64,000 nucleotides of DNA, taken from IMG/VR virus record IMGVR_UViG_3300004881_000001, positions 1 through 64,000 of that record. One strand, written 5' to 3'. Below the pieces are notes generated by a model that saw only the letters and a program-made list of their open reading frames with translations, ran no database searches and was not told where the DNA came from. Source of the DNA: a virus. A program made the translations under genes and the position numbers. Shown in pieces: positions 1 through 64,000 of the stretch. How positions within the stretch are numbered: the stretch's first letter is position 1; each line of letters opens with the position of its first letter.

Positions 1-1071
1 ACCAGGGCATTCGTTTGGACACATTAATGTCCAGTTTCCGTTTTCTTCAACACGTTTCATGAATAAATCTGGAATCCATAAAGCATAGAATAAATCCCTA
101 GCTCTCATTTCCTCCTTACCGTGATTCTTCTTTAAATCTAGGAAATCAAATATGTCAGCATGCCAAGGTTCTAGATAAATGGCAAAAGAACCTTTCCTAC
201 GACCTCCTCCCTGGTCTACATATCTAGCAGTCTCATTAAAATTCTTTAACATAGGTACAATGCCATTAGAAGTTCCGTTAGTTCCTTTAATATAAGATCC
301 TTTAGCTCTAATGTCATGGATAGATAGCCCGATACCTCCCGCTGATTGCGATATTTGGGCGCATTGTTTTAACGTGTCATAGATTCCATCAATACTATCC
401 TCCTTCATAGTCAATAAAAAACAAGAGGACATTTGAGGTTTTGGAGTTCCTGAGTTAAATAAAGTTGGTGTAGCATGAGTAAACCAACCCTCAGACATTA
501 AATTATAAGTCTCAATTGCTGAATCAATATCGTTTTGATGAATCCCTACAGCTACTCTCATAATCATGTGCTGCGGTCGTTCCGCTATCTCTCCCTTAAG
601 CTTAGTTAAATATGACCTCTCTAATGTTTTAAAGCCAAAGAAATCGTAATTAAAATCTCTGTCATAAATAATAGCAGAATCTAACACCTCTGAATTTTCT
701 TTGATTATCTTATAAACTTCCTCAGATAGTAGAGGAGCTTTTTCCCCTGTTTTAGGGTCTACATAATTATAAAAGCCTTTCATAGTACTGCTGAAAGACT
801 TTTTAGTGTTTTTATGTAGATTTGACACTGCTATTCTGGAAGCTAGTAGTGCGTAATCAGGATGTTGAATAGTATTTGTAGCCGATACCTCCGCAGCTAA
901 ATTATCCAACTCCGTTGTAGTTACTCCGTCATAGATCCCTTCCACAACTTTTTTAGCTACTTTCTCAGGGGATACCTTTTCATTGAGTCCATAGCAAAGT
1001 TTTTTAATTCGAGCTGTAATCTTATCAAATCTTACAGCTTCTTTTTTCCCATTTCGTTTAGTTACGTGCAT
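1..1071 (-). CDS. nrdA: ribonucleotide reductase large (alpha) subunit, class I; N-terminal 357 codons only, gene runs off the window start
   Basis: Own minus-strand translation from ATG at 1071..1069: [29 protein letters not shown] (ATP-cone-like), [79 protein letters not shown]. Frame is open to base 1, so it is absent from the ORF track. Confidence 0.85.
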
Positions 1072-1092
1072 ACTTTATTTTTAGTTTTTGTT

Positions 1093-1362
1093 TTAGCAAT
1101 ACTTCTCCATAACATCTATAGCTGCTATAATTTTTTGGAACTCAGGTATTTCTACTGTACTCTTGTCTTTATTGTTTTTAGCTATTTTCGTTAATTCACT
1201 GTATAGAATAACTGTAATATCCACCCGCGCTTTGTTTTTTAAGTGGTTATAAAACGTATCTAAAACGTCACTTAAGTATAAATCCACCTTATGGTTTTTA
1301 TCTAAGCTAAGGGCATTATCCTCTAACCCCTCTTTTTCTAACCATTTTTTAATTTCTTCCAT
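1093..1362 (-). CDS. hypothetical protein (89 aa)
   Basis: ORF track; co-oriented and tightly packed with neighbours; no motif recognised. Confidence 0.55.
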   Translation of the reverse strand: MEEIKKWLEKEGLEDNALSLDKNHKVDLYLSDVLDTFYNHLKNKARVDITVILYSELTKIAKNNKDKSTVEIPEFQKIIAAIDVMEKYC

Positions 1363-1369
1363 TTTGTTT

Positions 1370-1681
1370 TTAGTTTTGTTTAAGTTTTACCTCGTACTTC
1401 TTGGCTAGTTTAGCAGAGAAATCCTCTATACCCATAGGTTTTTTAACGTTTTCTAATGACCCGTAACTACTCCATTCGTGATTCCATTCCCTAGCTTCAT
1501 GAAGTATTTCGCATATCATTAGCTCGTTCTCTGTTATAAATTTTCTATTAAAAAAAGGTCCGCAACTTTTATGCAATTCACCAATAGCTTCAAATTTTTC
1601 ATTATCAGTAAATTTCTCATTATTCATGATTAACCTTAACTTGTGCCTAAATTTTTCCATTTTCTTTTGCTTTAGATTCAA
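1370..1681 (-). CDS. hypothetical protein (103 aa)
   Basis: ORF track; co-oriented and tightly packed; start uncertain (overlaps upstream ORF by 35 nt). Confidence 0.55.
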   Translation of the reverse strand: MNLKQKKMEKFRHKLRLIMNNEKFTDNEKFEAIGELHKSCGPFFNRKFITENELMICEILHEAREWNHEWSSYGSLENVKKPMGIEDFSAKLAKKYEVKLKQN

Positions 1682-1994
1682 ATTTTTCTTTTAGTTTTAA
1701 GTATTTTTTATACTCCTCTTCCTCTTTCTTTCCATCAGCTGTTTTCTTATACTTCTCTTCCTCTAATCTAGTCTCGTACTCCCAGTCGTACTCTTCCCTA
1801 GTTCCTCTCAGTACAGTAAGGAGTAATCCCCATCTTTGGTGTGATGAAACTTGTATATCTTCCCAACCATCCTCACTATAAAGCTTATAAAGTCTTTGTA
1901 ATTTTATTATAGCCTCTTCTATACCTCCTCCAAAAATATGTTCTGGCGATACAGCGTCTATCTCCTCCGTGATTTTAAGCCTCTTCTTCACCAC
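1647..1994 (-). CDS. hypothetical protein (115 aa), E/K-rich C-terminus
   Basis: ORF track; co-oriented and tightly packed. Confidence 0.55.
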   Translation of the reverse strand: MVKKRLKITEEIDAVSPEHIFGGGIEEAIIKLQRLYKLYSEDGWEDIQVSSHQRWGLLLTVLRGTREEYDWEYETRLEEEKYKKTADGKKEEEEYKKYLKLKEKFESKAKENGKI

Positions 1995-2172
1995 AACCTC
2001 CTTCCGATAAATAAAACTCCAACTTATGTCTCCGCATAAAGCCCTCCATAGAAGCTTTTGTTGTTACTGTAAACCTACCGTGTGTAGGCATAGCCCATTC
2101 ATACTGTCCATCTGGTAATCTACTTACCTTAATTTTACTTTTTTGTTCCATTTTTATTGATTTTATATCCAT
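1975..2172 (-). CDS. hypothetical protein (65 aa)
   Basis: ORF track; co-oriented; start uncertain. Confidence 0.45.
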   Translation of the reverse strand: MDIKSIKMEQKSKIKVSRLPDGQYEWAMPTHGRFTVTTKASMEGFMRRHKLEFYLSEGGCGEEEA

Positions 2173-2938
2173 TTAAATAAATTTCCTGTTTAACGATAAA
2201 GGGATCATATAGTTCACTATCCCTAGCTATTTTAATATCTAGGTCTTTTTCTAGCCTAGCTTTTCTACCATCTGATCTAGTTAGTACATTGTGAAGCCAA
2301 GACCCTGCTCCTAACCCGTGAAATTTTAGTATTTGATATCTAGTCTCTGAGGTAATCTTAGAATATTTCCCTCTCACTAACAAGTCAAAGTCCTCTCTAG
2401 CACCTTTAGGCACTGTAAACTCATATAATATATGGTAATCATCCACTTTATGGGCTTCTTTATACCAAGAATGAAATTGTAAACTAGATCTAAGCTCAGA
2501 GTATTTAGTTGAGGGGCTATGTCTATACAATAAGAATATGTTTTTTCCATAATCCTCCTTTACATTAGACTCTGTCCCTATAAAGCAGTTACAAAAGAAA
2601 GACTTCCATTTAAAATAATGACGATCTCTACCTAGTAGGGGCATTATGAAAGTAGAAGACTTAGATAATACGTGGGTTTTTAAATAGTATCCAGGCCCTC
2701 CGTCTGGAGTAGCTGTGGTTATCTTAGTAATGTTCATCACTCTGTAATCCTCCCCTAATTCCACTAATCCCTCCAACTCTACGCTAAATTGGCCATACAT
2801 ACTTAACCCTACAATATCTCCTTCAGAATTTAGTTTCTCAAAATTTTTATCTATAGGACAGACTCTTAGTGTTCTAGCATTATGAGCCTCCAACACAATA
2901 CTCTTACCTCCTACCTTAATAGTTTTATTCCTTATCAT
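2135..2938 (-). CDS. hypothetical protein (267 aa)
   Basis: Long ORF in the replication/nucleotide-metabolism arm; no motif recognised (checked for the ThyX RHRxxS signature; it does not fit). Confidence 0.65.
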   Translation of the reverse strand: MIRNKTIKVGGKSIVLEAHNARTLRVCPIDKNFEKLNSEGDIVGLSMYGQFSVELEGLVELGEDYRVMNITKITTATPDGGPGYYLKTHVLSKSSTFIMPLLGRDRHYFKWKSFFCNCFIGTESNVKEDYGKNIFLLYRHSPSTKYSELRSSLQFHSWYKEAHKVDDYHILYEFTVPKGAREDFDLLVRGKYSKITSETRYQILKFHGLGAGSWLHNVLTRSDGRKARLEKDLDIKIARDSELYDPFIVKQEIYLNGYKINKNGTKK

Positions 2939-3708
2939 AGCTCAACCTCCTTGGTAGTTACTGAAACCCCTGTAGACTTAAACTCTACTTTAGGAATATA
3001 CCCAACTTCCTGCATAAAGTCTTCGTCCGTTCTAAGTAGATATACCTGCCTAAAGTTTTTCTGAAACTCATATATACTCTGTCCTGGCTCTGGGAAATGG
3101 TGTAGGTAAATCTTAAGAATACTCCCCGCTAAGTCCTTAATGGATAGATCCTCCGAGTTTTGAAAATCGTTAATCATATCCCTAGCCTTTTTAGGCCCCA
3201 CTCCCTTAATACCTTTAATATTATCTCCATGATCTCCAGTTAATGTTTGTAACCATAAAAACATGAAAGCCTCGTTAAGATCTGTCTCAACCCACTCACC
3301 TTTACCATAATTATAGTGGCTACCTGGGATCTGTTTTAACACATCTTTATCCGCAGTGGCTATGACCATTTCGTTATCTGTATCGTTGAATTTATAGTAG
3401 GAAGCAATATCGTCTGCTTCAACCTCTTTATAGGACAATGCCCCCCAATCTGCTTTTATGTATTCCTTTAAGGTTTTCGTATAAGTGGGTATACCCCTAC
3501 CTTTCCTATTCCCTTTATAATCAGGATTAACTTCGTGCCTAAAATACTTTCCCTCAGATAAAACTAGAGTATAATCAGTTGCCTCAGTTACTTCTATAAT
3601 TTCCTGTATTCTAGAGTCTATAACTTCAATACTATCATACACGTTTCCTTTAGAACTCATATAACATAATGAGTCTGCGTCTATTATTACTTTTCTTTTA
3701 GTTCCCAT
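2935..3708 (-). CDS. 5'-3' exonuclease / flap endonuclease (FEN, RNase H-like)
   Basis: N-terminal acidic PIN-like segment VIIDADSLCY; H3TH-type motif LTGDHGDNIKGIKGVGPKKARDMI. Confidence 0.8.
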   Translation of the reverse strand: MGTKRKVIIDADSLCYMSSKGNVYDSIEVIDSRIQEIIEVTEATDYTLVLSEGKYFRHEVNPDYKGNRKGRGIPTYTKTLKEYIKADWGALSYKEVEADDIASYYKFNDTDNEMVIATADKDVLKQIPGSHYNYGKGEWVETDLNEAFMFLWLQTLTGDHGDNIKGIKGVGPKKARDMINDFQNSEDLSIKDLAGSILKIYLHHFPEPGQSIYEFQKNFRQVYLLRTDEDFMQEVGYIPKVEFKSTGVSVTTKEVEL

Positions 3709-3712
3709 TTTG

Positions 3713-4237
3713 TTAAGATTTATAGTTATACACTGCTAATTCGAATTGCCTTCTTTTCTCCAAAGATTTAGATTTTAAGACTATTTGCTTACCTCCTCTA
3801 TTAACCTTATAGTGGCAGTAGTTAAGTATTTTATTGATATTATCCCCGCAAAGAAGATTGTACTTATCAATGTAGTGCTTAACTTTACCCACCCCCATAT
3901 TATACGCCAACAACCCTAGTGCTAAAGATTTATTTCCTGTTAAATCCGTAGCCTTCTCTATTTCTAAGACTCTTTTGTCTAAATCCTTCTTTAAAAGGGC
4001 TGTAGCGTGATACTCCGTTATAGGAGTAGAAAAAGTTTCCCCCTCAAGTATATGGTGACCGTACCCTATTGTAGGGGAACCGTCATTATCCAAGTAAATC
4101 TCATCTCTAAAACCTTCATGCTTCTTTAGGTGTTTTATTACGTTATTGTAAAGAATCTCTTCTCGTATAGCCTCTGGGTCTATTGTCACGTTATTTAACA
4201 AAATCCCAATTCCTATTGCAAAAACTTGTCCTATCAT
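3713..4237 (-). CDS. T4-type (GH24) lysozyme with weakly hydrophobic N-terminus
   Basis: HEGFRDEIYLDNDGSPTIGYGH: E, D(+9), T(+15) spacing is identical to the T4 lysozyme E11/D20/T26 triad. N-terminus is MIGQVFAIGIGILLNNV. Confidence 0.75.
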   Translation of the reverse strand: MIGQVFAIGIGILLNNVTIDPEAIREEILYNNVIKHLKKHEGFRDEIYLDNDGSPTIGYGHHILEGETFSTPITEYHATALLKKDLDKRVLEIEKATDLTGNKSLALGLLAYNMGVGKVKHYIDKYNLLCGDNINKILNYCHYKVNRGGKQIVLKSKSLEKRRQFELAVYNYKS

Positions 4238-4238
4238 A

Positions 4239-4826
4239 TCATAATATTTTAATTGTAAAAACGAGTTTCCTATCTTTAGGATCTGAAACCCAGTGGTATT
4301 GTTTTCTACCGCTTTCTATTACGTGGTCTGGATCATCGTCTGCTATTATCCCACAATCTTGTAGGGAATCTTCAAAAAACTTTTCCAGTAACCACATATT
4401 ACTTACGTCAGGCATATTTCTTCTTTTTACCTCGTATATATCACAAGATACGGATAATAATTCATTTTCCAACAATTTTATAGGTTTTATTTGTTTTTTT
4501 ATATATTTAGAGAAGTATTCATGAAAAAATCCTGCCACTTTTTTTCTCATTCTCCAGTCTAGATTACCGTTGTATAGGTCTTGACCGTTTAGTATCCATA
4601 AATTAGGTTTACCTACAGACTTAGTGTTTTTCAAAAACCTTTCTCCACTACCATCGCAGCAATATTCTTTCTTACCTACCTTTACTGGGTGGGAGGCCAA
4701 CTTTAGAAGATGCTTACTGGGCAATCTTTCACGATCTCTCCATAACCAATACTTAGGCATGGTTCTCCCTGATTTTTGGTAATAATTTTGCCACTCAGGG
4801 ATTACTACTTTCCAACTCTTGCTCAT
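4239..4826 (-). CDS. RusA-like Holliday junction resolvase (putative)
   Basis: RRNMPDVSNMWLLEKFFEDSLQDCGIIADDDPDHV resembles the RusA D-x-D/S-N...D-x-L...G...DD..V signature; N-terminal WQNYYQ resembles RusA NNRYY. Confidence 0.45.
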   Translation of the reverse strand: MSKSWKVVIPEWQNYYQKSGRTMPKYWLWRDRERLPSKHLLKLASHPVKVGKKEYCCDGSGERFLKNTKSVGKPNLWILNGQDLYNGNLDWRMRKKVAGFFHEYFSKYIKKQIKPIKLLENELLSVSCDIYEVKRRNMPDVSNMWLLEKFFEDSLQDCGIIADDDPDHVIESGRKQYHWVSDPKDRKLVFTIKIL

Positions 4827-5847
4827 AACTGTAATTAATATTGTTTAAAAATGTTTTTAATTTATCGTACCCAAACTTTTCTACAAAGTCTGAAGGATCT
4901 TTCTCAGTGTCTTTAGGTAAAAAAATAGCCTTTATATGGTGTATACTCTCTAACTTCTTAGCTGCCTTCTCTCCCGCTTCATCGTTATCGTATAGAAATA
5001 CTATTTGAGAGAATCGATTTCTAAGTCCTTGAATAACTTCTTGCGGTATTCTCATAGCCTCCCCGTGAGGAGCAATAGCGGGTATTCCTAGTTTATGGAG
5101 AACCATTACATCTTTCAAAGACTTTGTGATTATAAGCCTTTCTCCCAACCTAGGTAATTGATCAAATCCCTGTAAGGTTTCTGAGGTGACGTTACTAAGC
5201 CACTTTTGCTTTTTGTTTTTAGCTAATGGTTGGTATATTTTCCAAGAATCTCTACCGTCACTTAGTTTGCCGAAATAATACCCATAACAAATCTTATCTC
5301 TGTTTATATTCTTAAAGCCTTTTCTACTATGCATAGTTAGGCTTTTGACGGGGAATATATTAAATTTTTTCAGTATCTTAACCCCTATACCATATTTATC
5401 CTTCCAGTAAGTGCCATCTATCTTCTCCCACTTCCTTCTATATACTTTTAAAGTTACGGGTACTTTGTACTCTTCTAAGTCCTCATCCTTTAGATTATAA
5501 GTCTTTGGATTAATATTAGGAGCAGTAGGTAAAGAGCCGCTATTTAGATTGTTAAAGCCTAGACAAAAATCTCTATTAATCATACACAAAGCCCCTATAA
5601 AATCTACTGCGTATCTCTTCATTATATAGTTGAAGCAATTTAAAGAATCCCCAGTACTAAAATCAAAGTAGTTAAGTTTTTTACCAGATAGATATATTTT
5701 ACAACTGGGATTATTATCCTTTCTTAATTCACTTCTAAAAAGAGTACCTATTTCTTTAAAGTTAGATATATATGCTTTAAAAATATCATACTCAGATACT
5801 TTACTTAAAATGTTTTCTTTACTTACAACTCTATTCCCGTAACTCAT
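4795..5847 (-). CDS. DNA primase, Toprim domain
   Basis: Toprim-like LIITKSLKDVMVLHKLGIPAIAPHGE ... IVFLYDNDEAGEKAAKKL. Confidence 0.7.
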   Translation of the reverse strand: MSYGNRVVSKENILSKVSEYDIFKAYISNFKEIGTLFRSELRKDNNPSCKIYLSGKKLNYFDFSTGDSLNCFNYIMKRYAVDFIGALCMINRDFCLGFNNLNSGSLPTAPNINPKTYNLKDEDLEEYKVPVTLKVYRRKWEKIDGTYWKDKYGIGVKILKKFNIFPVKSLTMHSRKGFKNINRDKICYGYYFGKLSDGRDSWKIYQPLAKNKKQKWLSNVTSETLQGFDQLPRLGERLIITKSLKDVMVLHKLGIPAIAPHGEAMRIPQEVIQGLRNRFSQIVFLYDNDEAGEKAAKKLESIHHIKAIFLPKDTEKDPSDFVEKFGYDKLKTFLNNINYSYEQELESSNP

Positions 5848-5849
5848 AT

Positions 5850-5879
5850 ATTTAAAGTAGTAAGGGGCTAAAAGCCCCC
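5850..5879 (-). terminator. possible intrinsic terminator after the SSB-like gene
   Basis: GGGGCT-AAA-AGCCCC 6-bp GC stem (5864..5878), followed on the minus strand by TTACTACTTT; the T-run is weak. Confidence 0.3.
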
Positions 5880-5904
5880 TACATTTTTAATTAATATTCA
5901 ACTC

Positions 5905-6522
5905 TTAAAACAAAAGATCATCGTCGCCTGCCGAACTAGAGCCTGCTGCGCCCATAGCTTCCTTCTCCTCCTCAGAAACTTCGTCTACAGGAGCCTCGTA
6001 TAGATCATACTTAGGATCTGTTTTAAATCTAGATTCCGAAGCACTAGTACCGCCTTTTTCTATAAATGCAGGGATGAACGGTAAAGAGGGTCTGTATTTA
6101 CCGTCTTTAGTGTTTAATTTTAAAACTACTTTTAAGTTAAACTTTTTACCAATAGCCTCATTGTCAGAAAGTAATTTAGAGACATTATCTATAAAGTCTG
6201 AAAACCCTAAAGAATTTTCCACTGCTTGATAATAAGTCTCTTCATCAACTACCTTTGTACAGATGTGGAGTACACTAGTATTCACCTTGTCTTGCAAAAA
6301 AGGATTATCTGAATCGAAGTACGAATGTCTAAAAGTAGCCCCATTAGGCTGCTTGAAAACAATCTCAGCCCTATTTTCAGACACTACTCCTTCCTTATTC
6401 ACTGCCATTCCAAAGCTAACTAATACGCAGCCTTCTACTCTTTCTCCCGTCATTACTGGGATTGAGGAATATCCTTCGGTAATCGCACTACCGTTTTCCC
6501 CCATTCTTGAACCGTAACCCAT
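5905..6522 (-). CDS. ssb: single-stranded DNA-binding protein (putative; T7 gp2.5 / SSB-like acidic tail)
   Basis: C-terminus ...SSAGDDDLLF, an acidic tail ending in an aromatic residue like bacterial SSB DDDIPF and T7 gp2.5; lies between primase and ERF recombinase. Confidence 0.45.
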   Translation of the reverse strand: MGYGSRMGENGSAITEGYSSIPVMTGERVEGCVLVSFGMAVNKEGVVSENRAEIVFKQPNGATFRHSYFDSDNPFLQDKVNTSVLHICTKVVDEETYYQAVENSLGFSDFIDNVSKLLSDNEAIGKKFNLKVVLKLNTKDGKYRPSLPFIPAFIEKGGTSASESRFKTDPKYDLYEAPVDEVSEEEKEAMGAAGSSSAGDDDLLF

Positions 6523-6629
6523 AATTTAAATGTGTTTTTAATTATTAATTTGTAGGACATTTGTCTAAACCTACTATAAAGATGCCCCGTTATCTCCGTA
6601 GTAGGATTGAAGTAATGGCTAAATACTTT

Positions 6630-7181
6630 TTATGTATTTAAAGCTTTAACTTCTTTCATTAAATTTTCTTCATCTTTAGCTAAAATAGTGAAGGATTTCT
6701 TAGCTTCCTCTATAGATTTACCTTTAGCTAAGAAAGCTATTACTTTCTTCCATTCAGGAGTTCCTTGCTTTAGTTGAGGTTTCTTTCCCGTGTTACCTGC
6801 TGATTGATTCCCATCGTCATCCTCTCCTTCAACAATTAAGTTTAAAAAGGCGCACTGTGCGTATCTTTTTTGGTACGTTAAAGATGAGCCTATACCTTGA
6901 GGATCGTTTTTTGAGGGAGTCATTATAAATGATTCCTCAACCCATTGAGAGGATTTAGCGTGAAGTATTCTAGTTGTTAGTCCATTCTCACCTGCTGGAG
7001 CTTGTATAACTATCAATCCATTCTTAACTAGATGAGGTTTTATAGCTTTCTGTATAAACTCTAGTTTAGCGTATTTTGTCTTAAAAAAAGGATTTTTAGA
7101 TTCCTTTACTATAGGCTCTACTTCCTCGCTAAATTTTAACAAAGCTAATCCTAGTTCTGATATTTCTTCTGTTTGTTTCAT
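6630..7181 (-). CDS. erf: ERF-family single-strand annealing recombinase
   Basis: KNPFFKTKYAKLEFIQKAIKPHLVKNGL ... DPQGIGSSLTYQKRYAQCAFLNLIVEGEDDDGN. Start moved to ATG 7181 (MKQTEEIS), 1 nt after the upstream stop; the track start is 7226. Confidence 0.7.
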   Translation of the reverse strand: MKQTEEISELGLALLKFSEEVEPIVKESKNPFFKTKYAKLEFIQKAIKPHLVKNGLIVIQAPAGENGLTTRILHAKSSQWVEESFIMTPSKNDPQGIGSSLTYQKRYAQCAFLNLIVEGEDDDGNQSAGNTGKKPQLKQGTPEWKKVIAFLAKGKSIEEAKKSFTILAKDEENLMKEVKALNT

Positions 7182-7182
7182 A

Positions 7183-7446
7183 CTATTTATTAATTTTAAG
7201 TGTGTCTCCAACTTGGTACTCTTCAAAAGTTACTAATTCCCAACCTCTTCCAGTTGCGTCAGTTATTGCGTACTTAAAAGCCCCATATTTAGACTCAGTA
7301 ATACGTTCAGCTTTGTAAACTACAAGGTTTTGCTTCCCCACCCAGACTTTGTGTGAAGGGTAACTATCACAAGCCATAAATAATACAGTAGCTAAGGTCA
7401 CGTATAAAAAATACTTAATTTTGTTTTTAATTTTAAATGTTTTCAT
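7183..7446 (-). CDS. small lipoprotein (87 aa)
   Basis: Signal peptide with lipobox-like LFMAC|DS. Confidence 0.55.
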   Translation of the reverse strand: MKTFKIKNKIKYFLYVTLATVLFMACDSYPSHKVWVGKQNLVVYKAERITESKYGAFKYAITDATGRGWELVTFEEYQVGDTLKINK

Positions 7447-7555
7447 TTTGTTTTAGTTTTTAAAAGTAGTAGAGGGTGAAGCAGAAACGAATTCTTACTT
7501 CTTAAAGACGTATTCCTTGTTTGCCCGTGTACACTGAGGCTCGCTTACCTCGACT

Positions 7556-7637
7556 CTACTACCAATAACCCTAATTTACATTAAATATATCATAACTCCA
7601 AATAAAATTCATTAAAACGTAATTTTACTCGGTCGTT
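7556..7637 (-). repeat. 82-bp promoter-plus-hairpin repeat, copy R1
   Basis: 80/82 identical (aligned by eye) to 9205..9286. On the minus strand: hairpin TAAAATT-ACGTTTTAATG-AATTTTA (7603..7627), then a TATATTTA -7-like box (7582..7589). Confidence 0.85.
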
Positions 7638-7650
7638 ATAGCCAATTAAA

Positions 7651-7767
7651 CTATTCGCCATTTATATACTCTTTTATTAAGTCGTCAAGTGCAAATTCAT
7701 CAAGGTTTCTAATCCAATCAAACAATACTTCTCGTTTTTCTTCTTCTGTCATTTCTTCTATATTCAT
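7651..7767 (-). CDS. small acidic ORF (38 aa), own call
   Basis: Own translation: MNIEEMTEEEKREVLFDWIRNLDEFALDDLIKEYINGE; sits between repeat elements; below the track size cutoff. Confidence 0.3.
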   Translation of the reverse strand: MNIEEMTEEEKREVLFDWIRNLDEFALDDLIKEYINGE

Positions 7768-7791
7768 TTTTATTTATTTAAAATAACTGGC

Positions 7792-7918
7792 TATAACAAC
7801 GTATAAAATTAATACGGGTTAAATGCCTAATTTCAGCGAATTACCATTTAATTAAGTTAAAGCAGTACGGATGGTTTTCGCATTCTATTCCCGTACTAAT
7901 CTTATACAAACCGTTAGC
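7792..7918 (-). repeat. long bracketed palindromic element (TATAAC...GTTAGC)
   Basis: tataacaacgtataaaa ... cttatacaaaccgttagc arms; inner hairpin agtacgg/ccgtact (7865..7897); ends 7 nt before the stop of gene 7925..8179. Confidence 0.6.
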
Positions 7919-7924
7919 GTGCAT

Positions 7925-8179
7925 TTAAGCCTTACCTAAAAACTTTAAGCCTACTTTAAGTCTTGCTCTTGCATTACATCTTTGTAAATAGTCTTTTTCA
8001 TATTGGTCAGTAACAGTTTCGATTTGGTATTTTAATAGACTTGTAGAATAGCTTATCATAGATTCTTTTTCATCTTCACTACAAGCATCACTACAATCAG
8101 TTCCTAAAGCAAACCTTAAAAGTCTTAAAGCGAAGGTCTTGTCTTTTACAATTCTGTTATCTTTTATTGGGTTGTCCAT
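7925..8179 (-). CDS. hypothetical protein (84 aa)
   Basis: ORF track; cassette-like gene flanked by repeat elements. Confidence 0.5.
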   Translation of the reverse strand: MDNPIKDNRIVKDKTFALRLLRFALGTDCSDACSEDEKESMISYSTSLLKYQIETVTDQYEKDYLQRCNARARLKVGLKFLGKA

Positions 8180-8193
8180 ATCTAAAAAAGCAC

Positions 8194-8322
8194 CCTAACA
8201 AATTATAAAAACAAAAGCTATTCAGGTGCTTATTTCTAAGGCTTTTGTCTGTTTGGTATATGCTACCCTTATTCGTGCGTGGAGCATATTTACACGCTTC
8301 AATTTTTATACAAACCGTTAGC
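8194..8322 (-). repeat. long bracketed palindromic element (CCTAAC...GTTAGC)
   Basis: cctaacaaattataaaaa ... tttatacaaaccgttagc, same arm pattern as 7792..7918. Confidence 0.55.
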
Positions 8323-8333
8323 TACAATGAAAA

Positions 8334-8564
8334 TTACTTAACAAAGTTTGGCTTACCATCAAATGCTTTCCAATATAAATACCTCCATCCACTTTGCACG
8401 TAAGGGCTTTTACCTTCCTTATCAAGCAACCTATGCCCACCACTTTTACTAACATTTAAATGTGTTGGATTTTTTATTGTAACCTCAAAGCCATCACTCC
8501 ATTTGTAAGTTCTGTATTCTTCACTTTGTATTTCTATAAAAAATAATCCGCTTTCGTTTATCAT
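8334..8564 (-). CDS. hypothetical protein (76 aa), downstream partner of the Panacea-domain gene
   Basis: ORF track; 56 nt downstream of 8621..9121 on the same strand. Confidence 0.5.
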   Translation of the reverse strand: MINESGLFFIEIQSEEYRTYKWSDGFEVTIKNPTHLNVSKSGGHRLLDKEGKSPYVQSGWRYLYWKAFDGKPNFVK

Positions 8565-8620
8565 ATCCGTAATTTTAAAAGATGACCAGCACCTATATTC
8601 AAACCTTTTTTTGCCATACT

Positions 8621-9121
8621 CTAAAAATTAGAATAATGACCTAAAGTATTTTGTGTATTTACTACTGGAATCCTATTGAAAGAATCTAATGCAAAATCAA
8701 CTGTAGTGTCTTTGTTGATAATTACTTCTTTATCACTCGGTTGATCGCTTAAAAGACCTTTTCTACTGTTTTTCCAAGGTAAATCATTATGAGTTAAATC
8801 AACTAAATCTGAACCTGTTAAATGACCATAAGACCTCCATATATCATTTAAATGATTTACAGTTATATCATCCACATCCAAATTCACAGCTCTATTACTT
8901 GGAATAATAGAACTTCTTTTCATAAACTTAAAATTAGCCCAAACATCATAAACCATAGGACCATATATCCAAGCTTGAATTCTGTCGTTAAACAACCTTT
9001 TGTTATTTTTAACAAAAAACCAAAGCTGAGAATAATACAGTAACTTCTGTAATTTCAACGGACTAACACCTTTCTTAATAAAGAAAGAAGAAATATCTAA
9101 TGCTCTATAATTTGTTTTCAT
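8621..9121 (-). CDS. Panacea / DUF4065 (SocA/GepA-like) antitoxin-domain protein
   Basis: VSPLKLQKLLYYSQLWFFV...IQAWIYGPMVYDVW and ...LTHNDLPWKNS match the DUF4065 hallmarks (KLQKLLYY, AW.YGPV, TH...PW). Confidence 0.7.
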   Translation of the reverse strand: MKTNYRALDISSFFIKKGVSPLKLQKLLYYSQLWFFVKNNKRLFNDRIQAWIYGPMVYDVWANFKFMKRSSIIPSNRAVNLDVDDITVNHLNDIWRSYGHLTGSDLVDLTHNDLPWKNSRKGLLSDQPSDKEVIINKDTTVDFALDSFNRIPVVNTQNTLGHYSNF

Positions 9122-9153
9122 TTTAGTTTTGAATTAGCAATTTCTTGCTTTTG

Positions 9154-9185
9154 CAAATGTACAATATTAATTAATATATAAAAAA
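9154..9185 (-). promoter_or_regulatory. Bacteroidota-type promoter for the Panacea-domain gene
   Basis: Minus strand: TTTT-N20-TACATTTG (-7 box = 9154..9161), about 33 nt upstream of ATG 9121. Confidence 0.45.
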
Positions 9186-9204
9186 CTATCTGAATATCAA
9201 AAAA

Positions 9205-9286
9205 CTACTGCCAATAACCCTAATTTACATTAAAAATATCATAACTCCAAATAAAATTCATTAAAACGTAATTTTACTCGGTCGTT
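9205..9286 (-). repeat. 82-bp promoter-plus-hairpin repeat, copy R2
   Basis: Direct repeat of 7556..7637 with 2 mismatches; hairpin 9252..9276; -7-like TATTTTTA (9231..9238). Confidence 0.85.
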
Positions 9287-9294
9287 GTAAACAA

Positions 9295-9546
9295 TTAAGT
9301 TGTAGTATTTGCATCACAATCTGTTCGCATGCAACTAAATCCTATGCCTTGTTCTCTTTTTAGCAGTCCACACTTACAACTTAACAGTTCAGCTTCGCTT
9401 TTACAACAATGCGTATAATTAATAGCTTCTTCCATAGCATCTATAAAGGTTTCGTTTGGCACATCATCAAATCTTGCTGTTGGTGCTTTTGCAAAAAACT
9501 TTTGTATGTGTTTATCTAATATTTCATTTAATTTTTTTCTGTCCAT
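9295..9546 (-). CDS. hypothetical Cys-rich protein (83 aa)
   Basis: ORF track; CCKSEAELLSCKCGLLKREQGIGFSCMRTDCD. Confidence 0.5.
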   Translation of the reverse strand: MDRKKLNEILDKHIQKFFAKAPTARFDDVPNETFIDAMEEAINYTHCCKSEAELLSCKCGLLKREQGIGFSCMRTDCDANTTT

Positions 9547-9595
9547 TTTTATTGTTTTAGTTATTATTCTAAGCTACTAATCATACACTTTCAAG

Positions 9596-9811
9596 TTAGC
9601 GGTAATTATTTAAAAACCATCTCCAATGCTCCGCTTTCCATAAGTTGGGATTTTTAATGTCTTCTAATTCTGTTGGTGGGTACTCGTTTTTTGTACTGTT
9701 AAACAGCTTGTTAACGTGATTTTTATGTAAGCAATACCACATATCAGCTTTTTCTAAAGCACTACCGCTAACACCACCTAAATTTAATTTATTCTCTTCG
9801 TTCATAAACAT
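9596..9811 (-). CDS. hypothetical protein (71 aa)
   Basis: ORF track; the stop codon lies inside a GCTAAC motif (CGC TAA CT). Confidence 0.5.
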   Translation of the reverse strand: MFMNEENKLNLGGVSGSALEKADMWYCLHKNHVNKLFNSTKNEYPPTELEDIKNPNLWKAEHWRWFLNNYR

Positions 9812-9839
9812 AATTTTAGCTTAAACGTTAGCAACAAGG

Positions 9840-10199
9840 CTACGTTACTGCCTTTAATTCAGATTCTAGTTCCGAAACTTGCTCCTCTAATTCGTCAATT
9901 CTATTATTTAAGTGTGTTATTTCACTTTCAGCATCAGAAGCCCTTTCCTCTGCATAATCTATTTGCCTACCAGCTTCTTTCCTCATACCCTCATTTGTTT
10001 TTCTAACATCTTCAAAGTTTAGTTCAAAGTCGTTATACATTCGGACAGCGTATTCTTTTACAAATACCTCTTTCGCTTCCCCTTCAAGTAAAGGACAACA
10101 ATCATCTACCATACTTTCAAGATAATTAGCTATATCGTTTTTAAATCTTTCTATACTTCTATCAATGTCAGGGCAAGTATGTCCGTAATCTAATGCCAT
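9840..10199 (-). CDS. hypothetical protein with C-terminal coiled coil (119 aa)
   Basis: ORF track; heptad-like ITHLNNRIDELEEQVSELESELKAV. Confidence 0.55.
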   Translation of the reverse strand: MALDYGHTCPDIDRSIERFKNDIANYLESMVDDCCPLLEGEAKEVFVKEYAVRMYNDFELNFEDVRKTNEGMRKEAGRQIDYAEERASDAESEITHLNNRIDELEEQVSELESELKAVT

Positions 10200-10246
10200 A
10201 ATTTTAGTTTTTATTTATTTTTCGTGTTTCATTGTTAACATGTTTA

Positions 10247-10381
10247 TTATCTGGTATATTTATTATAAATCTTAATAGCCTCGTTAATGTCTTCTTTGTT
10301 TTTGTGTTCTCCAATTAGGTCGCCAAATATGTATTCTTTCAATGAATCTAAGTTATTTAATTCCCAAGTTATATCTTCCAT
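10247..10381 (-). CDS. small ORF (44 aa), own call
   Basis: Own translation: MEDITWELNNLDSLKEYIFGDLIGEHKNKEDINEAIKIYNKYTR. Confidence 0.3.
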   Translation of the reverse strand: MEDITWELNNLDSLKEYIFGDLIGEHKNKEDINEAIKIYNKYTR

Positions 10382-10461
10382 ACTCGTTTAAATTTCTGTG
10401 TTTACGTTTAGCGTTGTAAGTCATATTTACACCTAACCGTACTTTTCTCCATTATGCTACT

Positions 10462-10650
10462 TTAATTATTTCTATTCGACCATTCATTGTATATTGAAAT
10501 CAATAACATTGAGAAGCCAAAAGTTCCCATCGCTAATATAATAATAATTTCTAACTTTGGCAACTTTTTTGGATATTCTTCTTGTAAAATTATCAAATTT
10601 GTACATAACCCTGTAGCTGCCCACACTAGTAAAAGTACTATCGCTTCCAT
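10462..10650 (-). CDS. small membrane protein (62 aa, 2 hydrophobic segments)
   Basis: ORF track; IVLLLVWAATGLCTNLIIL and IIIILAMGTFGFSMLLISI. Confidence 0.45.
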   Translation of the reverse strand: MEAIVLLLVWAATGLCTNLIILQEEYPKKLPKLEIIIILAMGTFGFSMLLISIYNEWSNRNN

Positions 10651-11135
10651 AATTGCTCTAAATTATTCCCTAAAATTTTATTTATGAGGAGGTCGATTTC
10701 TACCTTATGGTCTAACCTCTCCAGAAGTAACGAAGGAACTAATTGCCCTAATTTCCTTAAAGCCATGTTCTCGGACACATTCTCAGGAAATATTATCCTA
10801 TAATATGTACTTTCACCCTTTAGCTTTATCCCTACCCAACCTCGTTTCTTTTTACCCCCCAACTTAAAACTAGCTCCTATAAAACAGTTTGCTTCAGTAT
10901 CTTCCCCCAACTCTTCTAATATAGTCTGGGTAAAGGCAACATTGTCTTCGTTGACTCCGTGATTTAAATATTTCTTGTAGGGAGTTGGGTTACAATACAA
11001 CTCCCAACTCATTACATTTTTAGCGGCTTTAGTACTGTTTAACAGGCTATTAGCTATGGAACTACCCGTACCTTTCTCAAAACCCTTTATTTTCAGTTTA
11101 TGTTTAGTAATTTCTTCTATAATTCGATTGTTCAT
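10638..11135 (-). CDS. hypothetical protein (165 aa)
   Basis: ORF track; directly downstream of the helicase gene. Confidence 0.6.
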   Translation of the reverse strand: MNNRIIEEITKHKLKIKGFEKGTGSSIANSLLNSTKAAKNVMSWELYCNPTPYKKYLNHGVNEDNVAFTQTILEELGEDTEANCFIGASFKLGGKKKRGWVGIKLKGESTYYRIIFPENVSENMALRKLGQLVPSLLLERLDHKVEIDLLINKILGNNLEQLWKR

Positions 11136-11140
11136 ATTAG

Positions 11141-12259
11141 TTAAATTTTTTCAACCCAAACTCCGTTTTGTTTTCTATATTTAGCTCTATTGTTTTTATA
11201 ACTTTTTGCGTAATCGTAATGTGCTTCTCCCATTTCCGCTGCTGGGGGGAGTTCTCTAAAGGTTCCCGAGGGGGCTATAAAATTTAAACCTACATTAATC
11301 CCAGGCTCCCCATCTCTATTCTCCAAAATTTCAAAGTTTCTAAAACTGTTCCCCATTATGCCTACATTATAGTTTTGGAATCTATCTAATTTATGTTTAT
11401 AAGGACTAAATAAAGCCATAATCACGTTAGCGTCCCTAGTAGTATATTTTGAATCTCCAAAATCTTTTAGCGTAGGGGTCAGCCTGTTCTTAGTTTGTCT
11501 CTCCTCACTCTCCGCACTAAAAGATAACTGCTGAATAACTACGGGTATAGCTCTAAAGTTATTTCTCAAGCTTACTAAGTATTTACTCATCTTATCGATA
11601 TTTTGCTTAGTTGTGGAGCCTTTCTCATCCACCATTAAAGCAATATGATCTATAATTATAATCCAATATTTATTAGGGTCGTGAGGAGTGTAACTATCAA
11701 ACCTCATTATAGGAGTCCCATCAGGATCTTTATTAATGTTCTTTTTGTGTATTGTACCCATCTTTTCCGCTTTATCTCTAAGGTACTTATACATACCTGT
11801 AGGGTTGTCTGCCATATCATGGATGGTTACACAGTCTTGCATTTTTTCAAAATAATCTCTATAAGATAAAACTAATTCGTAAAGCTCGTCATTACAATGA
11901 TTTTTACCCCTGGATAGTATTGAGTTGACATCCGCTACTATCCCATAGTCATGCCATAACTTTCTAGCTATCCCTTTGATAATCTTAGTCTCTGAATCTA
12001 TCTCGTAAGAGAAGTAATCTATATCTAAGGTAATGCCTGAATCTGGATTATTGATTACATAGTCGTAAGCTCCATAGAAAAATATATCGTCAGCTAAAGA
12101 GGTTTTTCCTGCTTTTGTAGCTGCTCCTAAAAGATAATAAGTTTTTTGCTGTATATCAGGTAAATAACCTCGAAGCCTTTCAAAAGGTATGGGAATACCT
12201 TTATTATTACCGTCCCTACCTCTATTTATTTGTTCTACAGCTTTATCAAAAGTTCCCAT
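11141..12259 (-). CDS. replicative DNA helicase, DnaB/T7 gp4 C-terminal RecA-like fold
   Basis: Walker A YYLLGAATKAGKTSL; Walker B-like WIIIIDHIALM. Confidence 0.75.
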   Translation of the reverse strand: MGTFDKAVEQINRGRDGNNKGIPIPFERLRGYLPDIQQKTYYLLGAATKAGKTSLADDIFFYGAYDYVINNPDSGITLDIDYFSYEIDSETKIIKGIARKLWHDYGIVADVNSILSRGKNHCNDELYELVLSYRDYFEKMQDCVTIHDMADNPTGMYKYLRDKAEKMGTIHKKNINKDPDGTPIMRFDSYTPHDPNKYWIIIIDHIALMVDEKGSTTKQNIDKMSKYLVSLRNNFRAIPVVIQQLSFSAESEERQTKNRLTPTLKDFGDSKYTTRDANVIMALFSPYKHKLDRFQNYNVGIMGNSFRNFEILENRDGEPGINVGLNFIAPSGTFRELPPAAEMGEAHYDYAKSYKNNRAKYRKQNGVWVEKI

Positions 12260-12262
12260 AAG

Positions 12263-13018
12263 CTATTCTGTTGATTCATTAGGATATAATTCTTTTACCA
12301 AATCACTTTGCCAGTACTCTTTACTATTTATATCCATTATAGTAAGTTTCCCATTACGACCTCCTCCTGTATCTAAATTCCAAACATTGCATTTATGCAT
12401 AGGTTTATCTTCCTGCCAAGCCATTGTAGTAGTATGTCCTATGAATATCTCTGAATACGGTCTAAGTAACTTAGGTATAATACCTGTACCTTTATAATTA
12501 CTATGGCCCGATACAGCCTTTTTTTCCCAAAGATCTCTATCCCAATAATAGTTAGTTAAACTACTTTCGTCTCCTAAACCTTCTTCTGAGGTATACCCCC
12601 CATGAACAAAAGCCCTATTTTTATCGTCTACATAGTATAAATGTAAATACTTAAAAAATTTAACGTGCTTTTCCCAATCAAAATCATGATACATCTTAAA
12701 GTTTTCATAAGCTTCTTTAGTAGTGTTTCCTCCATTGTGAATCCAATTGGGATCTTCTACTGTAGTTTCTAACCACTTTTGGCACCATACATCATGATTG
12801 CCTTTTATAAAAATAGGCTTAAACTGAGATTCCTCCTTTATAGTTATAAGTAAATCTACACACTCTGGAGATTGACTCCATCCGTCTACATAATCTCCTA
12901 AGCATATTAACAAATCTTCTTTAGGATTATAATTACATCGATCCAAAACTTGCCGTAAAGCCTTGAAACCCCCGTGTAAATCTCCCATACATAATTCTCT
13001 TTTGGGTTTTAGTTCCAT
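12263..13018 (-). CDS. Ser/Thr-type metallophosphatase (lambda PP / ApaH-like)
   Basis: GDLHGGFKAL ... LICLGDYVDGW ... IKGNHD ... FVHGG ... IGHT motifs in canonical order. Confidence 0.8.
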   Translation of the reverse strand: MELKPKRELCMGDLHGGFKALRQVLDRCNYNPKEDLLICLGDYVDGWSQSPECVDLLITIKEESQFKPIFIKGNHDVWCQKWLETTVEDPNWIHNGGNTTKEAYENFKMYHDFDWEKHVKFFKYLHLYYVDDKNRAFVHGGYTSEEGLGDESSLTNYYWDRDLWEKKAVSGHSNYKGTGIIPKLLRPYSEIFIGHTTTMAWQEDKPMHKCNVWNLDTGGGRNGKLTIMDINSKEYWQSDLVKELYPNESTE

Positions 13019-13028
13019 AATTAAGGTC

Positions 13029-13214
13029 TTAATGATAAAAATCTTCTTTTATTGTTTCCTTTAGTATACTAGTAAATTCTAAAAAATCTTCTAGAGGACA
13101 CAAAGCGGCTATTAAACATAGTAAAGGCGTAAGTATTAAAAAAGCCCCTATCCTATAAATAATACCTCTCAAAATAGTTAGCACAATCGTTCCTATTATT
13201 TTAATTTTACTCAT
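13029..13214 (-). CDS. small membrane protein (61 aa)
   Basis: ORF track (13029..13250); start moved to ATG 13214 (MSKIKIIG), 4 nt after the upstream stop. Confidence 0.45.
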   Translation of the reverse strand: MSKIKIIGTIVLTILRGIIYRIGAFLILTPLLCLIAALCPLEDFLEFTSILKETIKEDFYH

Positions 13215-13218
13215 AATT

Positions 13219-13821
13219 TTAAATTTCTTTATGAAATAATCCTCCACCATTTTCCGTATTCTTTAACAAAGACCCCGTTTCTGCAATCTCCTCTAGCATC
13301 ATTTTAAGTACTGACACATCTTCACCCCTCTTAGCTTGTTTAGATATAAAGTAGTCTGCGCAAACCGTAGCCTCATAATTATCTTTACTCTTTTTGTAGA
13401 GATAGAGCCTAGTAGCATCGAAAATAGCCTCTTTACTCACTTCAGGGTTCTTGCCTACAAATTTACTCATCTTAACGCTACACCCTTGCTTATCTCCCCG
13501 AACAGGCCTTCCCATTGTATAAACTCCTTTAGGCCAAAGGTCTCTCCAAGAGTCTATCCAAGAGTCTACCGTGGTTATCTCCTCAAAAGTTTTAGTAAGT
13601 ATATGAAATTTTTTGGTTACTTCAAAATTATCTTCTACTTTTGTTACCCATTTATTCTTTAAGAGTTTATCTGTGAATGCGCTAGGTAAATTATAGGGAA
13701 ATTTTTCCCCTTTGTGTATGTACACCAAAAAACAGTATTCTGTAGGAGTAATTCCATTTTTATGTAGCTTTCCTAATCTACACATGATATCTAGTTCTTT
13801 TTGAATCACCTTTTCTTCCAA
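13219..13821 (-). CDS. hypothetical protein (200 aa)
   Basis: ORF track; replication-module position; SWIDSWRDLWPKG motif of unknown meaning. Confidence 0.6.
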   Translation of the reverse strand: MEEKVIQKELDIMCRLGKLHKNGITPTEYCFLVYIHKGEKFPYNLPSAFTDKLLKNKWVTKVEDNFEVTKKFHILTKTFEEITTVDSWIDSWRDLWPKGVYTMGRPVRGDKQGCSVKMSKFVGKNPEVSKEAIFDATRLYLYKKSKDNYEATVCADYFISKQAKRGEDVSVLKMMLEEIAETGSLLKNTENGGGLFHKEI

Positions 13822-13827
13822 ATCACT

Positions 13828-14010
13828 TTATTTTTTAAATTCCTCTACTTGTTCCTCTGTGCAGATAATATGGAAAAAATCCGATATTTTATCCGCTATT
13901 AATTTATTGTCTACTATTTCTGAATGTTCCCTTTCCATAAATTTCAACATAGTCTCCATAGCCTCAATTCGAGCTTTTGGTTTCTTCAATGGTATGACGA
14001 AGTTGTTCAT
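13828..14010 (-). CDS. hypothetical protein (60 aa; alternative start ATG 13959 gives 43 aa)
   Basis: ORF track; the longest form overlaps the helicase 3' end by 47 nt. Confidence 0.4.
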   Translation of the reverse strand: MNNFVIPLKKPKARIEAMETMLKFMEREHSEIVDNKLIADKISDFFHIICTEEQVEEFKK

Positions 14011-15085
14011 AGTTTGATGCGTTTATAACGTTAAAATTCCTCTGACTCTCTTGTACCCAATCCTCTTCTTTAGTTTTTCTAGCATATAATCTAATAGCTA
14101 TAGCATGTTTTCCCTCTATATCTGTACGTACAAGCCTCCCTAGTGTTTGTATAGCTTGTCTTTCCTTACTACTTCTAGCTAATAATACTCCAAAACTTAT
14201 TTCTGGTAGGGTAGCTCCCTCGTCAAAAATCTTAGGTGAAGCCAATAGACTAACTCCTTTTGTTTTATCGCTGAACAAGTCTAGCCTTTTCTTAGCCTCC
14301 TTCTTACTGTGTCCAGAATGTATAGCTACACAACCCTCTAGAGCCTGCTCCACCTCATCTGCTTGAGCTTTTCTCATTGTCAGAACTATACCTCTATCCT
14401 TTGGAAATAACTCCATTATATCTCTTAAAGCCCTTATTTTGTTTTCAGCAGTATAAAGTAAAGAAGTTCTCTTACTTATATTACCCCAATCCTGTCTATT
14501 GTATTTATGGTACACGTGATTTATCTTACTAGTGTAGGTATCATATAGTTTCTTTTCCTTTTTAGTTAGTGTTACTGGAAAATTTATAATAGTGAAAGGA
14601 GCTATAAAGCCTTTTTCCTCAGCTTCTTGTAAGCTTATTTTATCCACTACCTTCATATAAGGAGAAAGAATCTCTAACTGTTCTCTGGTTAAGGAAGCTG
14701 ATAATCCCAATACACTTGTATAAGAATTATTTTCAAAGTACGTCATTCTAAGCTCACTTGTAATATGATGAACTTCGTCCAGCACTACTATAGAATCTTC
14801 CCTACCTTGATTTTTATGTATTGAGTGGTAACACATAAAATCTACACTCTCTAACAAAGTCTCATGCCCAAATTTTATAAACTCTTTTGCTGTATTATCT
14901 ATTATAGTGTGGGTAGGGCTTACCCATAAGATTTTTTTCTTGGGAAATTTAGCTTGTACATGCTTAACTGCTAAGATAGCTCCAAAAGTTTTTCCTACTC
15001 CTGTGGCATAATTGAGAATACCTTTATAATCAGCTTTAACCCACTTGTTTAGCCCTCCCCTAATAACTTGTTCCCTCTCTGTCAT
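13964..15085 (-). CDS. SF2 DEAH-box DNA helicase
   Basis: Motif I ATGVGKT, motif II VLDEVHH, motif III SAS, motif VI QTLGRLVR. Confidence 0.8.
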   Translation of the reverse strand: MTEREQVIRGGLNKWVKADYKGILNYATGVGKTFGAILAVKHVQAKFPKKKILWVSPTHTIIDNTAKEFIKFGHETLLESVDFMCYHSIHKNQGREDSIVVLDEVHHITSELRMTYFENNSYTSVLGLSASLTREQLEILSPYMKVVDKISLQEAEEKGFIAPFTIINFPVTLTKKEKKLYDTYTSKINHVYHKYNRQDWGNISKRTSLLYTAENKIRALRDIMELFPKDRGIVLTMRKAQADEVEQALEGCVAIHSGHSKKEAKKRLDLFSDKTKGVSLLASPKIFDEGATLPEISFGVLLARSSKERQAIQTLGRLVRTDIEGKHAIAIRLYARKTKEEDWVQESQRNFNVINASNYEQLRHTIEETKSSN

Positions 15086-15089
15086 AATA

Positions 15090-17117
15090 TTAATGTTCCC
15101 AACTTTGTCCTATATGGACATCTGTGGTTAGTTTAACCCTACTGTAGAACCTTTCTCCAGCTTTTTCCATACATCTTTTAACTACTGTCCCCAACTCTTT
15201 ACTAAGCTCTTTAGGAGCTTCTAGCATAATCTCGTCATGTATAACGTTAGGCATAAAAACTTTAAAAAGCAAATCTTTTTCTTCTAGATGTTTGAAGATA
15301 TAAATTCCTGCTAGTTTAGTGATATCCGCAGAAGTCCCCTGCACAGGATAATTCAAAGCTTTCCTCTCTATCTGCCCTTTAAAATTAAAATATTTTTTAA
15401 CTAAAGGTTTTAGTTCGTTTTGAAACACTAGGGAGTTTTTCTCTTTATGTTCTCTGTAGTTTTTCCAAAATATATTGTTATTCACCTTAGTCTCTAAATC
15501 CGTAAATTGATGGAAGAAACCTACAAACGATTTCCTCTTTGTAACATCGTTAAATAATACGTACCCATTTTTAAGGGCCTCCTTCTTATTACCTTTCCAA
15601 TACTCTGATAAGCCTGGAAATGCTTTCATATAGGCATTGTAGAACCTTTCCCCTTCTTCCTCGGAAATGTTTAGGTTGGAAGCTACCGTGCTGCCGTTAC
15701 CTCCATAGTTAATAGCAAAACCTCCCATCTTAGCTATTTGTCGTTTGTCCTTGTGGTTTTTCTTAATCTCCTTAAGGTCTTCTCCCAGTTCAGGCCATAT
15801 CTTAGAAGCGTTAAAGCTATGCATATCTCCTAAACCGTTATCGTAAAACTCTAGTAAATCTTTATCCATAGATTGGTTAGCTAAAACTACTTGTTCCTGA
15901 CCAGAATAATCCGCTACTAGAAATTCATACCCCTCTTCTGGGATAAAGCAGTCTCTTTCGTATATTTTACCTTCTTCCCGATCTTCTGGGGTTGACGGTA
16001 TATTTTGAAAATTTATATATTCCTCCCCAGTAATTCTATTTTTACCCCCAGAAGAGAGCCTACCTGTATCCATTATTTGTGTGAAGTTTGTATGTATTCT
16101 TTCTGATACCTCACTAACCCCGTTTAAAAAGCTTTGTCCGTAAGTACTCACTACTTTTTCAGCAGCTTTGTACCTTAAATAGATCCCTACCGACTCGGAT
16201 TTTTCTTTTTGAGGCCTTAACACACTAGCGTCTACTGAGTTCTTTTCTATCCCCGTTTTCCTATCTAAAACGGTAGTGTTAACCCCTACTGTCTTAAAAA
16301 ACTGAGCAGCTTGTTTAGGGGACCCCCAGTTTATATTGCACTTAGCTCCCGTAGAAAATAAATCCATTTGACTTTCTATAAACCTAGTCATTTTATTATC
16401 TATAACCCAAGCATTTAATTCCTCCTCTAGTTTTTGCATATCAGCTAAGTTACTAGCCATCTTCTCTTTCCACTTGTACTGGTCTAACTTAAAACCAGAG
16501 TACTCTATATATGCTAAAACTTTTACATATAAATTATCCAGTTTAAGGGCTGATTCTAAATTTAAATTCTCGATTTGCGGAAGTTGCTTTTCCCTGATAG
16601 CCTGTAGATAGGCTACATCCTTAGCCGCGTATTTTATAACCTCTCTTGTAAGACCTAGTTTATGTATATCGTGACGAATACTTTTATCCATAGAAATTCC
16701 TAAGTACTTTTGGGTAAGAGCATTTAGTCCTTTTTTAGCTAGTTTGTCTCCCGTATGGAGAACACACTCCGCTAAGTAGGTATCGTAAATATTTGCGGGT
16801 ACTAGTCTTTTGTGGTAAAGGAACTTTAAATCAAACTTAGCGTGTTGCATTAAAAACACTTTTGACTTATCCGTAAACAAAGATTCAAACTTTTCTATAG
16901 GAACCGTTAAAGTATCCACCACAAATTGATTCTCTTTATCTCCAAACTGAGCTGATATAATTCTACAAGTGTAAGGATCAAACCCCTCAGTCTCTGTGTC
17001 AAAATCTATAAGATCGATATTTTTAAAGTAATCTAATAATTGAGTAGGGGTAGCTAACTTAATATCGTCGCCTAGCTCTTCCCATAGTTTTGTTTGATTT
17101 GTGACTAAATACACCAT
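15090..17117 (-). CDS. family A DNA polymerase with 3'-5' exonuclease domain
   Basis: Exo I DFDTETEG, Exo III YAAKDVAYL, Pol motif A LVADYSGQEQVVLA, motif B RQIAKMGGFAINYG, motif C VIHDEIMLE. Confidence 0.9.
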   Translation of the reverse strand: MVYLVTNQTKLWEELGDDIKLATPTQLLDYFKNIDLIDFDTETEGFDPYTCRIISAQFGDKENQFVVDTLTVPIEKFESLFTDKSKVFLMQHAKFDLKFLYHKRLVPANIYDTYLAECVLHTGDKLAKKGLNALTQKYLGISMDKSIRHDIHKLGLTREVIKYAAKDVAYLQAIREKQLPQIENLNLESALKLDNLYVKVLAYIEYSGFKLDQYKWKEKMASNLADMQKLEEELNAWVIDNKMTRFIESQMDLFSTGAKCNINWGSPKQAAQFFKTVGVNTTVLDRKTGIEKNSVDASVLRPQKEKSESVGIYLRYKAAEKVVSTYGQSFLNGVSEVSERIHTNFTQIMDTGRLSSGGKNRITGEEYINFQNIPSTPEDREEGKIYERDCFIPEEGYEFLVADYSGQEQVVLANQSMDKDLLEFYDNGLGDMHSFNASKIWPELGEDLKEIKKNHKDKRQIAKMGGFAINYGGNGSTVASNLNISEEEGERFYNAYMKAFPGLSEYWKGNKKEALKNGYVLFNDVTKRKSFVGFFHQFTDLETKVNNNIFWKNYREHKEKNSLVFQNELKPLVKKYFNFKGQIERKALNYPVQGTSADITKLAGIYIFKHLEEKDLLFKVFMPNVIHDEIMLEAPKELSKELGTVVKRCMEKAGERFYSRVKLTTDVHIGQSWEH

Positions 17118-17119
17118 AA

Positions 17120-17371
17120 TTACCTTACTGTTTTAGCGATTTGTCCCAACCTATCTAAATGTTCCTCGCACAAAGCCTCTATATTTGGGAAATGTTCAAA
17201 GGATAACTCAGATTCATTAATAATTTTATGTGTAAGCTCCCTACATTCTTCTATGCCTATTTTAAAATAAGTCTCCTGCTCTCTAGTTAAAGTTTCTTTA
17301 GATAGGAAGGACTCTTTTCTAACTGTAAATATCTCATTTACTTTACGGTAAAATTCATAAAAACTATCCAT
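17120..17371 (-). CDS. hypothetical protein (83 aa)
   Basis: ORF track; tight packing. Confidence 0.55.
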   Translation of the reverse strand: MDSFYEFYRKVNEIFTVRKESFLSKETLTREQETYFKIGIEECRELTHKIINESELSFEHFPNIEALCEEHLDRLGQIAKTVR

Positions 17372-17627
17372 TTTTGTCCTCCTTTTTTACTTTAATTATA
17401 CATAAAAGCCATACTAAATTTAAGACAACTACTAAGGAACCTCCAACGAAAGAATACCATTGTCCTAAGCTAGGGTAATAAAATAAGTTCCAAACTCCCC
17501 ACAAAGTAAAATACAAAGTAGGTATAGGATGAACTCCTTTTAGAGTTTTATGTTTAAGGATAGCTTTAATGTTTAATATCACTAATAATCCCCCAAAAAA
17601 TTCAAAAAACCCATTAACAATGTCCAT
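17364..17627 (-). CDS. small membrane protein (87 aa, about 3 TM)
   Basis: ORF track; three hydrophobic segments. Confidence 0.55.
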   Translation of the reverse strand: MDIVNGFFEFFGGLLVILNIKAILKHKTLKGVHPIPTLYFTLWGVWNLFYYPSLGQWYSFVGGSLVVVLNLVWLLCIIKVKKEDKNG

Positions 17628-17631
17628 AGTA

Positions 17632-17940
17632 TTAGTTTAAATGTATAAAACTCTTTTGCCCTAAAAAACCTAAAGTAACCATCTTTTCTTTGTCCTCTAT
17701 AGACTCTTGTACTTGGTTTAAGTTACTAATAACTCTTTTAACTTCCTCTTGATACTCCGATAAGGTTTTATTAGGAAACATTTTCTGCCAATCTCCATTT
17801 TTCTCTATAAAATCTAAATTAGATATGAATCTTTCCCCGAAGGCTACTAATTCCCATAGTTGCTTTAGAGGCCAATCTACTAAATCTATAGCGTACTTAT
17901 GATTTTCAATGTAAAAATCAAACATTTCTCCCTTTTCCAT
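17632..17940 (-). CDS. hypothetical protein (102 aa from ATG 17940; the track extends to GTG 18009)
   Basis: ATG (MEKGEMFDF) lies 1 nt after the stop of the small upstream ORF (TAAGATG), which favours the shorter form. Confidence 0.5.
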   Translation of the reverse strand: MEKGEMFDFYIENHKYAIDLVDWPLKQLWELVAFGERFISNLDFIEKNGDWQKMFPNKTLSEYQEEVKRVISNLNQVQESIEDKEKMVTLGFLGQKSFIHLN

Positions 17941-17941
17941 C

Positions 17942-18100
17942 TTAATTAGACTTTTTAGTTTTATTTCGTGTAACAGCTTTTTTAAAAACCTCTGAGATAT
18001 TACCCTCACTAAGATTAAAAGTGAGTTTCTTTTTCCCAGAAACCTCTTTCATCTCCTTAGAAATTTCTTCTGTAAAGTACAATCCTTTTTTAGTTTTCAT
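17942..18100 (-). CDS. small basic ORF (52 aa), own call
   Basis: Own translation: MKTKKGLYFTEEISKEMKEVSGKKKLTFNLSEGNISEVFKKAVTRNKTKKSN; about 28 nt downstream of a class B promoter. Confidence 0.35.
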   Translation of the reverse strand: MKTKKGLYFTEEISKEMKEVSGKKKLTFNLSEGNISEVFKKAVTRNKTKKSN

Positions 18101-18128
18101 AGTCTCTTTAATTAATCGTTATATGTAA

Positions 18129-18159
18129 ATATACAACTTATTTTTATAATAAACAAACT
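18129..18159 (-). promoter_or_regulatory. class B promoter (copy 1)
   Basis: Minus strand: AGTTTGTTTATTATAAAAATAAGTTGTATAT(TTA) = TTTG-N20-TATATTTA; 31/31 identical to 20498..20528. Confidence 0.6.
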
Positions 18160-18285
18160 ATTTACTGTTTTTTAGGTACTTCTTAGCTGCTTTTTTGAGT
18201 TTTTTATTAGGCCCTTTGTTTTTCCTAATAGCTTTTAGAAACTTTATTAAATCCTTTTTACTAATCTTTATCATGTCCACATCTG

Positions 18286-18498
18286 TTATCTAATATCCAC
18301 TAACCTAACTAACATTTTTTGGGCTACTCCTTCCTCAAAAAGATATTGGCAATCTTGTTTAAAAGCCTTCCACCAACTATATAAATACATCAGTTCTTTT
18401 ATGAATTTTTCATGATATCCATAGTCTATAGTAGATCCTAGAAATTCTTCTTCTACATAATCTGTTAAGATTTGGAAACAAGCATGCAACATTATCAC
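18286..18498 (-). CDS. hypothetical protein (70 aa)
   Basis: ORF track. Confidence 0.5.
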   Translation of the reverse strand: MIMLHACFQILTDYVEEEFLGSTIDYGYHEKFIKELMYLYSWWKAFKQDCQYLFEEGVAQKMLVRLVDIR

Positions 18499-18556
18499 GT
18501 CTCTATCTATCCAACCCTTGTTTAAACTATCTATTTTTAATTTCCTCGTATCTTTC

Positions 18557-18760
18557 TTATTTTACGTAAGCCCATTTTTTAACCTCAACAACACGATGAC
18601 TATCATTATCTCTCCACATATTAAAATCGTTATAGTAGACCGTCCTAATTGTGCCGTCTGTTAGTTCCGCTATGACATCGACAGATCCGAGAAGGTGGGA
18701 AGGATCCTTCTTAGGTGTTTTGTTCCTAGGTTTATGCCACTTTAGTTTTAACTTACTCAT
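18557..18760 (-). CDS. hypothetical protein (67 aa)
   Basis: ORF track. Confidence 0.5.
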   Translation of the reverse strand: MSKLKLKWHKPRNKTPKKDPSHLLGSVDVIAELTDGTIRTVYYNDFNMWRDNDSHRVVEVKKWAYVK

Positions 18761-18761
18761 G

Positions 18762-19253
18762 CTATCTTTGTCTATATTTTACTCTAAAATCTCCTACCTG
18801 AAATACGAGCGTGTAGTTAAAAAAACCTCCTAAAATACCTATAGAATGTACAAACTGCTTCTTCCTATCGGTACTATTCTGAAAAAACATCATGTAAGGC
18901 TCTAAATAAAGCCCTTTAGTATATCTATCCTCCACTACCCCTAATCTAGCCCCAAACCCAAAACCAAACCAGTCGTAATTAGGGGACATATTTGCCATTA
19001 AATCTACTCCAGTAACTTTATATTGATTGTCTTTTATATCAAGGTAAGAAAGGTTATGCTTATGAAATATAGAGATATACACAGCGTCTCTAACTTCTAA
19101 TCCTAAACCTAAGCCTAAATCTAAGCCGTACTTATTAACTTGAGCAATCCCATTACCGTAAACCGTAATCTTTTTAGATAGATGTTCACCTTGGCCCCAC
19201 GAAACTAACCCTAAGAGAATAGATAAGACTAACGTTGTTAATATTTTTTTCAT
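18762..19253 (-). CDS. secreted, outer-membrane-beta-barrel-like protein, paralog 2
   Basis: Signal peptide MKKILTTLVLSILLGLVSWGQ; alternating-hydrophobicity segments; shares GLDLGLGLGLEV / GLYLEPYMMF / HSIGILGGFFNY blocks with 19255..19743. Confidence 0.55.
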   Translation of the reverse strand: MKKILTTLVLSILLGLVSWGQGEHLSKKITVYGNGIAQVNKYGLDLGLGLGLEVRDAVYISIFHKHNLSYLDIKDNQYKVTGVDLMANMSPNYDWFGFGFGARLGVVEDRYTKGLYLEPYMMFFQNSTDRKKQFVHSIGILGGFFNYTLVFQVGDFRVKYRQR

Positions 19254-19254
19254 T

Positions 19255-19743
19255 TCATTTATTTTTAATTTTTAATACCTCTAAGTATATACTATAAGTG
19301 TATGTAAATAACCCCCTATAAGAACCTACGGAATGGGTATAAGTTAACCCTTTCTTAGAATTTCTTAAGTAGGCTACATAAGGCTCTAAGTACAAACCTC
19401 TATTTTCATTTAAAGTAAACCCTATCCTTGTACCGAAACCTATAGCGCACCAGTCCCAATAACATAAAGTTTGATAGCACACATCCCCCGTAACTAAATT
19501 ATAATGATTAAAAGAATTTTCAAAACTATTAGTTGTTTGTTTGTACAGTACTGATACATAAAAAGCCTTGTCTACGGTTAACCCTAAGCCCGCCCCTAAA
19601 TCTATACCGAACTCATTAAACTGAACTGTCGGGTAAACATATAAAGTATTTTTCTTCCTATTAGGTATAAAAACGTAGGACTGAGAAAATGTATCTACTA
19701 CCACAAAAAGTATTAGTATCAAAGCAACTACAAAAGATCTCAA
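19255..19743 (-). CDS. secreted, outer-membrane-beta-barrel-like protein, paralog 1
   Basis: Signal peptide MRSFVVALILILFVVVDTFSQ; GIDLGAGLGLTV / GLYLEPYVAY / HSVGSYRGLFTY blocks. Confidence 0.55.
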   Translation of the reverse strand: MRSFVVALILILFVVVDTFSQSYVFIPNRKKNTLYVYPTVQFNEFGIDLGAGLGLTVDKAFYVSVLYKQTTNSFENSFNHYNLVTGDVCYQTLCYWDWCAIGFGTRIGFTLNENRGLYLEPYVAYLRNSKKGLTYTHSVGSYRGLFTYTYSIYLEVLKIKNK

Positions 19744-20033
19744 GGATTTCCTCCCCTATTCTTCATACTATTCTCTTCAACCACGGCTTCTTTAAACTCT
19801 GCCAATAGTCTCTGTATCTCAGTTTTTATAGCTCTATTAGCGTAATTTCTGTATACCCACGTACAAGTAAACCCTGTTCCTAGAATTATCATATTATAGT
19901 CTCCTCTCTCTATACTTTGCAACATAGCAGCAGCTCCTATAGTAATCCCTAAAATTAACAAGGTTTTACCTACTATAGACCTATTTTTAACGTTAGCTAT
20001 ATTAGCCTCTATTATTTCTTTTATTAATCTCAT
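19740..20033 (-). CDS. membrane protein (97 aa)
   Basis: ORF track; ATGA overlap with the downstream gene; hydrophobic GKTLLILGITIGAAAML. Confidence 0.55.
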   Translation of the reverse strand: MRLIKEIIEANIANVKNRSIVGKTLLILGITIGAAAMLQSIERGDYNMIILGTGFTCTWVYRNYANRAIKTEIQRLLAEFKEAVVEENSMKNRGGNP

Positions 20034-20034
20034 A

Positions 20035-20217
20035 TTACTTTATTTTTTTACGATGAGGTACTTTAGTAAATGTCCAACCTTCCCAGTTAAAAGGAAATTT
20101 TTTAGTCTTTAAAGAATGGTAGGGAAACTCTGTATGTTCCCTACAACACTCTGTTAATGATCCCCACGTCTCTGTAATCTCATCCTTAGTTAGGACTATG
20201 ATGTTATCTCTCTTCAT
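20035..20217 (-). CDS. hypothetical protein (60 aa)
   Basis: ORF track. Confidence 0.5.
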   Translation of the reverse strand: MKRDNIIVLTKDEITETWGSLTECCREHTEFPYHSLKTKKFPFNWEGWTFTKVPHRKKIK

Positions 20218-20232
20218 AGATCTTTTTTTAAA

Positions 20233-20469
20233 TTAGTCTCTCACTTTCTCATACGCCCTAGACAGGGGGTTGTAAACTACTTGAGTATTAATTAAGCAGC
20301 TATCTTCCATTTCTAAAGTAGTGTGGTTCTTAGTTACTAAGGTACTTTTACCCTCCACTACAAAGCTCTCTGTAGACTCTGGGTCTAGGTTGATTATATT
20401 ATCCGCTCCCACCACAAAATGACCTTCATCTGAGGACGGGGCAACATTTACTTTTTTAACTGTTTCCAT
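20233..20469 (-). CDS. hypothetical protein (78 aa)
   Basis: ORF track; about 28 nt downstream of a class B promoter. Confidence 0.55.
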   Translation of the reverse strand: METVKKVNVAPSSDEGHFVVGADNIINLDPESTESFVVEGKSTLVTKNHTTLEMEDSCLINTQVVYNPLSRAYEKVRD

Positions 20470-20497
20470 TTTTATCTATTTTAAATTATTTATTTGA

Positions 20498-20528
20498 ATA
20501 TACAACTTATTTTTATAATAAACAAACT
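20498..20528 (-). promoter_or_regulatory. class B promoter (copy 2)
   Basis: Identical 31-mer to 18129..18159; TTTG-N20-TATATTCA. Confidence 0.6.
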
Positions 20529-20531
20529 TTT

Positions 20532-20924
20532 CTAATACTCATAAGTCAATTTATTAAAATATTCGTCACCACTTATTGTCACAACGTCTTCTACCGCCTT
20601 CTTACTAATTGTTTTAAGCGTCTGAGTACCTTTCTCATCAAATACAGTAGAGAATCGTTCTCCTTGCCTTTGTATATACTTTATATGGTCCCTCAACGGA
20701 CCTCTTAAACTGTTTTCCAAACTTCTAGTCTCTATAAACTTCTGAGCAGCCTGTTGAGAATCCACAAAAACTATTTCAGGTTTATCAAGTTTTAAGTACC
20801 TACTATAAACCCACTCAATACCTTCTCGACAAGCTTGTTTATCAATACCTTCGTTCTTATGAAATAAATCCAACCACTTTTGTTTAGTGATCTTCATTAA
20901 TTGTTCCTCTTTTTTAGTTTCCAT
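20532..20924 (-). CDS. hypothetical protein (130 aa from ATG 20924; the track extends to 20972)
   Basis: ATG (METKKEEQ) lies 1 nt after the upstream stop at 20926. Confidence 0.55.
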   Translation of the reverse strand: METKKEEQLMKITKQKWLDLFHKNEGIDKQACREGIEWVYSRYLKLDKPEIVFVDSQQAAQKFIETRSLENSLRGPLRDHIKYIQRQGERFSTVFDEKGTQTLKTISKKAVEDVVTISGDEYFNKLTYEY

Positions 20925-20925
20925 C

Positions 20926-21306
20926 TTAATCTTTAAATTTAAATCCTTTTTTAAGTTTGTCGCTAATTTCATCTACAGCGGTTTCGTGCATATCATTAGC
21001 TTCATCATCTGCGTCTATCTTATCTATACACCAATCAGATTCAAATACAATCTGCCTCGTAACATCCGCATCATTAAATCTAGCATCTTCTTTTTTAGTG
21101 TGGAAAGCCATAGTCTCAAAATATCTGCCTGGCCCTACGGTATCATAGCCAAACCCTTTAAAATTTCTTTGTAGCCCTACAGTGCTAACAACTATAGATA
21201 CTTTACCATACTGTAGGAGAGTGTTTCTTCTGAATAGACATCGGTGCGCACAAATATAATGCCCTCCCCAACCACGCTCTGTTCTCTTTAATTTCTTATT
21301 TCCCAT
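20926..21306 (-). CDS. hypothetical protein (126 aa)
   Basis: ORF track. Confidence 0.6.
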   Translation of the reverse strand: MGNKKLKRTERGWGGHYICAHRCLFRRNTLLQYGKVSIVVSTVGLQRNFKGFGYDTVGPGRYFETMAFHTKKEDARFNDADVTRQIVFESDWCIDKIDADDEANDMHETAVDEISDKLKKGFKFKD

Positions 21307-21315
21307 AATTAATTT

Positions 21316-21346
21316 TAAAAAAAGCCTTAAGATAACTCCTAAGGCT
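21316..21346 (-). terminator. intrinsic terminator
   Basis: Minus strand: AGCCTTA-GGAGTTATCT-TAAGGCT followed by TTTTTTT. Confidence 0.55.
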
Positions 21347-21355
21347 TCTGTCTAA

Positions 21356-21490
21356 CTAAAACCCCACTTCAGACAAATCTGCCTTAGTGGCTTTTCTCCA
21401 ATCACCGTTTTCTAATTCTACCCAAATCTCTGTACGGTAGAACCGTTTCTTCATTGTAAATTTTCCTGTTAATCTTTTCTTTTTCTTCAT
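21356..21490 (-). CDS. small basic ORF (44 aa), own call
   Basis: Own translation: MKKKKRLTGKFTMKKRFYRTEIWVELENGDWRKATKADLSEVGF; bracketed by a class A promoter and a terminator. Confidence 0.3.
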   Translation of the reverse strand: MKKKKRLTGKFTMKKRFYRTEIWVELENGDWRKATKADLSEVGF

Positions 21491-21508
21491 AGCTCCAATC
21501 TTATACTA

Positions 21509-21539
21509 TAAAGATACGATTTATTTTTCTAATTTCCAA
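21509..21539 (-). promoter_or_regulatory. class A promoter (minus-strand copy)
   Basis: Minus strand: TTGGAAATTAGAAAAATAAATCG-TATCTTTA. Confidence 0.5.
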
Positions 21540-21542
21540 CTA

Positions 21543-21983
21543 TTATTCATATAAAATATGAAATAATTCATAAGGGTCGTCTCCCCTGTCTGAGAACACC
21601 TTCCAAATTAAATTTATATCTAATTTAATCCGATCGTTATGCTCGAAGATTATGAATTTAAACTCATTTCCAATAATTTTAAGAACTATATAGTTATTTA
21701 CGTTAGTTTTTAACTTCACTAATTTACCGTATTCCCTATCTGGGTCATATAGATAGAGTCCTAACCCGTCCTTACAATATTTCCAACCTACGGATACGGG
21801 ACAGCCTAAGTCCCTAACTACTATTTTATTTAAATCTCCAAAATCGTTGTGGTTACAGTAGGAAGTGTCGTCTAATTTAAGTGAGTCAAAATACACCGCA
21901 AACACATAAGTATTAATTGAGTCTGTTTGGGCTACTACAAGCGATGTAATAGCTAAAAATATTATTGTTATTATCTTCTTCAT
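21543..21983 (-). CDS. secreted protein (146 aa); paralog family with 28961..29494
   Basis: Signal peptide MKKIITIIFLAITSLVVAQ; shared YC.D.L.LYLY and PY.LF.L blocks. Confidence 0.55.
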   Translation of the reverse strand: MKKIITIIFLAITSLVVAQTDSINTYVFAVYFDSLKLDDTSYCNHNDFGDLNKIVVRDLGCPVSVGWKYCKDGLGLYLYDPDREYGKLVKLKTNVNNYIVLKIIGNEFKFIIFEHNDRIKLDINLIWKVFSDRGDDPYELFHILYE

Positions 21984-21987
21984 AATT

Positions 21988-22054
21988 CTAATTTACATTA
22001 AATATATCATAACTCCAAATAAAATTCATTAAAACAGAATTTTACTCGGTCGTT
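21988..22054 (-). repeat. promoter-plus-hairpin repeat, copy R3 (67 nt)
   Basis: 65/67 identical to 7571..7637; hairpin 22020..22044; -7-like TATATTTA (21999..22006), 15 nt upstream of ATG 21983. Confidence 0.8.
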
Positions 22055-22064
22055 AGCATTAATA

Positions 22065-22712
22065 CTAACCCCACTGGTTGGCAATAGCTTCTGCCATACC
22101 TTTAAATGTTTTACTTCTTAATGTTCTTAAATGTTCTTTGCTTGTTGCTTGGGCTAAACATTCATAAATCCAAGTAGCTTGTCTTTTAGTTTTACCAGTT
22201 TTTTTATCTACCCACTCTTTAAATTCTCCCTTTTCAACCACATTTGTATGCTTTAATTTTGGTAAGTTCTTTAACCATAAACAAGTAGCTTTACTCGCTT
22301 TGTCGCCAAAATGATAAGGATGTACTATTTGGTCAGGTTTTCTTATTTGGCTACTAATTACGCTCACAGGGTTTTCAATAGCTATTTTTTCTATTGGTAC
22401 ATCCATTAATTTTCTAACAAAATCAAGTGCATCTTCTTGGTTTTTCTTTCTAACCTCATTTATTACTTTATTGCCATTTTCGTCTTTCTTATACATAGCC
22501 CAAGCACCTGCTACACTTAAATATGTACAAGGTGGGTGTGCTATCATCATATCCCAACCTTTATCTATCACTTCAAAAACATCTTGTTGGTAATGCCATT
22601 CAGGATGTCCTCCGCTACAAGGTAATAAATCACAACTGTATGCTTCGTGTCCTAATTTTCTAAATTCTTTTGTTATTGCTTGGCTCTCTTCACAAGCTAC
22701 TAATATTCTCAT
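22065..22712 (-). CDS. C5-cytosine DNA methyltransferase-like protein (putative)
   Basis: Motif IV-like HPPCTYLS (PC dipeptide), motif VI-like IENPVS (ENV-like), C-terminal FKGMAEAIANQW. No canonical FxGxG SAM loop (ILVACEESQ instead). Confidence 0.4.
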   Translation of the reverse strand: MRILVACEESQAITKEFRKLGHEAYSCDLLPCSGGHPEWHYQQDVFEVIDKGWDMMIAHPPCTYLSVAGAWAMYKKDENGNKVINEVRKKNQEDALDFVRKLMDVPIEKIAIENPVSVISSQIRKPDQIVHPYHFGDKASKATCLWLKNLPKLKHTNVVEKGEFKEWVDKKTGKTKRQATWIYECLAQATSKEHLRTLRSKTFKGMAEAIANQWG

Positions 22713-22747
22713 TCTATTTAATTTATTCGTTAATAATCCGTACTAAT

Positions 22748-22797
22748 GCTAACAACGTATAAAGTGCATTAAAACGCACCATACACAATGCGTTAGC
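22748..22797 (-). repeat. 50-nt GCTAAC...GTTAGC bracketed palindromic element with conserved-loop hairpin
   Basis: gctaacaacgtataaa-GTGC-attaaaac-GCAC-catacacaatgc-gttagc; lies between the stop of 22803..22958 and the start of 22065..22712. Confidence 0.75.
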
Positions 22798-22802
22798 AAC
22801 AA

Positions 22803-22958
22803 TTACTCGCTGTTTAAGTAATCATCAACTACCCCCTCTTCTACTTCTTTGTCAAGGTTTCCATACAGCCCCCCTGCGAAAGCAAGTAACAGTTCCCTTT
22901 GGTTGCTAACATTGACTAAATCAAATTCTTCGTTACAATCTTTACAATACCAACTCAT
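22803..22958 (-). CDS. small ORF (51 aa), own call
   Basis: Own translation: MSWYCKDCNEEFDLVNVSNQRELLLAFAGGLYGNLDKEVEEGVVDDYLNSE; stop followed 5 nt later by GCTAAC. Confidence 0.35.
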   Translation of the reverse strand: MSWYCKDCNEEFDLVNVSNQRELLLAFAGGLYGNLDKEVEEGVVDDYLNSE

Positions 22959-22974
22959 AATCTTAATTTTAAAT

Positions 22975-23397
22975 CTACCTATTATACGAAATTTTTTCCT
23001 TTAACTCCACCCAAGCTCTACATGCTACTATATCTCCCGTAAAAACCGTTTTGTTTTCTATTACTATTTTATATAGCCCTGTTCTTAACTCTTCTATATA
23101 CAGTTGCTGGTTTTCATCTTCAAAAACATCGTCAATTATGAGTTCATCATGACTATTTTCACTCATTTCTTTGGATTTTTGCCTCCAACCTTCTCTAGGT
23201 TTTTTAACCCTTTCTTTGTCCTTCTTATAGTCTAGATACATAAGCCTTACTATGAGAATACCACAAGTAATCCCACACAATCCAGAAATACCTAATAAAA
23301 CCCCAGACTTAATTAGTAAAGCCGCGGATTGGAGTATAATAAATCCTCCGAAAGTAATTCCAGATATATTAGTTAAAATTTTAGTTTTATTTCTCAT
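22975..23397 (-). CDS. membrane-anchored protein (140 aa)
   Basis: ORF track; two N-terminal hydrophobic segments. Confidence 0.55.
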   Translation of the reverse strand: MRNKTKILTNISGITFGGFIILQSAALLIKSGVLLGISGLCGITCGILIVRLMYLDYKKDKERVKKPREGWRQKSKEMSENSHDELIIDDVFEDENQQLYIEELRTGLYKIVIENKTVFTGDIVACRAWVELKEKISYNR

Positions 23398-23429
23398 ACC
23401 GTCAGTATATAACTTATTTTTATTAATTC

Positions 23430-23987
23430 CTAATCCAATATTTTAATCTGAAGTGAAATATCGTGAGGAGCGTATTCCCCGAGAGCCTTATCTCCGTAGT
23501 ACAACCACAATGTATACCCCTGACACTTACAATCGTTAGCCTCCATCTCCACATGAACCCCATCTACCCAAAAGTGGTACTTATCGCCCTTTCTAGTTAT
23601 TAACCCTCGAATAGGAGTGTCTAGAGGTATAGACTTTATTGTTTTGTAATCTCTTTTCTTATTGGTATAGGTGTATGTTTTAAGCTCTAACTTTTCGCCT
23701 GTCCATCTGAACCCTACTCTAGCTGAATTTACGTGGTGGAAATTACCGCAGTCGGAAAACCCTATTAATTTCTGAGTGTCCATCTGATTTTCAGGCAACC
23801 TCGTCTTATATTTAGCTGTATGATTAAAAATAGCTTCAAACTCAATCTTACAGTCATTTATTAAACGAATGGTATTAACAGATCTGTTTTCGCCTTTTTT
23901 AACTGTAAATATTTTATATTCATTCTCAAACTTGTTACAGGAAAATAGCAGAGGTAGTAGTATTACCCCCAGAAGTAGCTTTTTCAT
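23430..23987 (-). CDS. lipoprotein (185 aa)
   Basis: MKKLLLGVILLPLLFSC|NK lipobox. Confidence 0.6.
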   Translation of the reverse strand: MKKLLLGVILLPLLFSCNKFENEYKIFTVKKGENRSVNTIRLINDCKIEFEAIFNHTAKYKTRLPENQMDTQKLIGFSDCGNFHHVNSARVGFRWTGEKLELKTYTYTNKKRDYKTIKSIPLDTPIRGLITRKGDKYHFWVDGVHVEMEANDCKCQGYTLWLYYGDKALGEYAPHDISLQIKILD

Positions 23988-23997
23988 AGTTTTTGTT

Positions 23998-24537
23998 TTA
24001 TTTTTGGTATGTTTCTGGGTGGATAATTCTTCCAGATAGGTAGCGGCGAATTATTATAGGTTTTATTACCTTAAGAACCCTTTTCTCTAAATCTTCTAAC
24101 GTACCGCTGTTAGGAATTACAAAATCAGCGTAATCAAATAGATTAAAACCAAAAGAATCTCCTTCTAGAGGTTTTCTAGGATCGTACACTCCTACTATAT
24201 AATCAAATAATTTTAGAGATAGAGCGTCCTCAATCTGGTCTTTAGCTCTCATTCCTATATACATATCAACTTTTTCAAGTATACTTTTAGCTAATCTAGA
24301 TGGGTCTTCTTTACAATAGTCTGCAATGAGATTGTACCATTCTTTCCTGTGATTATACCTATCTTTAAAGCATTCTTCAGAATTTTTATATCCGTATTTA
24401 CCTTTAAGCTCTTCGTATATGAAAGTATCACAAGCATATTGAGATGAATTTGTTTTTGTAAGACCTATATGGTTTGTAATCATAGCGGCTATAGTGTCTT
24501 TACCGTGTCGGCCATGTCCTATTATTAATAATTTCAT
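23998..24537 (-). CDS. P-loop kinase, dNMP-kinase-like (T4 gp1 type)
   Basis: MKLLIIGHGRHGKDTIAAMI resembles the T4 gp1 N-terminus MKLIFLSGVKRSGKDT. Confidence 0.55.
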   Translation of the reverse strand: MKLLIIGHGRHGKDTIAAMITNHIGLTKTNSSQYACDTFIYEELKGKYGYKNSEECFKDRYNHRKEWYNLIADYCKEDPSRLAKSILEKVDMYIGMRAKDQIEDALSLKLFDYIVGVYDPRKPLEGDSFGFNLFDYADFVIPNSGTLEDLEKRVLKVIKPIIIRRYLSGRIIHPETYQK

Positions 24538-24546
24538 ATTTTTTGT

Positions 24547-24738
24547 TTATTTAGTCCAGCCACAATTTCTACAGTGGGTAGGATATTTACTTCCTACGTT
24601 ATTCTCTACAGTACTCCTGCATTGAGGACATTGAGTTGTCTTAAAACAATCTTTATATTGTGTGGGATGTTCTTGGAAAAGTTCTTTCAACTTTTTAGCA
24701 AATTCTGATTGGCCGTAATGTTCTCTATTGTTTTCCAT
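24547..24738 (-). CDS. zinc-ribbon protein (63 aa)
   Basis: CPQC ... CRNC cysteine pairs. Confidence 0.55.
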   Translation of the reverse strand: MENNREHYGQSEFAKKLKELFQEHPTQYKDCFKTTQCPQCRSTVENNVGSKYPTHCRNCGWTK

Positions 24739-24739
24739 T

Positions 24740-25171
24740 TTATTCCTCGTTTATATAATTTTCTAATTCTGGTGAAGTGTAGTCTTTACCTATAAAGTAT
24801 TCATTACCACTTTCATCTATATAATATAGTGTTGTACTTTGAATTTCTTTAACTTTAATACTTGGTTGGTGGGAGTTACCATAGAGGTCTACATCCCTAA
24901 CAACTTCTACCTCAACTTCATCGTACTCTACGTTAAAAGAAAACGAATCATCTCCATCATCTACTATAAAAGAAAGGCCGTAGTCTGTTTCCTCAAAATG
25001 TCCCCATTTATTAGCTAGTACATCCTCCACAGAGTAATGGACTAAGCCTTCTAGCTTCTCTACAGGACTACCTTCCATAAACTCTCCTTTAGAATTTACC
25101 TTTCTAAAAAAACCATCCTCTCCTTTAACTAGAAAGTCATTTGTGCCGTCTTTTATGATTATCAGTTCCAT
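24740..25171 (-). CDS. hypothetical acidic protein (143 aa)
   Basis: ORF track; about 23 nt downstream of a class B promoter. Confidence 0.6.
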   Translation of the reverse strand: MELIIIKDGTNDFLVKGEDGFFRKVNSKGEFMEGSPVEKLEGLVHYSVEDVLANKWGHFEETDYGLSFIVDDGDDSFSFNVEYDEVEVEVVRDVDLYGNSHQPSIKVKEIQSTTLYYIDESGNEYFIGKDYTSPELENYINEE

Positions 25172-25194
25172 AGTTGTTGTTTTAATATACTACA

Positions 25195-25224
25195 ATATAC
25201 AACTTATTTTTATAAAAACAAATT
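25195..25224 (-). promoter_or_regulatory. class B promoter (copy 3)
   Basis: Minus strand: AATTTGTTTTTATAAAAATAAGTTGTATAT(TGT). Confidence 0.55.
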
Positions 25225-26155
25225 AAAATAGGTGTGAAAGTTTATTTCTAACCTCAACAAACACAAAATGTTTTAAAGTGCCGAAATTAATAGTGGGATT
25301 TTTATATTTTTTAATAAAATTCCAACAGTCCTCCTTAACCACATCATAGTAAATGGTATTGAGAAGTTGGGGAATGTTTTTACTGCTAAAACCTCTTTGC
25401 TCTAACTCTATCTTAGCTTGCACTTTCTCGCATAAAGCTTTAGTTACAAATTCTTCAGCTATCTTCTCTTCTATAAGTTTCTTACCTTTGTTTAATTCAG
25501 TAGCCCCATGAACTTTAGTATGTTTCTCCTTAAACTCAGAGGTCACTATTTTAGCCCATGTTTGTCTATTGTATTTATTTTTAAAATCATAATTTTTAAT
25601 GACAATACCTTCCCCAACGCCTTTACCGTCTTCTATTAAGAATACGTTTTTAATTAATTGGTTAATCAGTTGTTCGTAGGAAGCGTTATTAATAGCGCAT
25701 ATAGGCACAATATAGTCTAAACCCTTTTCTTCCAATTTACCGCAATAATCTTCATAGTGCAAATATTTAATAGTGCTATCCCCTTCGTGAGTAATCTCTT
25801 CAGCATTTTTTTCTACCGATATATCAAAAATATAAAAGCGTCTCCACGCATCTTCTCTATAAGTTTTTAACGCATGAGGTACTAACCACTCTCCATGGAG
25901 TCTGTGGGTAGGATTCTCCTTTAAATACTTTATTAAAGAACTTTGTTGTTTAGCCCACTCATAAAAACCCGCATTGTCTTTATCTAAGGTTAAGTGCCTA
26001 TTTCTGCTCCCTGCTTGTATTTTTCCATCTTTGTCTAGCCAAACGCTGGCATTAGTTCCATCTAATTTAGGAAAAATATAGCATAATCCTAATTCTATGT
26101 TCTGAACTTCTGGTGTTCCAAACCTTTCTAAATGTTGATATTTTTTAAATTCCAT
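25223..26155 (-). CDS. ATP-dependent RNA ligase (Rnl2 / PF09414-like nucleotidyltransferase)
   Basis: Motif I FPKLDGTN (KxxGxN type), motif III LHGEW, motif IV EGIVIK, motif V KIVTSEFKEK. Confidence 0.6.
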   Translation of the reverse strand: MEFKKYQHLERFGTPEVQNIELGLCYIFPKLDGTNASVWLDKDGKIQAGSRNRHLTLDKDNAGFYEWAKQQSSLIKYLKENPTHRLHGEWLVPHALKTYREDAWRRFYIFDISVEKNAEEITHEGDSTIKYLHYEDYCGKLEEKGLDYIVPICAINNASYEQLINQLIKNVFLIEDGKGVGEGIVIKNYDFKNKYNRQTWAKIVTSEFKEKHTKVHGATELNKGKKLIEEKIAEEFVTKALCEKVQAKIELEQRGFSSKNIPQLLNTIYYDVVKEDCWNFIKKYKNPTINFGTLKHFVFVEVRNKLSHLF

Positions 26156-26429
26156 ATTTATCTTTTATTCGTTTAAAAACTTCTTCAGTGCTATAGTAAT
26201 GTTTCATTTTAATTTGGGCAGACCCTTTTAGTATTTTTTTAAGATTTTCTCCCTCAACGAAAAAGTACTTATCTGTATCTACTACCTTCCCATTTTTAAT
26301 CTCTGTCTCCCTTATCTTTATAGGGAAGAAAATAGTGTGCCATAAGTATTTAATAGGTATCAACAATAACCATCTCCGTCGCCATAATTGATGTATTGGA
26401 TTACATTCTTGGTATCTTTTTTCTTTCAT
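26145..26429 (-). CDS. hypothetical protein (94 aa)
   Basis: ORF track. Confidence 0.55.
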   Translation of the reverse strand: MKEKRYQECNPIHQLWRRRWLLLIPIKYLWHTIFFPIKIRETEIKNGKVVDTDKYFFVEGENLKKILKGSAQIKMKHYYSTEEVFKRIKDKYGI

Positions 26430-26430
26430 T

Positions 26431-26607
26431 TTAAATACACTTTTCTATAAACTCTCTAGCTTTAGTTCTAACATCGTATTTACATTTCTCACACACCTTA
26501 TTTAAACCCTCTTTAAGAAGCTCTTTACTACCGTCAAAGTGGGTTATTATAGCCCCGTACCCTACAAATTCCCCTTTAGCTAGTAGATCAATTATTTCAT
26601 AACTCAT
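26431..26607 (-). CDS. small ORF (58 aa), own call
   Basis: Own translation: MSYEIIDLLAKGEFVGYGAIITHFDGSKELLKEGLNKVCEKCKYDVRTKAREFIEKCI; its stop abuts the next start (TAAAATG). Confidence 0.4.
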   Translation of the reverse strand: MSYEIIDLLAKGEFVGYGAIITHFDGSKELLKEGLNKVCEKCKYDVRTKAREFIEKCI

Positions 26608-26608
26608 T

Positions 26609-26770
26609 TTAATTGTATATTAGTTCTCTTTTTACCTTGTTTAGATAATGTAAATCTTTATGTGATTGGATTGTTTTCCACCCCCTGTACCATAAAAACC
26701 TAGTCCGTTGTTGGAGCAGGAAAGTCTTCTCCTTAGTAAACATACTCTTAATTACCCTATACTTTTCCAT
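26609..26770 (-). CDS. small ORF (53 aa), own call
   Basis: Own translation: MEKYRVIKSMFTKEKTFLLQQRTRFLWYRGWKTIQSHKDLHYLNKVKRELIYN; its stop is 1 nt before the next start. Confidence 0.3.
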   Translation of the reverse strand: MEKYRVIKSMFTKEKTFLLQQRTRFLWYRGWKTIQSHKDLHYLNKVKRELIYN

Positions 26771-26903
26771 AATCTTATTTAGTTTATTATCAATCCTAGT
26801 ATATTATCAAGAAGGAGAGCTAGTAATAGGCTCATACCGTCGTGTTTTTTGTTTTTACCTAGAATACCTCTTACTAAAAACCATCCTATCCATACGTATA
26901 CTA

Positions 26904-27398
26904 TCATATTTCATCCATTAAATACAATAAATGATACGGTTTTACGCAATATTGTGAAGTGTTAATGTCTATAACCCAAGGAATAAAAGAATTAATAGAA
27001 TACCTACTCTTAAAATCTCCTAACCCTAATATTTTAAATCCCCAAGTCTTTTTGTTTTTGTATATACATATAGTCAAGGGTTCCCCATGAGTTAATTTTA
27101 CGTATTTAGTGTTTATCTTACCCCTACCCTCTGCATAAGTCACCCCTAAATTTAGCCCATTACTTCGGACTTGGTACGTAAAATAAATCTGAGGTCCTGA
27201 TCTAGAAGTTCCTGCAGCTGTATAAGTTATTATTTTTTTAGATAGATCAGTGTAATTAACCTTAGTAGTATCAAACACTATCCCAAAAGCAGCTTTTAAA
27301 GGCTTACTAGGGGCTATTTTTTTACCTTGTTTTTTGCCTACTGACAAGCCTATTATAAACATTGCGGCTATAAGAATTATTGTTTGTGATGTTCCCAT
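26904..27398 (-). CDS. membrane-anchored protein (164 aa)
   Basis: N-terminal TM QTIILIAAMFIIGLSVG; C-terminus KPYHLLYLM resembles the secreted paralog family. Confidence 0.55.
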   Translation of the reverse strand: MGTSQTIILIAAMFIIGLSVGKKQGKKIAPSKPLKAAFGIVFDTTKVNYTDLSKKIITYTAAGTSRSGPQIYFTYQVRSNGLNLGVTYAEGRGKINTKYVKLTHGEPLTICIYKNKKTWGFKILGLGDFKSRYSINSFIPWVIDINTSQYCVKPYHLLYLMDEI

Positions 27399-27427
27399 TA
27401 TTTTAGTTTTTGTCTGTTTTTAATTTA

Positions 27428-27649
27428 TTATGAATCCTTTTTAAGTTTACCCTCTATAGAATTTGAATCCTCTAAAGGCTTTAAAGCCTCTGTAACCTCT
27501 TCCCTTAAAGTTTGTATAAAACTCTCTTTAAGCTCCTTTATTTCTTCAGACGATATGTTTGCTTTCCCTACTCTAACTCCTATATCAAATGATTTTTCCG
27601 CCATCACTACAAACTGTTTCAGTGCATTTTTAATTGATTTATACCTCAT
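27428..27649 (-). CDS. hypothetical protein (73 aa)
   Basis: ORF track. Confidence 0.5.
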   Translation of the reverse strand: MRYKSIKNALKQFVVMAEKSFDIGVRVGKANISSEEIKELKESFIQTLREEVTEALKPLEDSNSIEGKLKKDS

Positions 27650-27881
27650 CTTCGTCTATTTTTTTAATTTCTAGTAAACTCTCTTTAATCTCGTAAATAT
27701 CTTTGGCAAAAATCTCGCCTTTATCTATTATTTCAAAAAGAGGTCTTTCAGGATTAACGTCTCTACAAAAAACCCCGTCTCGATAAGCCAACTCTAATAA
27801 GAATAGTATCTCATCCTTGCTTAAATTGGTAAACTTTTTACAAACAAGCTCTTTGATCTGTTGCTTAGTTAATGCTTTCAT
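27639..27881 (-). CDS. hypothetical protein (80 aa)
   Basis: ORF track. Confidence 0.5.
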   Translation of the reverse strand: MKALTKQQIKELVCKKFTNLSKDEILFLLELAYRDGVFCRDVNPERPLFEIIDKGEIFAKDIYEIKESLLEIKKIDEDEV

Positions 27882-27886
27882 AATTT

Positions 27887-28261
27887 CTATTTTAAAGCCT
27901 CTAATTCCTTTTGAAGCAATTCTAAAATTGATTTGTTGTTGATAGTAGTATGGTGTTCACTACCTGCCTTTACTAACTCTATCCCGTTAATGGTGTCTTG
28001 GTCGTCAATATCAGCCTTGATAACTACGTAACAGTCTTTTCCGATTACAATAAACTCATCTCCCAGACTATTAAATTCAACGTTACCTTTGATAATCTGC
28101 TTTTCAATATCAATAGTTTGATACACTCCTACTGGAACTATACTACTACCTCGCCATTCTTTATCAAGGGGTTGGATCATTTGAAATATACCTTCTTTGT
28201 GAGATAGTTCCGCGAGGTAATTTTCCCCCCTGTTAAATATTGCTACTGTCTTGTGTACCAT
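27887..28261 (-). CDS. hypothetical protein (124 aa)
   Basis: ORF track; 22 nt downstream of a class A promoter. Confidence 0.55.
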   Translation of the reverse strand: MVHKTVAIFNRGENYLAELSHKEGIFQMIQPLDKEWRGSSIVPVGVYQTIDIEKQIIKGNVEFNSLGDEFIVIGKDCYVVIKADIDDQDTINGIELVKAGSEHHTTINNKSILELLQKELEALK

Positions 28262-28283
28262 AACTTTGCTGTTTTAATTTATA

Positions 28284-28314
28284 TAAAGATACGATTTATT
28301 TTTACAATTCCAAA
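28284..28314 (-). promoter_or_regulatory. class A promoter (minus-strand copy)
   Basis: Minus strand: TTTGGAATTGTAAAAATAAATCG-TATCTTTA, same extended -33 block as the plus-strand copies. Confidence 0.55.
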
Positions 28315-28317
28315 TTT

Positions 28318-28662
28318 TTATTTATTTTCTTTCCTCCATTTCCTAAACTCGCTGACTGTCATATGACTTAATTCCCTCTTCAAGGATCTGTAGGCGCTTT
28401 GCGCTTCCTCTAGTTGTATTTTTAAACTTAAATTTTTCTCTATTAAAGATTCTCTACTCTCTACAAAATACTTTAGTTCCTTCGTTATCGCTAAAACCGC
28501 TTCTGACCCTGTTAAATACTCTCTACCTAAGGTACTTCGTCCCTGTTCTATGATTACTGATTTTTTATCTTTAGATACTTTCTTTAAACCTTCCTCTAGA
28601 CGGTTTATTTTATCTTCCAATCCTTTAAACTCCTCAAGAGTTATTGTTACTGTTGCTGCCAT
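28318..28662 (-). CDS. coiled-coil protein (114 aa)
   Basis: ORF track. Confidence 0.55.
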   Translation of the reverse strand: MAATVTITLEEFKGLEDKINRLEEGLKKVSKDKKSVIIEQGRSTLGREYLTGSEAVLAITKELKYFVESRESLIEKNLSLKIQLEEAQSAYRSLKRELSHMTVSEFRKWRKENK

Positions 28663-28664
28663 AA

Positions 28665-28955
28665 TTAATATTTAATGTTATACTTTTGTTTAATTTTTCT
28701 ATGAACCTCCTCACTACTGATAACAGAGTTGGGATTATTTTCGTAGTCTTCTAATCTCTTGTTTAGTGTATCCGCATGGGATTTAGATATTTTAGTAGTT
28801 GTTATTTCTTCGGAACATTTCTTATACTTATCCACTAAACTCTTTTTAATTTGAGCGTAAACCTTCTTATCACGCTCCCCTGTTTCGGGATCTATTGAAT
28901 CGATAGCTGCTTGTGCGCCTGCTTCAAATATTTCTTTGATTATCTTTATTTTCAT
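28665..28955 (-). CDS. hypothetical protein (96 aa)
   Basis: ORF track. Confidence 0.55.
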   Translation of the reverse strand: MKIKIIKEIFEAGAQAAIDSIDPETGERDKKVYAQIKKSLVDKYKKCSEEITTTKISKSHADTLNKRLEDYENNPNSVISSEEVHRKIKQKYNIKY

Positions 28956-28960
28956 AGTTT

Positions 28961-29494
28961 TTATTTTACAAGTTGGAATAAATGGTAAGGTGCGGTATAC
29001 TTATATTCTGGTATCGCGTATGCATGGGGCTGTAATATAACACATTTATTAACTTTTTTATGTATTTTACCAAATTCTCCCTCACTTATTATAATGTTAT
29101 ATTTACTACGCTTGAATGATATTTTAATATAATAGGGTGTGTATGGTTTAATCATAGAAATTGCACGGGTTGGTGTAATATCTTGGGCAGTATATAGATA
29201 TAATTTTAAGCTATCATTACAATACTGATATAGTATAGTTGGATCATCGGGTTTTCTATTACGATCTCCATCTTTAAATATTGCGTCAACGGCGTCTTGT
29301 ATAGGCTCTTTATATTCACGCATAGTTGAAATATGTAAGAATGTATAGTACTGACACTCATTTACCATATTTGCAATATTATGATGGAAGAATGTTTCAA
29401 ATTTGTATGTTTTTTTAAATACTTGTGCGTTTACGTTTCTCGCACGTAGAAAGAATATTCCTACTAATAATATACTTATTGTTTTTGCCCTCAT
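28961..29494 (-). CDS. secreted protein (177 aa); paralog family with 21543..21983
   Basis: Signal peptide ...FFLRARNVNAQ; QYCNDSLKLYLYT and APYHLFQLVK blocks. Confidence 0.55.
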   Translation of the reverse strand: MRAKTISILLVGIFFLRARNVNAQVFKKTYKFETFFHHNIANMVNECQYYTFLHISTMREYKEPIQDAVDAIFKDGDRNRKPDDPTILYQYCNDSLKLYLYTAQDITPTRAISMIKPYTPYYIKISFKRSKYNIIISEGEFGKIHKKVNKCVILQPHAYAIPEYKYTAPYHLFQLVK

Positions 29495-29496
29495 GA

Positions 29497-30342
29497 TTAT
29501 TGTTTTTTAAACCCAATTGTTTTTTCTTCTGGTTCGTAGTTATCTATATTCATTAGTTCATCAAGACAACGATGTTTTATCTGGTCCAAAGTTTTACCTT
29601 TTAATTTTTTAACCATAGAATCAATATCAACATTCTTTACCGAGCCTTTAAGAACATTACTGATAATTGCTTTTATATCTTCCTCAGATTCTACACCCTT
29701 TATTTTTAAAGAGTATTTAAATCTACTGGGTCTATTCTTCATTGCTTTCGGAATCTCATCAATATAATTAGTTGCTGCAAAAAATATACAGTTACTAATG
29801 CTCATATTGCCGTCAATAGCTGTCTTTAAAAACCCTTCATTTTCATTCATTTGTTGGTCAAACTCGTCAAAGACAACAATTATAGGGTTTGATTGTATTC
29901 CTCTTATACTCTGTATAAACTCCCAACATTTAGAAATGTAAGAACCTTTGTATATTAAGTGGAAAACAATTGCTTTGTTATCCTTAATAGCCTTAGAGCA
30001 GTAATGCTTTATTATAGTACTCTTACCCGTTCCTTCTGTCCCATATAGCAAAACCCCTACTTTATGACAAAACCCCATACTTTCTACCGTCTCTAGAATC
30101 TTCTTATCAAAGAAAGAGGAGAACAATGTATCTAATTTCTTTTTACCTGAGAAACTATGTGTTTTAGGCGTTTCAAAATCAGAGTCTACTTTTAGTGTGA
30201 CTATGTGGTCTGGATATTCTTCATAGTTTACACGATAAGAACCTTGTTCTAATTTCTTTGTAGATTTAATAGTATCATATTCTGAAAAAAGAACCTCTCC
30301 ATTTTCAAGATAGGAAAAACTTTTGTAGTCTGATGTTTTCAT
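29497..30342 (-). CDS. AAA+ ATPase
   Basis: Walker A LLYGTEGTGKST, Walker B IIVVFDEFD. Confidence 0.75.
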   Translation of the reverse strand: MKTSDYKSFSYLENGEVLFSEYDTIKSTKKLEQGSYRVNYEEYPDHIVTLKVDSDFETPKTHSFSGKKKLDTLFSSFFDKKILETVESMGFCHKVGVLLYGTEGTGKSTIIKHYCSKAIKDNKAIVFHLIYKGSYISKCWEFIQSIRGIQSNPIIVVFDEFDQQMNENEGFLKTAIDGNMSISNCIFFAATNYIDEIPKAMKNRPSRFKYSLKIKGVESEEDIKAIISNVLKGSVKNVDIDSMVKKLKGKTLDQIKHRCLDELMNIDNYEPEEKTIGFKKQ

Positions 30343-30472
30343 AATTTTTATTGATTAATATTTAATTAAGATATTTGCTTCAATTTTGTACTATACTCTA
30401 TACAATTCCGCTTATTCTGTATCAGATATGATTCAAATAACGAGTTTTTAGATGTTAATGAATTATTTATCA

Positions 30473-30730
30473 TTAAAAATGAATACTTGGGTAATGTTTG
30501 CGAACTAACTTTGTACATTGAATGTATAAGTTAACTCCAGTCAAGCAGCACAAACAAAACATCATCGAGTGATACCACCAGTATCTAGCCGTGAATAATG
30601 TATGACCTTGTTCGTTAACCCCGTTAGTGATGTGTGGGTGAATATAATCCCCAATAAACGACCATAGAAATCCAGTCATACAGAATACTATTATCCTTGT
30701 CGCTAATCCTAAATATACCTCTCTTTTCAT
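30473..30730 (-). CDS. membrane protein (85 aa)
   Basis: ORF track; hydrophobic segments; ATGA overlap with the upstream gene. Confidence 0.5.
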   Translation of the reverse strand: MKREVYLGLATRIIVFCMTGFLWSFIGDYIHPHITNGVNEQGHTLFTARYWWYHSMMFCLCCLTGVNLYIQCTKLVRKHYPSIHF

Positions 30731-31659
30731 TGTCTTATGATTTTAATTGTTTTACTTGTCCCATCACTATATCTTACAATATATGGTTGTGTTTGTGTGT
30801 GGTATTGTGATTTACTAATCTTTTGTCCTGATAAATTCCATCTACCAATTTCTCTTTTCTGTACAACAACATTTTTAATTGACATAATATCAAAGTATTC
30901 ATACTGACCGTCAAAATCAACTTGCTTTATTCTATAGTAATTAATCCCTGCTCCATAGCTGTTATCTTCAGCTCTATAGGTTATCTCTGTAGTTGTGTTA
31001 CCGCTCCCATCAACTGTAGCGATGGTTGACCAGTTAAAGCCGTCTGTAGATCGTTCTATTAAGAAATAATCGTTATTAATCTCAGAAGCTGTGGTCCATT
31101 CCACAATATTAGTGTTATTTTCGTTATACACATTCATATCTAACATTTCTACAGGTAAAATTCCTGAGCAACTGATGTGTACTGATGTTATATCATAAAA
31201 ATAGAGAAAGTTACCAATAGAATTATTGAATCTACTGGTTTCCATTCTAAACCTAAGCCTTGTGGCTGAATTAGGGATCGTCTCAAAAGAATAAAAATTA
31301 TTTTGTCTACCTGTATATGTCCCTACAACATTCCAAGAACCAGAATCGTAATACTCAAAATAAACAAAGTCTCTATTACGCTCTATAAGCCCGTATAATT
31401 CAAAAGATATAGATAGACCCTCAACACATGTGGATAAGTCTAGCACGGGGCTGGTAATAAGTATAGTGGATGAATTAGGGTAAGGAGTATTACCCACATT
31501 AAAAGTGCCGTAATTCTCACCCCCTCCATAGTTCTGTATTCCTGCTCCGTTGGTGAAAGCCCAAGTTGTACCTGGGTCGAACTCCTCATTAATTGGAAAT
31601 TGACCGAATGTCGTTATCGCTATTAAAACGATTGTTAGTGTTGTGATTAGTTTTTTCAT
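30727..31659 (-). CDS. secreted protein with T9SS-like C-terminal sorting domain
   Basis: Signal peptide MKKLITTLTIVLIAITTFGQ; middle block NIVEWTTASEINNDYFLIERSTDGFNWSTI...YYRIKQVDFDGQYEY; C-terminus ...NLSGQKIS...PYIVRYSDGTSKTIKIIRQ resembles the type A Por/T9SS CTD. Confidence 0.6.
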   Translation of the reverse strand: MKKLITTLTIVLIAITTFGQFPINEEFDPGTTWAFTNGAGIQNYGGGENYGTFNVGNTPYPNSSTILITSPVLDLSTCVEGLSISFELYGLIERNRDFVYFEYYDSGSWNVVGTYTGRQNNFYSFETIPNSATRLRFRMETSRFNNSIGNFLYFYDITSVHISCSGILPVEMLDMNVYNENNTNIVEWTTASEINNDYFLIERSTDGFNWSTIATVDGSGNTTTEITYRAEDNSYGAGINYYRIKQVDFDGQYEYFDIMSIKNVVVQKREIGRWNLSGQKISKSQYHTQTQPYIVRYSDGTSKTIKIIRQ

Positions 31660-31701
31660 GGTTTGTTTTTTATTTGAGTATACGTGTTGAGTTTATAAAA
31701 G

Positions 31702-31753
31702 GTTACAACGCAACCTAAAATTCATTAAAACGTAATTTTAGGTTGTTGTTAGC
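31702..31753 (-). repeat. bracketed palindromic element with 11-bp stem and conserved loop
   Basis: aacctaaaatt-cattaaaacgt-aattttaggtt (31712..31744), outer ggttacaacg / gttgttagc; GTTAGC overlaps stop codon 31753..31755. Confidence 0.75.
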
Positions 31754-31950
31754 TACAATAAACTATCTATAACAATGTCAAGTATCTTTTTACTTGCTTT
31801 GTAATCATTCCACGCTTTTAGTACTTCGGGTTTTTCTTTTTCAAGAATAGGCATGAGTCTTTCAAAAGTACTTAACCTTTCTAAATCTTCTTTTGCTTGC
31901 CAAAAATATTTTAAGTCGTTTAAGTCTTGTTCTGTTAATTTATTTTCCAT
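31753..31950 (-). CDS. hypothetical protein (65 aa)
   Basis: ORF track; cassette-like. Confidence 0.5.
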   Translation of the reverse strand: MENKLTEQDLNDLKYFWQAKEDLERLSTFERLMPILEKEKPEVLKAWNDYKASKKILDIVIDSLL

Positions 31951-31986
31951 TTTATTTAATTTTAGTTTATTAATCCGCTTACAGTA

Positions 31987-32037
31987 GCTAACAATGTGTG
32001 TAGCACATTAAAACGATGCCATACACAAACCGTTACC
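31987..32037 (-). repeat. bracketed palindromic element (GCTAAC...GTTACC), homolog of 22748..22797
   Basis: gctaacaatg-TGTGTA-GCA-cattaaaacga-TGC-ca-TACACA-aaccgttacc. Confidence 0.7.
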
Positions 32038-32040
32038 CAC

Positions 32041-32080
32041 AATAAAATTCATTAAAACAGAATTTTACTCGGTCGTTAGC
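32041..32080 (-). repeat. partial promoter-plus-hairpin repeat, copy R4 (hairpin half only)
   Basis: aataaaattcattaaaacagaattttactcggtcgttagc; identical over 37 nt to the matching part of copy R3 (22018..22054); lacks the -7 box part. Confidence 0.75.
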
Positions 32081-32291
32081 GTTCATTTGCCAACGCTTCT
32101 TGTTTTCTAATAATTAGCTTTGCTTCCATCCTTTGAGCGTCAAACCTAATATCATCTATTAAGTATATTGCATCAACTACATTTCCTTTCTTTATTAAAT
32201 CTGTAAGCAAATCTAATTTTCCGCAAATCAACTCATCTCTTGGCGTATCTATTGTTTTAGGCATTTTATTGGTTTTATTGTCAACGCACAT
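32076..32291 (-). CDS. hypothetical protein (71 aa)
   Basis: ORF track; the stop TAA is embedded in GCTAAC (CGC TAA CG). Confidence 0.5.
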   Translation of the reverse strand: MCVDNKTNKMPKTIDTPRDELICGKLDLLTDLIKKGNVVDAIYLIDDIRFDAQRMEAKLIIRKQEALANER

Positions 32292-32299
32292 AAACGAAC

Positions 32300-32350
32300 G
32301 CTAACAAAATTTAAAATTCATTAAAACGAAATTTTACTTTCGGCATTAGC
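32300..32350 (-). repeat. bracketed palindromic element (GCTAAC...ATTAGC) with conserved-loop hairpin
   Basis: Hairpin taaaatt-cattaaaacga-aatttta (32312..32336). Confidence 0.7.
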
Positions 32351-32351
32351 A

Positions 32352-32570
32352 TTAATTAGTCTCGTACTTTAAAACTATCTCAATGCTTTTAACGTCCATC
32401 ATTGTTTTTTCTTTGTCTCTAATATAAGAAGGCAGGGTGTAACTTATCCATTTTAAATCTTCCTGTAAATCGTGTTCTTTTATACCAGAAGAACTACCTG
32501 TACTTTCCATTTTAGTACTGTCATTAAACGTCACCACTATTTTATTTCGTTGTTCGTAATTCATAATCAA
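32352..32570 (-). CDS. hypothetical protein (72 aa)
   Basis: ORF track; cassette-like. Confidence 0.5.
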   Translation of the reverse strand: MIMNYEQRNKIVVTFNDSTKMESTGSSSGIKEHDLQEDLKWISYTLPSYIRDKEKTMMDVKSIEIVLKYETN

Positions 32571-32575
32571 CTAAT

Positions 32576-32665
32576 GCTAACACAGGCTATAAATAAAAGC
32601 CTATTAAGTTTTGTAATAAAATTGAACATTTTTACTTGGCTTCAATTCATAGCCAAACCGTTATA
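32576..32665 (-). repeat. degenerate long bracketed element (GCTAAC...GTTATA)
   Basis: Contains hairpin aggct-ataaataaa-agcct and a decayed aaaat-tgaac-atttt hairpin. Confidence 0.45.
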
Positions 32666-32666
32666 T

Positions 32667-32912
32667 TTAATACTCAATTTCTTTCTTATCTATAACGTAC
32701 TTTTTAAATTCGTCAGCGGTTAAATAGTGCTTTAATACATCATCAAAGTGGCTCATATCACTGCGTGCATTTACGTCAGAGTTTCTAATTCTAATAAGTG
32801 CATTAACTACAATTCTATCTTCTTCATCTCTTGGTATTTTAACAAGCACACGCATACTTCTTTCTATTTCTCTAACATTATCTAAAACCGCTTCGTGCAT
32901 TTTCATATCCAT
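32667..32912 (-). CDS. hypothetical protein (81 aa)
   Basis: ORF track; cassette-like. Confidence 0.5.
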   Translation of the reverse strand: MDMKMHEAVLDNVREIERSMRVLVKIPRDEEDRIVVNALIRIRNSDVNARSDMSHFDDVLKHYLTADEFKKYVIDKKEIEY

Positions 32913-32943
32913 AATATTCTGTTTTTATTAACCCGTACTAAAA

Positions 32944-33005
32944 TATAACAATGTATAAAATACACCCTACGGGTCACTGCGTTGCATCTTATACTAAACG
33001 TTAGT
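32944..33005 (-). repeat. degenerate bracketed element (TATAAC...GTTAGT)
   Basis: tataacaatgtataaaa ... cttatactaaacgttagt, same arm pattern as 7792..7918. Confidence 0.45.
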
Positions 33006-33255
33006 AAACTAAATCATATATCTATGTTAATTACTTCACTTTGTTTATTTATTTAATGTTAACTGCTTGAATTTAAAGTCCCTATAGTTTGTTATTTTTC
33101 ACAAGAGCTTAATAAATTTGTATATTGATCTTGGATTGTTAATATAGTACTCTACAGTCTCGTTAATAATTTCTATTTCTGTTAGTTGTTTAAGTGTTTG
33201 CATCTCTTTTTTTTCTTTTCTGTTTTTTGGGCCCCCTAGGTCATTCTCCCAGATT

Positions 33256-33456
33256 TTATAGTTCTTTTTCCGTGTAATCGTCTCTATCCTGTAATATCTG
33301 TATCAATCTTTTAGGAGTTAGTACGTAGTGATCTAGCGTTTCTTCTGTACCAAACTTACCACAATCCGCTGTAAAACCTAATATTATCTTACCCTCTTCT
33401 TGCTTTATGTGACAAGTTATTTTTACGTCTTTAGGGTCTTTGTATAATAAACTCAT
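33256..33456 (-). CDS. hypothetical protein (66 aa)
   Basis: ORF track. Confidence 0.5.
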   Translation of the reverse strand: MSLLYKDPKDVKITCHIKQEEGKIILGFTADCGKFGTEETLDHYVLTPKRLIQILQDRDDYTEKEL

Positions 33457-33557
33457 AATTTCTGTTTTTAGTTATGGTTCGGAAACCTTTTTGTAGGTTT
33501 TTGAGTGTTTTGATGAGGCTTGAAAATGGGTTGGAAGGTCTACATCCCCCGTCTCAC

Positions 33558-33746
33558 TTATCTTTCAGTTTTTCCTTTCAAAAGTTCATAAGCTTTTATT
33601 TTAAACTGCATTTCCCTTATTATAATAAGGGCTTCATTTATTCCTGTATGTATTCCTATTTCAAAGGTGTTTAATTGTTCTTTATGTACTTTTTTTTCTT
33701 CAATTCTTTCAACGATTTGTTTAAGTATTTGTTTAGTATTTTCCAT
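33558..33746 (-). CDS. hypothetical protein (62 aa)
   Basis: ORF track. Confidence 0.5.
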   Translation of the reverse strand: MENTKQILKQIVERIEEKKVHKEQLNTFEIGIHTGINEALIIIREMQFKIKAYELLKGKTER

Positions 33747-33751
33747 TTTAT

Positions 33752-33835
33752 TTATTTTTGGTTAAACATTTCAGGGTTATTAACGACTAGTTGTACGATG
33801 CACATCCAAATAAATGTTATAATTATTGCTACCAT
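33752..33835 (-). CDS. tiny hydrophobic ORF (27 aa), own call
   Basis: Own translation: MVAIIITFIWMCIVQLVVNNPEMFNQK; its start lies in a duplicated attattgctaccat block. Confidence 0.25.
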   Translation of the reverse strand: MVAIIITFIWMCIVQLVVNNPEMFNQK

Positions 33836-33836
33836 T

Positions 33837-33917
33837 TTATTTGTTTTTATTTTTGGTTACTATACTCATAATAATAGCTACTACTACCATTGTTGTTATA
33901 TATATTATTGCTACCAT
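33837..33917 (-). CDS. tiny hydrophobic ORF (26 aa), own call
   Basis: Own translation: MVAIIYITTMVVVAIIMSIVTKNKNK; same duplicated start block. Confidence 0.25.
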   Translation of the reverse strand: MVAIIYITTMVVVAIIMSIVTKNKNK

Positions 33918-34036
33918 AATATTTGTTTTTAATTGTTAGTCGCATAAAAGTGGTTCGAACACTAAAACGGGCTATCATCCGTTGCCTTCCGTTGGCTATG
34001 CGATATACTTAGTATACGTTGGTTGTTTGTTAAAGG

Positions 34037-34405
34037 TTACAGTTTATCAAAAAACTCTGTGATTTCCTCTCTCCATTCTTCAAAATCTTCTCTACATTTT
34101 TGACTAGCTAACAAAGAGGCTAGTACTTCACTATTAAGATTTTCAGCTGTATACCCCATTTCCTGTGCAATATCTAGACTATCAGTCAACGAAGGGTCAT
34201 GTTCCAATAAATAATCCATAGCTACATGGTAATAAATTATTTCTATATCAAAAGCCCTTGCATCTTCTAAACGTGATTGGATAAGATCAAAAGCGTTATC
34301 ATAATCTTCGATATCTGAGGTAGTTATATAATCTACTAGTGCTAGGTGGGTTGATTCAAACTTTTTTAAAAAGTCGGTAATCTTTTTGTCGTTTGTAGTT
34401 GTCAT
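34037..34405 (-). CDS. strongly acidic early protein (122 aa)
   Basis: ORF track; D/E-rich throughout; second gene of the leftward arm. Confidence 0.6.
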   Translation of the reverse strand: MTTTNDKKITDFLKKFESTHLALVDYITTSDIEDYDNAFDLIQSRLEDARAFDIEIIYYHVAMDYLLEHDPSLTDSLDIAQEMGYTAENLNSEVLASLLASQKCREDFEEWREEITEFFDKL

Positions 34406-34454
34406 AATCTTTGTTGTTGGTTATATTAATTATACGTTATTTATTTGTTAAAGG

Positions 34455-34604
34455 TTACAAAGTTTCGCAATATTCTTTAAGTATTTCATATTGCTGCTGT
34501 GTAATAGCCTTATCTTGCCTCCACATATCAAGAAGTTCATCCTGCATATGACTACAAACTGTCAACATCATCATCTTATCGTATAGTGTGTTATCTTTAA
34601 TCAT
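34455..34604 (-). CDS. small ORF (49 aa), first gene of the leftward arm, own call
   Basis: Own translation: MIKDNTLYDKMMMLTVCSHMQDELLDMWRQDKAITQQQYEILKEYCETL; the ATG is 3 nt after a -7 box. Confidence 0.35.
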   Translation of the reverse strand: MIKDNTLYDKMMMLTVCSHMQDELLDMWRQDKAITQQQYEILKEYCETL

Positions 34605-34607
34605 ACT

Positions 34608-34640
34608 ACAATATACGACTTATCTTTATAACTACCAAAC
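34608..34640 (-). promoter_or_regulatory. class B promoter (copy 5), leftward early promoter
   Basis: Minus strand: TTTG-GTAGTTATAAAGATAAGTCG-TATATTGT-AGT-ATG. Confidence 0.5.
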
Positions 34641-34960
34641 ATTTGAACAACTTTATTTACCATATCCATACCATAAAGTAAATTATACAACCACCAAACA
34701 AATAACAATGTAATACAATTAACCACTTTCCCATTTTCCCCACAAACAAGAGCGAGAGCTGACGCATAAGCCCTCAACATAGCCGATAGATACCACCACC
34801 CCATATACACATACAATACATAAGATGTAATCAAAGGATCATCAAGCTCAACAACCCAACTTCAAATCCCTAATCCCAATTTCCTTTTGCACGGGGGGTA
34901 TGACCCCTCAATAATTAAAAGGGGGGGAGTTGTATAGGTGGTCTCCACTCTCACTTTCTC

Positions 34961-35016
34961 ACAAAAAATTTAAAAATCCCCACTTCCCCAAAAAATTTTA
35001 AAAAAATTAAAAAACG
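34961..35016. repeat. phased A-tracts (bent-DNA signature)
   Basis: A5-7 runs begin at 34963, 34972, 34990, 35000 and 35009 (spacing 9, 18, 10, 9). Confidence 0.6.
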
Positions 35017-35056
35017 TCAATAAATAAAACAACTGGCAATAATTGGATTAAGAGTC

Positions 35057-35120
35057 TGTCCCAACTATACGATATATACGGGACAAAAAATGTCCACTAA
35101 ATCCCATAATAAACTGGACA
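35057..35120. promoter_or_regulatory. four TGTCC/GGACA half-sites (operator- or iteron-like)
   Basis: TGTCCC 35057..35062, GGGACA 35080..35085, TGTCCA 35091..35096, TGGACA 35115..35120, alternating in orientation. Confidence 0.45.
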
Positions 35121-35196
35121 CTCTTCATTCTATAACCTTTACAGTATAACTCTACCAGAATATGCACCTACTAACTAAAATCTTTATAGGTAAATA

Positions 35197-35228
35197 CTTG
35201 CCTACTAGAAAGAAAAGTTGTATATTTG
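35197..35228 (+). promoter_or_regulatory. rightward early promoter
   Basis: CTTG-N20-TATATTTG; the ATG is 3 nt after the -7 box. Confidence 0.55.
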
Positions 35229-35231
35229 TAT

Positions 35232-35432
35232 ATGGAAAAGGATAAACTACTAGCAGAGATAAAGAAGCTCTACAGTGAGAGGTGCAATTACTCTATAGAA
35301 AAAATATATTTAATGGAGACTGCTGACGACCTCTTAGAAAACAAAGATAAGTTAATAGCTCTCTTTAAAAAGGAAGAAGACCTTGGGAGAGAGATTTGTA
35401 AATTACTAAACAATAAACAAGATGGAAAATAA
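35232..35432 (+). CDS. hypothetical protein (66 aa from ATG 35232; the track uses TTG 35226)
   Basis: ORF track; first gene of the rightward arm. Confidence 0.55.
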   Translation: MEKDKLLAEIKKLYSERCNYSIEKIYLMETADDLLENKDKLIALFKKEEDLGREICKLLNNKQDGK

Positions 35433-36441
35433 AAGATTAGAGTTTAATATTAAACAGACTGATTTAGGAGACTGTGGAGCGACTCTCTGCCAGAAATATG
35501 GCGAAACAGATGGAGACTTCTTTGAAAGGTGTATTTCAGAACTTTCATATATGATATTGGAAAACGGTGTAAAGAAGGGAGACCTACCTAGATATACTTT
35601 GGAGGGGATGGCTGTACACGGTCATAAGTGCAATATAGCTGATATAGTACCTCCATTTCCTCCTTTCTATAACTACAACCTTTCTGAAAAGGAGAATAGA
35701 GAAGCAAGAGAAAACCACTACAAACAGTGGGAAAAAAGAAATCCTATTATAGAATCTAAGGAGTTTTTAGTTGAAGGAGTAGAAAAATATTTAAAGTATA
35801 TAGGATTTACAGAGATACCTGAAGGTTTCAATATGAAAAGCCTGATGAACTTTATGGAGGGGTACCACCAACATAAATTAAAAACATGGAGTCCTTTTGA
35901 ACACGAAGATACAGAAAACCCTACTATAGAAGAAATAAGAGACGCTGTACCGAACTACTCAAAAACTATGGAATCTAGTAGGTTCTTATTTAAAGACATA
36001 GGAAACCCCTCAGACGACAGCAACTATACAAACCCTCTAGATTCATGGCGAGAAGTGGGAATGGGAGACCCTGAAGATTCGCAACTAAGTGAAGACTTCA
36101 TAAAAGAAATACGGGGAGCTATAAAAAAGTCACCAAAAACTGCGGGAGAGATTATATCCAATATCCACTTAGAAACTTTAATTGCTGGACAAGAAGGTGT
36201 TTCCACAGAACAAGGTATGACGGGGGAAAGCGGGGGTATAGGAGATGTAGGGTTAAACGAAGGGGAAATACTACAAGCTCTTATTAACGATCTACAAGAT
36301 TTACACAGCGTAGAGTCAGGAGATCTTGGTCCTAAAGATTTAAATATAAACCCTTTAAATGCTAGACTAAAAGAATGTGTACTAGACTTCTTAAAAGAAC
36401 GTATACAAAGTCATATAAAAGCTTTAGGCCTGCAAAAATAA
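35422..36441 (+). CDS. hypothetical acidic protein (339 aa)
   Basis: ORF track; no motif recognised. Confidence 0.65.
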   Translation: MENKRLEFNIKQTDLGDCGATLCQKYGETDGDFFERCISELSYMILENGVKKGDLPRYTLEGMAVHGHKCNIADIVPPFPPFYNYNLSEKENREARENHYKQWEKRNPIIESKEFLVEGVEKYLKYIGFTEIPEGFNMKSLMNFMEGYHQHKLKTWSPFEHEDTENPTIEEIRDAVPNYSKTMESSRFLFKDIGNPSDDSNYTNPLDSWREVGMGDPEDSQLSEDFIKEIRGAIKKSPKTAGEIISNIHLETLIAGQEGVSTEQGMTGESGGIGDVGLNEGEILQALINDLQDLHSVESGDLGPKDLNINPLNARLKECVLDFLKERIQSHIKALGLQK

Positions 36442-36524
36442 GCAGGTTTAAAGCCCTCTATTAAATCTTATAATAGAGAATATTAACCATTCACCTAGGT
36501 ATTTCTGCCTATAGTCGAAAATAA

Positions 36525-36555
36525 TTGCAATTTTCTAAAAAAAGCCTTATATTTG
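36525..36555 (+). promoter_or_regulatory. Bacteroidota-type promoter
   Basis: (A)TTG-N20-TATATTTG, 22 nt upstream of ATG 36578. Confidence 0.5.
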
Positions 36556-36577
36556 TTTTTTAACTAAAACAAAAGGC

Positions 36578-36964
36578 ATGAGACTAAAAACAATTAAAGC
36601 TGCTTTCAATAAATACTTCCTACCTATAATAAATTCCAACAATACTAAGTACCAAGTAAGGATCTCTGACATTGTTAAACCTTTTCCTAGTATAGGAGAA
36701 AAGATTATATTAGAGGAATACAACGATGGTACGAAAAGATATTTAGAAAGATTTGCGGGAGATTCTTTCAATACCGCTAATAATTTTGGCTACATAGAAC
36801 ATGGTTTAGGATCTCATAAATTAATAAGTTTATCAGGAACAGTCTCTCAAGGTCCTTTTCAATACTCTACTCATTCCTATTATACTGACGAAACGTATTT
36901 AGCTTGGTTTTGGAGTGGGGCTAGCGAAAACCCTTATGATTTAGTTGTAGAATACCTCAAATAA
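36578..36964 (+). CDS. hypothetical protein (128 aa)
   Basis: ORF track. Confidence 0.6.
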   Translation: MRLKTIKAAFNKYFLPIINSNNTKYQVRISDIVKPFPSIGEKIILEEYNDGTKRYLERFAGDSFNTANNFGYIEHGLGSHKLISLSGTVSQGPFQYSTHSYYTDETYLAWFWSGASENPYDLVVEYLK

Positions 36965-36993
36965 AAATAAATATAAAAAAATGTGTTAAATAA

Positions 36994-37025
36994 TTTGGAA
37001 TTGTCAAATATTCTTCGTATCTTTA
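36994..37025 (+). promoter_or_regulatory. class A promoter (copy 3)
   Basis: TTTGGAATTGTCA...TATCTTTA, TTTG-N20 spacing; embedded in the 31-nt exact repeat 36976..37006 = 37198..37228. Confidence 0.6.
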
Positions 37026-37030
37026 TATTA

Positions 37031-37105
37031 AGAATTTTTAGTTCCCACCAATCACCAAATACCTCTCAAGACCCTTTAGGATTCCCTAGAGGGTTTTGTT
37101 ATTTT
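37031..37105 (+). ncRNA. candidate small RNA (about 75 nt): promoter directly followed by a terminator, no ATG
   Basis: Predicted start about 6 nt after the -7 box; no ATG anywhere in 37031..37105; ends in a 10-bp stem plus T-run. Confidence 0.35.
37071..37105 (+). terminator. intrinsic terminator
   Basis: ACCCTTTAGG-ATTC-CCTAGAGGGT (10 bp, one G-U pair) followed by TTTGTTATTTT. Confidence 0.6.
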
Positions 37106-37141
37106 AGAGTTATTTTACGCTAATTGTAAAAGCAGGATCTG

Positions 37142-37174
37142 TTTAAAGGATTATTTTACGATTAATCCTTTAAA
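37142..37174. repeat. perfect 12-bp inverted repeat
   Basis: tttaaaggatta-ttttacgat-taatcctttaaa. Confidence 0.7.
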
Positions 37175-37215
37175 TTCTCACCTTAGACTATGTTCTCAAA
37201 AAATGTGTTAAATAA

Positions 37216-37247
37216 TTTGGAATTGTCATTTATTATGATTATCTTTA
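37216..37247 (+). promoter_or_regulatory. class A promoter (copy 4)
   Basis: TTTGGAATTGTCA-N-TATCTTTA with 20-nt spacer; no convincing ORF for about 800 nt downstream. Confidence 0.6.
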
Positions 37248-37547
37248 CTTTATAATTCCTTGTTAGTTCAAGGTTCTCTTCTCATAAGAACAGGGCAGCA
37301 CTTATAACACCTAAAAAAGTTGGACGTTATTTGGATCAGGTACATATGAAATATCAAAACTTTAGAAGATGCGGATGAAGGTTCTAGTTTTGTTCTGAGA
37401 GAAATTCCAGTTGTTTTTTGTGGCTGACACGATTGAAAATCAAAAATTAATAATTTTCCAAAGCTTTTTAAGTTTTGGACGGGCTGGAGAGGAGAGATTT
37501 TCAAATAGGATTGTATGAATTTTACTTAAAGAAGATTTATATAAGTT

Positions 37548-37597
37548 TTGTATAAGGTTGTATAGATTGTATAGTATCTGTAAGCATTTGTAGTGAT
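37548..37597. repeat. five helically phased 10-bp TGTA(T/A)AG-type repeats (iteron-like)
   Basis: ttgtataagg ttgtatagat tgtatagtat ctgtaagcat ttgtagtgat. Confidence 0.55.
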
Positions 37598-37716
37598 TAC
37601 GGGAATTATGTTTAAGATTTGGCTATAAAAGAGATTAAAAAGGCTATGTCTCAGTGGTAGTAAGGGATACAGAAGAAATAGAGTTATAGATTTTTTAGCT
37701 ATTATTTATATAGAAG

Positions 37717-37797
37717 CACCTAACGCGGGTTACCTGCGGGGATATATCGAAGTAAAGCCTCTACGAGAGTACGTAACGGGAATATCCTTCTGAGGTG
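37717..37797 (+). other. GC-enriched segment with nested stems (candidate structured RNA)
   Basis: Outer cacct/aggtg; hairpin cgcggg-tta-cctgcg; ggatat/atatcc enclosing ctct-acg-agag. Folded by eye only. Confidence 0.25.
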
Positions 37798-37801
37798 TTC
37801 A

Positions 37802-37833
37802 TTTGGTAGATAAGGTATTTTTTAGTATATTTG
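37802..37833 (+). promoter_or_regulatory. consensus Bacteroidota promoter
   Basis: TTTG-N20-TATATTTG, followed 3 nt later by ATG of a 7-codon ORF (MSKLKLK). Confidence 0.55.
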
Positions 37834-37878
37834 TGTATGAGCAAGTTAAAATTAAAATAGCGCAAGCTAGAGAAGAAG

Positions 37879-37968
37879 ATGCCTAAGATACTAATCGATA
37901 GCGGCACTAGTGACCTCGTTATTTTTTTGTGTCCAAAAAAACAAAAACCATATAAGGGTTTACTTTAA
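37879..37968 (+). CDS. small ORF (29 aa), own call, doubtful
   Basis: Own translation: MPKILIDSGTSDLVIFLCPKKQKPYKGLL. Confidence 0.2.
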   Translation: MPKILIDSGTSDLVIFLCPKKQKPYKGLL

Positions 37969-38055
37969 ACTAACAAATGAGTGGTATTCAGTAAATAAAG
38001 CCTCTTTTTTGCGAGTGAAGATATTATTGAATGGACTTACGTAAAATAAAAAGAT

Positions 38056-38286
38056 ATGAACAAATTTCAAATAGACACCGATGAAAAGATAATTACGGTA
38101 GAACCGACAACCACCGTAGGAGAGGTACTTAGTTTGCTCCAAAGAAATGACCACACCAAGGATGATTGGCGAGAATATACTATAAAGTACTTCACAGATA
38201 AGTGTAATCTAACCTTTGAACAGTGGATGATAGTTAACTCCCCAACAATATTCCCAGACCCTCTGCATGGAAGTGCTTGGAGGTAA
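38056..38286 (+). CDS. hypothetical protein (76 aa)
   Basis: ORF track. Confidence 0.5.
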   Translation: MNKFQIDTDEKIITVEPTTTVGEVLSLLQRNDHTKDDWREYTIKYFTDKCNLTFEQWMIVNSPTIFPDPLHGSAWR

Positions 38287-38356
38287 AGGTAAATACTAGT
38301 AATTTTCCTTTACCCTGTTTTTTGTTTTATTTAAAATTTATTTGTAACTTTATAGT

Positions 38357-38518
38357 ATGGATACAGCGGAAAAGAAACAAAAAAGGAAATCTAATTTTGA
38401 AATTAGCTTTAATGACAGTCCTGAATACTTTATAGTGAAGAACGCTAAAATGATTATGGAAGACCCTGTGGTTAGATTTATGGTTTTTGACGGGGATGGG
38501 CTTAAAGAAGATATTTGA
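38357..38518 (+). CDS. small ORF (53 aa), own call
   Basis: Own translation: MDTAEKKQKRKSNFEISFNDSPEYFIVKNAKMIMEDPVVRFMVFDGDGLKEDI; fills the gap on the coding strand (the track only lists an antisense ORF here). Confidence 0.35.
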   Translation: MDTAEKKQKRKSNFEISFNDSPEYFIVKNAKMIMEDPVVRFMVFDGDGLKEDI

Positions 38519-38531
38519 TACCCTTTGGTAA

Positions 38532-38789
38532 ATGTATATAGAATTAAAAGATACTATTAAAATGAAGAAGTGGGAAAAATTTAAAAAAAGTAAATTAGGC
38601 ACTACGATATTAATAATTATACATGTAGTAGTGGGACTTCAATTTTTACTAGCTCCCAGCACTGTGTTACCTATAGTTATCAGATTATTAGGATTTTTAT
38701 GGTTTGCGGACGCTATGAATTTATTTGTTTCTTATAAGTTAAGAGAAGAAAAAGAGCGTCTTAGTAATTTAAAAGATAAATTAAAATGA
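38532..38789 (+). CDS. membrane protein (85 aa; possible later start MKKWEKF at 38562)
   Basis: ORF track; two hydrophobic segments. Confidence 0.5.
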   Translation: MYIELKDTIKMKKWEKFKKSKLGTTILIIIHVVVGLQFLLAPSTVLPIVIRLLGFLWFADAMNLFVSYKLREEKERLSNLKDKLK

Positions 38790-38977
38790 AAAAACTTAAC
38801 AAACTTAAAATAGCAGCAATTTTTGCTTCCCTATTTACTTTAGGGGTTGTAGTATCCACTATAAATCAATGGGGAGATAATGAGTACCCTAATCAAAATT
38901 TACATATGGCTATACTGGGGTTAGTACCTTTGGGGGCTACTATAGCACTTATAGCCTTAGCTAGTAAACGTAAATAG
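38786..38977 (+). CDS. membrane protein (63 aa)
   Basis: ORF track; ATGA overlap; two hydrophobic segments. Confidence 0.5.
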   Translation: MKKLNKLKIAAIFASLFTLGVVVSTINQWGDNEYPNQNLHMAILGLVPLGATIALIALASKRK

Positions 38978-39322
38978 ATGGTACTTTACGTTATAATAAT
39001 AATAATAGCAGCTATAGCTAACTCTATAATGGATTTAAGCTCTGAGGATAGGTTTAAAAAGCCTTGGTGGAATAAAAACGAGTCTTGGAGAAATAAATGG
39101 AGCTATAGAGAGGACGGTAGTAGGAAGGAAAAGTTTCCACTATCTTCTACTGTGTTAGTATTTCTTACCGATGGGTGGCATCTAAGCCAATTCATCTTCC
39201 ATTCTTGTTGGCAACTTGTAATTGCCTTAATCTTACCTTACTCTACTATTATATCTTTTTTAGTAGTCAAAACACTTTTTTCTTTAATCTTCGAAGCCGC
39301 CTATAGAGGGCTTAAGAAGTAA
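38978..39322 (+). CDS. membrane protein (114 aa)
   Basis: ORF track; hydrophobic N-terminus and C-terminal half. Confidence 0.55.
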   Translation: MVLYVIIIIIAAIANSIMDLSSEDRFKKPWWNKNESWRNKWSYREDGSRKEKFPLSSTVLVFLTDGWHLSQFIFHSCWQLVIALILPYSTIISFLVVKTLFSLIFEAAYRGLKK

Positions 39323-39347
39323 TTAGCTTGATTTTTTTAAACAAAAG

Positions 39348-39379
39348 CTTGGTAATAACAAAAATTTTTACTATCTTTG
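39348..39379 (+). promoter_or_regulatory. Bacteroidota-type promoter
   Basis: CTTG-N20-TATCTTTG, 8 nt upstream of ATG 39388. Confidence 0.5.
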
Positions 39380-39387
39380 ATATATAG

Positions 39388-39762
39388 ATGGAGGTAAAGA
39401 GACTTACTATACAAACAACAGAGAAGAAATTCTTTCTAGAGCTACTGAGGTTACTACAACCCATGACGGGCATCAAAGGAAGACCTTTGAAGGTGTTTGC
39501 GGAGTTACTTTACGAGGCTTATCTAAGAAAGCATATAGTTGATACCAAAGACAGATTTAAATTAGTCTTCGACTACGATACTGGTATAAAGATCCAGAAT
39601 AGTCTTAATATATCTTCTACAGCTTATAGATGTGCTTTAACTCAATTGAGAAAACTAGGGGCTATTAAGGAGGGTAATACGATTCCTTCTTATTTTTTAC
39701 AGGACCCTACTCAAAACATCTCAATACAATTTGATTTTGTATTAAAGAGGGAAGAAAGTTAA
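39388..39762 (+). CDS. hypothetical protein, possible winged-helix DNA binder (124 aa)
   Basis: ORF track; SSTAYRCALTQLRKLGAIKEG is reminiscent of a wHTH recognition helix (weak). Confidence 0.55.
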   Translation: MEVKRLTIQTTEKKFFLELLRLLQPMTGIKGRPLKVFAELLYEAYLRKHIVDTKDRFKLVFDYDTGIKIQNSLNISSTAYRCALTQLRKLGAIKEGNTIPSYFLQDPTQNISIQFDFVLKREES

Positions 39763-39772
39763 CTATACAGTT

Positions 39773-39958
39773 ATGAACAAGGGAGAGGATCAGGAGTACG
39801 ACTTTATTTACGATGAGGGCTTTATGTTGGAAGGGATTAGCGAAGAAGAATTAAAGGCAGCTAAAAAAGCAGCAAATGAAGACATGCGGAAAGAAAACAG
39901 CGGTACTAACATTCCTATCTCTAGACCTTCTTCTACAGGAACACCTAAGGATAAGTAA
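39773..39958 (+). CDS. hypothetical protein (61 aa)
   Basis: ORF track. Confidence 0.5.
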   Translation: MNKGEDQEYDFIYDEGFMLEGISEEELKAAKKAANEDMRKENSGTNIPISRPSSTGTPKDK

Positions 39959-40050
39959 TATACTTAGGGATTGGAGAATAGACAACCCTACTTGGGAAGT
40001 AGATCTCCACATCAAAGTAGGGAGAGAAGAGTTTATATTAGTGATAGAGT

Positions 40051-40362
40051 ATGCAGAGAAAGGTACAAAAGATAATTAAACAATTAGCGGAGAAGTACGG
40101 ACTTGAGGAGAAAGTAGTTGAAGCCATTAGTAATTCACAGTTTCTGTGTACTAAAGAGTCGTGTAAGAAAGGAGTGAAGTGGAAGTCCGATACTTTTCTT
40201 AATATTAGGTGGAAGAGACTGGGATTACTGGTAGCTAAACCTTCCAAAATATACATTTTAAAGCAGGCCCATGAAAGAAGATTATTTAAAGCAGAGGATT
40301 TGGATAGAGGAAGACTCGGTATCGGGAGAGAGGACGAAGAGGATAACGTGGACATACGTTAA
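40051..40362 (+). CDS. hypothetical protein (103 aa)
   Basis: ORF track; overlaps the next ORF by 92 nt, so one boundary is probably wrong. Confidence 0.45.
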   Translation: MQRKVQKIIKQLAEKYGLEEKVVEAISNSQFLCTKESCKKGVKWKSDTFLNIRWKRLGLLVAKPSKIYILKQAHERRLFKAEDLDRGRLGIGREDEEDNVDIR

Positions 40363-40552
40363 TCTTGCGGATGTACTAGACTTCGAAGAGTATAATGGTT
40401 CTTTACTAGCAGATGTAGATAAACCTATGATTACTATCAACACTCCTCATGATGCTAAGATAATTTTTTGGGATATACAAGATTTTTTTAAGATATACGG
40501 ACAGTATAAAATCTATAAGAAAAGACAAGATGGGATATTTAACGGAAACTAA
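40271..40552 (+). CDS. hypothetical protein (93 aa)
   Basis: ORF track; see the overlap note for 40051..40362. Confidence 0.45.
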   Translation: MKEDYLKQRIWIEEDSVSGERTKRITWTYVNLADVLDFEEYNGSLLADVDKPMITINTPHDAKIIFWDIQDFFKIYGQYKIYKKRQDGIFNGN

Positions 40553-40733
40553 TATACCATACGATTACAGTGGTATTAAATGGACGCATTTTTTTGAAGA
40601 AGTTCCTAGTTGGGCTGTTAAATGCATAGTACTTAAAGAAGGAAAAGGTTTGAGAGCGGGAAAGGTTAAGATATTAGATGTAATCGGCACAAAGCCTTAT
40701 TGGATACACAAAAAATATTTAGTAGAGATATGA
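40530..40733 (+). CDS. hypothetical protein (67 aa)
   Basis: ORF track. Confidence 0.5.
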   Translation: MGYLTETNIPYDYSGIKWTHFFEEVPSWAVKCIVLKEGKGLRAGKVKILDVIGTKPYWIHKKYLVEI

Positions 40734-41002
40734 GCGAAGCACAAAAACAATCATCCCCAGAGAAGGTACTTACTCCAGGAGGTATGGAGGCTATACAAAT
40801 AGAAGGTCTATTTATTAGAAATTCTTACGTAGGGTCGAGGCTAGAATCTGACGGAGAAACTTTTGAAGAGTATAAATTTCGTCAAAAAATGGTTCAGGCT
40901 CACAAAAAGAGAAATAAAAAAGGGAATTTAGTTTTTACTTCTGTACTATATAGTAGTTCAGGCCAGAAACTTTATGCCCAATCATATGTTAAACCTAAAT
41001 AA
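40730..41002 (+). CDS. hypothetical protein (90 aa from ATG 40730; the track starts at 40700)
   Basis: ATGA overlap with the preceding stop favours MSEAQKQSS as the start. Confidence 0.5.
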   Translation: MSEAQKQSSPEKVLTPGGMEAIQIEGLFIRNSYVGSRLESDGETFEEYKFRQKMVQAHKKRNKKGNLVFTSVLYSSSGQKLYAQSYVKPK

Positions 41003-41008
41003 ATTAAG

Positions 41009-41320
41009 ATGGAAGTGGACAAATTGCCAGTACCTTACTGGGACAACGTAGTAATTAAGAATCCTTTGTCGGGAGAGTTTATGGAGAAGTTTGAAGACGA
41101 ACTTTCTTTAATTCCTGAGAAGGACAGGGAAGAATACAAAAGAGAACATCTACAAGGGGTTTGGGATAATATAGAGATCCTTTCTGTAGGTCCAGATTGT
41201 TCTGCGGCTAAAAAAGGAGACGTAGTGATTATAAAGAACGCAAACCCTAATAAATGGACGTTTGTTTCTGAGGAGAAGTACATAATGTTAAGCGAAAGAG
41301 ATTTTATTGGAAGATGGTAA
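41009..41320 (+). CDS. GroES-like co-chaperonin (putative)
   Basis: 103 aa; N-terminal VPYWDNVVIK and SVGPDCSAAKKGDVVIIK ... IMLSERDFIG resemble GroES P..DRVLVK / AVG.G....VKVGD.V.F / L.L.E.DIL; its 3' end overlaps the chaperonin gene. Confidence 0.5.
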   Translation: MEVDKLPVPYWDNVVIKNPLSGEFMEKFEDELSLIPEKDREEYKREHLQGVWDNIEILSVGPDCSAAKKGDVVIIKNANPNKWTFVSEEKYIMLSERDFIGRW

Positions 41321-42789
41321 ACTTACAGGGAGAGTACACGGAAGTTTTTATTGGAGAGAAAGTGAAGGAAGGTCTTTTAAAGGGCTGTCAAACTATTATA
41401 GATGTAGTAGGCACTACTTACGGACCTTTGGGGAACAACGTAGCTATAACAAAGTGGCTAAACACTCCTCACGTAACTAAAGACGGGGTAACTACTTTAG
41501 CTGATTTAAGAGCTAAGGATCCTATAGAGAACGTAGCAATTGAGATTATTAAGCAAGCAGCTAAAGCTACCGCTGAATTAGCAGGAGACGGGACAACTAC
41601 AACTTCTTTATTAACAGCTTTGTTAGTTAAGAATTGTATGGATCTATCTCTATCTGCTGGAGAGCTTAGTAGAGAGTTAGCTAGTATTTGTGAGAGTTTT
41701 ATATCTCAAGTAGACGCTATAACTAAGAAGGTGGCCACTAAAGAAGATTTGATTAATGTAGCTACAATATCCTCTAACGGAGATGAGCAGTTAGCGGCAT
41801 TGGTTATCGAGGCTTATGAGATGGTAGGAGAAGATGGAGTAGTATCTGTTAAGAACTCTAAGGAGTATAAGACCTACATAGAAACTACTGAAGGTATTAG
41901 ACTTGAAGTTTCTAACATAGTTCCTGAACTAAGGAATCAAGACGGAACTTCTTCTCTCTATGAAAACCCTAAAGTGTTAGTAACTAATCTAGATATTAAG
42001 GGTAGAGAAGACGCTATAAAGTTAGTAACATTAGCGGGAAGTCTAGAGAGTCCTTTAGTAATAGTAGCTAATGATATGGATAAAGGGGCTTCTGAAGTTA
42101 TAGCTTATAACAAGTACACCCAAAGTATTCCTATAGACGTTATACGTGCGCCAGGGATCTCTCAGGCTAGGCAAGACGCTTTTAAAGACATTGCAGTAGC
42201 TACGGGAGCAACTTTGCTTGATAAAGCTACAGGTTGGAGTATATCAGGTTTAAATGAGAAGTTACTAGGGGAGGCAGACTCTATTGAGATAAAATCTCAG
42301 GAGACTATTATTTTAGGCCATAAAGGAGATATTTCTGAAAGGCTTAAATATTACCAAACAAAGATAGAGCAAGATAAAGACGGCCTAGCTCCTAATTATA
42401 AAAAAAGATTAGCTATGTTGACGGGAGGGTCTGCTATTATTTATGTAGGAGGGTCTAATGAGGTTGATGTTATGGAGAAGAAGGATAGGTTAGACGACAC
42501 TGTTAGAGCTACCTATGCGGCTATTAACGGAGGTGTAGTACCTGCGGGAGGGTTGACCTTAGATTCTTTGGCTATCTCAGGTGACGATGTTGAAGCGGTT
42601 GTTTTGTGCGCTATCGAAGATCTTTTAAGCTTGTTGTTTAAAGGATCTGCTGAGGAAATAATTACTAATGTGGAGGAAAAAGGTTTAGTAGACCCCGCGA
42701 TGGTTTTAAAAACCTCAATTAAAAACGCTTTCTCCGCAGCTAATATGATATTAACCACTAAGACTGTGGTAGCAAAAATAGACAAATAA
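41314..42789 (+). CDS. groEL: GroEL-like chaperonin (Cpn60 family, 491 aa)
   Basis: VVGTTYGPLGNNVAI...TPHVTKDGVTTLADL...DPIENVAIEIIKQAAKATAELAGDGTTTTSLLTA aligns with GroEL TLGPKGRNVVL..P.ITKDGVSVA...FENMGAQMVKEVASK..D.AGDGTTTATVLA. Confidence 0.85.
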   Translation: MVNLQGEYTEVFIGEKVKEGLLKGCQTIIDVVGTTYGPLGNNVAITKWLNTPHVTKDGVTTLADLRAKDPIENVAIEIIKQAAKATAELAGDGTTTTSLLTALLVKNCMDLSLSAGELSRELASICESFISQVDAITKKVATKEDLINVATISSNGDEQLAALVIEAYEMVGEDGVVSVKNSKEYKTYIETTEGIRLEVSNIVPELRNQDGTSSLYENPKVLVTNLDIKGREDAIKLVTLAGSLESPLVIVANDMDKGASEVIAYNKYTQSIPIDVIRAPGISQARQDAFKDIAVATGATLLDKATGWSISGLNEKLLGEADSIEIKSQETIILGHKGDISERLKYYQTKIEQDKDGLAPNYKKRLAMLTGGSAIIYVGGSNEVDVMEKKDRLDDTVRATYAAINGGVVPAGGLTLDSLAISGDDVEAVVLCAIEDLLSLLFKGSAEEIITNVEEKGLVDPAMVLKTSIKNAFSAANMILTTKTVVAKIDK

Positions 42790-42790
42790 T

Positions 42791-43000
42791 ATGAGTAGTT
42801 CTCTAGATAAAAAAACTTGCCCAGTCTGTAAGGATGGTATGGATATTAAATCATTTAACACCGATACTACTATGGGGGGAGTGAACTATGTAGGGATTAG
42901 ATACTACTATGAATGCTCTAGCTGTGATTTAACTTTTACTACTGATCAGAGTGATACTCTATGGAGAGATGGATTAACAGGAATTAACGAAGAAGACTAA
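42791..43000 (+). CDS. zinc-ribbon protein (69 aa)
   Basis: CPVC ... CSSC cysteine pairs. Confidence 0.55.
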   Translation: MSSSLDKKTCPVCKDGMDIKSFNTDTTMGGVNYVGIRYYYECSSCDLTFTTDQSDTLWRDGLTGINEED

Positions 43001-43002
43001 TA

Positions 43003-43575
43003 TTGGAATCCTTAATTAAAAATTTTAATACAGATTTAAACTTTTGGGAGATAAATCCTATGATGAAGACTGTAAAGGCTTTTAAAGATCTTTACGATAA
43101 GGATAGGACTAAGAGCAAGAAGACATCATCCACTATGATGTGGGCAATAGTACTATACTGCGACCCTAACGAAGAAAACCCTTGGAGAAACGAATCTGAT
43201 AAAATTAAGAAGCAACTAATTTCTAGTGACTTTTTATTGGATAAGGCTTTTGACTGGGAACACCAAGATACTGTCCTTCTAATAGAGGAATATACAAATA
43301 GATGTCTAACCATAGCAGAGAAGGAATTAGTGAGAATACAGAAGAAAATGTCAGAGAGAGGGGACTTCATTGACAAGACAAAGTACTCTCTAGATACTTA
43401 CGTAGAAGGTAGAACTATAAAAGGTACGGCAGATCAACTAGATAAGATGATGGTTAGTACTATTAAAATCTACGAGCAATTAGACAAGATCAAAGGTATG
43501 TTGGCAGAGGAGAGCAATAAAACGAGATTACGTGGGAATGAGTCAGAGTCAGCAACCGATGAAGGAATTGTTTAA
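43003..43575 (+). CDS. hypothetical protein; small terminase subunit candidate by position only
   Basis: Directly upstream of and abutting the large terminase; TTG start in the track, first ATG at 43060. Confidence 0.5.
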   Translation: MESLIKNFNTDLNFWEINPMMKTVKAFKDLYDKDRTKSKKTSSTMMWAIVLYCDPNEENPWRNESDKIKKQLISSDFLLDKAFDWEHQDTVLLIEEYTNRCLTIAEKELVRIQKKMSERGDFIDKTKYSLDTYVEGRTIKGTADQLDKMMVSTIKIYEQLDKIKGMLAEESNKTRLRGNESESATDEGIV

Positions 43576-45890
43576 TGAGTTTCATAACAATAAATAACCG
43601 CAATAATTTTCTAATAGGAGAGATACCTTCTCTCCATCCCCAGTCTATGGACTATAGAAGGTACTGGAGATTACATAAACGAAGATGTATTGAAGGTTTT
43701 TGGAGTATAGATAGCCAAGAGGTTAAATGCTCTATAGACCATAAAGAACCTAAAGAGTCTCACAAAGGCTCTTGGAGATATATGCCTTCTAATCTTTACT
43801 TCTACTGTAACTTCGGGGTTATTGAACTTAACGATGATAATGATGAAGAAACGGCTCCTAAAATATTAGCCCGACCCCACCTAAGAGACTTTGAGTGGGA
43901 ATTTTTCTATAATTGGGCAGAGGCTAGGGGTTTCTCAGGGTTTGAGGATGATAAAGAATTTACATGTGATAGACGAGTTTCGGCTCTTGAGAAGTTGGAG
44001 GCACAAAAATTCAACATGGACATCAAGAAGTACAGGAAGAAGGAGACTAGAATAAAGAAGAGATTAAGGGAATTTAATTACAAGAAAGATGGAACTTTAA
44101 AAACGTACGTACCAGCTAGAGAATATTTAAGACAATTATTTGACAAACCTTTAGGGAAGGCAATGTATTCTAATGAGGCGAGAGATATATTACTTCTAGG
44201 AGCTAGGGGCGGTGGTAAATCTTACTTAGTGGGGGTAGGAGTATTACTTCATGAATTTTTATTTGATGGAGTTAAGACCTACACTTTAGGGGCAAAAGCA
44301 CCTAGAGCGCAGCTTTGTATTGGAGCCGCTTTAACATCTAAGTCTTCAGAGATTTTAGAGAAGTTTAAAATTGCCCACGATAATCTGTCGGGAGATTTTG
44401 CCCCTGGGACTTATGACTATAAACCTGCACCTTTTAAGAAAAAGACTTCAGGTACTTTAGAGCCTAATAATGTTAAGAATCCATATAGGTGGGAATATGA
44501 AGCTAAAAAAGGTAGAGAGAGGAGTAAGAAAGGTTCGGGAACTTCGCTAAAGCATGTTTGTTACAAAGATAATAGTGAAGCTGCCGCAGGGGGACGTTAT
44601 AGTGTCCACGCGATAGAAGAGATAGGGCTTTTAGATAATGCGTTAACGGTACATGGTTCTAATGAAGCAACTATGATGAAAGATGGTACAGTTAAATTTG
44701 GATCGGCTGTTTACATTGGGACTGGAGGTAACGTAGAAAAAATTCAGGAGACTGAGATACTGTTTAGAGATCCAGGAGGGTTTAATATACTACCTTTTGA
44801 CGATGAGTGGGAAGGGACTGGTCAAGTAGGTTGGTTTGTACCTGCTTACTATATGGATGGTAATTATAAGGACGAACTAGGTAATACGGATGTAGAAAGT
44901 GCGTTGGAGCATTATAAAGATAGGCGAGAGGAGAAAAGAAAGGCTACAGATCAGTCTGCTTTGTCTTTAGAGATGATGAACTATCCTTTAGTACCTTCTG
45001 AGATGTTTCTAAATGCTCATGGATCCATGTTCCCACAAGCTGAACTAAAAGCGAGACTAGCTGAACTTAGAGCTAACCCTCATAAATATCAAAATGCTCA
45101 TTGGTATGGAGAGTTAGTATTTAAATCTGACGGTACTTTAAAATGGACTAACACTAACGCTACCCAAGTTGTTAGAGAGTTCCCTATAAAAAACAATAAA
45201 GATAAGCCAGGGGTTATAGAGATTTTTGAAATGCCCAAGAAAACAGCTTCTGGGGAGGTATATAAGAATAGATACTTACAAGGTACAGATACCTACGATG
45301 ATGATGAGTCTCAAACTAATTCTTTAGGGTCTACTTTTATTTTGGATATGTGGACTAATAGAATTGTGGCTGAGTATACAGGGCGTAGAGGGGCAAGTGA
45401 ATTTTATGAAATAACTAGGAAGCTAAATATTTTTTATAAAACTACCCATAACTACGAACAAAATAAGAAAGGTCTTTATTCTTATTATGATATAAAGAAA
45501 TCTACTCACTTACTATGCGATACTCCAGAGTCTTTGAAGGATGTGGCGGATATAACGATAAGTAAGGTGGGAAACAGGAGGAAAGGTACAGTAGCTTCTG
45601 CCCCAATAAATGCCCATGGATTAAGATTAATATTAGACTGGCTACTAGAACCGGCTTATGGGGAGGAAGAGGGTAGCGAGATATTAAACCTCCACACAAT
45701 ATCCTCAGAAGGGTTATTGCAGGAATTAATGAATTTCCACCCAAAGAATGGTAACTTTGATAGAGTATCTGCAATGATAATGGTGATGATCATTAAGGAG
45801 GATAAAACATTAACTTTCGAGAAAACGCAAGTAGAAAAGGTAGAAACATTAGCTAATGACGATTTTTTTAAAAGAAATTATAAAAAATAG
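43575..45890 (+). CDS. terL: terminase large subunit
   Basis: Walker A LLLGARGGGKSYLVG; acidic nuclease-type segment LQGTDTYDDDES; size and position upstream of the portal candidate. Confidence 0.75.
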   Translation: MSFITINNRNNFLIGEIPSLHPQSMDYRRYWRLHKRRCIEGFWSIDSQEVKCSIDHKEPKESHKGSWRYMPSNLYFYCNFGVIELNDDNDEETAPKILARPHLRDFEWEFFYNWAEARGFSGFEDDKEFTCDRRVSALEKLEAQKFNMDIKKYRKKETRIKKRLREFNYKKDGTLKTYVPAREYLRQLFDKPLGKAMYSNEARDILLLGARGGGKSYLVGVGVLLHEFLFDGVKTYTLGAKAPRAQLCIGAALTSKSSEILEKFKIAHDNLSGDFAPGTYDYKPAPFKKKTSGTLEPNNVKNPYRWEYEAKKGRERSKKGSGTSLKHVCYKDNSEAAAGGRYSVHAIEEIGLLDNALTVHGSNEATMMKDGTVKFGSAVYIGTGGNVEKIQETEILFRDPGGFNILPFDDEWEGTGQVGWFVPAYYMDGNYKDELGNTDVESALEHYKDRREEKRKATDQSALSLEMMNYPLVPSEMFLNAHGSMFPQAELKARLAELRANPHKYQNAHWYGELVFKSDGTLKWTNTNATQVVREFPIKNNKDKPGVIEIFEMPKKTASGEVYKNRYLQGTDTYDDDESQTNSLGSTFILDMWTNRIVAEYTGRRGASEFYEITRKLNIFYKTTHNYEQNKKGLYSYYDIKKSTHLLCDTPESLKDVADITISKVGNRRKGTVASAPINAHGLRLILDWLLEPAYGEEEGSEILNLHTISSEGLLQELMNFHPKNGNFDRVSAMIMVMIIKEDKTLTFEKTQVEKVETLANDDFFKRNYKK

Positions 45891-45899
45891 CGTTAAAAA

Positions 45900-45931
45900 T
45901 TTGGAATTGTCAAATTAAATTATTATCTTTA
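45900..45931 (+). promoter_or_regulatory. class A promoter (copy 5)
   Basis: TTTGGAATTGTCA-N-TATCTTTA with 20-nt spacer, 15 nt upstream of ATG 45947. Confidence 0.6.
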
Positions 45932-45946
45932 GTAATTGATTAAGAT

Positions 45947-48355
45947 ATGAGTCACGAAAGTAAGTCCGATTTCCCTTCCCAGAAAAAATCTCTAGCGCAA
46001 AAAAATAAGCAATGGAGAAAGAATTGCGTAGACGCGGGAGAGAACTCTTGTTTGTTTATAAACGATGGGATTAGAAAATCTTATAGAAACAAAAGGATTA
46101 ATTATGACCTATACTCAGACATATTAGACCAGTCTGATATAGAGCAGGTTTGCAATCCTTTAGGTGTCCTAGGGATGGAAGCTCCTGCTAAGGTACAAAA
46201 TTACCCTATATGTAACCCTAAGATAGATCTATTAGTTGGGGAAGCTATTAACCGTAAATTTGATTGGAAGGTAAGAGTTTTAAATGACGATGCGATTAGC
46301 CAAAAAGAGGTAGAGTTAAAAGAGCAGTTTTCTAAAATGATGCAGTCCCACTTGCAAGATCAGAATCTTACTGAGGATAAGATGCAGGAGGAACTTAAAA
46401 GATTTAGCAATTATGCTAACTACGAGTACCAAGATTTAAGAGAAGTAACTTCCACTAGAATATTACAATACCTGACTAAGCATTTGAGAATGGACTATAA
46501 GTGGTCTAAGGGTTTAAAGGACGCTTTTATTTGCGCGGAAGAGATTTATCAAGTAGATATAGTTGCAGGAGAACCTGTTTTTAATAGATTAAACCCTTTA
46601 AATGTAGCTACAGCTAGATCGGGGGATTCTCCGTATATAGAAGACTCTGATGTTATTACTATTACAGGATACCATTCTCCAGGAAAGATTATAGACGATT
46701 ATCACGAGTATCTAACTCCCGCCCAAGTAACTCAAATAGAGCAGGGTTCGGGTAGAACCACAGGATCTTCCAAGGGTCTTGATATTGGGCGTAAATCAGA
46801 CTTAGCTTTAAATGTAGATGACGCTATAGATTTAGCCTTACTAGAAAATAACTTAGACTACGGCTCTCCTTTTGATAAAGACGGTAATATAAGAGTTAGT
46901 AAGGTATATTGGAAATCTTTACGTAAGATGCTAAAGGTAAAGTTCTACGATGAGTTTGGGGATGAGCAGTACGAGCTTTTTGATGAAACTTACAAGGTAA
47001 AAGAGGATAAAGGAGAAGAGGCTGAAATTTTGTGGGTAAATGAGTGGTGGGAAGGCCATAAAATTGGAGGAGGCTCTAGCGATGTAGATGATGAAAGTGC
47101 TATCTACGTTAGAATGCAGCCTAGACCTTTACAATTTAGATCTTTAGAGAACCCTTCTAAATGCTATCCTGGGATTATAGGTACTATCTATAATACTAAC
47201 GATAATGTAGGAGTCTCTCTTATGGATAGAATGAAGCCCTACCAATACCTCTATAATATATTAGCATACAACACTGAGTTAGCTATTGCTAAAAATAAAG
47301 GTAAGATAATGCGGCTGGATCTTGCTCAAATTCCCGAAAACTGGGATGTAGATAAATGGATGTCTTTTGCTCAGGGTATGAGTATAGGGGTGTATGATTC
47401 CTTCAAAGAAGGTAATAAAGGGGCTTCGCAAGGTAAACTAGCGGGAGGTATGAGCGCACAGTCTCCAGTAATTGATATGGAAATGGGTAATACTATCCAA
47501 CTATATATGAACATGATGAGCTTTATCAAGCAGGAGATGGGGGAGATAGCTGGGGTAGATAGATCTAGGCAGGGTCAAATTCAAGCTAGAGAGGCGGTAG
47601 GTAATGTGGAACGATCTATGACTCAATCATCCCACATAACGGAGTATTGGTTTTTAGAGCATGACCAACTAAAGATAAGATGTTTAGAAGCTCTTCTAGA
47701 GACTGCTAAGTTTGCTTGGAGAGATAAAAAGAATAAGAAGGTGCAGTATGTATTAGACGAAGGGTCTACAGTCATACTAAATATAGATGTACAAAAGGTT
47801 AATGAGTGTGAGTACGGACTTAATATTAATAATAGCTCTAATAACGCTGAGTTGTTAAATTCTATGAAGCAGTTAGCCCACGCCTCTATACAGAATGGTA
47901 TATTAAACTTTTCTCAATTAATTGATATATTCTCTACGGATTCTATGGCCTCTATTAGACGTAAAATTCAAAAGAGTGAAGTAGAGAAAGAGCAAAGAGA
48001 TGCTGAGCAGGCTAAGCAAGCTGAGAAAATGCAAGAACAGCAAATAGCCGCAGCTGCGCAAGCCGCTGAGAAAGAAAGAGCTTTTAAACGAGAAGAGTGG
48101 GATAGAGAGGATGCCAGAACTAAAGCCGAACTAGAGACTAAACTAGAGATAGAGCGAATGAGGCAAGATAATGTAGAAGGTAAACACTTTGACGGAGGAG
48201 ACTCCGAAAGTACTCTAGAATCTCTTAAGCTGCAAGCTGAAAAAATTGATAAAGATTATAAAGCTAAGGAGGACGATCTTCGGGAAAAGATACGTCATAA
48301 TAAAGCTACTGAGGAGATAAGTAGAAGTAAAAAATCTTCTACAGAGAAAAAATAG
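45947..48355 (+). CDS. portal protein (putative)
   Basis: 802 aa, directly after terL; highly charged coiled-coil C-terminus (EKEQRDAEQAKQAEKMQEQQIAAAAQAAEKERAFKREEWDRED). Called by position and size only. Confidence 0.55.
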   Translation: MSHESKSDFPSQKKSLAQKNKQWRKNCVDAGENSCLFINDGIRKSYRNKRINYDLYSDILDQSDIEQVCNPLGVLGMEAPAKVQNYPICNPKIDLLVGEAINRKFDWKVRVLNDDAISQKEVELKEQFSKMMQSHLQDQNLTEDKMQEELKRFSNYANYEYQDLREVTSTRILQYLTKHLRMDYKWSKGLKDAFICAEEIYQVDIVAGEPVFNRLNPLNVATARSGDSPYIEDSDVITITGYHSPGKIIDDYHEYLTPAQVTQIEQGSGRTTGSSKGLDIGRKSDLALNVDDAIDLALLENNLDYGSPFDKDGNIRVSKVYWKSLRKMLKVKFYDEFGDEQYELFDETYKVKEDKGEEAEILWVNEWWEGHKIGGGSSDVDDESAIYVRMQPRPLQFRSLENPSKCYPGIIGTIYNTNDNVGVSLMDRMKPYQYLYNILAYNTELAIAKNKGKIMRLDLAQIPENWDVDKWMSFAQGMSIGVYDSFKEGNKGASQGKLAGGMSAQSPVIDMEMGNTIQLYMNMMSFIKQEMGEIAGVDRSRQGQIQAREAVGNVERSMTQSSHITEYWFLEHDQLKIRCLEALLETAKFAWRDKKNKKVQYVLDEGSTVILNIDVQKVNECEYGLNINNSSNNAELLNSMKQLAHASIQNGILNFSQLIDIFSTDSMASIRRKIQKSEVEKEQRDAEQAKQAEKMQEQQIAAAAQAAEKERAFKREEWDREDARTKAELETKLEIERMRQDNVEGKHFDGGDSESTLESLKLQAEKIDKDYKAKEDDLREKIRHNKATEEISRSKKSSTEKK

Positions 48356-48364
48356 TAGATTTTA

Positions 48365-48396
48365 TTTGGATTTTTAAATAATTTTGTTTATATTTG
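48365..48396 (+). promoter_or_regulatory. consensus Bacteroidota promoter
   Basis: TTTG-N20-TATATTTG; ATG 48403 is 6 nt after the -7 box. Confidence 0.55.
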
Positions 48397-48402
48397 TATG
48401 TT

Positions 48403-48738
48403 ATGACAATTCCAGTAATTGAAGAAAGAGACTTAGATGCGTCCGTTGACCAAGAATCAAGGGTTATAACGGTGCCTGAGGGAGTAGCTTGGAGTGTTCA
48501 GCTTAATGGGAAGGGATTAACAGCAGGGGATGGTGAGTTTATGGTTTTGGGGTCTAATGATGAATTACAGTACGATAATTGGAATACTGTTTACACTAAA
48601 ATAATGGATTCTGGAAATGTAACCACCAGCGTGGGGTCTAACGAATGGCACCATAGGTATCTTAAAGTGGTTTTTGTTTCTAATTCAAATTCTGGTGGGA
48701 CAGTAGATTTTCTAACAAGATATAACCAAGCTAGATAA
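48403..48738 (+). CDS. hypothetical virion-module protein (111 aa from ATG 48403; the track uses TTG 48394)
   Basis: ORF track. Confidence 0.55.
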   Translation: MTIPVIEERDLDASVDQESRVITVPEGVAWSVQLNGKGLTAGDGEFMVLGSNDELQYDNWNTVYTKIMDSGNVTTSVGSNEWHHRYLKVVFVSNSNSGGTVDFLTRYNQAR

Positions 48739-50651
48739 TGCCCATAGGAATTCACGTAGATTTAGATAAATTACCAGCCGCAGCCTTTTTGTGGAAGTAT
48801 TCTGCATCTAACTATACGGATTTAGTTACTAACGTGGCTCCTGTAGCAAATGAGGGGGAATTGGCTGTCGTGTACTCAAGTCAAGGTGTATGGCCTAATA
48901 GGAAACTTTCAGGTGTTTACATATATCAATCAGGTGTTTGGGAATATGGTAACCAAGAACTTCAAGATATTCTAGCTGCCAAGATAGACAGTGTTGTGGG
49001 AGGGATGGATATTACCGTAGATAATACTGACCCTCTTAATCCAGTGATTAATTATACAGGTTCCTCAGCGCAAAGTGTTCAATCAGATTGGGCACAAACT
49101 GATGATTTAGAGGGTGATTATATCCAAAACAAACCTTCAGATATTACAGACCTCTCCGTGCATTCAGCTACGGAGCTTTTTGATCTAGATAATGTAGGGA
49201 GTGGGCAGATTATAACTGATGGAGAAAGATTAAATTTAAACAACCAATCGGGAACTAATACAGGGGATGAGGATACAGCTTCTATACAAAGTAAAAGGCC
49301 TTTAAAAACTATCGAAGGACAAAGCTTAGAGGGGGTAGGCGATATAGATTTAAGTAGTAAGTATGATGCCTCTAACCCAAGCGGATACATAGATGCAGCG
49401 GGTGCCCCTGTTCAACCTTCAGATATAGCTAATTTTGAAACCTCAACCGAACTAGACGCAAGAGACGTAACAAACAGAGATAGATCCAACCACTTAGGAA
49501 CTCAAACGGTTTCTACAATAAGTGATTTTGATAGTGGAGTAGCTACTAATCCAGATGTATTAGCGAACACATCAAAACAAACTAACGCTACTCATACTGG
49601 GGATGTAACAGGAGCTCAAGCGTTAACAATATCAGACAACGCTGTTAACAATGATAAAGCAGCTGATATGCCTCCTAATACAGTTAAAGTTAATAACACG
49701 GCTTCCTTAGGTAACCCAGTAGACATTGAGGTTGGAGAGAGAGAAATACTACTTAGATTGGTAGGTGAAGAGCTAAAATCAGGAACAAAGGAAGAAGCTC
49801 TGAGTGTTGTTTTTTCAAGCTCTAACGAAGGAGCTTACGATTTAGACACCCTTATCACTCCTGGGCTATATACTGGTAATGGAAATATAACTAATCAGCC
49901 CTTAGGGTTTAATACATTCAGTAGATTAAAGGTTTTTGAAACAAGCGGTTTTATTGTTCAGCAAATATACGATGGACTAGGTACTAATGTAGCGACACGT
50001 AGAAGACACGCGATTACGTTAGATTGGAATCCTTGGTTTGTAATAGGGTCAATACGAACAGGTTCGGACCCTGATCAAACATTCAATAATGATGACTATA
50101 TCATAACCCAAGAGTGGATTAATACTGTTAGTGGTAGGGTATGGAAGTATTTTGGAGAAACAAGTAATGATTCTGGTTTTTGGCTTTCAATGTTTGATAA
50201 ACTTAAATTCAGAGTTACTCAGGACGTATCTCAAGACGTAATAACATCTGCATCAACAGATATAGTTTATTCAGCTACCCCATCCATTAACGACGCGATG
50301 CTAGATATAACACATTCAGCTGCATCAGCAGGAATATCTATAGGTGTAAAGGGTATATATGATATATCAGCTAAGACAGATATACAGAGACTAGTGGGTA
50401 CAAGAAGGGGCTTTAAGGCTCATATAACAGTGAACGGAAGTATAGTTGATGAGTCAGTAGACAGCAAGTATTTAAGGTCTGACTCCAGTACCTCATGTGT
50501 AATAAATCCATCGCTAGATCAATATGTTTTAGATGTTGGAGATTCGGTTGGTTCTAGGATACTTAGATTAGTAGGTAACGTAACATCAACATCTACATTT
50601 ATAAATACAACAGAATTATCAATAAAATTAATTAGACCAATACTAGACTAA
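48738..50651 (+). CDS. structural protein, tail-fibre-like (putative)
   Basis: 637 aa, T/S/N/G/D-rich; short repeated GDxxT-like motifs (SGTNTGDEDT, NATHTGDVTG). No firm motif. Confidence 0.55.
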   Translation: MPIGIHVDLDKLPAAAFLWKYSASNYTDLVTNVAPVANEGELAVVYSSQGVWPNRKLSGVYIYQSGVWEYGNQELQDILAAKIDSVVGGMDITVDNTDPLNPVINYTGSSAQSVQSDWAQTDDLEGDYIQNKPSDITDLSVHSATELFDLDNVGSGQIITDGERLNLNNQSGTNTGDEDTASIQSKRPLKTIEGQSLEGVGDIDLSSKYDASNPSGYIDAAGAPVQPSDIANFETSTELDARDVTNRDRSNHLGTQTVSTISDFDSGVATNPDVLANTSKQTNATHTGDVTGAQALTISDNAVNNDKAADMPPNTVKVNNTASLGNPVDIEVGEREILLRLVGEELKSGTKEEALSVVFSSSNEGAYDLDTLITPGLYTGNGNITNQPLGFNTFSRLKVFETSGFIVQQIYDGLGTNVATRRRHAITLDWNPWFVIGSIRTGSDPDQTFNNDDYIITQEWINTVSGRVWKYFGETSNDSGFWLSMFDKLKFRVTQDVSQDVITSASTDIVYSATPSINDAMLDITHSAASAGISIGVKGIYDISAKTDIQRLVGTRRGFKAHITVNGSIVDESVDSKYLRSDSSTSCVINPSLDQYVLDVGDSVGSRILRLVGNVTSTSTFINTTELSIKLIRPILD

Positions 50652-51439
50652 TGTTTTTTAAAATTAACAGTATAACTAATAAGGTTGAGGAAGCCAGTAA
50701 TTTCCCTGTAGCTGAGGAGGAAAATTATTATATTGTGGAGAGCTTCAACTCTTATGTTTATAATTATTGGTATAATCACAGTTACATTAATGGGGATTTT
50801 ATAGAAAATATTGATACAGTAAATCCGCAATTTTTTATATATAACGATTCTTTAGTTATAGGTAAGGATAATTTTAAAAACACTTTTAATTATAATTTAA
50901 AGAGCGTAGTAGCTGATTCTGATATAAACTCAAGAGGGGATTTAATACATCAAAAATGGTATAGAGGAGATGTTTTAGCTATCGAGGAATTTAGGGATTA
51001 TACTAGAACTCTTTCTATAGAGTCTCATGTGGAAAATTTCACTTTATCTAAAGAAACTACAGTGAGATTTTTCAAATGGGGAGGGGGTTATGTGGATATT
51101 GACTTAGATACCAGGGTCTATAATGATAATGATAGAAAAATAAGAGACAGTAAAGCTAGGGATAATATAATAGAAAAAACTAGAAAAGCTACAGGTGAGT
51201 ATATAAAACAGAAATTAATAGCAAATAATACTCCTGAGTTGATATTACAAACAGTAGAAGAAGCTAAACTCATCTTTGGAATTTTAAATTCAGAGATAGC
51301 TCAATATAGAAAAGATAGGTTAAGCGAGCCTTTATTAGAAGCTTTAGCTGTATACCCTTTAACAGCTTTTATGACTCAGGATATATTACAGTATATAGCA
51401 AGTATTTTAGATGTTGAATATTATGACATTTTATTATAA
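50651..51439 (+). CDS. hypothetical virion-module protein (262 aa)
   Basis: ORF track. Confidence 0.6.
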   Translation: MFFKINSITNKVEEASNFPVAEEENYYIVESFNSYVYNYWYNHSYINGDFIENIDTVNPQFFIYNDSLVIGKDNFKNTFNYNLKSVVADSDINSRGDLIHQKWYRGDVLAIEEFRDYTRTLSIESHVENFTLSKETTVRFFKWGGGYVDIDLDTRVYNDNDRKIRDSKARDNIIEKTRKATGEYIKQKLIANNTPELILQTVEEAKLIFGILNSEIAQYRKDRLSEPLLEALAVYPLTAFMTQDILQYIASILDVEYYDILL

Positions 51440-51470
51440 TAATTTAGGGAGAATAATTAAAAAATAGAGT

Positions 51471-52688
51471 ATGGAAAAGGATAATTTATTTGATGGGATA
51501 GACTTATCAGAGCTTGCAGGTTCAGAAAGTCCTATTATAAAGGAAGAACAGTTAGAAACTAAAGAAACTGTTTCGGTTACCACGGAAGATTCTACTGGTA
51601 AGGAAAACTCTGTAGAGGAAGATGTAGATTCTTTAGTAGGGGAAATAAGTTTAGAAGATATTGCTAACATAGGAGGTAACGAAGAAGATTTAGATAAGGA
51701 TTTAGAAGATGGGGAAGCAGACGAAATTATTTCAAAAGCTCCTGCCCAAAGTGATGAGGCTTCTCCCACTTCTAACGAAGAATCCACTCTAACTTTTCTA
51801 GCCTCAGCACTCCAAGAGGCAGGAGTATTTTCTTCCCTAGAGGAAGAGGATTTAGAAAACATTGTAGATGCTGATAGTTTGATCTCAGCAGTTGAAAAGC
51901 AAATTAAAAGTAATGAGTTAGCTGACTTAACTGAAGATCAAAAAGAATATATAACAGCATTAAGAAGTGGCGTACCTCACGCAGATTACGCCCAAAGAAA
52001 ATATAACACCGCAGAGTATGAGTCTATTTCAGATGAAATTATTTCTGAAGAAGGTAAAGACCAACTTAGAGCGGAGTTAATTAAAAGAAGTTTCCTTATC
52101 AAAGGGTTTGATGAGAAAACGTCTAAAGAGTATGCCCTTTTGGCACTTCAGTCACCTGACGCAGTTGATAAAGCGATCGCAGCGAAAAATGCCCTTGTTG
52201 CTCAAGGTAAAAAAGCGATGCAAGATGAGATTGATAATAAGGCGGCTGAATTACAAAATAGACGTAAGAAAGAAGAGGATCTGTTAAGCTCTCTAAAATC
52301 CAAAGTTAATGAAACATCTGAAATTATACCAGGAATAAAGGTAAACTCCAGAACTAAAGACAAGATATTCTCGTCCATGACAGTCCCTGTCAAGGTAAAT
52401 GAGACAGGAGACCCTTTAAACGAAGTTATGGATGAATATGCTACCAATTCCGAGTATAAGCTTAAGGTCCACGCTTTACACATTCTTACTAACGGTTTTA
52501 CTGATTTCAGTAAAATTTCAAAGAGTTCGAAGAGCAAGGCCGTAAAAGAGTTAGACGCTAAATTAAAAAGTAATACAAGCTCAGGAGGATCTGGGAGAGT
52601 TCGCTCTTCTAACAAAGTAACTACTGGTCAAACCAGTAGAGATATCGCTGAGAGTTTAAGAAAAATTAATTTGAAGAATAACTCCTAG
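51471..52688 (+). CDS. scaffolding protein (putative)
   Basis: Acidic low-complexity N-terminal third, K/E-rich helical remainder, directly upstream of the capsid candidate. Confidence 0.45.
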   Translation: MEKDNLFDGIDLSELAGSESPIIKEEQLETKETVSVTTEDSTGKENSVEEDVDSLVGEISLEDIANIGGNEEDLDKDLEDGEADEIISKAPAQSDEASPTSNEESTLTFLASALQEAGVFSSLEEEDLENIVDADSLISAVEKQIKSNELADLTEDQKEYITALRSGVPHADYAQRKYNTAEYESISDEIISEEGKDQLRAELIKRSFLIKGFDEKTSKEYALLALQSPDAVDKAIAAKNALVAQGKKAMQDEIDNKAAELQNRRKKEEDLLSSLKSKVNETSEIIPGIKVNSRTKDKIFSSMTVPVKVNETGDPLNEVMDEYATNSEYKLKVHALHILTNGFTDFSKISKSSKSKAVKELDAKLKSNTSSGGSGRVRSSNKVTTGQTSRDIAESLRKINLKNNS

Positions 52689-52723
52689 TTAATCTTAATT
52701 TAAATTATGTAAAAACAAAGTAA

Positions 52724-54205
52724 ATGGCAACAGGAAGAATATCACCATTACAGATGACAGATGCTACCCAATGGAAAGGTTTAACGACTGAGAACCACCT
52801 TGGGGCTATCTGGGAAGCGGCTCCTAATAAAGTCTCTGATATGATTATGACTGTTCAACAGAATTACTTCGGTAATAATATTGACAGCGTTTTAAATCAG
52901 TTTCCAGTATTAGAAATGAAAGACGACGCATCTTTTACTTGGGATCTCCAATCACAAGGATTAGATAACATACCTCTAGTTGAAGCTCGTATAGACGGGA
53001 CTGCTGTAGTTCCTACAGATCAACCAGGGAAGAATCACACTACTTTTGAATTAGTTTTCGGAAAAAATTGGTTTTCTGATACGGAACGGATAGTAGGTGA
53101 GCAGAATGAAACTTATCCAATAATTATTATTGAGGAACCTAAACAAGAAGGTGTAAATTGGGTATACACTTGCCAAATGGATACAGGCGATGCTAATATG
53201 TTTATCCCTTACGATGAGCTTTTAGGCGGGAAAGTGTTTTCTGGGGAATACTCTCCAGTAGAAAGAACTCTTTCTAGGAAAGGTAGACAGCTTAGATATA
53301 AGTCTAAAATCACGATGAGAAATGATTTCTCTCAAATCCGTATTGAGAAGAAAACCCCAGGTAACCTATCTGGTAAAAAAATGGGTAGTTATTTTAAAGA
53401 TGCTGAAGGAAACATTGTTAAATTCTGGCAAGCTTACGAATCTTTTATGTTTGATAATGCTTTTAGAGAGGATATCAACAAACTATTAATGTTTGGAACT
53501 TCTAATAGAAGTGCAGATGGTACTTATAAAATTGCAGGTAAATCTAAATATAAGATTCAAGAAGGTGCAGGTATTAGACAACAAATGGAGTCTGCTAACT
53601 CTTCTTTCTACAACACTTTTGACATTAATGAATTAGCAAAACGTCTTTTAGATTTATCTGAAGGGAAGTTAGGTTACGATGAGAGAGAGTTTGTACTTAG
53701 AACAGGAGAGCGTGGGGCTTATGAGTTCCATAAGGCTTTAGAGAAGTATTCTCAATTATTTACTCCTTTGGAGGATAATTCTAGAATGTACAAAACTTCT
53801 AAAGGAATCAGCCAAATGGAGTACGGTTATGGAGGTCAGTTTGTAGAGTATAAAGGCCCTAATAACATTAAAGTTTGTTTATCTATTGATTCTATGTATG
53901 ATGACAGAGAGCGTAATAAACTAGTTCACCCTAACGGTGGGGTAGTTGAGTCTTATAGGTACGATATCATGGATATTGGTACTACAGACGGTGCGCCTAA
54001 TATCCAAAAAGTTAAAGTTGCGGGACAGCCTATTATTCACAAGTATATAAAAGGGATGAGAAATCCTTATAGCCCTGACGGAGAGTTTTCTTCGGTAGGT
54101 ACTGCTGAGGATGCTTGGGAAGAGCATAAGATGTACTGTGGAGCGGCTATCGTAAGAGACCCTTCTAGAACAGCTTCTTTTATTCATAATATGCAAGCAC
54201 ATTAA
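52724..54205 (+). CDS. major capsid protein candidate (493 aa)
   Basis: Position after the scaffold-like gene; followed by the strongest intrinsic terminator in the window. Confidence 0.5.
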   Translation: MATGRISPLQMTDATQWKGLTTENHLGAIWEAAPNKVSDMIMTVQQNYFGNNIDSVLNQFPVLEMKDDASFTWDLQSQGLDNIPLVEARIDGTAVVPTDQPGKNHTTFELVFGKNWFSDTERIVGEQNETYPIIIIEEPKQEGVNWVYTCQMDTGDANMFIPYDELLGGKVFSGEYSPVERTLSRKGRQLRYKSKITMRNDFSQIRIEKKTPGNLSGKKMGSYFKDAEGNIVKFWQAYESFMFDNAFREDINKLLMFGTSNRSADGTYKIAGKSKYKIQEGAGIRQQMESANSSFYNTFDINELAKRLLDLSEGKLGYDEREFVLRTGERGAYEFHKALEKYSQLFTPLEDNSRMYKTSKGISQMEYGYGGQFVEYKGPNNIKVCLSIDSMYDDRERNKLVHPNGGVVESYRYDIMDIGTTDGAPNIQKVKVAGQPIIHKYIKGMRNPYSPDGEFSSVGTAEDAWEEHKMYCGAAIVRDPSRTASFIHNMQAH

Positions 54206-54220
54206 ACAATAGTAATAACA

Positions 54221-54248
54221 GGGGGGGATATCTCTCCCCCTTATTTTT
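54221..54248 (+). terminator. strong intrinsic terminator
   Basis: GGGGGGGA-TATC-TCTCCCCC (8 bp, one G-U pair) followed by TTATTTTT. Confidence 0.75.
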
Positions 54249-54269
54249 AAATTTATAAATTAAACAAAA

Positions 54270-55136
54270 ATGGAACAGGGAGTAGAAGTTAGTACATTTG
54301 AAATACCTAAAGGAAATATAATTATTAAACCCGTGATGCGGATGAGAAACCCTCAAATATCCGACCCAAGTCATGAGGCTTATTTTCTTTTTTCAGGATC
54401 TACAATAGATTACTGTTTACCTATGGACAAAATGGGTAATTTATATAACCCTTTTAGCTCTACACAGGAGAAAGAGTGGTTAGAAAAGGAACTAGATTTG
54501 GATTTAAACTACCATAAAAATAAAGATAATTATTGGAAAAAAGCTAAAGTTAAGTTAGGAAAAGAAGACACTAAGCTTGATTTATCTAATCCTAAGCATT
54601 ACATCCAATATTTAATATTGAAAGCTAATAAAAACTTTATTGCGCCTTCAGGAGATAAAATGCTTGATAGAGCTACTTATAGGTACGCAATAGTTAGTGA
54701 GCAATTTGAAACTAGAGTTAAGGTTAGCTCTGCGGATAAAAAGAAGAGAGCTTATAAATCCGCAGCTAAGTTAGAAGCTAAAGGTAAACAAGCTATGTTG
54801 GATTTCCTAAGAGTTTACGGAAATAAAGTAGATGATGGAAGCTCTTTAGACTTCTTAATTGGAAAGATTGATGATATTATAGAGGATAATATAGATAAGT
54901 TTTTGGCGATCACCGTAGACTCTGAGAACTATGAAATTAAGCTTTTAATAGCTAAAGCGGTAGATGCAGGAGCTGTAGTTAAACGAGGTAGGGAATACAC
55001 TCTTCCAGGAGGCGACACTCTTTGTGAGCAAGGAGATGTATCAACATTAGATAATGTGGTTGAGTACTTAAAAGCTACTAGAAATCAAGATATATTAACA
55101 TTACTCAAAGCTAGAGTAGATAAAGCAGGAGAATAG
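54270..55136 (+). CDS. hypothetical virion-module protein (288 aa)
   Basis: ORF track. Confidence 0.6.
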   Translation: MEQGVEVSTFEIPKGNIIIKPVMRMRNPQISDPSHEAYFLFSGSTIDYCLPMDKMGNLYNPFSSTQEKEWLEKELDLDLNYHKNKDNYWKKAKVKLGKEDTKLDLSNPKHYIQYLILKANKNFIAPSGDKMLDRATYRYAIVSEQFETRVKVSSADKKKRAYKSAAKLEAKGKQAMLDFLRVYGNKVDDGSSLDFLIGKIDDIIEDNIDKFLAITVDSENYEIKLLIAKAVDAGAVVKRGREYTLPGGDTLCEQGDVSTLDNVVEYLKATRNQDILTLLKARVDKAGE

Positions 55137-55141
55137 TATAT

Positions 55142-55849
55142 ATGACAGCCTTAGAAATGAAAAAAGAGTTTTTAGTACTCTATGATAAAATCACTAATTT
55201 TGATGCTCCAGGGTATCAAGACGATGAAATTAGTATTTTCTTAACTAAGGCCCAAGAAAGAATAGTATTACATTATTATCACCCTTTAGGGAATAAGTAC
55301 CGAGAGGGTTTTGAAGAGACTGAGGGTAGGAGAAAAGATCTAAAAGAATTAGTAGTAGGGGTGACTCTATCCGCTAGCTCATCGGATCAAATTAATAGTC
55401 TACCTAACGGAGTTTTCTATGACCTTCCCACTGATTGTTTATATGCGATTAGTGAGGAGGCTACTTTAAGTTCTAGTGACACTTGTATAAACGGAACTAG
55501 AGTTAGAGTAAAACCAATCACTCATGACGAGTATAGTATTAATCTAGATAACCCTTTCAAGAAACCTTCGGGAAAGCTTGTTTGGAGATTAGATTATAAC
55601 ACCACTAGGCATGAGTTAATAACTAACGGTTCTTACACTGTAGGGGAATATCACTTACGATATATTAAAAGACCTAGACCGATTATTATAGATTCATCTG
55701 TGATAGACGGGGTTACAGGGCCGTTAGATTCAGAGCTAGACCCTATTACTCATAAGAGGGTAGTAGATTGGGCTGTGAAGATAGCAACAGGAATTACTGA
55801 TCCTCAACAATACCAAATAAAAAGTATAGAGCAACAAGAAGGCGAGTAA
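55142..55849 (+). CDS. hypothetical virion-module protein (235 aa)
   Basis: ORF track. Confidence 0.6.
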   Translation: MTALEMKKEFLVLYDKITNFDAPGYQDDEISIFLTKAQERIVLHYYHPLGNKYREGFEETEGRRKDLKELVVGVTLSASSSDQINSLPNGVFYDLPTDCLYAISEEATLSSSDTCINGTRVRVKPITHDEYSINLDNPFKKPSGKLVWRLDYNTTRHELITNGSYTVGEYHLRYIKRPRPIIIDSSVIDGVTGPLDSELDPITHKRVVDWAVKIATGITDPQQYQIKSIEQQEGE

Positions 55850-55878
55850 TTTAAGTTTAATTTTAAACAACATTAAAA

Positions 55879-57087
55879 ATGGCAACATTTAATCAGAGAG
55901 ACATTGGACTCTTGTTTTTAGGCGCAGCAGCAGATATTACTACTGGTGGTATCGACACCCTTAATGAGGGGGAAGTTGGTATATTTACACCTGCTGGTAC
56001 TAGGCTTACCGAGGCTACAGCCGCAACAGCAACTGAGTTCATTATTGTAGCTTCCAGAGGAAGCTCAAATCCCCCAACTGTTTCTGGTATCATCAAAAAA
56101 GCTGACATCAAGAGCGCAAGTTTAAAAACTTACGAAGCTGCTGTAGAGCAAGTAGATCATATTGGATTCAACGGGAGTGCAGGTGCTATAACTGTTATTA
56201 ACGACAATAACTATACAATTAGATTGTCTTTAAGACAGAATTTAGTATCTAATCATGGAGGATTATATATCAAACATGGTTTGTATAAATCGGACGCTAC
56301 GGCAACGCAGGAAGAGATCGCAGCAAAACTTCATGAAGCGTTAGTGGCAGAATTTTCTAAAGAAGCTGACGACCTCGTTAAGGTAGAAAGACTTTGCGCG
56401 GCCACAACTGCGGCTGTAGCAGAAACTTATAGCCCTCGTAAGGGTAGTCAATATGTATTAGCTTCAGCAGCTCCTACTGTAGTAGTGGGGGAGATAATTC
56501 GTTTTGGAGCAGCTACTACGGACGCTTCTTACTTAGTTACGGCTGTAGATACAACCCACAATATCGTTACTTTGGATGTAAAATTCCAAGGAGAAGACGC
56601 TGACGCTGTAGCGGTTACAAACGCTGCGGCAGGTACAGACTGGGGTCTTAAAATCTCAGGGGTTCCTTTGAAGTTTGTTACAGGTAAATTACACTATAAC
56701 AAAGTAGCTTGGGATCTTAGTATTGAGGATTTTGGAGCTACAGCTATCACTAAAGCTTCTTCTGCTAAAGCGGGTTCAGGTACTGCTGAACAAGTTAAAG
56801 AGCTAGAGTTTTTCCTTCAAGGAAATGAAGGGGAGCATTACAGAGTAGGAGAACCTAATATTTTCCCTGCTAGGAAAGATGCTACAGGTAACTATAGTTT
56901 GATTCACATTAATACCGAGGAAATCGCTACAGATTCAATAGTGGCTGGCCCTATAAAGGCAGTTTACACTTTAGCTATTCCCGAAACAACTCCTAATTAT
57001 GCCCTAACAGCTACGGCTGAGGACATAACAGATGTACTTGAAGTACTAGCTTTTGGCAGTGCTACGGGAGATCTAGATCTAGGATAA
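55879..57087 (+). CDS. abundant structural protein candidate (402 aa; alternative capsid or decoration candidate)
   Basis: A/T/G-rich; followed by a second strong terminator. Confidence 0.55.
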   Translation: MATFNQRDIGLLFLGAAADITTGGIDTLNEGEVGIFTPAGTRLTEATAATATEFIIVASRGSSNPPTVSGIIKKADIKSASLKTYEAAVEQVDHIGFNGSAGAITVINDNNYTIRLSLRQNLVSNHGGLYIKHGLYKSDATATQEEIAAKLHEALVAEFSKEADDLVKVERLCAATTAAVAETYSPRKGSQYVLASAAPTVVVGEIIRFGAATTDASYLVTAVDTTHNIVTLDVKFQGEDADAVAVTNAAAGTDWGLKISGVPLKFVTGKLHYNKVAWDLSIEDFGATAITKASSAKAGSGTAEQVKELEFFLQGNEGEHYRVGEPNIFPARKDATGNYSLIHINTEEIATDSIVAGPIKAVYTLAIPETTPNYALTATAEDITDVLEVLAFGSATGDLDLG

Positions 57088-57093
57088 AATAAC

Positions 57094-57119
57094 GGAGGGG
57101 CTGGTCCCCTCCCTTTTTT
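57094..57119 (+). terminator. strong intrinsic terminator
   Basis: GGAGGGG-CTGGT-CCCCTCC followed by CTTTTTT. Confidence 0.75.
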
Positions 57120-57142
57120 ACTAACTAACTAAAACAATAAAA

Positions 57143-58570
57143 ATGGCTCGTAGTAACTATTTTCCAGCTAAAAAAGAACTAAAGAAATTAGATTCATCTT
57201 ATAGATGGATTGAGGTAGGAAACACTGATAGAGACGGAATTGGTAGGAGAATTACAATTGAAGATTTTTTAGAGGAAGCTGGGGTGGCTACAGGTGGGGA
57301 CACTACTTCAGATACTTCAGGAGGTATTACCTCTATTTTGTTAGGAAATATTATATATGTTGATAGTTCTTCTGGCAATGATGGGAATGCTATAACCGCA
57401 GGTAATTATGATTTTACTAAGCCTTTTGCTACCTTACAAGCAGCTTACGCGGCAGCGGTTGCGGGAGACACTATATTTGTTAGGCCTGGCACATATAGTA
57501 CCTATGACGCATCAACATCAACGTATGATGCTACTATAGGAACAAAGTCAGGGGTTAATATCCATGTCCAAGACGCTACCATTGACTGGTATTTTAATGC
57601 TGAAGGACAAGATGACGCTATTTACAATATTACTGGTAATGGTGTTTTTACTAAAACTGAAGACGATGGTTTTAATACTTTCAGAATAAGAGCTGATAGA
57701 CAAGTATTTTCATTACAATGTAAGAGTGTTTTAAATACATCGGACTCTGGTGATTGTTTTAGTTTCGCATCCACTTCTTCTGCAGAAGCAGACGCGGTAA
57801 CCATTAGATTAAGGGTTTCTGACAGTATACATTCCGAGCCTCAATACGCTATTGGACTCACTAGAGCTGTAAAAGGAACGGTACACTGCCCAATGATTAG
57901 TGCTCTAGGAGTGGGAGGGACTTTGTTTGTATCTTCTTTAATGGGTGATGTAGAGGTTAACGGGGACGTACTTAGCAGTACTGGAGATAATGGATTCACC
58001 TCATGTGTGACAATGTCAGCAGGAACTCACACTAAAACCTTAACAATCAACGGAGATCTTATTTACGACGGACCTAGTGACGATGCAACAGCGGGCGCTA
58101 TATCGGGGATTAGCGGTACTTTAGTGTTAAATGGAAGTATTAGAACACCTCACCACGCTGTTAATCAGCAATTCCAAGGTAGCAACATAACAGTTAACGG
58201 AGATATAGAAACAACAGGATCTTCTGACCCAGTTGTGGTCAACAGTTCTAGTGCTTCATTTACGCATAAAGGGAAAATAATCTCCCAAGGATCAAGTAAT
58301 ATAATCAATATAGTTAACGCTACTAAAGTTAAATTAACGGGTACATATACTAATAATGGTACTGGGGCTACAGATCAAGGTATAAATCTTAATGCAACTA
58401 CTACAGATATTCTAGAATTAGACTCTGTTCATGTTGAGTTAGCATCTGCTTCAGCAGATAGCATCACATCAACAGCGGTAACCTCTATAAGTTATATCAG
58501 AGGATTATCTTTATCAAATTCAGTTAGCCCTAATATAACAATAAACAGACCTCATATAATTAACCCATAA
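57143..58570 (+). CDS. tailspike / depolymerase candidate with right-handed beta-helix (pectate-lyase-like) features
   Basis: YVDSSSGNDGNAITAGNYDFTKPFATLQAAYAAAVAGDTIFVRPGTYS resembles the beta-helix N-terminal cap; the remainder is G/N/T/S/V-rich and repetitive. Confidence 0.5.
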   Translation: MARSNYFPAKKELKKLDSSYRWIEVGNTDRDGIGRRITIEDFLEEAGVATGGDTTSDTSGGITSILLGNIIYVDSSSGNDGNAITAGNYDFTKPFATLQAAYAAAVAGDTIFVRPGTYSTYDASTSTYDATIGTKSGVNIHVQDATIDWYFNAEGQDDAIYNITGNGVFTKTEDDGFNTFRIRADRQVFSLQCKSVLNTSDSGDCFSFASTSSAEADAVTIRLRVSDSIHSEPQYAIGLTRAVKGTVHCPMISALGVGGTLFVSSLMGDVEVNGDVLSSTGDNGFTSCVTMSAGTHTKTLTINGDLIYDGPSDDATAGAISGISGTLVLNGSIRTPHHAVNQQFQGSNITVNGDIETTGSSDPVVVNSSSASFTHKGKIISQGSSNIINIVNATKVKLTGTYTNNGTGATDQGINLNATTTDILELDSVHVELASASADSITSTAVTSISYIRGLSLSNSVSPNITINRPHIINP

Positions 58571-58579
58571 AAATAAAGT

Positions 58580-59176
58580 ATGCCTACAGGATTTAAAATA
58601 AGTGCTTGCGTAGCAAAGTGCTGCACGAGATTAAAAATTAAGGATATAAGTGGAGTTTTTGAGGCCTCAGACAATCCCGATGGTTGGGAAGCTGTAGGAA
58701 GAGAGTCTGCTAACGTAACAACCGCTACCATTACTATTACTTTACCTACGGGAAGCGTTTTAGAGCCTGTAGATGTGACTAGTGTTATCCCTTCCCCTGT
58801 TACAGGTTCTTTTAATTTACCTAATATAGAGATTGAAGCCGAGGATGGGGAATATAGGATAGAGTACTGCGTAACTATAGGCTCTGTTAAGTATTTAAAA
58901 GTGTTAAAGATTTATTTAACATGTAACACAAGGTGTTGTCTAGATAAGTATTGGGCTAAAGTGGGTTTAGAGGAAGGTTCTGAAGAGCCTAGTGCAGATT
59001 GTGGTTGTAATGAGGTAACTACTTCAGGAAGTGGGAAAGCCGAGACAGCTTTATTTATGGAAAGTCTTCATAGATCTTTGGAGGTAAGTGCTGCCCACAA
59101 TAAAACTTCGGTGAGAGATAATTTATTAAAAAAAATAAAGAGGTTTTGTGAATTAGAGAAATGTAACTGTAATTAA
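58580..59176 (+). CDS. Cys-rich virion-module protein (198 aa)
   Basis: ORF track; cysteines clustered at both ends. Confidence 0.55.
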   Translation: MPTGFKISACVAKCCTRLKIKDISGVFEASDNPDGWEAVGRESANVTTATITITLPTGSVLEPVDVTSVIPSPVTGSFNLPNIEIEAEDGEYRIEYCVTIGSVKYLKVLKIYLTCNTRCCLDKYWAKVGLEEGSEEPSADCGCNEVTTSGSGKAETALFMESLHRSLEVSAAHNKTSVRDNLLKKIKRFCELEKCNCN

Positions 59177-59196
59177 TAACGTGTAAAAAGATTAAT

Positions 59197-60078
59197 ATGT
59201 GCGAAAAATGTGGAGACGATTGCTTCAATAAGTGTATAATAACTATTCCTGAAGGACCCGTGGGGGAGTCAGGCCTAGAGGGAGCTGTTGGACAAGAAGG
59301 TCCTCCTGGTCAAGACGGCCAAGATGGAAATGACGGACTTGACGGGCTTGATGGGAATGATGGACAAGATGGTAATGATGGAGCTGACGGGCTTGATGGG
59401 AATGATGGACAAGATGGTAATGATGGAGCTGACGGGCTTAATTTCCACCAAGGTAACGGAGTACCTTCCCCAGCTTTTGGCGAGGAGAATGAAAGTTATT
59501 TAGACGCTCTTACAGGAGACATTTACAAAAAAATAGGAGGGTCTTGGATCTTAACTGGTAGTATCAGTAATTACGTAGGAGGGAGTTCTACTACGGAGAA
59601 GAATATAGATTGTTATGGGTTCTCCGCCTATAAAACAACAGACCAACCTACTATAACTGCAGCCGACTACCAAGAAGATTTTCTAATTTTTGAGGACGAT
59701 ATAAACGCTCCTTATTATGACAATGGTAACTGTATGTTTATTACTAAGTATATCGTGCCTAAAGAAGGACTACCTCAACGATTTGTTCTGGAGAATTTAG
59801 TAATAACTATGGATGCTGACTATTTTAATGACTTGACAATTACGTTGGCTATAAGAGCAAATACCACTGTACTAGCTTCCGAAGTTATAGTATTTGATCC
59901 ATCCTCTTCTGGGGAAGAAATTTTAGTACCTACGTTATCAACTTCAGAAGTAACTTTAAATAAAGGGGATATTGTAAATGTTATAGTACAGTCTATAGCA
60001 CTTGGGGGAACCCCTATAGGGGAAGCACTAACTACTCTCAAAGCGGGAGCTAAGTTTAGTAATACTTTTGGGGATTAA
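59197..60078 (+). CDS. collagen-like repeat tail fibre protein
   Basis: About 20 consecutive G-X-Y triplets (GESGLEGAVGQEGPPGQDGQDGNDGLDGLDGNDGQDGNDGADGLDGNDGQDGNDGADGL). Confidence 0.7.
   Translation: MCEKCGDDCFNKCIITIPEGPVGESGLEGAVGQEGPPGQDGQDGNDGLDGLDGNDGQDGNDGADGLDGNDGQDGNDGADGLNFHQGNGVPSPAFGEENESYLDALTGDIYKKIGGSWILTGSISNYVGGSSTTEKNIDCYGFSAYKTTDQPTITAADYQEDFLIFEDDINAPYYDNGNCMFITKYIVPKEGLPQRFVLENLVITMDADYFNDLTITLAIRANTTVLASEVIVFDPSSSGEEILVPTLSTSEVTLNKGDIVNVIVQSIALGGTPIGEALTTLKAGAKFSNTFGD
59341..59440 (+). repeat. perfect 45-bp tandem duplication (2.2 copies) inside the collagen-like region
   Basis: 59341..59385 = 59386..59430 (gacgggcttgatgggaatgatggacaagatggtaatgatggagct), then a partial third copy. 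Confidence 0.9.
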
Positions 60079-60676
60079 TATGGTAGAGCGAGATTTTTCA
60101 AATACCATTCTAGAACTTCAAGAGGGGTTAACTACTTTAGTGAAGAAGGTAGAGAAAGCTTTGTCTCTAAACGGTAAATGCTCTAAGAAATTACAGCAAG
60201 AACTTTCTTCTGTAATTTCTATTATAAACATATTCTATAGGTACAAAACTTTTACTTCTGAAGTTACAAACGCAGCTAAAATAGAGTTTTCATCTATAGA
60301 GGCTACAGGAAACCCTTTAGGTTTAGATATAATAGTTAACGGAGTAACTATAGGTAGTTTTTCGGCAGAGTTTAAATCTATAAGTGCTACTATAAAAGAA
60401 CTGTCTAACAATATAAACAGCGGTACAGATACTCATAATTATTTATCTGAGTATTGTGGGGATGTTTTATATATTTATTCGTACGACTCTTCAGTTTCGT
60501 TTTCTCATTTACCTACAATAACGACTACGTCTGGAAATACTACTACAACTATAACTACCTTACAAAATACAACTTGTGAAATACTGAATTTATGGAATTG
60601 TTTAAAATTAGAGGATTTATGCGTTTTGCAAAACTATTTATTAAAAATATATCAAAAACACGGATGTCTAAGATGA
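60068..60676 (+). CDS. hypothetical virion-module protein (202 aa)
   Basis: ORF track. Confidence 0.55.
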   Translation: MGINMVERDFSNTILELQEGLTTLVKKVEKALSLNGKCSKKLQQELSSVISIINIFYRYKTFTSEVTNAAKIEFSSIEATGNPLGLDIIVNGVTIGSFSAEFKSISATIKELSNNINSGTDTHNYLSEYCGDVLYIYSYDSSVSFSHLPTITTTSGNTTTTITTLQNTTCEILNLWNCLKLEDLCVLQNYLLKIYQKHGCLR

Positions 60677-61260
60677 AAAAAGTTACCTATAATAAATTAA
60701 AGAAAGTGGTTGAGAGTAAAGGATACAAATTTTTTACTGGAAAGTTGAATGTGAATTTAATAGGAGTTAGGACTGAGAGAGTTGCTACTAATGAATGGGA
60801 CGATAGCTTGTATGTAGCCTACGAAGATGAGGCTGGGAAAAAAGTAGTTATAAACTTTGGAGAGTTTACTACAGACCCAGGTTTTAAATATCTACAAGAA
60901 ACTTTACTAAATAAGTTAGGTTGCGCAATTCTTAAAGAAGACCAGCATAGAGGAATTTGGCAACTAGGAAAGCACCAAGGTAAATACAGCGCACTAGTTC
61001 AGAGAAAGGCTTGTGAAGTCTATAGAGATAAAAATAGAGACACTATCCTAGATACAGGCGTTTTAATGTTTGGTATTTTTGGGATTAATCTACACCACGG
61101 AGCAAGTAGAGAGGAAGTCGGGCCGTATTCAGCAGGTTGCCAAGTATTAAAAAAGGAAAAAGATTTAGAAAAACTTTTGGATATTTGTAAAAAATCAGCT
61201 ACCTTGTATGGAAATTCGTTTTCTTACACCCTTTTATTAAAAGAGGATCTTAACATATGA
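60673..61260 (+). CDS. cell-wall hydrolase / endolysin candidate, YkuD-like (L,D-transpeptidase fold) signature
   Basis: NLIGVRT...WDDSLYVAY...FTTDPG...GIWQLGKHQGKYSALVQ...VYRDKNRD...GINLHHG...VGPYSAGCQV (His ... S-x-G-C). Start moved to ATG 60673 (ATGA overlap). Confidence 0.5.
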   Translation: MKKVTYNKLKKVVESKGYKFFTGKLNVNLIGVRTERVATNEWDDSLYVAYEDEAGKKVVINFGEFTTDPGFKYLQETLLNKLGCAILKEDQHRGIWQLGKHQGKYSALVQRKACEVYRDKNRDTILDTGVLMFGIFGINLHHGASREEVGPYSAGCQVLKKEKDLEKLLDICKKSATLYGNSFSYTLLLKEDLNI

Positions 61261-61841
61261 TAACTAAAAAAACAATGAGTAGTTTATTAAAAATAGTAGG
61301 AGTACTTTTTATAGTAGTTCTAGGGATAAAACAATGCTCTAAGGATAAACACTATAATCCAGTGATTAAGGAGGAAACTAAAGTTATTTATAAAACACAT
61401 GTAGACACAGTTTCTTTCTACGATACTATACCTAAAATTGTAGAGATACCTATATTAGTACCAGACACTGTTAAAGTATATGACACTACTTATTATGTGT
61501 ATAATAATAAAGTAGAGGACTCTCTTATATCAGGAAGTATTTATTCTAAGGTTAGAAAAGATGGCACTTTAGTTAAGCAGAAACTAACCTATAAACCTAA
61601 ATTCCCTAAATACATTCGTAAAGTAGACAGTGTTTTTATTAAAACTACTAGAACTATAAAGGAGTTTAAATGGTCTATTTATGGAGGTACAAAGATAAAT
61701 TCAGGGGATAGGCTGACTATTTCTCCTACTATGACTGTTAAAACTAAGAAGGATAGACTATTCTCAGTAGGGTATAATGTAAATAGGAAGGAAGTTGAGG
61801 TAGGCGCGCAATTACGAATATTACAAAAAAGAAATAAATAA
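61257..61841 (+). CDS. membrane-anchored protein in the lysis cluster (194 aa)
   Basis: N-terminal TM SLLKIVGVLFIVVLGI; ATGA overlap with the endolysin candidate. Confidence 0.55.
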   Translation: MITKKTMSSLLKIVGVLFIVVLGIKQCSKDKHYNPVIKEETKVIYKTHVDTVSFYDTIPKIVEIPILVPDTVKVYDTTYYVYNNKVEDSLISGSIYSKVRKDGTLVKQKLTYKPKFPKYIRKVDSVFIKTTRTIKEFKWSIYGGTKINSGDRLTISPTMTVKTKKDRLFSVGYNVNRKEVEVGAQLRILQKRNK

Positions 61842-62197
61842 TGAAAAATATAATATCTAGATTAAAGTATGGAGACCCAGAACTAGTTGAAGTTATTTTA
61901 GTAGTATTATTAATAACACTAGGGTTTGATACTTTGAAAGTTTCGGGCAATTTTTTTGTGCCTATTTTAATTTGGATACTAGGTTTATCGCAATTAATAA
62001 GTGTTTTAGCGGATTTTCTAAAAATTAAAGTTGTTTTAAGTTTGATTATTGGGATATTTTTCGTATATTTAGGGTTTACATTAATAAAAGACTTTAAAGT
62101 TATACACAGTGGGGTGTTTTGGTTTATAAAAGGGTTGTTTTCCTTTTGGTGTGTGTACAGAGTTCAAAGTGAGTTAACCCTAAATAAGAAGAAGTAA
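61841..62197 (+). CDS. holin candidate (118 aa, 3-4 TM)
   Basis: Hydrophobic segments LVEVILVVLLITLGF, FFVPILIWILGLSQLISVL, VVLSLIIGIFFVYLGFTLI and FWFIKGLFSFWCVY; adjacent to the endolysin candidate. Confidence 0.4.
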   Translation: MKNIISRLKYGDPELVEVILVVLLITLGFDTLKVSGNFFVPILIWILGLSQLISVLADFLKIKVVLSLIIGIFFVYLGFTLIKDFKVIHSGVFWFIKGLFSFWCVYRVQSELTLNKKK

Positions 62198-62198
62198 G

Positions 62199-62534
62199 AT
62201 GGAAGAAACCTTAGCAAATCCAGATAAGTGGAGCGTACTTTATGCGCTTGTTTCCTTTTTAATTGGAGGAGGTTTATTAAAGCTGGTCCAATTTATAAGT
62301 AAAAATAAAAAAGAAAAAACAGAGGAGCTTAAAGAGGACGGGCTTGCTTTTAGAGCAAATCTTATAGGTAGGATACAGGACTTAGAAGCTAAAGTTAAAA
62401 TTAGCGACGAACAATTGCAAGAAAATATGCAAAGAATAATAGAACTATCTAAAGAGAATTCAGCTTTAGAGGTGAAAGTAGAAGCTTTAGACAGGGAAAA
62501 CAAAGCTTTAAAGAAGAGGTTAAATAATAAATAA
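62199..62534 (+). CDS. TM plus coiled-coil protein (111 aa), spanin- or antiholin-like
   Basis: TM VLYALVSFLIGGGLLKLVQFI followed by coiled coil LEAKVKISDEQLQENMQRIIELSKENSALEVKVEALDRENKALKKRL. Confidence 0.5.
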   Translation: MEETLANPDKWSVLYALVSFLIGGGLLKLVQFISKNKKEKTEELKEDGLAFRANLIGRIQDLEAKVKISDEQLQENMQRIIELSKENSALEVKVEALDRENKALKKRLNNK

Positions 62535-62542
62535 ATATAAAA

Positions 62543-63016
62543 ATGGTGAGAGAATTAACAAATGAAGAACTAGAAAGATTACTAGTAGGCGTGGACGCAG
62601 CCTTTAGAAGCGGTAAAAGTCCTATTAAAACTCCTTTAAAGGAAGCTGCGGAAGCTGTTAAGCCTTTGGTTGAGAAGTACGCTAAGGAGCGAGATATACT
62701 ATTCAACGAGTACGTAGAAGTTACAGATAAAATGACTCCTAAAGTAAAGGAAGACGTTATTAAACTGCAAAAGCCTTCTCATTTATTAACTTACGAGGAT
62801 TTTGATTATAAGGATGAGGATAAATTTTACGATTTATTAGAGAAATTATCTAATATGAAATCTTCTGTGGAAATTCCACAAGTAGATAAAGATAGGGCAG
62901 TTATTATAACAACCCCTGAAGGTGAGGAGAAAGTACCTATGATAGACTACCTAGAGATGTCTACTTCAGTACCTCCTAATTTGGCGATTTTTATTAATGA
63001 ATATTTTATAAAGTAA
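62543..63016 (+). CDS. hypothetical protein (157 aa)
   Basis: ORF track. Confidence 0.55.
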   Translation: MVRELTNEELERLLVGVDAAFRSGKSPIKTPLKEAAEAVKPLVEKYAKERDILFNEYVEVTDKMTPKVKEDVIKLQKPSHLLTYEDFDYKDEDKFYDLLEKLSNMKSSVEIPQVDKDRAVIITTPEGEEKVPMIDYLEMSTSVPPNLAIFINEYFIK

Positions 63017-63972
63017 TGGGAAAGAAGGAACTTAAAAAATTACTGAAAGAGAGGCAAGGCTATTTAAAGTCTGGAACCCCTAAGTTATCTATATTATTTG
63101 GAGTAACTAGGGAAGAAGCTAAACAAGCTGTTAAGGAAGTTAAGAAAGAACTTGCTACGACGGATAACGGTAAACCTAGTCACATAGAGACAGCTTTGTG
63201 GAAAGAGTTTACTCAATGGAAGAAAAAGAAAGTAAAGAAGTCTAAAACTAAATTCAAGGGCAGAGGTAAATTACCTAAACCTTTCTTAGGAGGAGATATA
63301 GGCAATGTTTTAATTGTGGGGGATATTCATGAGCCTTTTTGCTTAAAAGAGTATTTGTTTTTCTGCCGAGAGGTACAAGAGTTGCATAATTGCGGTACGG
63401 TTGTGTTTATAGGAGATTTAGTAGATAATCATTTTAGCTCTTACCATGAAAGTGAGCTAGAGGCTTACGGACCTAATGAGGAGTTTGACCTAGCTGCTGC
63501 TAAGATAGCAGAGTGGTATAAGGTTTTTCCTGAAGCCTATGTTACTATAGGAAATCATGATAGACTAGTTCATAGAAAGTGTAAGACAGCGGGATTGTCA
63601 GATAGATGGCTAAAATCTTATGGGGAAGCGTTAAAAACCCCTAATTGGGAATACATAGATAGTGTAGACCTTTACGGGGTTAACTACAATCATGGTGAGG
63701 GAGGAACTGCTAAAACAAGAATGAAGAATGAATTTCAGTCTCAAGTTCAAGGGCATTTACATAACCAAGCTTATGTAGATTTCTCCGTAGGAAGTAGGCA
63801 TATAATATTTGGTATGCAAGTAGGTTGTGGTATAGATGGTAAAGCTTATGCGTTTTCTTACGGTAAAAACTATAAGAAATCTTTTATAGGTTGTGGGGTA
63901 GTTAAAAATAAAGGAACATTACCTTTAATTTTACCTATGAATCTAGAAACTAAATATAGTTCAAAAACTTAA
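63016..63972 (+). CDS. calcineurin-like metallophosphoesterase with basic N-terminal extension
   Basis: LIVGDIHEP ... FIGDLVDNH ... IGNHD ... GHLH motifs in canonical order; N-terminal ~90 aa is K-rich. Confidence 0.75.
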   Translation: MGKKELKKLLKERQGYLKSGTPKLSILFGVTREEAKQAVKEVKKELATTDNGKPSHIETALWKEFTQWKKKKVKKSKTKFKGRGKLPKPFLGGDIGNVLIVGDIHEPFCLKEYLFFCREVQELHNCGTVVFIGDLVDNHFSSYHESELEAYGPNEEFDLAAAKIAEWYKVFPEAYVTIGNHDRLVHRKCKTAGLSDRWLKSYGEALKTPNWEYIDSVDLYGVNYNHGEGGTAKTRMKNEFQSQVQGHLHNQAYVDFSVGSRHIIFGMQVGCGIDGKAYAFSYGKNYKKSFIGCGVVKNKGTLPLILPMNLETKYSSKT

Positions 63973-63978
63973 GAATAT

Positions 63979-64000
63979 ATGGCAAGCTTAAACCAACTGA
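63979..64000 (+). CDS. start of a further ORF (MASLNQL...), truncated by the window end
   Basis: ATG 6 nt after the previous stop; only 7 codons are visible. Confidence 0.25.

Follow-up and report, generated by a model that had tools for sequence, protein, structure and literature searches.

We consider it probable, from comparative analysis, that a family of hairpins in a crAss-like phage comprises attC-like sites for site-specific recombination of single-stranded DNA, and that these sites belong to a Bacteroidota analogue of integrons whose recombinase is absent from the stretch of 64,000 nt analysed here (hereafter the window). The element is widespread in Bacteroidota and their phages and has in part been described already, with one copy published as a predicted attC site. 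The evidence comes from the anatomy of the hairpin, from covariation across the family, from arrays of the element that adjoin a tyrosine recombinase, and from contigs whose homology ends at the element boundary.

Hairpin copies in the window and the anatomy of the element

The first-pass annotation had listed eight hairpins with variable stems around one loop. All eight are present where it placed them, with the stems it described, in the same orientation and intergenic in every case (Table 1). The sequence CATTAAAAC occurs nine times in the window against 1.42 expected, a count attained by 0 of 100 shuffles, and eight of the nine occurrences are these copies, every one on the plus strand. 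When the motif was counted outside hairpins, as the annotation had proposed, CATTAAAAC stood at chance level there. The same count corrects one detail, namely that a C precedes the loop in all eight copies rather than in seven. The sequence ATTAAAAC shows a weak excess (17 observed versus 9.8 expected). A covariance model (R1), likewise suggested by the annotation, yielded two further copies in the window.

Table 1. Element copies and the genes that they bracket in the window (CM, covariance model R1; the interval of the first-pass annotation is given in brackets)
Feature	Position	Strand	Evidence and context
Element copy (7603..7627)	7593..7638	-	CM 54.7 bits; in 94-nt repeat family
Multi-gene segment of 1.6 kb between two near-identical copies	7651..9241	-	Includes SocA/Panacea-domain ORF 8621-9121
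Element copy (9252..9276)	9242..9287	-	CM 43.7 bits; CAACG replaces TAACG
Variant copy, long different apex	9769..9830	-	CM 24.6 bits, E 0.01; reads GCTAACG...GCTAAA...TTTAGG...GTGTTAGC
Element copy (22020..22044)	22010..22055	-	CM 50.7 bits; in 94-nt repeat family; 9 nt past stop of methyltransferase ORF
DNA methyltransferase, 215 aa	22065..22712	-	phrog_757, E 4e-64; element copies on both sides
Element copy (22764..22779)	22750..22795	-	CM 55.5 bits; upstream of methyltransferase ORF; full hairpin ~66 nt counting flanks ATTG/TAGT
Element copy (31712..31744)	31706..31751	-	CM 48.5 bits; outer boxes TAACA...GTTG; 1 nt past stop of ORF 31753-31950, upstream of 310-aa ORF 30727-31659
Element copy (31997..32027)	31989..32035	-	Top CM match in window, 63.7 bits, E 1.1e-11; stem type GTGTATGGCA/TGCTACACA; fold -24.1 (minus strand) vs -12.9 kcal/mol (plus strand), RNA parameters
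Element copy (32043..32067)	32036..32078	-	Sequence, fold; TAA at 32076-32078 doubles as stop of ORF 32076-32291; degenerate 3′ box (GTGGG), joined directly to next copy
Element copy (32312..32336)	32302..32348	-	CM match 32290-32360, 52.6 bits, E 3.9e-9; fold; reads TAATG...C-GTTTTAAT-G...TTGTTA; 3 nt past stop of ORF 32352-32570, upstream of ORF 32076-32291
Variant copy, other apex	32946..33003	-	CM 32.2 bits, E 1.8e-4; keeps TAACG, GTATAA...TTATAC and TTGTTA; apex a different 20-nt sequence without GTTTTAATG

The element is larger than the first-pass annotation described, as it includes a pair of outer boxes (TAAC...GTTA) and an internal loop; the annotation had missed these boxes and an inner TA/TA step. 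Its full length is about 50–70 nt. Read along the minus (coding) strand, it consists of TAAC(G), the internal loop, a variable stem of 11–13 bp, C-GTTTTAAT-G, the return arm, and (T)GTTA. None of the aligned copies departs from TAAC and GTTA (117 of 117). The annotation proposed that the fold would be recognised through its loop, which is 8 nt in size; the outer boxes and the inner TA/TA step are as invariant as that loop. The internal loop is present in all copies, and one helical turn separates TAAC from the near-invariant TA/TA step. The two positions outside the TAAC/GTTA boxes are paired in ~55% of copies and covary (AU 30, CG 23), and the helix is lengthened by G·T/G·U pairs available to the minus strand alone.

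The pattern scans with which the family was collected demanded GTTTTAATG, and the invariance of the loop therefore cannot be shown by those scans. Further copies recovered from the first-scan loci, for which stems had played no part in selection, have widely differing stems and yet an identical loop. Copies with another apex also exist, in which the boxes are kept and the loop is replaced; the covariance model finds two of these in the window and two in Polaribacter phage P12002L. An ATG within the loop was considered as the start of a mini-ORF, but this reading was rejected, as the frames are not conserved and only the spacing is.

Position relative to genes is constant. Copies start at or just after a stop codon, the TAA of TAAC often being that codon, and the next ATG follows 12–60 nt on; every window copy begins 0–12 nt past the stop of the minus-strand ORF that precedes it.

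Selection on a folded strand

Selection acts on a folded single strand, a conclusion supported by strong covariation across the family. This family-wide analysis took the place of the comparison of stems at homologous loci in related phages that the annotation had proposed. In the 117-sequence alignment, the stem is 88.5% paired and the covariation score is 0.38, compared to 0.175 for shuffles, with 0 of 500 shuffles scoring as high. Among 110 unique viral copies, the median constrained folding energy is −12.9 kcal/mol, versus −4.0 kcal/mol when arms are swapped between copies. Under RNA parameters, the strand carrying GTTTTAATG is the better folder in 104 of 111 viral copies and in 105 of 114 bacterial ones; under DNA parameters, the ratios in its favour are 81:21 (viral) and 88:25 (bacterial). 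As DNA, single hairpins are only marginally stable, with energies between −4 and −11 kcal/mol and z-scores between −0.8 and −3.8, which counts against their reading as recombination sites. The first-pass annotation had expected selection for a folded strand, and both the covariation and this strand bias bear it out. It had also read compensatory stem changes from the window itself. These hold strongly for the family, whereas the eight window copies are not independent events: the copies at 7611, 9260, and 22028 lie within a 94-nt repeat that is 80–95% identical (repeat D3, 9205-9298, is 95% identical to 7556-7649), and the inner stem TAAAATT/AATTTTA is common to six of the eight. Compensatory change within the window thus rests on about three stem types.

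A strand-specific fold bears directly on the possibility that the inverted repeat is a duplex operator, with its two half-sites bound by a dimeric protein. Such an operator could account for the invariance of the TAAC/GTTA boxes and the central 9-mer and for the intergenic location of all copies. However, the middle of each half-site varies freely yet covaries, the invariant outer boxes are ~40 bp apart, and the G·T pairs create a strand preference that would be meaningless for a duplex. We find this explanation barely credible.

The view of the first-pass annotation that the hairpins are neither plain promoters nor plain terminators also holds. An intrinsic terminator, which would be a G+C-rich hairpin with a T/U run behind it, was rejected because the tails lack T-runs and no copy was flagged by a terminator scan (31400-33200). 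A host-type promoter was likewise rejected, since the window has its own clear −33/−7-like repeat family (TTTGGAATTGT...TATCTTTA); the 3′ arm of the element reads TA-NNN-TTTG, one base of spacing off TAnnTTTG, the Bacteroidota promoter consensus. A known RNA family was rejected too, given that Rfam returned no match at the gathering threshold for the whole window, and within 31500-32500 the top-ranking model, that of an unrelated snoRNA, reached an E value of 0.65.

A more serious alternative, which we nevertheless judge unlikely, is that the element acts in cis in phage transcripts, where the sense hairpin, stabilized by G·U pairs, would stand at the 3′ end of the upstream ORF. There it could serve as a factor-dependent terminator or attenuator, as an RNase processing or mRNA-stabilizing site, or as the site of a protein that reads the loop, and a recombination site may have such a role in addition, a suggestion already made for attC. 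Protein-binding RNA hairpins typically combine an invariant loop with variable stems. The better-folding and the coding strand coincide in the window and in viral contigs (82/129 "+,+" in the viral contigs), copies begin directly past stop codons, and the sense RNA folds far more stably than the antisense RNA, as seen for the copy upstream of the methyltransferase ORF (−25.5 versus −13.6 kcal/mol) and in the bias of 104 of 111 viral copies noted above. This reading is weakened because the better-folding strand is antisense to both flanking genes in bacterial genomes (35 "−,−" versus 9 "+,+"), so that an RNA role cannot be the common function of the family. The fold is bound to one DNA strand regardless of the direction of transcription, which argues for a role at the DNA level. 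Moreover, the element has no U-tract, no terminator-scan flag, and no Rfam match, and an RNA function leaves unexplained both the recombinase-adjacent arrays and the break in homology at TAAC that are described below.

Distribution, an adjoining recombinase, and homology junctions

Pattern scans located the element in >120 viral and >120 Bacteroidota genome stretches, the latter spread over many orders and not confined to Bacteroidales. It is frequent in bacterial chromosomes as well as in cultured Tenacibaculum, Polaribacter, Nonlabens, and Flavobacterium siphophages. Cultured carriers include Polaribacter phage P12002L, with five copies by the covariance model, Tenacibaculum phage JQ, and the Flavobacterium vB_FspS phages. 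The Polaribacter Freya phages yielded no R1 matches and contain only a divergent repeat resembling the 3′ arm. These phages have a variable block of small genes (0–4.9 kb) upstream of a 38%-identical integrase. The window itself has no near match in the phage collection and shares no exact 40-mer with viral or metagenome contigs. No relatives of its AAA ATPase were found, two of its proteins are without a database record, and the 310-aa ORF next to one copy has a single related locus, L001 (41% identical), which is without the element.

This distribution bears on another reading of a DNA hairpin in a crAss-like phage. The early promoters of coliphage N4 are hairpins on the template strand, with a stem of 5–7 bp and a 3-nt loop, that are recognized by the virion RNA polymerase. 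By analogy, the element could be a hairpin promoter for a crAss-type virion RNA polymerase, as conserved features mark the DNA hairpins of both phages, each of which packages an RNA polymerase, and the window copies lie upstream of small ORFs in an early-type arm. The virion RNA polymerase of phi14:2 prefers single-stranded templates, and no early-promoter motif was found for it (bioRxiv 10.1101/2020.03.07.982082), which would also suit this reading. We dropped it as very unlikely because the element occurs in siphophages and bacterial chromosomes, and thus in phages and hosts without such a polymerase. In addition, a stem of 11–13 bp with an 8-nt loop is unlike N4, the coding rather than the template strand is the better folder, and the hairpin starts at the preceding stop codon.

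The preferred reading, that the hairpins are recombination sites, draws on a gene found beside the element elsewhere. No tyrosine recombinase gene lies within the window, a point against this reading. However, clustering of ORFs revealed a ~266-aa Xer/IntI-like tyrosine recombinase in 15 element loci. When 15 viral loci were fetched via this recombinase, they gave 30 covariance-model matches, all on the recombinase strand and all upstream of it, with the last match ~140–470 nt ahead of the recombinase start; zero matches were found downstream (~71 kb upstream and ~96 kb downstream searched). In bacteria, the recombinase is followed by co-directional genes with elements between them (loci L152, L189, L252, and L258). 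Thus, in the polarity of the element, the recombinase stands at the 3′ end of the array in phages and bacteria alike. Four loci picked from the recombinase side gave no match to the element model, and recombinase and element are therefore not strictly coupled; one of the four contains an array adjoining the same recombinase family, made of 130-nt repeats that keep the TAAC/GTTA boxes and have a different apex.

Junctions between contigs point to the same boundary. Among contigs that are 99.5% identical over 3.7–5.8 kb, homology ends exactly at the T of TAACG, an observation made in a few contig groups. Pairs sharing the right flank only outnumber those sharing the left flank only by 31 to 5. 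Because TAAC never varies, the crossover phosphate cannot be located inside it.

The scatter of near-identical copies might alternatively be the work of a selfish miniature palindromic repeat, MITE- or REP-like, that copies itself into intergenic TAA sites and has no function in cassettes. In 550 of 605 pairs of viral elements at least 93% identical, neither flank is shared, discrete stem types turn up repeatedly across unrelated contigs, and the TAAC...GTTA ends can be read as terminal inverted repeats with a TA duplication. Yet the orientation relative to genes is strictly biased, and in opposite senses in phages and bacteria; the placement of copies with respect to stop and start codons does not change; and the arrays abut a tyrosine recombinase on one side only. 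Furthermore, covariation maintains the fold while the sequence changes, which indicates selection on structure rather than recent copying. We consider a purely selfish repeat improbable.

The genes beside the elements are diverse and resemble cassette cargo. In bacteria this cargo is mainly of the immunity or GNAT type and includes GNAT, GrpB, beta-lactamase, HipA, SUKH, Tdi1, GmrSD, and T9SS-sorted proteins. In phages, N6/N4 methyltransferases are the sole recurrent protein family directly adjoining elements. At four further loci that encode a homologue of the window methyltransferase, the gene does not lie between elements. Within the window, the putative recombination sites bracket the methyltransferase, several small ORFs, and the SocA segment, and therefore appear to mark exchangeable accessory cargo. 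This cargo, located in the replication/early arm, is probably anti-defence in nature.

Relation to integrons and other repeat systems

If the hairpins are recombination sites, the GTTTTAATG strand (the minus strand of the window) would correspond to the bottom strand of integrons and would fold as single-stranded DNA. The predicted hairpin would have TAAC/GTTA as its outer box, then an unpaired spacer and an inner box centred on the TA/TA step, and above these a stem of variable sequence capped by the loop of 8 nt. A Xer/IntI-like tyrosine recombinase encoded outside the window would bind both boxes and may exchange strands at TAA|C or beside it. What moves would then be the unit [CG...hairpin...GTTA, leader, ORF(s), ...TAA], a pattern seen in related contigs only.

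The crossover of attC sites lies in the R box, at G|TT of the top strand and AA|C of the bottom strand. Several features of the element resemble these sites. It is an imperfect palindrome that has an apex and ...AAC/GTT... outer boxes, and one strand folds better; the ends of its GTTTTAATG strand match the bottom strand of attC(aadA7), ...TAACG... and ...TTGTTAG being the two end signatures. In attC, inner L″/L′ boxes are set off from the R box by an unpaired central spacer, and the recombined strand has extrahelical bases; the internal loop and the TA/TA step of the element may be the counterparts of spacer and inner boxes, and an extra T stands in the 3′ arm of some copies only. In addition, it lies at ORF ends, forms co-oriented arrays with diverse adaptive cargo, and has the recombinase at the array 3′ end, as expected of bottom-strand polarity. 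There are also differences. The apex of the element is an invariant 8-nt loop, whereas the terminal structure of attC is variable, and this counts against the attC reading. The element-linked recombinase is Xer-like: it scores 155–197 bits in two stretches against TIGR02249, below the integron-integrase cut-off of 265, its best PDB match is XerA (4A8E), and IntI4 (2A3V) aligns over residues 18–176 only, which is the N-terminal part. Finally, the folding strand of attC is the bottom strand, which runs antisense to the cassette ORF ahead of the site; whereas bacterial copies fit this polarity, the ORFs of phages and of the window run with the bottom-like strand, so that polarity is inverted relative to integrons. 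Such an inverted phage polarity, with nearly all copies sense, would fit an RNA function as well.

The first-pass annotation knew of no described element with this loop, and a literature search for the loop sequence returned primers only. However, one copy in P12002L has been published as a HattCI-predicted attC site, P12002L_attC1 (PMC9892861). When IntI1 was assayed with attI1, this site alone among six phage sites gave no verified recombination product (PMC9892861); IntI1 is an enzyme foreign to the system of P12002L_attC1. The same study reported CALINs, or clusters of attC sites without an integrase, in virulent phages (PMC9892861). With an attC-like cluster and no integrase nearby, the window sites are candidates for a CALIN in the IntegronFinder sense of the term.

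Three other repeat systems are worth comparing. Vibrio cholerae repeats (VCRs) are the species-specific attC repeats of sedentary chromosomal integrons. Like the element, VCRs are near-identical repeats between unrelated genes, and their copies accordingly share no flanks; they differ in recombinase family, host phylum, and apex, and the element is also present in lytic-type phage genomes. The promoter-stem-loop cassettes (PeSLs) of T4-type phages contain an early promoter, and homologous recombination is their presumed mode of action. Both PeSLs and the element are repeated intergenic stem-loop modules, located beside small accessory ORFs where the phage genome is plastic, and gene shuffling has been proposed for both. 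The element differs in that its stem covaries between invariant boxes and in its association with a site-specific recombinase. The rAID-1 arrays of Bacteroidales comprise a XerD-family recombinase, co-directional short genes, and intergenic repeats "reminiscent of integrons" (bioRxiv 10.1101/471110; PMC12247911). The bacterial loci found here share this layout, with a recombinase at the 5′ end followed by two or more co-directional genes, and include SUKH and Tdi1 immunity genes, a comparison made by layout. In contrast, the rAID-1 papers are without the hairpin, the invariant loop, or phage copies, and the window is without a recombinase.

More tentatively, we propose that Bacteroidota and their phages, crAss-like phages included, share a Xer-type integron analogue that lacks the IntI insertion. 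Its recombinase or a partner protein might read the GTTTTAAT loop. Phage polarity would be inverted, with the hairpin 5′ of the sense gene and the crossover creating the TAA stop codon of the gene upstream, and anti-defence cargo such as methyltransferases would be swapped between otherwise unrelated virulent phages. If true, this would represent a site-specific mechanism of mosaicism in lytic phage genomes.

Should the sites be functional, a site-specific mechanism would exchange accessory genes of Bacteroidota phages as cassettes, beyond what illegitimate and homologous recombination provide; these phages include the crAss-like group, which is dominant in gut viromes. The accessory regions of these phages would also be tied to the rAID-type immunity-gene arrays of their hosts, and integron-like systems would reach a phylum largely missed by tools that rely on IntI profiles and attC models. 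The invariant loop offers a specific and readily testable recognition feature, and covariance model R1 provides a simple marker of cassette boundaries and of candidate anti-defence cargo.

Anatomy and genomic setting of the hairpin

On the minus (coding) strand, the element begins with TAAC(G), continues through 3–5 unpaired nucleotides, a lower stem in which a TA is near-invariant and a hypervariable upper stem of 5–6 bp, and is closed by a C-G pair beneath the loop GTTTTAAT, after which the return arm leads to (T)TGTTA. The flanks ATTG (−8 to −5) and AGT (+6 to +8) are weakly conserved and able to lengthen the helix. The helix uses G·T/G·U pairs, so that seven of the eight window copies fold better as the minus strand than as the plus strand (for example, −25.5 versus −13.6 kcal/mol with RNA parameters). 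This difference is smaller under DNA parameters.

Re-inspection of the sequence confirmed both the coordinates and the stems of the eight copies listed in the first-pass annotation. Their independence did not hold up, since three lie inside one 94-nt repeat and an inner stem is common to six. By itself, ATTAAAAC shows no more than mild enrichment (17 occurrences versus 9.8 expected). CATTAAAAC occurs 9 times versus 1.42 expected, a count reached in 0 of 100 shuffles. Eight of these nine occurrences are hairpin copies, every one on the plus strand.

A covariance model built on 117 element copies finds seven of the eight at 44–64 bits, the remaining copy overlapping a neighbouring match, and adds two window copies that keep every box and carry a different apex. 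Each copy starts 0–12 nt beyond the upstream ORF's stop codon; in the case of the ORF at 32076–32291, that stop codon is the TAA of the element's own TAACG. Tandem or inside-out arrangements occur in the window and in other fetched loci (L007 around 5859, L044, L085, L089 and L102), with a short GTTTTAATG-loop hairpin placed between one GTTA and the TAAC that opens a full element. They suggest that the hairpin bearing the loop is either a module that can stand apart or a scar left by recombination.

Repeat features of the window
Feature	Positions	Strand
Element copies	7593..7638, 9242..9287, 22010..22055, 22750..22795, 31706..31751, 31989..32035, 32036..32078, 32302..32348	minus
Variant copies, other apex	32946..33003, 9769..9830	minus
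Tandem copies	32036-32078 fused to 31989-32035	
TTTGGAATTGT/TATCTTTA repeat	36976-37030, 37198-37252, 45882-45936	plus
TTTGGAATTGT/TATCTTTA repeat	21507-21550, 28282-28325, 18122-18162, 20491-20531, 25188-25228, 34604-34644	read on minus
TGTAACCTTTAACAAA...ACGTATA repeat	31670-31724, 34004-34058, 34422-34476	read on minus

The major capsid protein (52724-54205) has ~40% identity to crAss-like phage capsids, and the large terminase and portal match crAss-sized PHROGs; no near-identical genome was found in the phage collection. Genes in 1–34.8 kb lie on the minus strand, among them those for DNA polymerase, primase, helicases, ERF and an RNA ligase as well as many small ORFs, and plus-strand structural genes start at 35.4 kb. 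The structural arm includes a GroEL-like chaperonin ORF (41314-42789; phrog_5725, E 3e-87) immediately upstream of the terminase. Apart from the hairpins, a second family of repeats, TTTGGAATTGT...N...TATCTTTA(T), lies upstream of genes in both arms; it looks like the −33/−7 promoters of the Bacteroidota host polymerase and may correspond to the phi14:2 middle/late promoter motif. A third intergenic repeat, TGTAACCTTTAACAAA...ACGTATA, is found upstream of small ORFs near the point where the two arms diverge.

Distribution, covariation and strand preference

Searching viral contigs first for the inner stem joined to the loop gave 24 loci, within which additional copies have quite different stems. 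We also ran a stem-free pattern, TAACG-N14-17-GTTTTAATG-N12-15-GTTA, on viral contigs and the genome collection. Among the matches listed, ~107 of the 110 distinct viral copies fold into the hairpin; in the genome collection, the listed hits that form it come almost entirely from Bacteroidota, and those from outside this phylum do not fold. The element is also present in cultured phages of Tenacibaculum, Polaribacter, Nonlabens and Flavobacterium. The median constrained MFE of viral copies is −12.9 kcal/mol, versus −4.0 with arms swapped between copies. The aligned stem is 88.5% paired and its covariation is 0.38, versus 0.175 in shuffles (0 of 500 as high).

Among the matches listed, 104 of 111 viral copies and 105 of 114 bacterial copies fold better on the GTTTTAATG strand. 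In viral contigs this strand is the coding strand for both neighbour genes, and an RNA-level role in phages, either alone or as a second function, is possible. In bacteria it is antisense to the neighbour genes. Thus, the fold is fixed to one DNA strand whichever way transcription runs, which suggests that the element acts at the DNA level. In viruses and bacteria alike, the element adjoins the preceding stop codon and the next start codon comes after.

Recombinase, junctions and candidate cargo

Clustering all ORFs of the fetched loci revealed a ~266-aa Xer/IntI-like tyrosine recombinase. In 15 viral loci fetched via this protein, the model gave 30 hits, each of them on the recombinase's strand and upstream of it; none lies downstream. 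The bacterial order is recombinase, then co-directional genes with antisense elements between them. The 64-kb window carries sites and no recombinase. Contigs 99.5% identical over kilobases diverge completely from the first base of TAACG, and homology is confined to the right flank in 31 pairs versus the left flank in 5.

Genes beside elements look like cassette cargo. In phages, N6/N4 methyltransferases are the only recurrent protein cluster directly adjoining elements (element upstream of 12 and downstream of 7 of 43 members), and the window methyltransferase has a copy on each side. In L012 (432-5198) and several other viral loci, paralogous genes for N6/N4 DNA methyltransferases follow one another in runs. 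In addition, a 1.6-kb segment (7651-9241) is bounded by two 94-nt repeats that are 95% identical and each contain an element copy; it includes a SocA/Panacea-domain (antitoxin-like) ORF (8621-9121) and is possibly a cassette of several genes.

Relation to attC sites and interpretation

The element resembles both attC sites, at which integrons recombine, and the repeats of rAID-1, Bacteroidales arrays with a XerD-family recombinase. Its ends, ...TAACG... and ...TTGTTAG, are those of the attC(aadA7) bottom strand as printed in PMC9892861, and the bacterial recombinase-gene-element layout is the published rAID-1 layout. However, its apex is not variable, the linked recombinase is not an IntI-type integrase and, in phages only, cassette polarity is unlike that of integrons. 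P12002L_attC1, from a Polaribacter phage, is a copy of the element; it was predicted as attC by HattCI, and was the sole failure of IntI1 among six sites (PMC9892861). Those attC sites of Pseudoalteromonas phage PH101 that IntI1 did recombine read TATAACG...GCTAAG...TTTAGC...TTGTTAT (PMC9892861 supplementary Table S3). These share the element's outline and have other apices, and therefore the outer architecture is not specific to Bacteroidota.

Related arrays were also seen. In a bacterial genome (L289, 11800-19113; JGI 3300071516), six or seven ~130-nt repeats lie downstream of the same recombinase family, with outer boxes TAAC...GTTA and inner boxes GCGCCTTAGC/GCTAAAGGCGC, and without GTTTTAATG. 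They are a sister attC-like family with canonical gene-then-site polarity. Sibling Polaribacter phages Freya_1 and Freya_10 (L282-L285; MT732463, MT732472) differ by ≤4.9 kb of inserted small ORFs, directly upstream of an integrase with 38% identity. Their intergenic repeats (...TTATACnGTGTTA/G) resemble the element's 3′ arm only and gave no covariance-model hits.

The element has been encountered once before, as a predicted attC site, and the rAID-1 intergenic motif is possibly a second earlier contact. The literature searched gives no account of its invariant loop, strand rule or phylum-plus-phage spread, nor of the phage recombinase geometry or its presence in a crAss-like genome. The best-supported interpretation is that the element serves an integron analogue with a Xer-type recombinase as an attC-like recombination site, a hairpin folded from a single strand. 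This interpretation accounts neither for the invariance of the loop nor for the inverted polarity of genes in phages. Under this interpretation, the Xer-type recombinase would act on the sites as single-stranded DNA, crossover would fall within TAA|C, and the phage unit would be a hairpin plus its downstream gene.
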